Part shown: one piece after another, positions 1 to 64,000 of the stretch | How positions within the stretch are numbered: the first letter of the stretch is position 1 | Layout of the letters: each line of letters starts with the position of its first letter | Source: Ylistrum balloti | Lineage: Eukaryota | NCBI RefSeq assembly: GCF_031769215.1 | Contig: NW_026782468.1 | Location: 62,001-126,000 of the forward strand | DNA: 64,000 nucleotides | Direction of reading: 5' to 3' | The notes under the pieces: model-generated | Databases searched by the model: none | What the model was told of the DNA's origin: nothing | What the model saw: the letters and a program-made list of their open reading frames with translations, nothing else | Program-made: the position numbers and the translations under genes

Positions 1-13880: not shown

Positions 13881-14835
13881 ACATTCCTGCTTTCCCTCCC
13901 AATGATATTTACATGTTGTAGTTGATCCGATATCAAATGACTTGTTCCAAAAATCATTATTTCCACAAAAACGGTTGATAGCTGACAACTGACAACACAC
14001 AGGCATTTGAGATATGCAAGTTGATAAGAAGGAGGAGGAAGATGGCAACGTTTGAAGGTCATCATCATTATTACCACATCGGAACATATTGTATCCCATT
14101 GTCCGATATGAAGTTAGGCGCTGTTAGATCCTAGGGACATGATGAATTTCATGCAATTTGAAACATCATTACAAAACCGAACAAATATCGATAGAAATAT
14201 CGGCCTACTTGATGACTGTGCAGTGCAATGCATAAATGTTAAAATTGTGTATCCTAATGTGTCTGTATTATTATCGTGTTAAACACTTCGATGACTAAGT
14301 ACGTTGATGTGAATCATTACACTGTTTGTTTTGTGTACTCGTGAAATCAGTGAAATGACTGTACCATTTTACTGAGTCGCCATTTTAAATGACAGTTCGC
14401 TTAGATTACATGATTTCCTCAGGATCTGAAAACCTGGACATTTTGGTTCCATTTTATGACGTTGTGGTGGTCTATATACGTTGAGATGGAATTTTTCATT
14501 AAAGCGTGAACGATTTTCGTATTCGAGATTTTAAAAAGTATGTATTTTTTCACTAGATTCTTTGCTTCCTAATCAAATATTCAGAGTAACTCGATAAATC
14601 CAGTATTAGACACTCGCTTTGGAAGTGCAGTTACCTAAAAGGATAAACACTTTTGTTTACAAAGAAGCAAAATAAAAAGACGGTGTGAAACAGAACATTT
14701 AGTATATTTGATGTACTTAACAACTAAGCCAGCTTCATCAAATAACGACAGTAACAAAAAGTCAGCTTCATCCAACAACGACATTAACAACTAAGTCAGC
14801 GTCATACAATAACGACAGCAACAACAAGGTCAGTG

Positions 14836-17558
14836 TCATCCAACAACGACACCACTAGTATCCTCACTGCAGATAAAATAATAATTATAATGACTTTATA
14901 ATGAAGCACAGATCACGATGTAAACAACGTCAAGCTAGCATGTTACAGGGTTCTGATTGAGTTACTGGTTCAATATGTGTTATACATCAATACAAGCTAA
15001 CATGTCACAGGGTTCTGATGGAGTAACTGGTTCAATATGTGTTATACATCAATACAAGCTGACATGTCACAGGGTTCTGATGAAGTAACTGGTTCAGTAT
15101 GTTTTATGCATCAGTTACAGGTTTCTGATGGAGTAACTGATTCAATATGTTTTATACATCAATACAAGCTGACATGTCACAGGGTTCTGATGAAGTAACT
15201 GGTTCAGTATGTTTTATGCATCAGTTACAGGCTTATGATGGAGTAACTGGTTCAATAATTTTTATACATCAATACAAGCTGACATGTCACACGGTTCTGA
15301 TGAAGTAACTGGTTCAATATGTTTTATACATCAATACAAGCTAACATGTTACAGGGTTCTGATGGAGTAACTGGTTCAATATGTTTTATACATCAATACA
15401 AGCTAGCATGTTACAGGGTTCTGATGGAGTAACTGGTTCAATATGTGTTATACATCAATACAAGCTAACATGTTACAGGGTTCTGATGGAGTAACTGGTT
15501 CAATAATTTTTATACATCAATACAAGCTAACATGTTACAGGGTTCTGATGGAGTAACTGGTTCAAAAAAGAAATATGTGGCATTTTAATCTTAATTGCTT
15601 ACAGAAACAATATCTCATACAAATGGGTTCCAAAGTTATATTTATGTTTTGGTATTCATTTCTGTATTCGCCTCGCGTTTTTGCAACTGGAATACCTGAA
15701 AACCTCTAAATAGATACGCGATTTATTTTCTGAAATAATGAGCAAACTCAGGCTTGGTAATGTAAGTAACTTAAGGATTACTGATCATGGTGAAACAAAC
15801 CTAGATCCACTTTAACAAACAATGTAGAACTTTGGTTTATGTACATACTATACTAAACGTAATTGATTAATTGATTGATTGATTGATTGATTGATTAATT
15901 GATTGATTGATTGATTGATTGATTGACAGGTTTTCCGTCTCTGTGACTCCTCCCTTTTCCGGGTATCATCTCACCGACGAACGTCAGTATTCTGGCGACG
16001 TGAATACGTCACGTAAGTTAACGAATACAAACATACCCAATCTCACAAATGAAGTTGTTTCTGTCGTTACACTTCAGATCACGCCAATATAAGTGCGAGC
16101 TGCTGAGGACTGCTGCTATACAATTCTCCTCATGATTATCGTCTGGTTCATCTGGGTTCCAGTTTGTGTAACCGAAACGCTCATCATTTTCCAACCATCG
16201 CCAATCTCCCTCCACAAACGAGTCTGATCCTCCCAACCAAAACATCCTACCGTGCGAATGTGCATCTAAGTAAATAAATGGATTTACGTCGTATAATGTA
16301 ACTGTATAACATCTATTTGTTATTATCATCATTTCACAATATTAATTGATGAATTGTACAAAAATAGATAAATGAATAACGAAATAAAGTGAAGATTAGC
16401 AATTTTAGCAAATTCTAGAATTAGAGTAAACTAAATAATGAATTGGAGTACACCATACCGCTGTTTCGTCCTTCTAGGACTTGCCAGTGATGCTAAGGGC
16501 CTAATGTGTGAAACCTAGGAGCTGAGAGACGAAAATCCAAAGTGGTCGAAAACAGTCAAGACCAAGACGGGGAGGTGCATTAGCCCTTTAGTTAAATAAA
16601 TATAGTAATTTTCCCAAGTCGGATAATCTTAGAAGAAAGTTAAGAGCATGTGTTTGTCCTGAACCACGCCAATATTCGAATGAATTAAGTGTCATGCAGG
16701 TTATGTAGTATCACTCTCTCTCTAAAAAAGTAGCAAGCCCACTTTTCACGAATACAGTATATTGACTTTACATCCAATATTTTCTCATAAAACAATGAAA
16801 TGCAGTGCAGTATATGTTGTGGACAGTACTTGTGGACTTTTAATCTCCGAGGTTGGCCATGACCTGCATGCCACGGTTTCATTTATTTAATATAGCCATG
16901 TTTCAGACGGGGATTTTTTATGATAAAAAATCAATGAAAGTCACGAAATCTATTGAATTGTGGGACTTTTTTTTTCTCCATTAGGTTCGATTTTCCTTGA
17001 TCGCATTTCCAACGTTTCAACATTTAGACCCTTAGCATCACCGATGAGTTCCAGCAAGACGAAACAGCTGTACAGAAATGCAGCGGTAATTCTGAATTTG
17101 TCTTCGAATGCGCTGTTCACCTTTTTGTTTTTTGTAAATCTATAACAACGAGGGATTGTTTTTGGCCAAGTTCCTAACACGCTAACACATTTACACTCAC
17201 AGAAACACTTTGAATATGACTACAAGGGTCATTTTTATTTTTATCCTATTTTATTTTAAGAGATCTTTTAAAAAAGTAATTCAAATTGTGTTACATTTAA
17301 AACTGATTTAGATATACATTTGTTGAAATGCTGAAGCTACATACCATGATACTTGTTGACCAACTGTTTCAGAAAATTGTTCTCGTACGCATCTTCAATC
17401 TCAGCTAGATGAGCATGGTACAATTTACATGTGCTCTGTAAAAGGAAGCACAAACTTTGTTACAAGAAGGTATTTTGACTGATTGTATACCAAAGAAAAA
17501 CATTCATCCATTCTGACAATAACGAAATCAGTGAGAATATATTTAAAAAAAAAAAAAC

Positions 17559-17594
<36 letters not shown>

Positions 17595-18471
17595 CTGATA
17601 GACAACGTACACTATGACATTCTTCCATTCTGACAACAATAACGAAATCAGTGAGAATATATTTACATATATATATATACAACGTACACTATGACAGTCA
17701 GGTGTAGGAACGTTAGGTATATTTGAGCACAACAGCAGCATATTGCAATTAATGAAATACATACTGCTGAAGGACATTATAGTTACCAATGCCGCGGACC
17801 AGTCTTCCGACATGTTGGGCACAAAGTAGCAGGAGCCTTCAAATGATTCCCAGCCGTTCGGACATCCTCGGACCGCTGTGTATGATGTACATGATGCAAG
17901 TATAAAACAAATAACNNNNNNNNNNNNNNNNNNNNNNNNNNNNNNNNNNNNNNNNNNNNNNNNNNNNNNNNNNNNNNNNNNNNNNNNNNNNNNNNNNNNN
18001 NNNNNNNNNNNNNNNNNNNNNNNNNNNNNNNNNNNNNNNNNNNNNNAACCAGAAAATCCCTTTAGAACAATCAAGTATGTTTGCTCTCGCACAAGAAATG
18101 ACTCGTTAAATTATCAATAAAAATGGCAAAATAATTTTGATGACAATGAATAGATCAATGGAAAAGCTTTACTAAATGTTTGCTCTATAAACTTCAATGA
18201 TTAAGTCCGTCTGATAGCTTGTGTGACGTAAGTTGGGTGCATCGGCATTCATACTTCATATTTTCACTGTATAAATATGGTAAATAAGTTTTCCTGACGT
18301 AGTGACATGGAAAAGACGTATAGATACATATATGACAAGCTATCATTTTGATATATATTGAGTCTCAATAAGATTTATTACTAAATCTTGAAGCTCATAA
18401 AAACGAATTCCATTCTTACCGTTGATAATTAGGATGGTACACAAAAGACCTAACCGTAAGATATAAACCAT
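14836..18471 (-). CDS. C-type lectin gene B (perlucin-like), complete
   Basis: Exons 18420-18471, 17787-17875, 17345-17435, 16037-16265 and 14836-14866, all GT-AG and in frame. Protein MVYILRLGLLCTILIINAVRG-CPNGWESFEGSCYF...FWLGGSD...EPD...WRD.KC...FICEIGEDTSGVVVG*. N-gap lies in intron 1. Confidence 0.88.
14935..15566. repeat. 62-bp minisatellite in intron 4 of gene B (with shorter deletion variants)
   Basis: Unit catcaatacaagctaacatgttacagggttctgatggagtaactggttcaatatgttttata, about 11 copies. Confidence 0.9.
15861..15925. repeat. (ATTG)n microsatellite
   Basis: Direct reading. Confidence 0.95.
17916..18046. other. Assembly gap (N run)
   Basis: Run of n. Confidence 0.98.
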
Positions 18472-19229
18472 TTTCACGTTCCCGATGCCTCTATTGCTAT
18501 CTCCGCTAACTCAAAAGTACTGTCTTATCTCCGTACCATTTTGACCTCATCCAAGGAAAACTGAGGTCAAAACTAACTTCCGAAAAAACCCAGTAGTTAC
18601 ACATCATGAGAATGACAACATGTCCTTCCAAACTATTGAGTAACAATTGTTCAGTCAACGCCTTACTAATACACCCCCCCACCATCAAACGATTCCTTAT
18701 CTACGCTTTTGTCGCCTACTGATATGATATGGCGTTTACATATCAACTGAGAATGCCTACTACTTTTATTTTCATTTCCGAAATATTGTATAGATCATAA
18801 TGCAACCAGAATTGGACAACAGGCAAAGCCTATGAAAGATTGTACAAAAGACATACAAGTGAATAGCACCTTTTCATGATTTCGGGTGAGGTACAGTAAC
18901 GCCAAACAATGAATAAAACTGCATCATACAGTTGTTTCGGCCTCCGAGGATTCGTCAGTGTTGTCAAACTTTTGAGGCCCAGGAGGCGACTAAAGCCAGC
19001 TCTTCAACAAATTGAACACAATACACATCAATTTAATTACAAATCTGCATAACAGTTACAAAATAGTGTGTAATGATGAAATATGAAAAAAAGAGATATG
19101 ACTACTTGATTTTTTTATCATTATGCTACATATTTTTTATAATTCATAAAATCTACCACAGATATCAGTCCGTTACTTGGTCGGCAGGTCACCACAGAGA
19201 AATTGTCCATTAAATTTCGGAACAATTTC

Positions 19230-20530
19230 TTCATGTTGGTAATGTCAACAGAATAGTAACAAGACCAGTATAAGATTTGTGTGTGACGTTTCGATGACTA
19301 TATAGTCACCTTTATCAGACAAATGACCAGTAAAGCGTACTAGTACTGACGAATTTAGTGCACGAGCTGATAAGGACTCGACCTACTTTTTCGACTGTAC
19401 TATAATCCTATATACGTTGTACACTAGAGTCGAAAATAGTATGACGAACAGGTAAACTGGCCTATCATGATTTTACCAGCAGACATGTTGAAACAACAGT
19501 CATCATGGACACTGACGAATACGTGAACAAGTCACAGTTTTGCTCGAAGAAAACAAAACATATGTAAAACTCAAGAACAACCCTACCCAAAAGTTCACAA
19601 ACTGCGGGTATCTATCTTATCAAAACTAAAGCAATGAAATAAGATAACCGAATCACAATATAGACACCTGTATCCCACTGCAGAGAACATAGTTAGAATG
19701 TACTGCACACCCAAGGTCCAAAAATAAGGGAACTCACTACAGCCTATATTGCACTATACTGGTTCCATTGGTTACAATGTCTCCGGGTCACTAGCAGACA
19801 TTTTGGGACCCCTGGTGGGAAAATCAACAACACACCAACCAACAAGGCACTTGAGATCATTAGAGGCGACATAGAGTAAGACCGGTCATTGCAAAAGAAC
19901 ACCAATCTCCATATCCAAGACCTCACGGTTTCATTAGAATTTGAACATACAACAACATACTTTGCCTTCTGAGATATCCTCATCAGCAACGGCTTGGTAA
20001 GGCCACGTGTAGTCCAGTGTCTCCGATTGTGGCCAAACTATTCATGGCGAAGAGGCTGTGGCCACCGTAGAATGCAATCCAAGTCTGGAAGCGGTATATT
20101 AATAGCATATTGAAATATTAAAAAAAAGGTCACAGAAAGTTCTGACTGAACATATCAATATCGTAGATACCACCAACAGCATCATATTCACTGTGATGAA
20201 GAAATCAATGGCACTAAACTATTTCCCGACACCCTCCTTGTAAAGAATAAAATGACAGTACTATCAAAGTATTTGTCTATAGGAAAAAGACGCACACTTA
20301 CCAATACCTCAACTTCCAATCGCAAAACTCCTTACACCAAGTTTGGCGTTGCTCAAACATTGCTCCATAGATGTGAATTGATTATCAAAGAAAAACAAGA
20401 CAAGAAACAATAACAAAATCACATGCATAGCGACATGAAAATATATGGATGCCCCTATAGAGGAGTCCAGAAAGGTAACAACGAAGTTGATAAAAGCAAA
20501 AAGGCGAAGAGACGAAAGATCATCTACTAA
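19230..20530 (+). mobile_element. Penelope-like retroelement relic, copy 1 (inverted pLTR plus RT fragments)
   Basis: CTPKVQK..NSLQPILHYTGSIGYN and SPVSPIVAKLFM peptides typical of Penelope RT; pLTR at 5' end. Confidence 0.8.
19282..19324 (-). ncRNA. Hammerhead ribozyme motif, core variant CUGAUAA
   Basis: Minus strand: tgt-CTGATAA-a-ggtgacta/ta/tagtcatc-GAA-ACGT-C-aca; 8-bp stem II, but G8 is changed to A. Confidence 0.45.
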
Positions 20531-20547
20531 AAGCGATTAATATTATC

Positions 20548-21660
20548 AAGGAATCTCTTAACTAAATCCACAATATATAGTGGTTTCATCGTGATTAGGA
20601 CAGTCATGTAGAAAGGGTTTGGAAGGTAGAAGAAATGGCATCACTAAGAGCAGAAAAAGAGTTAAAGAGAAGTTGTCTTTGATGAAGTGACCACAATCCT
20701 CTACACGAAATCCACATAAGCAGGCAGAGCTATATGTTGGATCGGGGACTTAAACCCATCTACGTTAAAGTAGTTTTCTTAGATGGCAAAATAGCCCATA
20801 CAATATCTGCATATTCAGGAATAGGACGGATAAATGTTTAACATGTAGGCCATACAATATCTGCATATTCAACAATAGGACGTACACATGTTTTCTTTAT
20901 AGCCTATACAATACAAGTTTACTTCCGACTCTAGTTCGACGCCAATATCATTTACATATAATAAAAAAAGATATTGTCCTAAAGCTGATCCCAGTAGTAC
21001 CCTGCCGTTAGGGTTTTCCATGTAGATTTAGAGCCATTTATGATAACCCTTTTCTCCTATTTGTTAGGTTGGATCCGAATTATTTTAACATATTATCACA
21101 TATACCATGCTTTTTCCCATTTAGAAATCAAACCATTGTACCAAACATTATCAAATACCTCGAGATGTTTGACGATTTCATCATGGATACTTAATAGCTA
21201 AAAAAGAAGACAGAAGAATTTTAGGGTGATGCTGAAAAATCATATTTTCTCATGGCAGAGATTTTATGAAAATAAGGAGTAATTGATATGGGTTAGTTGG
21301 GTCTCAAATTTCATGTGTAGATCCCTCTTGGTCCTTAGTTGTGTCATTTTGTCTGTGCGACTGATTTGATAAAGCTAAAAATGGCCGATATGTGACAATC
21401 TTGTATTTGGCAGTAAAAGATTATTATCGCCATTTCTGGACAGAAAATTTTTAATTTCATATAATTCAGAGCAAAAAATGAGGGGAAAAAAGAGGGAAAA
21501 GATCAACTTTAAAAGAGCAAGAAATCAGACAATGATGGGCGTCAAGATCCCTCTGGAATCTCTCATCGAATTCTGTCGATTGACCAATCATCTCATCACA
21601 TGATGCTGAAAATCTTTGAGAGAAATTTATATTGATGTTTGATTAGAAAGAGTGTTTTCC
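20548..21660 (-). mobile_element. CR1/L2-like LINE RT relic, copy 1
   Basis: VFDNVWYNGL, GV.QGSALG...YIND and TFIRPIPEYADIVW peptides with frameshifts and internal deletions. Confidence 0.75.
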
Positions 21661-21744
21661 CGTTGATGAGTTATCAGTTATCAAATTGTATTATTGCTAT
21701 GTAGGACGCATTAGGGTATTTTAATGATAGTGTGCATTCGACAG

Positions 21745-22165
21745 GCCATGTGATTGTGTATATCTGACAGGACACGTGATCGTGTACATCTGACGGGACA
21801 TGTGATCGTGTACATCTGACGGGACATGTGATTTTGTACATCTGACGGAGCATGTGATTGTTAACATCTGACAGGTGTGACATACATGACGGGATCTGAA
21901 TGTGATCGTGTACATCTGACGGGACATGTGATTTTGTACATCTGACGGAGCATGTGATTGTTAACATCTGACAGGACATGTGATCGTGTACATCTGACGG
22001 GAAATGTGATCGTGTACATCTGACGGGAAATGTGATCTTGTACATCTGACGGGGCATGTGATTGTTAACATCTGACAGGACATGTGTTCGTGTAAATCTG
22101 ACGGGGCATGTGATTGTGTACATCTGACGGGACATGTGACCGTTACATCTGACAGGACATGTAAT
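21745..22165. repeat. 26-bp minisatellite, unit-1 allele (about 16 copies)
   Basis: Unit cgtgtacatctgacgggacatgtgat. Confidence 0.9.
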
Positions 22166-22535
22166 CTTTTACATCCAATTTACTAAATCCTTTCAGCGTA
22201 TAGCTACATTCCGATATCGCTTTGTTGTCAGTAAATTTAATCCGTTTTAAGTTTTAATAATAATACCGTAAACACTTCATCATAATTTTGTACATAGATA
22301 GGATTAACATTACACCTGTGTACGATGGCATCTACAGAAAATTTTATTTCTCCTTAGGGTCTAGATGTACTATTTTATATTTATCTCAGTCGAAACTCAC
22401 AGTGACTCCTTAAACCCGTCCATGGATCAACATTCAGAATAATGTCCATGTAATTTACAAAGAATAAATATAAATCAAACTATGATTTTTTAAAACCTTT
22501 TATTTGATATAATTTTAAATATATATATATGTTCT

Positions 22536-24514
22536 TTAAAATCGTGTTATATCCGTAATGATTCGAGAAACAATATGTGTGATTATTAAGTTCCATTGCC
22601 ACTCCGGGAAATTTATTGATTCACTTTCGACCAAATTCAATCCATTGAAACCTGAAAGAAAATATAGAAATAGGACAGAAAAAAACCCCAAAACAATTAC
22701 TTGTATACGTACCCTCATTGCCTTCAGTACCAAAGACATTGCCACGATCTTCATTATCTCTGTAGTTAGTGAACTGTATTATAGAACTGAAGAAAAAAAT
22801 CTTAACTGCCTAACTTGTAACTGATCAAAATATGTAGCTTAAATTCTTCAGCTCAAAGAAGAGCTTCAATGACTTCTGAACGGATCGCTAAGAACATTTG
22901 TTGAATTACCAACACTGTCACTTTGATTGACGACAAATCAGTTCACACGATAATATCACTGACTACAAATCAGTTCTACTTACTAGCAGTTCTTACAGTT
23001 ACAGACAACCATTCTCAAGATAGTTTTATGGAATAATTAGCTGATCTCGAGATATTATCACTGAATAAGTAACAGTTCTCACAATAGCTGTTCTGAGAGT
23101 TGTTCTCGTGTTATATTAAATGAACATACCTGTTCTCCTTTATCTCACAAATATAAAAAATTCTGATCATGCATGGTCGATCTCTCCATCGGAAAGTCGA
23201 ATGAGAATAAGTGAGATATCCTTCTAAACAGTCCTCGCCAGAGGAGTGGTGATTGTTTGGCTCGCCCGGGTTCCAGTTAGTGTAATCCAGGTACTGACCA
23301 CTTTCATACCATCTCCAGTCTCCTTCCACAAATATGTCATTCCCGCCGAGCCAAAAGTCACGATGGTCAGCTGAGTACAAAAGCAATCATTGATGAAATA
23401 AGAATGAATATAGTGACGATTCTTTTTCGTCCTTTTGATTGCAATCCAAAAGATTTTGTACAATGATTTTTCGTATTTTCAAACATGTATTAAGGTAAAC
23501 AAGAAAATAATACCGTCACTGTGAAAGACACAGGAGTGAATGAAAAGCGCTCGAGACGTCAATACATCAGCATTATCAATCTCATTAACATAAATGAAAG
23601 CACAGCCTACTATGAAGTTGTATAAGCATTTGCCTCAAGAAATTGTCCTCTTGTGCATCTTCAACTTCAGCGAGGTGGGCGTGGAACGATGAACATGCGT
23701 CCTGTTTAAGATATCAAAGTTATTAAAGTGTTACATGGAGACAACTGACATAGTACCACGAGAACAAGATACGTTTTTCGGAAGTTTAAGTAACTTCTGA
23801 GGTCTTCATGAATGTCACCATATGAACATTGGTCAATCTAAGTATGTAATGTCAAGTTCCTAAATGAGAACAATGTTAACAAAAATGAAACCAAATGTCA
23901 GACTTACGAGCATTAAACATGTCCAACTGCAAAATGCACACACAAAACAAAATCTCAATGACATTATTATGAAGACTTTAAAACTTACTCATGAATGGCT
24001 CTTTTTTTTTATCTTAATAACATATATCAAATCAACGAATGACCAACTCATTCAGAACAACGACAGGAAAATATGCAAATCAATTACGAGAGCCAAATTA
24101 ATCAAATATCAATAAAATTTTAATGAAAAAAGTTATGAATATTTATTAATTAGTCTTTGAAATGTATTCCAGACAATGTACAATCAAAGTCGTCTAAGTT
24201 ACCGATGCTGCAGTCCAGTTTTTCCTGTCATCGGACACAAAATAGCAGGAACTATTATAGGTTTCCCAGCCGTTTGGACATCCACAGATCACTGGAAATC
24301 AATCAGCTATAAGCGTTTAACATGGAACAAGCCATGTAGCAGTACAGTCGACACATGACTCTATATATTGTTAAAATATAACAATTAATTGGACATTAAT
24401 ATTTAACTTCCAATAAGACAAAACTTTGTTGTAAGTCAGGAGTTAAATCATAAAGACTTTAAAATGTTGTATGTTGTTGAAAAGTATATTACCGTGAAAA
24501 AGTAAAACAAACAT
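22536..24514 (-). CDS. C-type lectin gene C1 (EPN/WRD); start and 3' exons provisional
   Basis: Exons 24493-24514 (MFVLLFH; short, true start may lie upstream), 24203-24291, 23611-23701, 23130-23370, 22713-22759 and putative 22536-22651; phases 1,0,1,2,1. CTLD: [14 protein letters not shown]...FWLGGND...EPN...WRDRPC...YICE. Confidence 0.75.
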
Positions 24515-25017
24515 CTTCAGTGAAAATAATAGTGCCTTTAAATAAGTCCTCACATTGAATTCTTCTAAAATTACTATCTGAAAGAAAATCGTGTGATAAA
24601 TCCCTGCTACAGTATGTTTATACATGTATTATGATCAGAGACACCAACGAAATGTATGTTATTATCTTCGAAAAACACTGTGAAATTTAAGTTTGAGATA
24701 GATGCGTATGATCACAAATCTTACCCTGACCCAACACAACTATGAAAATCGGACCGAATCTTGCAAGGTAAGTCATTGTTGTTGTACCGTCAAAAACCGA
24801 TCTATACTACATTGTAGACATGACCAACAGATAACGACTTATCTTATAACGTAACATATAATGGTTTCTACTGAGGACCACCTATACAGAAGAGGGGAAG
24901 TGGACTAAGAATATAGAAAAGTTAAAACTGGAATATTGTATTATTATCTTATGTTTATTTCCGACAAGTAACTGCATTATTATTGAGTAACGGCACCAGT
25001 TGCAGGCTCAGTCACGG

Positions 25018-26676
25018 TCAGCCAATCACGATTGCTCCAGAACTGTCACTGAAAGTAAAGTACTTCAAGTACTGGTGCATAAGTGATTTGGAGAGTCTCT
25101 TAACGAATGAGGATATAATTTCAAAAATAAGCAAGCTGTGAATGTATCAATTAAATTTAATACTTGTATCCTTATTAATGACACATGTGTATCCTTGGTA
25201 ATGTCACATTTGTATCATTTGAATTAAGAGATTGTTTAACGATGTCAATCAAGGCTTTAGATCACCCTTTTATATTTCTTTGGACAATTAACAAGCATCA
25301 CTAACAGGACAGAATATTATATCTATTTTACTGTTATGTTAGTCATTTGGTTATTTTTTTTTTTAAATTTCTTATTGTTTTTTCTTTTTTGTGTTCTAAA
25401 ATCCTCACAAAAATATCATGTAAAGACCGTTTATTGAAATTGTCCTGAATTTTCGATATTCCTGTAATATTACTATGGCTGGTTTGAAACATTCGGCAAA
25501 ATTAACACGTTCAAAACACTATCAACATTTAAAGAATCTCCAGTTTTTAAATATGCTTCTTCACCTTAATGCAGACTTACCCGATCTCACAAATGAAGTT
25601 ATTTTGTTCTTTGCATGGTCTATCATCCCATCGATACTCTCGATTTTGCCTTATTGCAACAATCAAACAATCTTCTTTTTGGCTATGGTAGCTGTTTGGT
25701 TCGCCGGGGTACCACTTTGTGTAGTTGAAACGCTGGTCAGAGTATACCCATCGCCAGTCACCTTCCACAAATATGTCCGCCCCGCCTAACCAATATTCAG
25801 CATCATTCGAGTGGCCATCTACAGAAATAAAACGACTCGCAAAAGAATAATGAATTGATTGTCAGTATATAACAAAGACATCATGAGCACAGGTAGAGTT
25901 TTGTATTGTTTTGAATTTGTATATAATTTGCTTTTTGTGAACAACTGACGGTAAGAAAAAAAAGTACTGATGAAGATAATGGAGTATTGACATAATTTCA
26001 CTATCACTATCACTGATGCTCGTTAGTATGCCTTGTGATTTAGTTGTCATCGTCTGGTGCTTATCTTTCACGTTTATCTAGGTCACCTGCTCGATCTTTT
26101 ATCTGTCTTTTTTCTGTAAGAATCCTGGTCTTATTCCACAGGTCCTTTCTAGGTAACTTTATTCTAATTTTCATACGGTTTTTTTTTCTTTTAAGAAACC
26201 TGGTTCTATTCTTCACGTATATTTTTTATTATGAGATCTGTTATCTATTCTTCTTGTTTTTAGAAAACCTGGTCTTTTTCACGTGTTTTTTCGTAATCTA
26301 TTCTCATTCTTCACGTTTTCTTTATTATAGGTGCCTGATCTTATGGTTGATGTTTAGAAATTATGTCTTCATGTGTTTTTTTATCACAGGTGGTATATAT
26401 TTCCTTTGTTCATATTTTGAGTGTTTTGGAGTTTTGAGGTATGTTTGCTCGTAATTCCTTTTTTTAGCATAAATTTATGTGCAACTTTCATTTCTCGATT
26501 TAAAATTCTCACTCGCTAAATGGGCTGAAAGGTCAGCATGATTTATTAAATGCCTATAAATAGTGATAAAAAAACGGCACCTTACCATGATATTTCGAGA
26601 TTATTTGTTTAAGAAAGGTGTCCTCCCTTGCGCTTTCAATTTCAGCAAGATGGGCATGATACAATCCACATGTTGA
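25018..26676 (-). pseudogene. 5'-truncated C-type lectin cassette D1 (exons 3-5 only, ORF and splice sites intact)
   Basis: Exons 26586-26676, 25581-25818 and 25018-25048 (STCGLYHAHL...EPN...WDD...CEIGDSSGAIVIG*); no exon 1 or 2 before the junction at 27076. Confidence 0.8.
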
Positions 26677-27779
26677 CTGAAATTGTTAACAAATTCTTAA
26701 AATCAGTCTGGAAGTAATATGAATCAATCTTCAAATAAAATGAAAATACCTCCATTTACCTACAACATCCCCACCCAAACCCTCGAAAACGATAATCATG
26801 TCAGAATCATGGTTAATTTTTACATTCTATTCAATTTACAAATTCTCAAATGAAAATAAAAACGACCAAGGAATCTTTGCTGTGCGCTCTTTCAACCATA
26901 AGCAAATTCAAATATCTGTTTCATTTCAACTAATTTCATTGTATAAAAAATTTGATGACTTGATAGACCTATACAAACTATCAATATTGGTGGTATGAAA
27001 TATACATTATATATTTTGCATATAATCATATAGTTATAATATATTTGTGAGAATATTACCATTTATTCATACACACTCATTCAAGTAAAAAACTGAAGTC
27101 AAAACTAACTTCCGAAAAAACCTAGTAGTTACACATCATGAGAATGACAACATGTCCTTCCAAACTATTGAGTAACAATTGTTTAATCATCGCCTTACTA
27201 CTACATATACCTCACAACTTCCAAAAATAACCCCCCTCCCCCATCAAACGATTCCTTATCTACGCTTTTTGTCGCCTACTGATATGATATGGCGTTTACA
27301 TATCAACTGACAATGCCTGTTACTTTTATTTTCATTTCCGAAGTATTGTATAGATCATAATGGAAACGGAATTGGACAACAGGCAAAGCCTATGAAAGAT
27401 TGTACAAAAGACATACAAGTGAATAGCACCTTTTCATAATTTCGGGTGAGGTACAGTAACGCCAAACAATGAATAAAACTGCATCATACAAGCCTCCGAG
27501 GATTCGTCAGTGTTGTAAAACTTTTGAGGCCCAGGAGGCGACTAAAGCCAGCTCTTCAACAAATTGAACACAATACACATCAATTTAATTACAAATCTGC
27601 ATAACAGTTACAAAATAGTGTGTAATGATGAAATATGAAAAAAAAGAGATATGACTACTTGATTTTTTTATCATTATGCTACATATTTTTTATAATTCAT
27701 AAAATCTACCACAGATATCAGTCCGTTACTTGGTCGGCAGGTCACCACAGAGAAATTGTCCATTAAATTTTGGAACAAT

Positions 27780-29060
27780 TTCTTCATGTAGGTAATGTCA
27801 ACAGAATAGTAACAAGACCAGTATAAGATTTGTGTGTGACGTTTCGATGACTATATAGTCACCTTTATCAGACAAATGACCAGTAAAGCGTACTAGTACT
27901 GACGAATTTATTGCACGAGCTGATAAGGACTCGACCTACTTTTTCGACTGTACTATAATCCTATATACGTTGTACACTAGAGTCGAAAATAGTATGACGA
28001 ACTGGTAAACTGGCCTATCATGATTTTACCAGCAGACATGTTGAAACAACAGTCATCATGGACACTGACGAATACGAGAACAAGTCACAGTTTTGCTCGA
28101 AGAAAACAAAACATATGTAAAACTCAAGAACAACCCTACCCAAAAGTTCACAAAGCTGCGGGTATCTATCAAAACTAAAGCAATGAAATAAGATAACCGA
28201 ATCACAATATAGACACCTCTATCACACTGCAGAGAACATAGTTAGAATGTACTGCACACCCAAGGTCCAAAAATACAGCCTATATTGCACTATACTGGTT
28301 CCATTGGTTACACTAGCAGACATTTTGAGACCCCTGGTGGGAAAATCAACAACACACCAACCAACAAGGCACTTGAGATCATTAGAGGCGACATAGAGTA
28401 AGACCGGTCATTGCAAAAGAACACCAATCTCCATATCCAAGACCTCACGGTTTCATTAGAATTTGAACATACAACAACATACTTTGCCTTCTGAGATATC
28501 CTCACCAGCAACGGCTTGGTAAGGCCACGTGTAGTCCAGTGTCTCCGATTGTGGCCAAACTGTTCATGGCGAAGAGGCTGTGGCCACCGTAGAATGCAAT
28601 CCAAGTCTGGAAGCGGTATATTAATAGCATATTGAAATATTAAAAAAACGGTCACAGAAAGTTCTGACTGAACATATCAATATCGTAGATACCACCAACA
28701 GCATCATATTCACTGTGATGAAGAAATCAATGGCACTAAACTATTTCCCGACACCCTCCTTGTAAAGAATAAAATGACAGTACCATCAAAGTATTTGTCT
28801 ATAGGAAAAAGACGCACACTTACCAATAACTCAACTTCCGATCGCAAAACTCCTTACACCAAGTTTGGCGTTGTTCAAACATTGCTCCATAGATGTGAAT
28901 TGATTATCAAAGAAAAACAAAACAAGAAACAATAACAAAATCACATGCATAGCGACATGAAAATATATGGATTCCCCTATAGAGGAGTCCAGAAAGGTAA
29001 CAACGAAGTTGATAAAAGCAAAAAGGCGAAGAGACGAAAGATCATCTACTAAAAGCGATT
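27780..29060 (+). mobile_element. Penelope-like relic, copy 2
   Basis: Duplicate of 19230-20530 with two extra small deletions near 28275-28310. Confidence 0.8.
27835..27877 (-). ncRNA. Hammerhead ribozyme motif, core variant CUGAUAA
   Basis: Same sequence as 19282-19324. Confidence 0.45.
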
Positions 29061-29466
29061 AATATTATTAAGGAATCTCTTAACTAAATCCACAATATAT
29101 AGTGTTTTCATCGTGATTAGGACAGTCATGTAGAAAGGGTTTGGAAGGTAGAAGAAATGGCATCACTAAGAGCAGAAAAGGAGTTAAAGAGAAGTTGTCT
29201 TTGATGAAGTGACCACAATCCTCTACACGAAATCCACATAAGCAGGCAGAGCTATATGTTGGATCGGGGACTTAAACCCATCTACGTTAAAGTAGTTTTC
29301 TTAGATGGCAAAATAGCCCATACAATATCTGCATATTCAGGAATAGGACGGATAAATGTTTAACATGTAGGTCATACAATATCTGCATATTCAACAATAG
29401 GACGTACACATGTTTTCTTTATAGCCTATACAATACAGTTTACTTCCGACTCTAGTTCGACGCCAA

Positions 29467-29782
29467 TAATTTTTTTTTAATTTTTATTTTTTTTGCACAT
29501 TTTTCAACATGAATGACATTACAAAAAACACACAATGGCATATACCCACACAATCACACAGATCAATACCATCCATCATCATCGTNNNNNNNNNNNNNNN
29601 NNNNNNNNNNNNNNNNNNNNNNNNNNNNNNNNNNNNNNNNNNNNNNNNNNNNNNNNNNNNNNNNNNNNNNNNNNNNNNNNNNNNNNNNNNNNNNNNNNNN
29701 NNNNNNNNNNNNNNNNNNNNNNNNNNNNNNNNNNNNNNNNNNNNCACTTCATCGTCATCTGCTTGATCAATCGTCATCATAG

Positions 29783-29830
<48 letters not shown>

Positions 29831-31678
29831 TATACACTGTCAATATTATATTTTGATTATGTACACATACACCCACACACANNNNNNNNNNNNNNNNNNN
29901 NNNNNNNNNNNNNNNNNNNNNNNNNNNNNNNNNNNNNNNNNNNNNNNNNNNNNNNNNNNNNNNNNNNNNNNNNNNNNNNNNNNNNNNNNNNNNNNNNNNN
30001 NNNNNNNNNNNNNNNNNNNNNNNNNNNNNNNNNNNNNNNNNNNNNNNNNNNNTGTTGAAGACAAGAAATGATGATATTTTTGTTGTACAATTGCAAAAAC
30101 TACTTATTTGAAACTACTTATATGTGCTTCTAAAATATTCGGCTAAGACAGGGGCATCAAGAGATCATGAGTAGTAAAAATTCAAAACTGAATTGTGGAT
30201 TTGAAAGACTACAGGTTAAGTAATTTCTCCCATTTTTTCCATTCGTTATCAATTTTTTGTTTTTCTTTGTCCTCTTTACTTTTTACAATATATTTCTGGA
30301 TTGAATAGTTTTCTTTAATTATATTTTTAAGAACATTTATATTTAGAGAGTTGTGAAAGCATCTCATTCTATGAATGTACTGTTTTATGATTATGACAAT
30401 TTCATTGTCAACACGATTACTGGGAAGAGAGTTCTGAAAGAGAAAGCCAAAAATAAACGATTTTTTGTTTACCGAGAAAGGGATTAATAAAGCTTCTAAT
30501 AATGTTTTAAAGCACTGAAGTAAGTTTTGAACTTCCTGGCACTCCCATAGAACATGGGTAATTGTCTCAGTTTCAGTATTACAGAAAACACAGAGAGGGG
30601 AGATAACTAGTCCTAGTTTGAAAAGTAAAGAATTGGTTACCAAGATGTAATGGGTTAATCTGTACTGAAACCATTGTAGTTTTGCACTGTTTGTCACCTG
30701 GAATGGGATTCTATGATACCTAGTCCATGATGAGTGGTCAATATCGTCTAACAGTGAGTTCCATTTTTTGGTGCCTTTTGGAATCAATTCTGATTATTTA
30801 AAAGATTATAAAATAATTTTGAACCTTTTTTATCTCTGAAGAAAATCTGTGAGTTAATTGGTATGTATGGGTAAGTTATATTAAGTACTTTATGTGTATC
30901 GTATGAGGAGATATATTTTTTATAGCTGAGACCAGACCATGATACTCTAGAAAATTAGTGTTTATTCTATATTTCTGAATAAATTCATCAAATGGGTAAA
31001 ATGTGCCAGTTTCTGAGTTTTTCATCAAATCATTTATGATTATTATGTTACTTTTATACCATTTTTTAAGGAATAGTGCTTTACCTCCAACAAGAATTTT
31101 ACTGTTATACCAAATTGGAACTTTAATTAAGTTTTCCTGAAAGGCTTTAATATTATATTTTATCTGCACTTTATACCAGGCATTTAGAACATCCTGCCAA
31201 AATTTATTTTTACACTTCTTTATACAAAGCTTTATATATTCAGTACCACTAACAGCAAGAAGATCTGTATCAATATATGACATTAGTATTGTTTGCCATT
31301 TCTCTGTTTTTTGGTAAAGTCTCCTAATCCAGGTGAGTTTTAATGCTTGTATGAAAGCAGTGAGGTTAACCATTTTTAATCCACCACTGGTGTAATTTTG
31401 AGTGATTACCTCCCTTTTTATCTTATCTGGCTTCCCATTCCAAAGATAATCATAGAGAACTAAGTTAAGTTTCTTGAGAAATTTATCTTCAGGGTTAGGT
31501 AAAGAGATAAAAAGATGATTAAACTGAGATATAAGAAGTGATTTAATAATACTAATTCTTCCAATAGGTGTAAATGATCTCCTATTCCATATTTTTATTA
31601 AGGATTTTAGTTTGAGCTTTTTATCAAAATTTAACTTTGGGATTTCATGCAGGTTTACACTAAATTCTATTCCTAACA
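29467..31678 (-). mobile_element. 5'-truncated L1/Tx1-clade LINE with A-rich tail and 13-bp TSD
   Basis: ORFs 30876-31697 (IIKSLLISQFNHLFISLPNP, YLWNGKPDKIKR, GGLKMVN) and 30209-30787 (CVFCNTETETITHVLWEC zinc knuckle). T-rich tract from 29470 is the minus-strand tail. TSD agttcgacgccaa at 29454-29466 and 31679-31691. Contains two N-gaps. Confidence 0.88.
29586..30052. other. Two assembly gaps (29586-29744, 29882-30052) flanking a (CAT)n microsatellite
   Basis: N runs; (cat)n at about 29780-29830. Confidence 0.95.
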
Positions 31679-32494
31679 AGTTCGACGCCAAAGTCATTTA
31701 TATAAAATGAAAAAAAGATATTGTCCTAAAGCTGATCCCTGTAGTACCCCTGCCGTTAGGGTTTTCCATGTAGATTTAGAGCCATTTATGATAACCCTTT
31801 TCTCCTATTTGTTAGGTTGGATCCGAATTATTTTAACATATTATCACATATACCATGCTTTTTTCCATTTAGAAATCAAACCATTGTACCAAACATTATC
31901 AAATACCTCGAGATGTTTGACGATTTCATCATGGATACTTAATAGCTAAAAAAGAAGACAGAAGAATTTTAGGTTGATGCTGAAAAATCATATTTTCTCA
32001 CGAAAGAGATTTTATGAAAATAAGGAGTAATTGATATGGGTTAGTTGGGTCTCAAATTTCATGTGTAGATCCCTCTTGGTCCTTAGTTGTGTCATTTTGT
32101 CTGTGCGACTGATTTGATAAAGCTAAAAATGGCCGATATGTGACAATCTTGTATTTGGCAGTTAAAGATTATTATCGCCATTTCTGGACAGAAAATTTTT
32201 AATTTCATATAATTCATAGCAAAACATGAGGGGAAAAAAGAGGGAAAAGATCAACTTTAAAAGAGCAAGAGATCAGGCAATGATGGGCGTCAAGATCCCT
32301 CTGGAATCTCTCATCGAATTCTGTCGATTGACCAATCATCTCATCACATGATGCTGAAAATCTTTGAGAAAAATTTATATTGATGTTTGATTAGAAAGAT
32401 TATTTCCCCGTTGATGAGTTATCAGTTATTAAATTGTATTATTGCTATGTAGGACGCATTAGGGTATTTTAATGATAGTGTGCATTCGACAGGC

Positions 32495-32680
32495 CATGTG
32501 ATTGTGTATATCTGACAGGACACGTGATCGTGTACATCTGACGGGAAATGTGATCGTGTACATCTGACGGGGCATGTGATTGTTAACATCTGACTGGACA
32601 TGTGATCGTGTAAATCTGACGGGGCATGTGATTGTGTACATCTGACGGGACATGTAACCGTTACATCTGACAGGACATGT
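32495..32680. repeat. 26-bp minisatellite, unit-2 allele (about 7 copies)
   Basis: Same unit as 21745-22165. Confidence 0.9.
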
Positions 32681-33055
32681 AATCTTTTACATCCAATTTA
32701 CTAAATCCTTTCAGCGTATAGCTACATTCCGATATCGCTTTGTTGTCAGTAAATTTAATCCGTTTTAAGTTTTAATAATAATACCGTAAACACTTCATCA
32801 TAATTTTGTACATAGATAGGATTAACATTACACCTGTGTACGATGGCGTCTACAGAAAATTTTATGTCTCCTTAGGGTCTAGATGTACTATTTTATATGT
32901 ATCTCAGTCGAAACTCACAGTGACTCCTTAAACCCGTCCATGGATCAACATTTAGAATAATGTCCATGTAATTTACAAACAAAGAATAAATATAAATAAA
33001 ACTATGATTTTTTAAAACCTTTTATTTGATATAATTTTAAAAATATATATGTTCT

Positions 33056-35032
33056 TTAAAATCGTGTTATATCCGTAATGATACGAGAAACAATATGTGT
33101 GATTATTAAGTTCCATTGCCACTCCGGGAAATTTATTGATTCACTTTCGACCCAATTCAATCCATTGAAACCTGAAAGAAAATATAGAAATAGGACAGAA
33201 AAAAAAACCCAAAACAATTACTTGTATACGTGCCCTCATTGCCTTCAGTACCAAAGACATTGCCACGATCTTCATTATCTCTGTAGTTAGTGAACTGTAT
33301 TATAGAACTGAAGAAAAAATCTTAACTGCCTAACTTGTAACTGATCAAAATATGTAGCTTAAATTCTTCAGCTCAAAGAAGAGCTTCAATGACTTCTGAA
33401 CGGATCGCTAAGAACATTTGTTGAATTACCAACACTGTCACTTTGATTGACGACAAATCAGTTCACACGATAATATCACTGACTACAAATCAGTTCTACT
33501 TACTAGCAGTTCTTACAGTTACAGACAACCATTCTCAAGATAGTTTTATGGAATAATTAGCTGATCTCGAGATATTATCACTGAATAAGTAACAGTTCTC
33601 ACAATAGCTGTTCTGAGAGTTGTTCTCGTGTTATATTAAATGAACATACCTGTTCTCCTTTATCTCACAAATATAAAAAATTCTGATCATGCATGGTCGA
33701 TCTCTCCATCGGAAAGTCGAATGAGAATAAGTGAGATATCCTTCTAAACAGTCCTCGCCAGAGGAGTGGTGATTGTTTGGCTCGCCCGGGTTCCAGTTAG
33801 TGTAACCCAGGTACTGACCACTTTCATACCATCTCCAGTCTCCTTCCACAAATATGTCATTCCCGCCGAGCCAAAAGTCACGATGGTCAGCTGAGTACAA
33901 AAGCAATCATTGATGAAATAAGAATGAATATAGTGACGATTCTTTTTCGTCCTTTTGATTGCAATCCAAAAGATTTTGTACAATGATTTTTCGTATTTTC
34001 AAACATGTATTAAGGTAAACAAGAAAATAATACCGTCACTGTGAAAGACACAGGAGTGAATGAAAAGCGCTCGAGACGTCAATACATCAGCATTATCAAT
34101 CTCATTAACATAAATGAAAGCACAGCCTACTATGAAGTTGTATAAGCATTTGCCTCAAGAAATTGTCCTCTTGTGCATCTTCAACTTCAGCGAGGTGGGC
34201 GTGGAACGATGAACATGCGTCCTGTTAAAGATATCAAAGTTATTAAAGTGTTACATGGAGACAACTGACATAGTACCACGAGAACAAGATACGTTTTTCG
34301 GAAGTTTAAGTAACTTCTGAGGTCTTCATGAATGTCACCATATGAACATTGGTCAATCTAAGTATGTAATGTCAAGTTCCTAAATGAGAACAATGTTAAC
34401 AAAAATGAAACCAAATGTCAGACTTACGAGCATTAAACATGTCCAACTGCAAAATGCACACACAAAACAAAATCTCAATGACATTATTATGAAGACTTTA
34501 AAACTTACTCATGAATGGCTCTTTTTTTATCTTAATAACATATATCAAATCAACGAATGACCAACTCATTCAGAACAAGGACAGGAAAATATGCAAATCA
34601 ATTACGAGAGCCAAATTAATCAAATATCAATAAAATTTTAATGAAAAAAGTTATGAATATTTATTAATTAGTCTTTGAAATGTATTCCAGGCGATGTACA
34701 ATCAAAGTCGTCTAAGTTACCGATGCTGCAGTCCAGTTTTTCCTGTCATCGGACACAAAATAGCAGGAACTATTATAGGTTTCCCAGCCGTTTGGACATC
34801 CACAGATCACTGGAAATCAATCAGCTATAAGCGTTTAACATGGAACAAGCCATGTAGCAGTACAGTCGACACATGACTCTATATATTGTTAAAATATAAC
34901 AATTAATTGGACATTAATATTTAACTTCCAATAAGACAAAACTTTGTTGTAAGTCATGAGTTAAATCATAAAGACTTTAAAATGTTGTATGTTGTTGAAA
35001 AGTATATTACCGTGAAAAAGTAAAACAAACAT
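33056..35032 (-). CDS. C-type lectin gene C2 (near-identical to C1)
   Basis: Exons 35011-35032, 34721-34809, 34131-34221, 33650-33890, 33234-33280 and putative 33056-33171. One D>G change vs C1 in exon 4; the putative intron-5 donor is GC. Confidence 0.72.
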
Positions 35033-35535
35033 CTTCAGTGAAAATAATAGTGCCTTTAAATAAGTCCTCACATTGAATTCTTCTAAAATTACTATCTGAA
35101 AGAAAATCGTGTGATAAATCCCTGCTACAGTATGTTTATACATGTATTATGATCAGAGACACCAACGAAATGTATGTTATTATCTTCGAAAAACACTGTG
35201 AAATTTAAGTTTGAGATAGATGCGTATGATCACAAATCTTACCCTGACCCAACACAACTATGAAAATCGGACCGAATCTTGCAAGGTAAGTCATTGTTGT
35301 TGTACCGTCAAAAACCGATCTATACTACATTGTAGACATGACCAACAGATAACGACTTATCTTATAACGTAACATATAATGGTTTCTACTGAGGACCACC
35401 TATACAGAAGAGGGGAAGTGGACTAAGAATATAGAAAAGTTAAAACTGGAATATTGTATTATTATCTTATGTTTATTTCCGACAAGTAACTGCATTATTA
35501 TTGAGTAACGGCACCAGTTGCAGGCTCAGTCACGG

Positions 35536-37211
35536 TCAGCCAATCTCGATTGCTCCAGAACTGTCACTGAAAGTAAAGTACTTCAAGTACTGGTGCATAA
35601 GTGATTTGGAGAGTCTCTTAACGAATGAGGATATAATTTCAAAAATAAGCAAGCTGTGAATGTATCAATTAAATTTAATACTTGTATCCTTGTTAATGAC
35701 ACATGTGTATCCTTGGTAATGTCACATTTGTATCATTTGAATTAAGAGATTGTTTAACGATGTCAATTAAGGCTTTAGATCACCCTTTTATATTTCTTTG
35801 GACAATTAACAAGCATCACTAACAGGACAGAATATTATATCTATTTTACTGTTATGTTAGTCATTTGTTTATTTTTTTTTAATTTCTTATTGTTTTTTCT
35901 TTTGATGGAATCTTTCTTTGGTATTCTAAAATGCTCAAAAAATATCGTGTAAAGACCGTTTATTGAAATTGTCCTGAATTTTCGATATTCTTGTAATATT
36001 ACTATGGCTGGTTTGAAACATTCGGCAAAATTAACACATAAATCGTTCAAAACACTATCAACATTTAAAGAATCTCCAGTTTTTAAATATGCTTCTTCAC
36101 CTTAATGCAGACTTACCCGATCTCACAAATGAAGTTATTTTGTTCTTTGCATGGTCTATCATCCCATCGATACTCTCGATTTTGCCTTATTGCAACAATC
36201 AAACAATCTTCTTGTTGGCTATGGTAGCTGTTTGGTTCGCCGGGGTACCACTTTGTGCAGCTGAAAAGCTGGTCAGAGTATACCCATCGCCAGTCACCTT
36301 CCACAAATATGTCCGCCCCGCCTAACCAATATTCAGCATCATTCGAGTGGCCATCTACAGAAATAAAACGACTCGCAAAAGAATAATGAATTGATTGTCA
36401 GTCTATAACAAAGACATCATGAGCACAGGTAGAGTTTTGTATTGTTTTGAATTTGTATATAATTTGCTTTTTGTGAACAACTGACGGTAAGAAAAAAAAA
36501 GTACTGATGAAGATAATGGAGTATTGACATAATTTCACTATCACTATCACTGATGCTCGTTAGTATGCCTTGTGATTTAGTTGTCATCGTCTGGTGCTTA
36601 TCTTTCACGTTTATCTAGGTCACCTGCTCTATCTTTTATCTGTCTTTTTTCTGTAAGAATCCTGGTCTTATTCCACAGGTCCTTTCTAGGTAACTTTATC
36701 CTAATTTTCATGCGGTTTTTTTTCTTTTAAGAAACCTGGTTCTATTCTTCACGTATATTTTTTATTATGAGATCTGTTATCTATTCTTCTTGTTTTTAGA
36801 AAATCTGGTCTTTTTCACGTGTTTTTTCGTAATCTATTGTCATTCTTCACGTTTTCTTTATTATAGGTACCTGATCTTATGGTTCCTGTTTAGAAATTAT
36901 GTCTTCATGTGTTTTTTATCACAGGTGGTATATATTTCCTTTGTTCATATTTTGAGTGTTTTGGAGTTTTGAGGTATGTTTGCTCGTAATTCCTTTTTTT
37001 AGCATAAATTTATGTGCAACTTTCATTTCTCGATTTAAAATTCTCACTCGCTAAATGGGCTGAAAGGTCAGCATGATTTATTAAATGCCTATAAATAGTG
37101 ATAAAAAAACGGCACCTTACCATGATATTTCGAGATTATTTGTTTAAGAAAGGTGTCCTCCCTTGCGCTTTCAATTTCAGCAAGATGGGCATGATACAAT
37201 CCACATGTTGA
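35536..37211 (-). pseudogene. 5'-truncated C-type lectin cassette D2 (exons 3-5 only, ORF and splice sites intact)
   Basis: Exons 37121-37211, 36117-36354 and 35536-35566 (ends AIEIG*); junction at 37615. Confidence 0.8.
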
Positions 37212-38279
37212 CTGAAATTGTTAACAAATTCTTAAAATCAGTCTGGAAGTAATATGAATCAATCTTCATATAAAATGAAAATACCTCCATTTACCTACAA
37301 CATCCCCACCCACCCAAACCCTCGAAAACGATAATCATGTCAGAATCATGGTTAATTTTTACATTCTATTCAATTTACAAATTCTCAAATGAAAATAAAA
37401 ACGACCAAGGAATCTTTGCTGTGCGCTCTTTCAACCATAAGCAAATTCAAATATCTGTTTCATTTCAACTAATTTCATTGTATAAAAATTTTGATGACTT
37501 GATAGACCTATACAAACTATCAATATTGGTGGTATGAAATATACATTATATATTTTGCATATAATCATATAGTTATAATATATTTGTGAGAATATTACCA
37601 TTTATTCATACACACTCATTCAAGTAAAAAACTGAGGTCAAAACTAACTTCCGAAAAAACCTAGTAGTTACACATCATGAGAATGACAACATGTCCTTCC
37701 AAACTATTGAGTAACAATTGTTTAATCAACGCCTTACTACTACATATACCTCACAACTTCCAAAAATAACCCCCCTCCCCCATCAAACGATTCCTTATCT
37801 ACGCTTTTTGTCGCCTACTGATATGATATGGCGTTTACATATCAACTGACAATGCCTGTTACTTTTATTTTCATTTCCGAAATATTGTATAGATCATAAT
37901 GCAACCAGAATTGGACAACAGGCAAAGCCTATGAAAGATTGTACAAAAGACATACAAGTGAATAGCACCTTTTCATAATTTCGGGTGAGGTACAGTAACG
38001 CCAAACAATGAATAAAACTGCATCATACAAGCCTCCGAGGATTCGCCAGCTCTTCAACAAATTGAACACAATACACATCAATTTAATTACAAATCTGCAT
38101 AACAGTTACAAAATAGTGTGTAATGATGAAATATGAAAAAAAAGAGATATGACTACTTGATTTTTTTATCATTATGCTACACATTTTTTATAATTCATAA
38201 AATCTACCACAGATATCAGTCCGTTACTTGGTCGGCAGGTCATCACAGAGAAAATGTCCATTCAATTTCGGAACATTTT

Positions 38280-39700
38280 CTTCAGGTTGGTAATGTCAAC
38301 AGAATAGTAACAAAACCAGTATAAGATTTGTTCGTGACGTTTCGATGACTATATGGTCACCTTTATCAGACAAATGACCAGTAAAGCGTACTAGTACTGA
38401 CGTATTTAGTGCACGAGCTGATAAGGACTCGACCTACTTTTTCGACTGTGCTATAATCCTGCGTACATCGCACACTAGAGTCGAAAATAGTATGACGAAA
38501 TGGTAAGCAGGCCTATCATGATTTTACCAGCAGACATGGGGAAACAACAGTCATCATGGACACTGACGAATACGAGAACAAGTCGCAGTTTTGCTCGAAG
38601 AAAACAAAACATATGTAAAATTCAAGAACAACACTTACCAAAGTTCAAAAAGCGGCGGGTATCTATCAAAACTAAAGCAATGAAATAACATAACCAAATG
38701 ACAATATAGACACCTGTGTCTCACTGCAGAGAACACACCTAGAATGTTCTGCACACCCTAGATCCACAAGGAAGGGAACTCATTACAGCCTATATTGGAC
38801 TATACTGGTTCCATTGGTTACAATGTCTCCAGGTCACTTGCGGTCATTCTAGGACCTCTAGTGGGAAAATCAGAACATCCAGTCAAAACCTCGAAATACA
38901 TTGCAGAAAGTATGTTTACGGTACTTGACCAAAACGATCAGGAATTCGTGACATTCATCAACGATGTAGTATCTGTTTTCAACAACACACCCACCGTCAA
39001 GGCCCTTGATATCATTAGGGGCCGCCTAGAGTAAGACCAGTCATTGCGAAAGAGCACCAATCTCCATATCCAAGACCTCACGGTTTTGTTAGAATTTGAG
39101 CATACAACAGTATATTTTGTCTTCTGAGACACCCTCTATCAGCAACAGTTTGGTACGGCTACGGGTAGCCCAATGTGTCCAATTGTGGCCAAACTGTTCA
39201 TGGGAAAGAGGCTATAGCCGCCGTAGAATACAAGCCAAGTCTGTGGAAGCGGTATATTGCTGGCATATTGAAATATTCAAAAAAGGGTCACAGAAAGTTC
39301 TGACTGAACTTATGAATATCGTAGATACCACAAACAGCATCATATTCACCTGTGAAGAAGAAATCAATTACACATAGCTATTTCCCGATACCCTCCTTGT
39401 AAAGAATGATGACGGTACTATCAAAGTATTGGTCTGTAGGAAAATGACGCACACTTACCAATACCTCAACTTCCGATCGCACCACGCCTTATACCAAGTT
39501 GGGCGTTGCGCAAACCTTGCTCCATAGATGTGAATCGATTACCACAGAAGAACAAGATCAGAATCAAGAACAAAATCACATACATAGCGACATGAAAATT
39601 GATAGTTGCCCCTATAGAGGAGTCCAGAAAGGTAACAACGAAGTTGATAAAAGCAAAAAGGCTAAGAGACGAAATACCATCTACTTAAAGCGATTTATAT
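38280..39700 (+). mobile_element. Penelope-like relic, copy 3 (least deleted)
   Basis: ORF 38795-39034 DYTGSIGYNVSRSLAVILGPLVGKSEHPVKTSK...DVVSVFNNTPTVKALDIIRGRLE, a typical Penelope RT segment. Confidence 0.85.
38331..38375 (-). ncRNA. Hammerhead ribozyme motif, core variant CUGAUAA, 5-bp stem I
   Basis: Minus strand: tttgt-CTGATAA-a-ggtgac/catata/gtcatc-GAA-ACGT-C-acgaa. Confidence 0.45.
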
Positions 39701-39706
39701 CATTAA

Positions 39707-40446
39707 AGCCCCAATATACGTAAAAATCACCATAAAAAACAAACTTTATCTTATTTTCCCCGTAATATATGTAACAAAACAAATACTTTCCTATAATTAT
39801 AGAAAATAAAACTGACTGTTTTCAATTTAAATAAAAATTGAAAAAATCGGAAAATAAACAATGTGGGACCCACAATAATTCATACATTACCGCTCGTAGC
39901 GATGACATTGCGCATGAGTATATTCCGCGTGTGTAAACATGGCAGACACAGTATAGACGTTCACCAGCCGCTTCCTTTTTTTCCAATCATACATCAGGCC
40001 AGTTCTAAATTCTTACGTTATAATTGTGCGTCGTATCGTTTCTTAACTAATTATTCCTTCTAATAATTTCCCAAAACTTAATGTTTATCACAGGAATACC
40101 TGAAGTTTACGACAAGACTTCGCAAACAATGTTTGTAAACAAAACCTTACCGTAGACATATCTGCATGTGCTTCCTCTATAAGTAGAAACTTCAACTCTC
40201 GCGAGATCAGGTCATGAACTTTCCGACGTGGTTCGGCAACAATCGTAATTTCGTTGGCGGCGTGTTTAAAATGGAGGTGTGTTTACAAATAGCGAGTTTC
40301 AACTGCTCATATATCAATACTTTATGCATAAAGTAATGGTAACTATTGTTTGAATGACTTAATTTTAACTACATCTTAGATAATATCTCAATAATTATGT
40401 GTGATTCTACACTAAATTTTTGGTGAATGTTACGTATATTGGGGCT
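39707..40446. mobile_element. 740-bp non-autonomous DNA transposon (Kolobok-type MITE)
   Basis: TTAA TSD at 39703-39706 and 40447-40450; TIR AGCCCCAATATACGTAA (17 bp perfect, 24/26 extended); AG..CT termini; single TTAA empty site in unit 2 (about 29068-29071). Confidence 0.85.
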
Positions 40447-40450
40447 TTAA

Positions 40451-41130
40451 GGAATCTCTTAACTAAATCCACAATATATCTCTTAGTGTTTTCATCGTGA
40501 TTAGGACAGTCATGTAGAAAGGGTTTGGAAGGTAGAAGAAATGGCATCACTAAGAGCAGAAGGGAAAAAAAGAGAAGTTGTCTTTAATGAAGTGACCACA
40601 ATCCTCTACACGAAAACCACATAGGCAGACAGAGCTGTGTTGGATCGGGGAGTTAAACCAATCTGCGTTAAAATTTCTTGCATAGTTTTCTTAGATGGCA
40701 AAATAGCCCATACAATATCTGCATATTCAGGAATAGGACGGATAAATGTTTTATATGTAGGCCATACAATATCTGCATTTTCAGGAATAGGACGGATAAA
40801 TGTTTTATTCAAGAATAGAATGTATACATGTTTTGTATATAGCCCATACAATACAAGCTTACTTCAGTCTCTAATTCGTCGCCAATATCATTTACATATA
40901 ATAAAAAAGATATTGTCCTAAAGCTGATCCCTGTAGTACCACTGCCGTTAGGGTTTTCCATGTAGATTTAGAGCCATCTATGATAACCCTTTTCTGCTAT
41001 TTGTTAGGTTAGATCCGAACTATTTTAACATATCATCACATATACCATGCTTTTTTCATTTGTAAATCAAACCATTGTTCCAAACATTATCAAATACCTC
41101 GAGATGTTTGACGATTTCAACATAAATACT
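40451..41130 (-). mobile_element. CR1/L2-like LINE relic, copy 3
   Basis: ORF 40606-40851 YKTFIRPIPEYADIVWA; matches 20548-21200. Confidence 0.75.
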
Positions 41131-41253
41131 TAATAGGTGATAAACAGTAGGATCTTTGGGTAGAATCCCAGATTGATGCTGAGAAAAAAACCTTTTGTCT
41201 AGACAGATGTTCTATGAAAATTTGGAGCAATTGATATGGGTTAGTCTGAAGGG

Positions 41254-41390
41254 CATGTGATCGTGTACATCTGACGGGACATGTGATTGTGTACATCTGA
41301 CGGGATATGTGATGTGTACATCTGACGGAACATGCGATCGTGTACATCTGACGGGGCATGTTATCGTGTACATCTGACGGGGCATGTGAT
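41254..41390. repeat. 26-bp minisatellite, unit-3 allele (about 5 copies)
   Basis: Same unit as 21745-22165. Confidence 0.85.
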
Positions 41391-42048
41391 AGTGTTTCTA
41401 CCATTCTACTTTAATTTATTCCACTCTCAGGCAATTGTGTAAATATGGCGGGTGTTGGATAAATATAAGTGATATTCCACTAGTGGTATATGGACTTCCG
41501 GTTACATGATTGGTGAACTTTGACCCCTTTGTTCCACGTGCGATTTGTTTAATACCGTCTGCTGTCAACATGGCTGAACTGGATACGCTTGAGGTGAATG
41601 TAGGTGATAAAATAAGGCTATGTGATGGGGAAAGGGTGTAATACGGGCAATTTCAAAAGCAGATAATAATGTTGGGTTTGATCGTTTCCAAATAGAGCTT
41701 AATTCGGGAAAGACTGTTACAGAGGCCAGGTATCGTTTCGACGTGACACCGGCTTGTCAGTGGTAGCCTGTATGTTTACAAATGCTTATACTCCGCCCCT
41801 TTCACGTCAGCTTACGTTATTGATACATTGTAGTACAATGTATTTGTAATGTTGCACTTGCTTACACCTAGACCTAACATTGTAGCCTTTTCATAATTTT
41901 AGTCGATTGAAGTCAAAATTAATCTTTTGAGCATAATTCCAGCCCAAAGTAATAAATTTCTTTAATTATTTCGGATGTCGGAATGGTGCATATATTGGCC
42001 TTGATTAAATTGCTTGTTATTTATTCAGTTCATATTCAGAGTTTAGAT

Positions 42049-44076
42049 TTATGCCTGTTTTTTATATAACCGGGTCTGATGAATAAGTCTGGGAGTAACA
42101 ATAACGGAAAAAGACAATATGTGTGTGATTATTAAGTTCCATTGCCACTCCGGGAAATTTATTGATTCACTTTCGACCCAATTCAATCCATTGAAACCTG
42201 AAAGAAAATATAGAAATAGGACAGAAAAAAAACCCAAAACAATTACTTGTATAAGTACCCTCATTGCCTTCAGTACCAAAGACATTGCCACGATCTTCAT
42301 TATCTCTGTAGTTAGTGAAACTGTATTATAGAACTGAAGAAAAAATCTTTACTGCCTAACTTGTAACCGATTAAAATATGTAGCTTAAATTCTTCAGCTC
42401 AAACAATAGCTTCAATGAATTCTGAACGGATCGCTAAGAACATTTGTTGAATTACCAACACTGTCACTTTGATTGACGACAAATCAGTTTACACGATAAT
42501 ATCACTGACTACAAATCAGTTCTACTTACTAGCAGTTCTTACAGTTACAGACAACCATTCTCAAGATAGTTTTATGGAATAATTAGCTGATCTCGAGATA
42601 TCATCACTGAATAAGTAACAGTTCTCACAATAGCTGTTCTGAGAGTTGTTCTCGTGTTATATTAAATGAACATACCTGTTCTCCTTTACCTCACAAATAT
42701 ACAAATATGTGTGCGTGCATTCTCGATCTCTCCATCGGAAAGTCAAATGAGAATGAGAATTACTGAGATGTCCTTCTAAACAGTCCACGTCAGAGGAGTG
42801 GTGATTGTCTGGCTCGCCCGAGTCCCAGTTAGTGTAACCCAGGTAATGACCACTTCCATACCACCTCCAGTCTCCTTCGACAAATATGTCATTCCCGCCG
42901 AGCCAAAAGTCACGATGGTCAGCTGAGTACAAAAGCAATCATTGATGAAATAAGAATGGATATAGTGACGATTCTTTTTCGTCCTTTTGATTGCAATCCA
43001 AAAGGTTTTGTACAACGATTGTTCATGTTTTCAAACATGTATTAAGGTAAATAAGAAAATAATACCGTCATCTGTGAAAGACACAGGAGTGAATGAAAAG
43101 CGCTCGAGACGTCGACAATACATCAGCGTTATCAATCTCAGTAACATAAATGAAAGCACAACCTACTATGAAATTTTGTAAGCATTTGCTTCAAGAAATT
43201 GTTCTCTTGTGCATCTTCAACTTCAGCGAGGTTGGCATGGAACGATGAACATGCGGCCTGTTAAAGATATCAAAGTTATTAAAGTTTTACATGGAGACAA
43301 CTGACATAGTACCACGAGAACAAGATACGTTTTTCGGAAGTTTAAGCAAATTCTGACGTCATCAAGAATTTCACCATGTGAACATTGGTCAAATTAAGTA
43401 TGTAATGTCAAGTTCCTAAATGAGAACAATGTTAACAAAAATGAAACCAAATGTCAGACTTACGATCACTGAACACGTCCAACCGCAAAATGCACACTCA
43501 AAAAAATCTCAATGACATCATTATGAAGAGTTTAAAACTTCCTCATGAATGGCTCTTTTTTATCTTAATAACATATATCAAATCAACGAATGACAAACTC
43601 AATCAGAACAACGACAGGAAAAGATGCAAATCAATTACGATGTTCCATAGCCAAATAAATCAAATATCAATAAAAACTTTAAATAAAAAAAAGTTATGAA
43701 TATTTATTAATTAGTCTTTGAAATGTATTCCAGACAATGTACAATCAAAGTCGTCTAAGTTACCGATGCAGCAGTCCAGTCTTTCCCCTCATCGGACACA
43801 AAATAGCAGGAACTATTATAGGTTTCCCAGCCGTTTGGACATCCACAGATCACTGGAAATCAATCAGCTATAAGCGTTAAACAAGGAACAAGCCATGTAG
43901 ACGTAAGTCGACACATGACTCTATATATTGTTAAAATATAACTATTAATTGGACATTTATATATAACTTCGAATAACACAAAACTTTGCATTAATTCATG
44001 AATTATATCATAACAAAGATTTTAAAACGTTAATGTTGTTGAAAAGTATATTACCGTGAAATAGTAAAACAAACAC
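42049..44076 (-). CDS. C-type lectin gene C3 (EPD/WRD); coding exons intact but putative start ATG>GTG, functional status uncertain
   Basis: Exons 44055-44076, 43764-43852, 43167-43257, 42676-42922, 42259-42305 and putative 42049-42197; no stops or frameshifts in the CTLD. Confidence 0.68.
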
Positions 44077-44452
44077 CTTCAGTGAAAATAGTGAAAACTT
44101 TAAATAAGTCCTCACATTGAATTCTTAAAGGACTATCTGAAGCAAAATCGTGTGATAAATCACTGCTACAGTATGTTTATACATGTATTATGATCAGAGG
44201 CACCAACGAAATGTATGTTATTATCTTCGAAAAACACTGCGAAATTTAATAACAAGTTTGATATTGATGCATATGAACACAAATCTTACCCTGACCCAAC
44301 ACAGCTGTGAAAATCAGACCGAATCTTGCAAGGTAAGTCATTGTAGATGTACCGTCACAAACCGACCTAGACTACATTATGGACGTGACCAACAGATAAC
44401 GACTGATCTTATAGCTGAATTCTTCACTTTTTAAAAAAGATAATACTGACAC

Positions 44453-44613
44453 TGTAATATCTTGTTTGTTACCCACGAGGAACAATCAACTCATAAGAAA
44501 TGGCGTCCAAGTGATACAACTGCTTTTATTAACCTCCACGACAGAAGAGCAAACGCTCAGGGTTATACTAAATACCCTACAGTAACACGTACCGGATTGA
44601 TCCATATATCACA
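44453..44613 (-). repeat. 3' LTR
   Basis: tg...ca ends; 9 mismatches in 161 bp vs the 5' LTR (manual count). Confidence 0.95.
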
Positions 44614-44625
44614 CTCCTCCCTCTT
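44614..44625 (-). promoter_or_regulatory. Polypurine tract
   Basis: Minus strand aagagggaggag abutting the 3' LTR. Confidence 0.85.
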
Positions 44626-44785
44626 TAAAATGTCAAGTTCAATACTCAAATTACACAAAATCTCTGTTGATTATTGTTAACCAGTCTTTGGTCTTCTGAA
44701 CTGAAAGAAACGATAATTCAACATTCACTGCAAATACTGTAATTAAAAGAGATCTCAATCACACTTATCACTGTCAATGATATGG

Positions 44786-47700
44786 CTAATAGCCAACAAA
44801 CAAATTCAACTTTTGTGGGGGCTGACGGTTCCTAGGTGGATTACGACGAACGACCGGGCTAGTGCTCGACACAACGGGTATCTGAATGTCACTCGTCGAC
44901 GATTCCAGCTGAGGAGTTGGAATCGGTGCTACGACTGCTGAGTCGTCATGTACAGAGATGGGCACCTTAAGTGTTTCAGGTTCCTTAGACGGTATTGGAG
45001 AACGCGAGAACGTCTCTGGTAGTACCACGGGTGTATCCACTTGCGACTGGTTTGAACCCGAATTAGACACCACGGATAAATCGTCAAATAACGGTTCCTC
45101 CCCTGACGATAAGATATGATCAACATGGGTGTAGCGAATGTTTGGTCCTACCCGTACGAGATAAGTAAGAGGACCTAGCTATCTCGCTATCGTACCCGGC
45201 ATCCACTTTTCCTGACCACTCCTCACCCGCACTCTCTGTTTCGAAGAGAATGTTCGAACCCGAACTCGCCCTTTGTCATGTTGTCGTTTTTGTTCAGCTT
45301 GCTTCCGTTGAACGCGACTTCCAGTGTCAGGTTTCAACAACGAGAGAGGTGTGCGTAGCTGACGCTGAAGAAATAATTCAGCTGGCGATACACCAGTAAC
45401 AGTCTGTGGAGTAGATCGATACTTCAGTAAGAAGTTACTGAGACTATGCTGAATTGTATATTGTTCATCACCATCAAAAACCTGCTTTTGAAGCGTTTGT
45501 TTCAAGATCTGGACTGAGCGTTCCGCTGCTCCATTTGAAGCTGGGTGATAGGGCGTTACTAGAGTATACTTGACCCGTTCCGTTTCATGAACTGTTCGAA
45601 CTCAGTTGAGGTAAACTGGGGGCCATTATCAGAGACAACATCTTCAGGTAGGCCATAAGAACTGAAGAGTGACCGAAGGACTTCGATAGTCCTCTCAGAA
45701 GTAGTGGTTGTCATATGAGTCACCTCAACCCACTTAGAGTGACTGTCCACAACCACAAGAAAATATCTCTTGTCTTTCTCCGCAAAGTCTATGTGGACAC
45801 GCTGCCAAACACGAGTAGGCCATGACCAGGAGTGAAGGGGTGTCACCGGGGGCATTTTCCTCGTAGCCTGACATGCATTACAGGCACTGACCACTGTTTC
45901 GATGTCTTTATCCAGGCCAGGCCACCACAGATAACTCCGGGCTAGAGATTTCATCCGGCTCATTCCAACATGCTGTTCATGTAGTTGGGCCAGAATACGC
46001 TCTCGATAGGCTTGTGGGATGATTACACGCAAACCCCACAACACACAACCCTGCTCAGTAGACAGTTCATTTCTGCGCTGATGAAATGGTTGCAGGTCGC
46101 GATCTGACAAATAATTAGGCCAACCTCGCAGTGTCAAGTACCTTCGACAGCACTACATCACGTCTCGTCCCCTTCGCAACGTCCTCAGATGTCACTGGTA
46201 AGTCATTCAACTGAGTGAAGTGGTAGACCTCCAATTCCTCCGACTTCCCGTCACTTTTGACAGGCAACCTCGAAAACGCGTCTGCATTGGCATGATGTTC
46301 GGCCCTCCGATACTCAATATCGTATCGATACGCGGACAATATAAGAGCCCATCGCTGCATCCTTGCGGCAGCTAAAGTCGGGACGCCGTTCTTGGGGCCT
46401 AAGATTGTAACTAACGGCTGGTGATCCGTCACCAGGGTGAACTGATGCCCATACAAATACTTGTGAAACTTCCGGACACCAAACACCAGACCCAAAGCTT
46501 CCTTCTCCACCTGAGCGTAATTCTTTTCACTCGCCGACAGAGTTCGTGACGCGTATGCAATGGGGCGCTCCTCTCCGTTGTCACAAATGTGGGAGATCAT
46601 AGCTCCGACCCCATAAGCAGATGCATCGCACGCTAACCGTAGCGGCTTGTTCATGTCGTAATGAACCAACACGCGATCACTTGACAACTGGTCCTTACAC
46701 GACCGAAACGCGCACTCGCACTGTAAGGTCCAGTTCCAGGACTTATCCTGTCGCAAAAGCTCGTGCAAAGGCTGCAACTTGGTCGACAGATTCGGCATAT
46801 ACTGACCATAATAGTTCAAAAGTCCTAAAAATGATTTCAGTTCAGACACATTTGTCGGACTTGGCGCGTTCTTGATCGCTTCGATTTTCGCCTCAGTGGG
46901 ATGGATTCCCTCGCGATCCACCATATGACCCATATACTCGACGGTGTCCTCCATGAACTTACACTTGTCCTCGCGTAGACGGACGTGGTGCTCCTCGAGT
47001 CTGCGCAACACTTCACCTAAGATCTTGATGTGTTCACTGTCGCTTGGTGCCGTAACCAGGATATCGTCGATACGACACATGGTATGCGGTACTCCCTGCA
47101 ATATCTGATCCATGACTGACTGAAAGATAGCGGGGGCCGATGCAACACCGAACGGTAACCGATGATACCTGAATAATTCCAGGTGTGTGGTTATGGTTAA
47201 ATATTTCTCTGAGGCCTCGTCTAATGTTAACTGCTGGTACGCCTGCGATAAATCCAACTTCATTAACTTCTGACCACCGGCCAGCTGTGCAAACATGTCT
47301 TCCACATTCGGAAGTGGATACTGTTGTTCATCCAAGCACTTGTTTACTGTCACCTTGAAGTCGCCACAATGGCGTATTGACTTTTCGGCCTTCGGCACAA
47401 TGACAACTGGAGTCGCCCAATCGCTTTGTTCGACTCGCGACACAATGCCTTCATTTTCAAGTCTATGAATCTCCTTCTCTAAGGCTTCCTTCAGGGAAAA
47501 AGGCACCGCCCGGGCCTTACAGAAAATGGGCTGTACATCCGACCGAACCTTTACTTGAGCCTTGAATTTCTGTATCGTTCCCAGACCTTTCTGGAACAGC
47601 TTGTGATGCTTGACCAACAGTTCCTAGACCGACGTATCAATGCGCTGCGACTGCACTGACTGGGTCACAGTAAATATACTTGGCCAATCGAGCTTGATGT

Positions 47701-48871
47701 GGCTTAGCCAGTTCCGACCCAACAACGATGGACGGTTGCCACATGCGACGCGCAACAACAAGTTATGGCTCTGATTTCCGTATGTCACCGGAACGGTTAT
47801 CTCACCGCGTAATGGCACGTTCACGCCACCATAGTCTTTAAGCTTGACCGTGGGCTTTTGCAAGGACAATTGCGAGAGATGATCAGTATACACCTTCTCC
47901 GAGCAAATAGTGACCGCGGCTCCTGTGTCAATTTCCATCTGAACTGGACAACCGTTCAAATCGAGGTTCACCTAATAGCCCTTATCAACACTAGCGACAT
48001 TATACAGGCCATATAAGAACTCATCATCCTTGAGTTCCTGCGCCTCCAGATACTTAGTCTTACTAATGTTAGTACCGCTTACAGACCCTTTTGACCTTTT
48101 GGTTGGACATTTTTTTCCAATATGTCCCTCTTTCTGACACACATAACACTGCGCATGCAGAAACTTACAGTCTGCTGTTGTATGTTTTCCACCACAGCGA
48201 AAACACCTTTTACCTGAGTCACTGTTGGTTCCCTCTGCCTTGTCCGAGTGTGATCTTTCAGTACCCCAGTACTTTGATTTCCGAGGCTTGTACTTCTGAC
48301 CTTTGTTCACAACATTGACTGAACCAATGGCCGGCTGCGACATTACCTCAGTGTTCTTTATCGCCATCTCCATGGCTAACGCGATTTCATTAGCCCTGGC
48401 TAGGTCCAAGTCTTTCTCGGCCAACAGTTTCTTTTGTATGACCTCACTCCGTAATCCGCATACTAGTCTGTCCCTCAAGGCCTGATTAAGGAAGTCCCTG
48501 AACTTACAATACTTTGCCAACTTCTTTAGGCTGACTACATAATCAGAAACTGATTCCCCCTCCCTCTGTTTACGATTGTGAAATTTAAACCGTTCTCCTA
48601 TCACGAGTGGTTTGGGGGAATAATGTCTAGTTAGTGCTGCCTTCAACTCCTCATACGATTTGGTACTGGGCAGCTCTGGGGTGAGAATGTTCCTAAGCAA
48701 AGCATATGTTTGCGGACCTACTACCGCTAGAAACACAGGGACCCGTTTAACGTCAGCTGTATCATTTGCGGCAAAAAACTGTTCCAGTCTCTCAACGTAA
48801 TAACTGAAATCCTCTTTGCCCTCTGCGAACTCGCCGATACGGCCTATTTTCGCCATGGTGCTTTCTTTCAA
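44786..48871 (-). pseudogene. Gypsy gag-pol polyprotein, disrupted by 3 in-frame TAG and 2 frameshifts
   Basis: gag zinc knuckles CFRCGGKH..DC and CYVCQKEGHIGKKC; protease IDTGA; RT LPFGVASAPAIFQ...RIDD; RNase H CDASAYGVGA; integrase H..H..C..C, HIDF, VSDNGPQF. TAG at 47972, 47624 and 45179; frameshifts near 46140 and 45570. Confidence 0.93.
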
Positions 48872-48903
48872 AACACAGAGTCGATCTTACCACAAGTTCC
48901 GTG

Positions 48904-48914
48904 CCTCGTCGCCA
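48904..48914 (-). promoter_or_regulatory. Primer binding site TGGCGACGAGG
   Basis: 1 nt inside the 5' LTR boundary; complementary to a tRNA 3' end ...CCUCGUCGCCA (recalled as tRNA-Ser GCU). Confidence 0.8.
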
Positions 48915-48915
48915 C

Positions 48916-49076
48916 TATAATATCTTGTTTGCTACCCACGTGGAACAATCAACTCATAAGAAATGTCGTCCAGGTGTTACAACTGTTTTTATTAACCTCC
49001 ACGACAGAAGAGCTAACGCCCAGGGTTATACTAAATACCCTACAGTAACACGTACCGGATTGATCCATATATCACA
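48916..49076 (-). repeat. 5' LTR
   Basis: Copy of 44453-44613; its 3' end reads TA instead of CA on the element strand. Confidence 0.95.
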
Positions 49077-49598
49077 GACACTTGTTCCGGACATTTCTGA
49101 AATAAATACAGGATAACAGAGGTGACGTTTTTCGTGTTATGAGACAAGTCCTAATTTAAAATACATGAATTGTAGATAAAGAGCAGATTTTTCGACTCAT
49201 GTGTGATATGCATGTGAAAATGACGATTTCCTTCCACAATTATCATTTGAATGCCGACCCAGGCGCGTGTCGCTTTATTTCCCTCGCTTCACATAGGGAC
49301 AGGGCTCTTCCGTTGATTGACTATAGACCGGTATAAAAATCGATCCTGTAAAACATCAGAATAATTCGGATTTATAATGAAGCTTAGGATTTAAACTTCA
49401 TATGACTATATAATTGTTTAATTATCAATAACGTAACATATAATGGGTTCTTCTGAGGACCACCTATATAGAACAGGGGAAGTGGATAAGACTATAGAAA
49501 AGTTAAAACTGGAATATTGTATTATTATCTAATGTTTATTTCCAACAAGTTACTACATTATTATTGAGTAACGGCACCAGTTGCAGGTTCAGTCACGC

Positions 49599-52500
49599 TC
49601 AGCCAATCACGATTGCTCCAGAACTGTCACTGAAAGTAAAGAAATTCATGTACTGGTGCATAAGTGATTTGGAGAGACTCTTCACAAACGAGGTTGTAAT
49701 TTCAAAAATAAGCTAACTGTGAATGTATCAATTAAATTTAATACTGGTATCCTTGTTAATGACACATTTGTATTATTTGAATTAAGAGATTGTTTAACGA
49801 TGTCAAGCAAGGCTTTAGGTCACCCTTTTATCCTTCTTTGAACAATTAACAAGCATCACTAACAGGACAGAATATCATTATCTATTTTACTGTTATGTTA
49901 GTCATTTGTTTATTTTTTTAAATTTCTTATTGTTTTTTTCTTTTGATGGAATCTTTCTTTGGTATTCTAAAATGCTCAAAAAATATCGTGTAAAGACCGT
50001 TTATTGAAATTGTCCTGAATTTTCGATATTCCTGTAATATCACTATGGCTGGTTTGAAACATTCGGCAAAATTAACACATAAAAACGTTGAAAGCACTAT
50101 CAACATTTAAGGAATCTCCAGTTTTTAAATATGCTTCTTCGCCTTAATGCAGACTTACCCGATCTCACAAATGAAGTTATTTTGTTCTTTGCACGGTCGA
50201 TCATCCCATCGATACTCTCGATTTTGCCTTATTGCAACAATCAAACAATCTTCTTGTTGGTTATGGTAGCTGTTTGGTTCGCCTGGGTACCAGTTTGTGT
50301 AGCTGAAAAGCTGGTCAGAGTATACCCATCGCCAGTCACCTTCCACAAATATGTCCGCCCCGCCTAACCAATATTCAGCATCATTCGAGTGGCCATCTAC
50401 AGAAATAAAACGACTCAGAAAAGAATAATGAATTGATTGTCAGTCTATCACAAAGACATCATGGGCACATGTAGAGTTTTGTATTGTTTTGAATTTGTAT
50501 ATAATTTACTTTTTGTTAACAACTGACGATAAGAAAAAAAAATAATGATGAAGATAATGGAAGATTGATATAATTTCACTATATGATTGTTTGATGCTCG
50601 TTAGCATGCCTAGTGATTTAGTTGTCGTCGTCTGTTATGAAACCACGACATTATTCCAGTTGATCTGGTTGATTATGGCAGTTGTCATCAACTTAACCTT
50701 AACGTAACGAATTACGGTCTTATTCATCGAGCGCATTTTAGAAAACCTAGTGCATTTTAAAGGTAACTTTGTCCTATTCTTAACATATTTTAAAAAATGA
50801 AACCTCTTCTTATTCTTCACGGTTTGTCTTGTGGAACCTTGCCTGATTCTTCACGTTTTCAAAAAGAAAATCTGGTGCTTATCTTTCACGTTTATCTAGG
50901 TCACCTGCTCTATCATTTATCTGTCTTTTCTTCTATAAGAATCCTGGTCTTATTCCACAGGTCCTTTCTAGGTAACTTTATTCTAATTTTCATGCGGTTT
51001 TTTTTTTCTTTTAAGAAACCTGGTTCTATTCTTCACGTATATTTTTTATTATGAGATCTGTTATCTATTCTTCTTGTTTTTAGAAAACCTGGTCTTTTTC
51101 TCGTGTTTTTTCGTAATCTTTTCTCATTCTTCACGTTTTCTTTATTATAGGTACTTTATCTTATGGTTCATGTTTAGAAATTATGTCTTCAGGTGTTTTT
51201 TTTATGAAACCTGTTTTTATTGTTCATTTCACGTGTTTTTTCGTAATCTTTTCTTATTCTTCACGTGTTTTTTTATAGGTACCTGATCTTAAATTTCACA
51301 TGTTGGTTAGAAATCATGTCTTGACGTGCTTTTTATCACATATGATATATATTTCCTTTGTTCATATTTTGAGTGATTTGGAGTTTTGAGGTATGTTTGC
51401 TCGTAATTCCTTATTTTTAGCACAAATTTATGTACAACTTTCATTTTCTCCATTTGAAATTCTCACTCGCTAAATGGGCTGAAAGGTCAGCTTGATATAT
51501 TAAAGGCCTATAAACAGTGATTTAAAAAACAGCACCTTACCATGATATTTCGAGATTATTTGTTTAAGAAAAGTGTCCTCCCTTGCGCTTTCAATTTCAG
51601 CAAGATGGGCATGATACAATCCACATGTTGACTGAAATTGTTAACAAATTCTTAAAATCAGCCTGGAAGTAACAACACCCCCAACCAAAACCTCGAAAAC
51701 GATAACCAAGTCATAATCATGATTATTTTTTATATTCTATTCAATTTACAAATTGTCATAAGAAAATAAAAACGACCAAGAAATCATTGCTGTGCGCTCT
51801 TTCAATCATTCAAAAATTCAAGAATCTGTTTCATTTCAACTAATTTCATTGTATAAAAATTTAGATGACTTAATAGACCTATACAAACCTTCAATATTGG
51901 TGGTTTAATATATACATTATATATTTTGCATATAATTATATAGGTATGATATATTTGTGAGTATGTTACCATTCATTCATACACACTCTTTTATTTCCAT
52001 TTACTCATGAGACACACTTTTACACTCTCAGACTTTATAGATCCATAGTAACCGTCAGTAATAACTAATTGACAGTACAATATTGAATTAAAATAAAAAT
52101 ATATAATAGCATATAAAAAAGAGTAATCATAGTTAGTAGGGGAAATTACACATTTTTTTTCTTTACAATTTTAACACTTTTATCAATGTCCGCAATTTCC
52201 TGATGATGAAATATATAGTAATGTATGTTATAGTAAACAATGGCAAAATAAACACAAACAACAAACAAATAATCATAATATTGTAGAGGCAGCAATATAC
52301 GTATCTACATGGGGTCAATTAACTTCATTTATTTCAAGAGATAAGTAAGATTCATAAAACCGATTAGAGTATGAGTAGACACAAAATTAAAGTCATTAGG
52401 ATAATGAACGACGTGTACTGATTTTTTTACAATTTAATTTTTTTATGGATGACCATAATGGTATGATGGGATAGTAGAAATATAATCAACAAAATTATGT

Positions 52501-55500
52501 AGTTTACTCTCAATAACATACTTCTCTGATGGAACTGTTATTTTCGGGTGTTGGAATTTTGGGGACTTAATAAATATAGAGAAGTGGACATAGTTCAAAG
52601 TAAGGTCTGTAGATATTTCCTTGGAGCTGCTGAAAATGGAAGCAATACTGCTCTCCGTGGTAATATGGGGTGGTATTCGTGTGAAGTTAGTCCGAGTTTT
52701 TTTTTATTGTTTTATTGTTATTATTATTTTTACGTAATGAGAATTGTGAATAGAATACTGCAGTCAGTTCATAAGTTGTCACGTATCTTAGAAAGCCCTG
52801 GAACTTTAGTGTTGTTGGTGTCTTCAAAGATAAAAAGATTAAATGGTGTAGTTACTCCAAATATAGCACCCTATCAATGTATAACGGAAAATCAAAAACG
52901 TGATGTTAATAATATATATGGTAAAACGATTTTCGAATTCCAGTCTTTGAAAAAGCCAGTATGTTACGCAATGAATTTGACACTTTAAGTAATAAAGATA
53001 TTTTTTGTGTATTTTACAAACTGAAGATATTTAATATCTTTTATCAAAATCAATTTATCTCATGATGAGGCGTAGACGTTCTTTTTTAAAATGTAATTTT
53101 AACTGATATATGTATAACGTAAAATACGTCTTTTATTTTGATAACCATGGACTTTTAAAAGTGTCTCGAATCCGGCTGGACATCATTATGTGTCGCAATA
53201 TTTTAATGCGCTTTATTGTAAACTATTATGTGTGACACTGCAATAAAACATTATTGTATTGCATTGTATTGTGTTGTATTGTATCGTATTGTATTATATT
53301 GTATTGTATCATATTGTATTGTATCGTATCGTTTTGTATTGTATGGTATTGTATTATATCGCTTTGTATTGTATTGTATTGTATCGTATTGTATTGAATC
53401 GTATCGTTTTGTATTGTATTGTTTTGTATTGTATTGTATCGTTTTGTTTTGTATTTTATTGGTAACAAATTACGTACATACAGAGTATATTTAAGTTTGA
53501 GCAAGCCGCCAATAATTATGTTAAATGTGTTCACGCTAAATTTCTGCGAAAAACAATTTAGATGTGGTTCCTTACGTCTTGAAATCAAAACGGGTAGGGA
53601 TGTCCAATCAGTGATTCTTGTTTACAATATATCATGTAGGTAATTAAGGTAATTATGTAGCGCTTGGATGGAAAATGATATTATGAAGTTCTTCGATCTA
53701 TAATATATAAAGTAAATAATTTGTGTGAATATTTTAATTGATATGGACAAGTTGGGGTCGGATTATTTCCATTATTATAAGGTTATCATGAATCAAATGT
53801 TTATTAAATGTGTAAGCATTTTGTCTGTCTCGTTGAACTACCAATTATCAAACAAGCATTTTTTAAAAACATATATCTTGATACAACTACTAGTAATTTT
53901 TCTCAACATTTTGATTAATAAGTTAAACATTATTATTACTGATCATAATACCGATTTATACGCTTATCAAAATGGCTGAAAACGTTATTAATTCGATTTT
54001 TCTTGTAGTACTGATAACATAATTAATGGGTAATGTACAGATCTACTTATACTAGTGGCAACATAATTAATGGGTAATGTATCGAGCTACTTATACTAGT
54101 GGCAACATGATTAATGGGTATGAACCGAGCTACTTATACTAGTGATAACATAATTAATATGTAATGTATTGACATACTTATACTAGTGGTAACATAATTA
54201 ATTGGTAATGTATTGACATACTTATACTAGTGATAACATAATTAATATGTAATGTACAGATCTACTTATACTAGTGATAATATAATCAATTGGTAATGCA
54301 CCGAGCTACTTATACTAGTGATAATATAATTAATTTGTAATGTATTGACATACTTATACTAGTGATAACATAATTAATATGTAATGTACAGATCTACTTA
54401 TACTAGTGATAACATAATTAATGGGTAATGTACCGAGCTACTTATACTAGTAATAACATAATTACTGGGTAATGTACCGAGCTACTTATACTAGTGATAA
54501 CATAATTACTGGGTAATGTACCGAGCTACTTATACTAGTGATAACATAATTAATGGGTAATGTACCGAGCTACTTATACTAGTGATAACATAATTACTGG
54601 GTAATGTACCGAGCTACTTATACTAGTGATAACATAATTAATGGGTAATGTATTGACATACTTATACTAGTGATAACATAATTAATATGTAATGTATTGA
54701 CATACTTATACTAATGATAACATAATTTATGTTTAATGTATTGACCTACTTATACTAGTGATAACATAATTAATATGTAATGTACAGATCTACTTATACT
54801 AGTGATAACATAATTAATATGTAATGTATTGACATACTTATACTGGTGATAACATAATTAATGGGTAATGTATTGACATACTTATACTAGTGGCAACATA
54901 ATTAATATGTAATGTATTGACATACTTATACTAGTGGTAACATAATTAATAGGTAATGTATTGACATACTTATACTAGTGGCAACATAATTAATTGGTAA
55001 TGTATTGACATACTTATACTAGTGGTAACATAATAACATAATTACTGGGTAATGTATTGACATACTTATACTAGTGATAACATAATTACTGGGTAATGTA
55101 CCGAGCTACTTCTACTAGTGATAACATAATTAATGGGTAATGTATTGACATACTTATACTAGTGATAACATAATTACTGGGTAATGTATTGACATACTTA
55201 TACTAGTGATAACATAATTAATGGGTAATGTATCGAGCTACTTATACTAGTGGCAACATAATTAATATGTAATGTACAGATCTACTTATACTAGTGATAA
55301 CATAATTAATGGGTAATGTACCGAGCTACTTATACTAGTGATAACATAATTAATATGTAATGTACAGATCTACTTATACTAGTGATAACATAATTAATAT
55401 GTAATGTACAGATCTACTTTATACTAGTGATAACATAATTAATATATAATGTATATGTAATGTATTTATACTAGTGATGATAACATAATTAATGTGTAAT

Positions 55501-56710
55501 GTATTGACATACTTATACTAGTGATAACATAATTAATATGTAATGTAACATAATTAATATGTAATCCAGTAACATAATTAATGGAGTATGTACATATACT
55601 TGATTATACTAGTGATAACATAATTAATATGTAATGTATTGACATACTTATAGATAACATAATTAATGGGTAATGTATTGACTACTTATACTAGTGATAA
55701 CATAATTAATATGTAATGTACATGTATTCTACTTATACTAGTGATAACATAATTAATTGTAATGGTAATGTATATGTAATGTACAGATCTACTTATACTA
55801 GTGATAACATAATTAATGGGTAATGTATGGGTACTTATACTAGTGGCAACATAATTAATATGTAATGTACAGATCTACTTATTGACATACTTATACTAGT
55901 GATAACATAATTACTTATACTGGGTAATGTATGTACTAGTGGCAAGCTATGTAATGTACAGATCTACTTATACTAGTGATAACATAATTAATATGTAATG
56001 TACAGATCTACTTATACTAGTGATAACATAATTAATATGTAATGTATTGACATACTTATACTAGTGATAACATAATTAACTGTATACTTACTTATACTAG
56101 GTAATGTACCGAGCATACTTATACTAGTGATAACATAATTAATGGGTAATGTATCGAGCTACTTATACTAGTGATAACATAATTACTGGGTAATGTATTG
56201 ACATACTTATACTAGTGATAACATAATTACTAGGTAATGTACCGACCTACTTACACTAGTGATAACATAATTAATTGGTATTGTATCGACCTACTTATAC
56301 TAGTGATAACATAATTACTGGGTAATGTACCGAGCTACTTATACTAGTGATAACATAATTAATGAGTAATGTACCGATGCTGTTGGCCAATCTTCCCTGA
56401 TGTCGGACACGAAGTAACAGGAGCCATCAAACGTTTCCCAGCCGTTTGGACACCCAAGGGTTACTGACAATTAAAATCATGTGATCAAATTTTCAATTTT
56501 CTCATTTAGACGTCGCTTATCAGAATTTCGTTATCAAAACATGATTATAGATGAAGAAATTTGAGAAAATATCATATTGCTTGTTTCGATTAAAAGATAC
56601 TTATATATGTAACTTTGGCTTCAAACAACCTGATAAGAAATACAGAGTGAAATAACAACTTTACCTTGCACAACGAGTGTTGCACAAACAAGCCACAACA
56701 CAGAAACCAT
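49599..56710 (-). CDS. C-type lectin gene D3 (EPN/WDD), the only complete D copy
   Basis: Exons 56665-56710, 56375-56463, 51541-51631, 50159-50396 and 49599-49629; phases 1,0,1,2. Protein [33 protein letters not shown]...YWLGGAD...EPN...WDDRPC...FICEIGDSSGAIVIG*. Confidence 0.88.
52548..52690 (+). mobile_element. LINE RT C-terminal relic in D3 intron 2
   Basis: WG...DIVQSKVCRYFLG...ALRGNMGW resembles the LINE motif WG...VQ..A.RYFLG...A..GDMGW. Confidence 0.55.
53243..53460. repeat. Degenerate (TATTG)n microsatellite
   Basis: Direct reading. Confidence 0.95.
54006..56377. repeat. 44-bp minisatellite (about 54 copies) abutting the D3 exon-2 donor
   Basis: Unit tacttatactagtgataacataattaatgggtaatgtaccgagc with variants gtaccgagct, gtattgacat and gtacagatct; scrambled around 55400-56100. 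Confidence 0.93.
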
Positions 56711-56884
56711 TATCGATGTTGACCTATGTAACAACTAGATTGCAAAAAATCTTATCTCACAGGGACTTGGCACGTATTCTCGACCTTTGGTCAGTATAAT
56801 GTGTGCCATATAACACTTGCGGACCAGGCATGGGACGTTTACGCAGGGTCCCTAAGACTTATCTAACAGGATCGGGTTGATAAG

Positions 56885-57742
56885 CAGTTCTCCAGTCTAG
56901 AGTATACTTCTAGTTGTTCTCGAGTCTAGAGTATACTTCTTGTTGTTTTCCAGTCTATAGTATACTTCAAGTTGTTCTCGAGTCTAGAGTATATTTCTAG
57001 TTGTTCTCCAGTCTATAGTATATTTCTAGTTGTTCAATGTCTATAGTATATTTCTAGTTGTTTTCCAGTCTAGAGTAAACTTCCAGTTGTTCTCCAGTCT
57101 AGAGAATATATCTAGTTGTTCTCCAGTCTAGAGTATATTTCTAGTTGTTCTCCAGTCTATAGTATACTTCTAGTTGTTCTCCAGTCTAGAGTATACTTCT
57201 AGTTGTTCTCCAGTCTAGAGTATACTTCTAGTTGTTCAATGTCTATAGTATACTTCTAGTTGTTCTCCAGTCTAGAGTATACTTCTAGTTGTTCTCCAGT
57301 CTAGAGAATATATCTAGTTGTTCTCCAGTCTAGAGTATACTTCTAGTTGTTCTCCAGTCTAGAGTATACTTCTAGTTGTTCAATGTCTAGAGTATACTTC
57401 TAGTTGTTCTCCAGTCTAGAGTATACTTCCAGTTGTTCTCCAGTCTAGAGTATACTTCTAGTTGTTTTCCAGTCTATAGTATATTTCTAGTTGTTCAATG
57501 TCTATAGTATACTTATAGTTGTTCTTCAGTCTAGAGTATACTTTAGTTGTTCAATGTCTAGAGTATACTGTTAGTTGTTCTCCAGTCTAGAGTATATTTC
57601 TAGTTGTTCAATGTCTATAGTATACTTCTAGTGTTCTCCAGTCTATAGTATACTTCTAGTTGTTCAATGTCTATAGTATACTTCTAGTTGTTCAATGTCT
57701 ATAGTATACTTCTAGTTGTTCTCCAGTCTATAGTATATTTCG
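56885..57742. repeat. 29-bp minisatellite (about 29 copies) upstream of D3
   Basis: Unit ctccagtctagagtatacttctagttgtt. Confidence 0.92.
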
Positions 57743-59462
57743 CATCAGATTTCCCTTTAGCGTGTAAACTTGATTAGAACGGAATTGATTCATTAACCAT
57801 GACACTAATATTGACTGAAGTGTTTACAACCAAGTTGTATGTGTCTTTCAGATGTTACATCTAAGGATGGTTATACTTTCATCTGCTGTCTCTTACCAAA
57901 TGTGTTTTTATTTAAGAAAAGTTGAGACATCAAAAGCAATATTTATGGATTTTAACTGAAAACGATAACCAACAAATTCTTTATTTCATCTTTTCATATT
58001 CCATATGTTATGAAAATGTTGTTTATCTGATAATAAAACATAAATAGCCTACTATTGAGGACCACATTAGTTGGATGACTTCCATGATAACTCTGTTCTA
58101 TAACACGAGTACTCGACTACCCCTCTTCCTGTCAGTTTTTTTTAATAAATTAATTACAGATGATGCCATTTGTTTTATGTCTTGATGACAATCATTGATG
58201 AGACATAATTTTCAGTCGTCAGCCTATCCTGAGTCACGTTGGGTATTAATGATATCACAGTCTGAAGGCTTGTCTAATGCCCAATTTTACAACAAATGGC
58301 TGTGTTCCTGGTTGGTATACATGAAACATTACATTAACAGTTGTTCCTGGTTTAAATACACAAAATATTACGTTAAACGTTACTCCAGATGGTATACACA
58401 AAATAAGTTATCAAGATAATACACTTAGGAATCCATTTAGAAAATTACATTACAAATTTTATAGTAACAATTATACGAACTGTTAAATATATAATCGTAA
58501 CCAATCGTATTCAGAGTAATGTTCAATTAACAACATATACTACGATGTATATGTTGTATATGAGGAATATATCTAGTTGTTCTCCAGTCTATAGTATACT
58601 TCTAGTGTTCTCCAGTCTACAGTATATTTCGCATCAGATTTCCCTTTAGCGTGTAAACTTGATTAGAACGGAATTGATTCATTAACCATGACACTAATAT
58701 TGACTGAAGTGTTTACAACCAAGTTGTATGTGTCTTTCAGATGTTACATCTAAGGATGGTTATACTTTCATCTGCTGTCTCTTACTAAAAGTGTTTTTAT
58801 TTAAGAAAAGTTGAAACATCAAAAGCAATATTTATGGATTTTAACTGAAAACGATAACCAACAAATTCTTTATTTCATCTTTTCATATTCCATATGTTAT
58901 GAAAATGTTGTTTATCTTATAATAAAACATAAATAGCCTACTATTGAGGACCACATTAGTTGGATGACTTCCATGATAACTGTGTTCTGTAACACGAGTA
59001 CTCGACTACCCCTCTTCCTGTCAGTTTTTTTTAAAATAAATTAATTACAGATGATGTCATTTGTTTTATGTCTTGATGACAATCATTGATGAGACATAAT
59101 TTTCAGTCGTCAGCCTATCCTGGGTCACGTTGGGTATTAATGATATCACAGTCTGAAGGCTTGTCTAAAGCCCAATTTTACAACAAATGGCTGTGTTCCT
59201 GGTTGGTATACATGAAATATTACATTAACAGTTGTTCCTGGTTGAAATACACAAAATATTACGTTAAACAATACTCCAGATGGTATACACATAATAAGTT
59301 ATCAAGATAATAAACTAAGGAATCCATTTGGAAAAGTCTTGCACCATCACAAATTTTATAGTAACAATTCTACGAACTGTTAAATATATAATCATAACCA
59401 ATCATATTCAGAGTAGTGTTCAATTCACAACATATACTACGATGTATATGGTGTACGTGAGG
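57685..59462. repeat. About 890-bp direct tandem duplication (57685-58565 / 58572-59462)
   Basis: cgcatcagatttccc at 57741 and 58630; duplicated ORFs at 58195 and 59086. Confidence 0.92.
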
Positions 59463-59670
59463 GCGTCTTCCACAGGCACCTGTGGTTGATATCTCGGTAT
59501 GAGGGCGTCTTCCACAGGCACCTGTGGTTGATATCTCGGTATGAGGGCGTCTTCCACAGGCACCTGTGGTTGATATCTCGGTATGAGGGCGTCTTCCACA
59601 GGCACCTGTGGTTGATATCTTGGTGTGAGGGTATCTTCCACAGGCACCTGTGGTTGATATCTCGGTATGA
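59458..59670. repeat. 42-bp GC-rich tandem repeat, 5 copies, with an internal 7-bp hairpin
   Basis: gagggcgtcttccacaggcacctgtggttgatatctcggtat; ccacagg-ca-cctgtgg inverted repeat; no spacers. Confidence 0.93.
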
Positions 59671-62428
59671 GTTATGTAAAACATTCAGACATTCATTAAA
59701 CATTAGTTTAAATCATTATTTTATTCCTAGGAAATTCGTTTTTGTCATGTTTCAGGACAAAATAAGAATCAAACATATCAACGGACAAATACAGAACAGA
59801 AGTATTTTGTGGAACAAAACTTTCAGATCATAATGTTTGAGTCAAACTCTTTACAAAAAATATTACCTTGTACATACAAATTACAAGCACAAATACGCTG
59901 TTGTTCTATAACATCAATATTTTCAAAATTGGCACCATACTGTAAAATATCCATCATTTTTATCAGTTTCTAATAATCGTCTGGTTGTAGGTTCTTTTTG
60001 TCAAAGAAATAAATACTTACAAGATATCAGACAAGTTTGTGTCAGGATATAGTAATACAAATTTGTGTTAGGACAGAGTAATATACGTTTGTGCTAAGAC
60101 ACGGTTTTTCAAGTTATTATCAACACAATATTACAGAAATATTTAACCTTACCATAATATGCCATGTAATACAAATCAGTAAAAAAATCAATTTACATTA
60201 ATTAATGATAAATGCTTACTAGTAACTATTGTGCCATTATAATAGATTTCTTCTCCAAGTCTAAACTGACAAAATTTTATGTATTAATCCTACTGTAAAT
60301 CCATTTTGTTTCCTTGGATGCTCAATAGAAAATGATATAGGACTTAAGTGAAATTCTCAGTAGTAGATTTTCAGTAGAAAAACTATGTCCAATAGTATGT
60401 AGGAAGGCATCACTAAGGACAGGTAAAATGGACCTTTTCGATATCACTTTCAATTTTATTTGTGTGATCTGTCATCCATGGGGAGTCACTAAGGCAATAT
60501 ATCTTTGATCTCATCATAATGATTAAGTCGCTATTATAAAAAAACTAATAATGTATCCGAGTATATTGTTTATTTCTGACTATGTATATCCGTGTAATAT
60601 TTCAGAACTTTCATTATCCTTGACTTCCTGTCTCTGCGAAGTTATCCTTGACTGTTCTTTCCCTTAACCTGGACAAATATATCCACACTTTTCACCAGTG
60701 CGAGATTTCCTTGTCTCCGTCTAAGGTTGAGTTAATGTCAAATCAATGATGTGAAGCATTAGAACAACAAGAACACATATGTACACTTAATAACATAAGT
60801 GGGGTAAGAGAAAATATTATCATTAACCCCCTTGTTAGTGAGTTATGGAGATCCCTACTCTTTGGAAAAAATAATTTGCTGACTTAAGTTTCTCTCTCCT
60901 CCAGTTCAGATCCCCCAGTGTCACCTCCAAGGGTATGAAAGTTTCAAGTTTCTATAAGTCAACACAAACTCACTCTTATATGTTGTAGTATTGAGTGAGA
61001 TATAATTCATCACTCTCCTCAAAATACTTCATCATAGGAAAATGTAACTAAACCAGGTTTGAAATCTAGTTATCACCATATTAACCATACAAAACAATTA
61101 AGTACCAGAAAGCAGCCAATAAGAACAATTTCTACATAATCAGCATTGTTACAGGAAGAATGCTATTCATACGTGATTACCATTTTATACAAGATTTATT
61201 CATCTTTACAATCAATATCACATGAGAAAACTCACTTAGAAATCTGGACAAACAACAATAAACTACTAAGTACGAATCACAGTTACACTTTGAATTCATC
61301 TGCTTTTGATCTGCTAGACAATCAACACTTGCGAAAACCCAAAAAACAAAACAAAAACAAACAAAGAATGTGCACACTTAAAAATATTCAACATATAGTT
61401 TTCTTAATAGTATTGCCTGGATTTCTTTAGATAAAAAATAAAAATGTCATATTGATATGATCGATATGTTTTTGGCAGTTAAATTTTTTGAACTACGCTT
61501 TAAAATCCAAGGCAAGTAATGAGATATAATGTAAACAAGGGGAGATAATCTTGGCAGAATTATTTTACAGCGACACAGTCAAATAAAACATAACCTTACA
61601 GGAACACATGTACAGATATCAGTTATAACCTGTGGAAACTACAACCATAACTCATTTTTCCATTCTTTGAAATATCTAGCAATCTGAAGAAGATATTTCT
61701 GTAAGTGGAAAGTGAAAAGAAGTCAGACTGTACACATTCTGACATAAACCCATGACAGAATGAGGTTTTTGTTTTGATTAACAATCACAATGATGGGTAC
61801 CTGTACAGCCTGGGTAACAAATCACAATGATGGTCAGAATTTGCTCTATTTCCACTATTGGGCCTTGCCCCTTCCACCCCTGAAGGCTGAAACTGACTGT
61901 TCACTCAAAATTGATTCCCCTTCACCAGAGCATGCTTCTGAGAAAAGTGGGACAACATCCAGGTACTCCTATTTTTACCCTGATAAAAACCCCTTATATA
62001 CCAATATTTCTAATTAAGTGATATACTCTAACTTAAATATACCCTTCCTAATACATATATGACTTACCCTTAATAAACTCTACCCTGAATACTTTTTAAC
62101 ATTCAACTCTAAATACGCCTTGACCTCAATAAACTAAATATACCCTTCCTAATACATATATGACTTACCCTTAATAAACTCTACCCTGAATACACCCTAA
62201 CCGATATACACTCTACTCTAAACATTCTCTACTCTAAACCAATATCCTTACTCCTGATTATACCTTAAATAATAAATAGATGGAAAATGTTTCAAGAAAA
62301 CATACCATGTGCTACATTGAGATTCAGCCCTGAAACCCTCTACATAAGTATGATGTATCATATCAATAGAGTGTGGTATTAAAATGACTCACTTCAGAAT
62401 TACATCAATGAATGGTATAAAATTCTAC

Positions 62429-62895
62429 TGAATACAGAAAACACCCCTAGATACCACTGTACCAGTACATGGACTGAATACAGAAAACACCCCTAGATAC
62501 CACTGTACCAGTACATGGACTGAATACAGAAAACACCCCTAGATACCACTGTACCAGTACATGGACCGAATACAGAAAACACCCCTAGATACCACTGTAC
62601 CAGTACATGGACGGAATACAGAAAACACCCCTAGATACCACTGTACCAGTACATGGACTGAATACAGAAAACACCCCTAGATACCACTGTACCAGTACAT
62701 GGACTGAATACAGAAAACACCCCTAGATACCACTGTACCAGTACATGGACCGAATACAGAAAACACCCCTAGATACCACTGTACCAGTACATGGACTAAA
62801 TACAGAAAACACCCCTAGATACCACTGTACCAGTACATGGACTAAATACAGAAAACACCCCTAGATACCACTGTACCAGTACATGGACTAAATAC
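62429..62895. repeat. 46-bp minisatellite, 10 near-perfect copies
   Basis: Unit tgaatacagaaaacacccctagataccactgtaccagtacatggac. Confidence 0.95.
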
Positions 62896-63234
62896 AACTA
62901 AAAAGAGCCCAATCTAAGTTAAAATGTGCACAAAATATCTTTTTAACACTGGAATGGGGGATATTTTTTGACAAGTATTAGACTAATGTGTGTCCATTTT
63001 GTTAAAATAGTATTGATAGAAAACAATAGTTTATATATTTCATATCATATATACACAAATTCCTGAATGAAAAGATGTTGGTATCATATAACCAATTAAA
63101 AAAAAACAAATTTAATCAATGTTCAGTTTATATAGATTTTATGATATTTGATATTTCTCTCAAGACAATTCATTTCCTTAAAAAAATATTTGTTCCTGAA
63201 CTCATCTTTACACTGATTTGCAACAATAATAAAA

Positions 63235-64000
63235 TCATCTTTCCAGAAGAGATTTCTGTATAGAATCGTCCACAATATTCCTCATATGTTGCATTGTCTC
63301 CCTTGGATTATCACTCTTCACTATAGCACTTCCGGACACAATCATATTGGCACCAGCCTAAATAAAGAAAATATATATTCACTTTTACCATAAAAAATAT
63401 GTAAACACTGTACTATCATTAGCAAATTTTATTCTCTTTAGATCAGTTATATCAAAGGTTGGCAAAGAACTCCCTTATGCATTTTGTATCCTCTACAATG
63501 ATTTGTGGGCAGTGTTGCTACTTAACTGATATGCCCTCTACCATGTTTTGTGGGCAGTATTGTTACCTAACTGATATGTCATTTACCATGTTTTAAGGCC
63601 GATATTATTACTTAACTGATGTGTCCTCTACCATGTTTTGAGGGCAATGTTGTTATCTTCATTAAGCCTTATGTATCCCTTGTAAGTCAGGGATTAACTA
63701 TGATAAAAAAAAGTTAAGTATATTGTTACACATGGGTTGGTTGTGACTAAGCTTTGTTACCTAAATAACTGTTGCAAAGATATCAATTTATTTGGGGACA
63801 AGTGGAAGCAGTACCTAGACCGTGTAGAAAGTAACAGATGTTTCTGTCACACAGAACAATGTTTTTTTCATTATTAATATTGTGACAATAGTCTGCTAGT
63901 CTTTCTGGTATGATGACAATTTACCTCTGCACAGTGTTGAATGGTACCGGGACCAACTCCACCATCAACTTCTATATCAACATCTCTAAAATTATCTCTC
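63235..64000 (-). CDS. RPE: Ribulose-phosphate 3-epimerase, last two coding exons (gene continues beyond window)
   Basis: Exon 63925->64000 RDNFRDVDIEVDGGVGPGTIQHCAE (GT donor) plus exon 63235-63357 AGANMIVSGSAIVKSDNPRETMQHMRNIVDDSIQKSLLER*. Matches the conserved RPE motif DIEVDGGVG...CAEAGANMIVSGSA; phase-0 intron. Confidence 0.95.
63505..63655. repeat. 45-bp degenerate tandem repeat (about 3 copies) in RPE last intron
   Basis: gggcagtgttgctacttaactgatatgccctctaccatgttttgt and variants. Confidence 0.75.

Follow-up and report, generated by a model that had tools for sequence, protein, structure and literature searches.

In bivalves, recognition of non-self, sorting of particles and biomineralisation all rely on secreted lectins, whose families are very large and change fast. 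Published work describes their C-type lectin repertoires as expanded and diversified (PMC10140915) and their recognition families as expanded by tandem duplication (PMC6835236). The C lectin locus analysed here, within a 64-kb window (the whole stretch of DNA that was analysed), resembles these expansions in its lineage-specific tandem duplicates, its secreted lectin-like recognition proteins and its high diversity. Whereas the published expansions are described at the family level, this locus presents one young paralogue pair at the nucleotide level, together with a control gene in its own repeat units and signs that the copies exchange sequence. Adaptive divergence of the C copies is plausible; it would be a case of moderate weight, following a familiar pattern that is known from bivalve lectin families, and the locus adds a further example, plausible but unproven, of copies diverging adaptively after tandem duplication.

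The closest relatives of the C proteins are perlucin-like proteins of the scallops Pecten maximus, Argopecten irradians and Mizuhopecten yessoensis (P0151-P0155 and P0117). An exhaustive search of representative proteins returned mostly giants with multiple C-type lectin domains (CTLDs), the best single-domain relative being P0117 at 60% identity. Like the C proteins, the scallop perlucin-like proteins (159-164 aa) consist of a signal peptide and one CTLD, with shared motifs including CT..FICE and a homologous short C-terminal tail. Over exon 4, however, they are only 43-55% identical to C, and we therefore treat them as family members rather than orthologues; no close orthologue of C was found in the protein collections searched, and a homology search with the 93-aa open frame of exon 4, covering proteins up to 162 aa, gave no match. 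The first two C genes, C1 and C2, differ from these relatives in an unusual hydrophobic stretch, MIRIF, where the relatives are polar, and the third, C3, differs in that Val replaces the Ca2+-site Glu and the beta3-beta4 loop is longer.

The three C genes lie in three tandem repeat units that together span 18546..52000 (U1, 18546-27075; U2, 27076-37614; U3, 37615-52000), each unit carrying one C gene and the 3' half of a neighbouring lectin gene, D. C1 (23111..24776, minus strand) has four exons at 24776-24725, 24291-24203, 23701-23611 and 23370-23111 including the stop codon; the part of exon 4 compared here is 23370-23130, followed by 19 nt to the TAA at 23111. Its 163-aa product is a single-CTLD perlucin-like lectin, predicted to be secreted. 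C2 (33631..35294, minus strand; exons 35294-35243, 34809-34721, 34221-34131 and 33890-33631, with 33890-33650 compared) is nearly identical to C1, with one coding difference (D106G). C3 (42657..44341, minus strand; exons 44341-44290, 43852-43764, 43257-43167 and 42922-42657, with 42922-42676 compared) is a diverged copy with a product of 165 aa. All three genes are intact, with open frames and GT-AG introns, and exon 4 can be taken as the last exon because the C-terminal tail is homologous to that of the scallop perlucin-like proteins. A whole-genome DNA search found no further copies beyond C1-C3, the nearest other paralogues being 47% identical in protein.

The units also differ in their insertions. 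U2 alone contains a 2.2-kb interspersed repeat (29469..31679) with a (CAT)n run, flanked by a 13-bp target-site duplication, AGTTCGACGCCAA, and represented by many 96-98% copies in other parts of the genome. Both N gaps of U2 (29586-29744 and 29882-30052, early in the unit) fall within this private insertion, at least 3.5 kb from every compared exon or intron, so the comparison of C1 with C3 is unaffected by gap continuity. A further assembly gap (17916-18046) lies just before U1, and the gaps have estimated lengths of 131-171 nt. U3 is structurally distinct, with an LTR retrotransposon, an intact D gene upstream and a different downstream segment, which argues that C3 is a separate locus in the assembly. 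The 5-kb retrotransposon (44414..49428, minus strand; gag, RT-RNaseH, integrase) sits 72 bp upstream of the C3 ATG and displaces the C3 upstream region. Its read depth was considered as a single-copy yardstick for copy number and dropped, the element being multi-copy.

By sequence, the C proteins belong to the same fold family as the CTLDs of mannose-binding protein A and the mannose receptor. The exon-4 peptides match the Pfam Lectin_C profile (PF00059) with 35.1 bits for C1 and 31.3 bits for C3, against a cut-off of 22.6, over profile positions 40-106 of 107, and many solved CTLDs were matched with E=6e-17 to 1e-6 (PDB 5ao5, 5xts and 1kmb among them). C1-C3 and the outgroups agree in every Cys, in the FWLGG motif and in the EGDWRW hairpin; between C1 and C3 every Cys and Trp (14 residues) and the WRD motif are likewise unchanged. 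Helix and strand positions, and these only, were taken from a predicted structure of the scallop protein P0152 (11-row alignment; mean pLDDT 66, below 50 throughout the long-loop region).

In mannose-type CRDs the site-2 Ca2+ ligands are supplied by EPN (Glu, Asn), by the Glu before Asp-Cys and by WND (Asn, Asp). The corresponding motif of the C genes (42785..42811 in C3, minus strand), whose positions we take to correspond to E185/N187/E193 of mannose-binding protein A, reads EPN..GEDC in C1/C2 and EPD..DVDC in C3. C1/C2 thus keep EPN and the Glu before Asp-Cys, whereas all three C genes have WRD (Asn to Arg) where mannose-binding protein A-type CRDs have WND, so that none carries the full five-ligand set (E, N, E, R, D in C1/C2; E, D, V, R, D in C3). 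Two of the five canonical positions are altered in C3, including the loss of a Glu (E>V). With WRD in all copies, it is doubtful that C1/C2 bind Ca2+ and sugar at site 2 in the canonical way; for C3, with EPD and the Val in addition, this is unlikely. Ligand specificity, secretion and expression of the C proteins are predictions.

Over the whole coding sequence, the comparison of C1 with C3 yields 32 replacement and 4 synonymous codons together with an insertion of two codons, and a ratio of replacement to silent nucleotide changes of 35:4. A codon recount reproduced the preliminary description exactly for exons 2-4 (29 codons with a replacement, 4 with a synonymous change), and for exon 4 its 19 replacement and 2 synonymous codons with 24 nucleotide changes in a codon alignment; a MAFFT nucleotide alignment gives 23/241 differences in exon 4 (9.5%). 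The reported insertion in C3 is indeed 6 nt and in frame, forming a tandem ATTCTC-ATTCTC (42749..42760, minus strand) in the beta3-beta4 loop that occurs in none of the outgroups. Its placement is ambiguous, and an equally parsimonious alternative changes the exon-4 count to 18 replacement and 3 synonymous codons. The exon-4 differences are concentrated in the 3' two-thirds, with nearly identical flanks, and include a cluster of 9 differences in 21 nt (42702..42722, minus strand; C1 counterpart 23156-23176). Since the outgroups have Thr after Cys in this region, some of the changes in the cluster arose on the C1/C2 side rather than in C3. A ATATTTGT-ATATTTGT tandem in the C3 cluster was considered as a templated multinucleotide mutation and dropped on the same outgroup evidence. 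Polarisation with six scallop proteins places about 8 replacements on the C1/C2 lineage and about 10 on the C3 lineage.

These changes had been described as clustering at the ligand site. Both EPN>EPD and RPCMIRIF>RECTHTYL after WRD are present, but 13 of the 32 replacements lie in exons 1-3. With 2 of 5 ligand positions changed against 32 of 163 codons replaced, a hypergeometric calculation (done by hand) gives p of roughly 0.26, so targeting of the ligand positions is unsupported.

The contrast between exon 4 and intron 3 depends on the choice of intron. The divergence reported for intron 3 stands (10/240, 4.2%, plus two small indels), and exon 4 does outpace it. Intron 3, however, is the least diverged intron, with intron 1 at 8.9% and intron 2 at 6.0%; the 3' flank is at 2.1%, and the non-coding DNA of the whole unit (6.4 kb) averages 7.3%, with windows up to 13%. 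Twenty-six percent of 241-nt non-coding windows have at least 23 differences, matching exon 4, and clusters of at least 9 differences in 22 nt are found in non-coding DNA too. Non-coding divergence is strongly overdispersed (chi2=109, 25 df, p=2e-12), and the 3' flank differs from intron 1 with p=3e-6. The replacement rate of C exceeds that of its own introns and 3' flank (p=0.005); measured against the non-coding DNA of the whole unit, dN gives p=0.13 for the whole coding sequence and a nominal p=0.03 for exon 4, uncorrected for overdispersion. A local contrast between exon and intron can mislead where copies exchange sequence.

Protein evolution of the C genes is accelerated. The D exons, carried in the same duplicated units, serve as an internal control: exons 3-4 only in U1 (25580..26670, minus strand), exons 3-4 in U2 (36116-37205), and an intact D gene at U3 (exons 3-4, 50158-51625; exon 2, 56375-56467). 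Between the U1 and U3 copies of D, dN is 0.020 and dS 0.068, and across all units dN is 0.012-0.020, dS 0.068 and omega 0.19-0.28. For C, dN is 8.9% and dS 0.042 over the whole coding sequence, the latter being lower than in D and in non-coding DNA, though not significantly. C and D differ in their ratio of replacement to silent changes (p=0.03 and 0.012) and in dN (p=0.0002). The C trio and its control gene within shared duplicated units form a natural experiment for separating selection, relaxed constraint and gene conversion.

Point estimates of omega for C1 and C3 range from 2.0 to 3.8 and exceed 1 in all variants tried, in tests that have only two effective sequences and a contrast chosen post hoc as striking. 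GY94 pairwise maximum likelihood on the whole coding sequence, using the alignment of the preliminary description, gives omega 3.1 (p=0.016-0.02 against omega=1), and the exon-4 likelihood-ratio p is 0.04-0.23 across variants. With the alternative indel placement, p becomes 0.075 for the whole coding sequence and 0.23 for exon 4. Fisher's test on Nei-Gojobori counts is not significant (p=0.08-0.14). Without the 7-codon cluster the likelihood-ratio p is 0.067, and without the cluster and the indel flank it is 0.14; dropping or collapsing the two local clusters gives 0.07-0.14. Multinucleotide events are known to mimic omega >1 (bioRxiv 10.1101/165969), and the signal here is not robust to such events or to alignment choice. 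With p between 0.016 and 0.14 depending on method, indel placement and cluster counting, the original wording of a strong signature of diversifying selection was an overstatement. Neutral decay of the C genes is unlikely: the probability of an open frame and of all 14 Cys and Trp being kept after 39 random substitutions is P=0.007. The scaffold is thus under constraint, and sites that are free to change evolve faster than the gene-wide omega suggests.

Evidence of exchange comes from four other samples, represented by short unphased contigs of which only the listed rows were used. Between 52 and 59% of C3 31-mers are present in other samples, against 21% common to the reference C1/C2, which shows that the reference is not alone in having sequence of the C3 type. 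Of the 25 differences from C3 listed for these four samples, 21 match C1/C2. The listed 3'-flank contigs are all of C1/C2 type, at least one continuing into U1/U2-type downstream sequence, and contigs end at the edge of the substitution cluster (42701/42702). Sample X4 switches within 23 nt, reading as C1/2 at 42856 and as C3 at 42864 and 42879. Contigs of the four samples are thus mosaics of C1/2 and C3 states, which implies that copies or alleles exchange sequence and that some apparent paralogue differences are segregating variants.

With roughly even confidence, we attribute the replacements between C1/C2 and C3 to positive selection rather than to relaxed constraint. Segmental duplication of 8.5-14 kb units would have produced the three complete C genes, with C3 an older, diverged copy and C1 and C2 nearly identical. 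After the split of C3 from C1/C2, replacements would have accumulated about 2-3 times faster than silent changes in both lineages, diversifying selection acting on residues at the surface and in the loops of a recognition protein (among them the long loop and the beta3-beta5 hairpins round the former Ca2+/sugar site) while the scaffold was held. Superimposed gene conversion or recombination would keep intron 3 and the 3' flank alike and shuffle blocks of differences among haplotypes. It is possible, if doubtful, that relaxed constraint and chance suffice: redundant copies would drift nearly neutrally at non-scaffold residues after duplication, with complex events (the cluster of 9 in 21 nt, the slippage insertion and its flanks) inflating the replacements. 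Across only about 97 silent sites, 4 silent changes where about 7 are expected would be ordinary sampling noise; the whole-CDS dN is near the unit-wide non-coding rate, the silent rate of C is nominally low, the significance is lost on leaving out the clusters or shifting the indel, and clusters of 9 in 22 nt occur in non-coding DNA. Against drift, every variant puts omega at 2.1-3.8 and none brings it down to around 1 or less, where a constrained scaffold (P=0.007) with a neutral rate elsewhere would give a gene-wide omega below 1; the derived replacements, moreover, fall in both lineages, including the apparently maintained C1/C2. That C3 was functional while diverging agrees with its conserved scaffold, whereas the degraded Ca2+/sugar site (E>V) and the retrotransposon displacing its upstream region fit a loss of constraint.

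The mosaic contigs raise the alternative, which we regard as unlikely, that the locus consists of mosaic haplotype blocks exchanged by gene conversion or unequal crossing-over with variable copy number, such that polymorphism and divergence are confounded in the C1-C3 contrast, and the difference between exon and intron reflects where conversion tracts fell; C1 and C2 may even be two haplotypes placed in tandem by the assembler. Assembly gaps near unit edges (before U1 and early in U2), the overdispersed non-coding divergence and the mixed or C1/C2-type contigs with breaks at the cluster edge are all consistent with this. The distinct structure of U3, with C3 a separate locus in the assembly, and the U2-private transposon with its target-site duplication speak against it, conversion alone makes no excess of replacement over silent changes, and the read evidence is limited to short unphased contigs. 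Homogenisation of introns by gene conversion, named in the preliminary description as a possible refutation, is consistent with how little intron 3 and the 3' flank have diverged and with the mosaic haplotypes. The other refutation named there, exon import by gene conversion from an unseen distant paralogue (into C3 or C1/C2), is very improbable. The concentration of differences between near-identical flanks of exon 4, and the E143 and a Tyr that C3 has in common with gene A in the cluster region, might suggest it. The whole-genome search, however, revealed three copies only and no conversion donor in the assembly; a 42-nt pattern of the C3 cluster is unique in the genome at up to 3 mismatches, the best other paralogues are too distant at 47% protein identity, and the N gaps are too short to hide a gene copy. 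A paralogue tract would also carry many silent differences, of which only 2-3 are present.

A further reading is one that we consider improbable. The beta4-beta5 loop would exist as two sharply different cassettes, hydrophobic MIRIF and polar THTYL, both retained by several individuals and, it appears, by a second labelled organism, and moved among tandem copies or alleles under balancing selection by short gene-conversion tracts with edges at the contig breaks at 42701/42702. If true, an innate recognition protein of an invertebrate would be gaining combinatorial diversity by way of gene conversion.

The window contains five other lectin genes or fragments, and the genome has at least 56 exon-4-like CTLD matches.

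The window belongs to a eukaryotic assembly of 648 Mb and 34% GC, and its minus strand carries a cluster of C-type lectin genes. Self-comparison of the window revealed three tandem repeat units, U1 (18546-27075), U2 (27076-37614), and U3 (37615-52000), each containing one complete four-exon gene (C1, C2, or C3) and exons 3-4 of a neighboring lectin gene, D (copies D1', D2', and D3); the upstream exon 2 of D (56467-56375, minus strand) is present in D3 only. The reading frames of C1, C2, and C3 are all open, and their splice sites are AG/GT. Two other lectin genes, B (17867-16039) and A (12721-11361), lie on the minus strand as well. No exon 1 could be found for B, and an assembly gap (17916-18046) lies about 50 nt upstream of B exon 2, just ahead of the start of U1. 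Because assembly gaps fall at or near unit edges, C1 and C2 might be two haplotypes that the assembly placed one after the other.

The peptides encoded by exon 4 score above the Pfam cut-off for Lectin_C and also match many solved CTLDs. Among named proteins, the nearest are the 'perlucin-like' proteins of scallops, 159-164 aa long (43-55% identity over exon 4), whose C-terminal tail is homologous to that of the C genes, identifying exon 4 as the last exon; the coding sequence extends to a TAA, 18 nt beyond the exon end given in the preliminary description.

Recounting the differences between C1 and the diverged copy C3 reproduced exactly the codon counts from which strong diversifying selection had been claimed: 29 replacement and 4 synonymous codons in exons 2-4, or 32 and 4 with exon 1 included. 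The earlier figures also hold for exon 4, where 23-24 of 241 nt differ and the changed codons number 19 replacement and 2 synonymous, and for intron 3, with 10 differences over 240 nt; the 6-nt insertion, EPN>EPD, and RPCMIRIF>RECTHTYL are all present. The insertion duplicates ATTCTC in tandem; its place in the alignment is ambiguous, and an equally parsimonious placement turns one replacement silent, giving 18:3 in exon 4. Three replacements fall in the signal peptide, 10 in exons 2-3 (five at residues 66-76, which form helix alpha2 in a low-confidence structure model of a relative), and 19 in exon 4, where the first 22 codons, forming the invariant core, have none; dN in exon 4 shows no significant excess over that in exons 2-3 (p=0.19). 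Both lineages have changed: with six scallop proteins as the polarizing set, about 8 replacements fall on the C1/C2 lineage (P9, N42, D66, R70, Q75, Y129, P143, and M145) and about 10 on the C3 lineage (among them G100, H103, S112, D116, D122, V123, V154, and the insertion). Ahead of the FICE strand and after the third Cys, C1 (23156-23176) and C2 (33676-33696) encode a hydrophobic Met-Ile-Arg-Ile-Phe. The relatives examined are all polar at this site, with Thr after the Cys, and on this comparison the C1/C2 motif is a derived state, unusual in the family.

Across the whole coding sequence, Nei-Gojobori estimates were dN 0.095 and dS 0.042 (omega 2.3), with omega of 2.0 for exons 2-4 and 2.7 for exon 4, and a one-sided Fisher test on the counts gave p=0.08-0.14. 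A Goldman-Yang pairwise likelihood fit, which allows for transition bias, gave omega 3.1 and p=0.016-0.02 against omega=1 for the whole coding sequence, and p~0.05 both for exons 2-4 and for exon 4 by itself. The p-value rose to 0.067 on removal of the seven-codon cluster after WRD (42702-42722 in C3), to 0.14 when codons around the indel were removed as well, and to 0.075 (whole coding sequence) or 0.23 (exon 4) with the alternative indel placement; counting clusters as single events, a binomial test gave p=0.05-0.11. Multinucleotide events are documented to push omega above 1 spuriously (bioRxiv 10.1101/165969). Throughout, omega is estimated at 2 or more; its significance is nominal and comes from a gene that was picked for looking striking, and the result is fragile.

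Exon 4 had also been said to outpace its own intron as a sign of selection, an argument that is selective in its choice of intron. Of the non-coding parts of the C gene, intron 3 (4.2%) and the 3' flank (2.1%) have diverged least, against 8.9% in intron 1, 6.0% in intron 2, and 7.3% over 6392 alignable non-coding positions unit-wide. Non-coding 250-nt windows span 1%-13% with strong overdispersion (chi2=109, 25 df, p=2e-12), and 26% of non-coding 241-nt windows have at least 23 differences, so exon 4 is no outlier in raw divergence. Whole-coding-sequence dN exceeds divergence in the gene's own introns and 3' flank (p=0.005); against unit-wide non-coding DNA the comparison gave p=0.13, and exon-4 dN gave p=0.03, uncorrected for overdispersion. 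Divergence falls steeply between intron 1 and the 3' flank (p=3e-6), as expected of partial homogenization by gene conversion, and heterogeneous non-coding divergence, probably shaped by conversion, underlies the intron contrast.

A further contrast is with gene D, whose exons lie in the same duplicated units and are therefore of the same age. D exons have dN 0.012-0.020 and dS 0.068 (omega 0.19-0.28), and the C genes differ significantly from them in N:S (p=0.03 and 0.012) and in dN (p=0.0002). Amino-acid evolution of the C genes is clearly faster than that of their silent sites and of D. Their protein scaffold is conserved: when 39 random substitutions were applied to C1 in simulation, the frame remained open in 11% of runs, and in just 0.7% was it open while the mature protein also kept its 14 Cys and Trp. 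Constraint accordingly acts on the scaffold, and omega taken over the whole gene underestimates the rate at free sites.

Accelerated replacement on a conserved scaffold fits diversifying selection on a recognition protein, a reading to which we give an even chance. Bivalves are well known for tandem lectin genes that diversify rapidly (PMC10140915, PMC6835236), and the C1-C3 case belongs to this phenomenon. The observation behind the preliminary description was correct and accelerated amino-acid change stands; 'strong signature' is too much, the test results being borderline and dependent on two local clusters and a single alignment choice, and the copies as compared not being independent lineages. 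Relaxed constraint combined with complex mutations is a less likely but serious explanation. C3 is altered at two of the five sites of Ca2+ and sugar binding in canonical CRDs (Asp replaces the Asn of EPN, and Val the Glu that precedes Asp-Cys), by a mapping onto the C genes that we take from established MBP-A knowledge. From these residues, C3 probably no longer binds sugar in the canonical Ca2+-dependent way, by function change or decay. Since C1, C2, and C3 alike have WRD rather than WND and the site mapping is that of MBP-A, calling exon 4 the 'sugar-binding exon' is an assumption.

Import of the exon from an unseen paralogue, a further proposed explanation, is excluded for assembled paralogues: a whole-genome DNA search with C3 exon 4 found the three C copies and no others, a 42-nt cluster pattern was unique genome-wide at up to 3 mismatches, and the next-best paralogues in a whole-genome protein search had 47% identity. 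Mosaic polymorphism at a variable-copy locus is, in our judgment, rather unlikely as the main explanation but still a live one. Five runs (two studies, two organism labels) contain 41-59% of C3's sampled 31-mers, whereas the reference's own C1/C2 share just 21%, so C3-type sequence exists outside the reference; the search turned up no RNA run. Short, unphased contigs of four runs were aligned to 41300-45300; among the rows listed, 21 of 25 differences from C3 within the gene region show precisely the C1/C2 state, and the sole 3'-flank contig is C1/C2-type in every run. In sample X5 this contig continues into sequence matching the region downstream in U1/U2; in X1, X2, and X4 it stops where the substitution cluster has its edge, at 42701, past which the depth implies C3-like contigs. 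One X4 contig combines the C1/C2 state at 42856 (Glu100) with C3 states at silent sites 42864 and 42879 within 23 nt. The two states thus form mosaics, and, in these short unphased contigs, at least part of what separates C1/C2 from C3 segregates or has been exchanged between copies and is not fixed at each locus. Contigs from three samples other than the reference join 41389 straight to 42122, skipping 732 nt; the short tandem repeat at 41300-41400 recurs at 21750-22175 and 32495-32693, so this joint may be no more than the arrangement seen in U1/U2.

An LTR retrotransposon of 5 kb with reading frames for gag, RT-RNaseH, and integrase (44414-49428, minus strand, in the orientation of C3) lies 72 bp upstream of the C3 ATG, with a TATAAG motif just downstream of the element, and cuts C3 off from upstream sequence still kept by C1 and C2. 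At least 8 related copies, 84-95% identical, occur elsewhere in the genome, and retrotransposon depth was unusable as a single-copy yardstick for copy number because the element is multi-copy. Both N runs in the range under study sit, with a (CAT)n microsatellite, within a 2.2-kb insertion specific to U2 (29469-31679), a young interspersed repeat that has a 13-bp target-site duplication on its flanks and many copies elsewhere in the genome at 96-98% identity; being intergenic and at least 3.5 kb from every compared exon and intron, it makes the N gaps irrelevant to the C1-C3 finding. D1' (25580-26670) and D2' (36116-37205) are 3' halves, exons 1-2 being absent from their units, and differ from intact D3 by just 3-5 replacements versus 4 silent changes; their exon phases agree with the phases in C1-C3, and a transcript spliced into their exons from a C gene upstream would therefore keep frame. 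Minisatellite arrays occupy 14931-15565, 21725-22175, 54002-56378, 56887-57741, and 62427-62896, the largest (2.4 kb) adjoining D3 exon 2.
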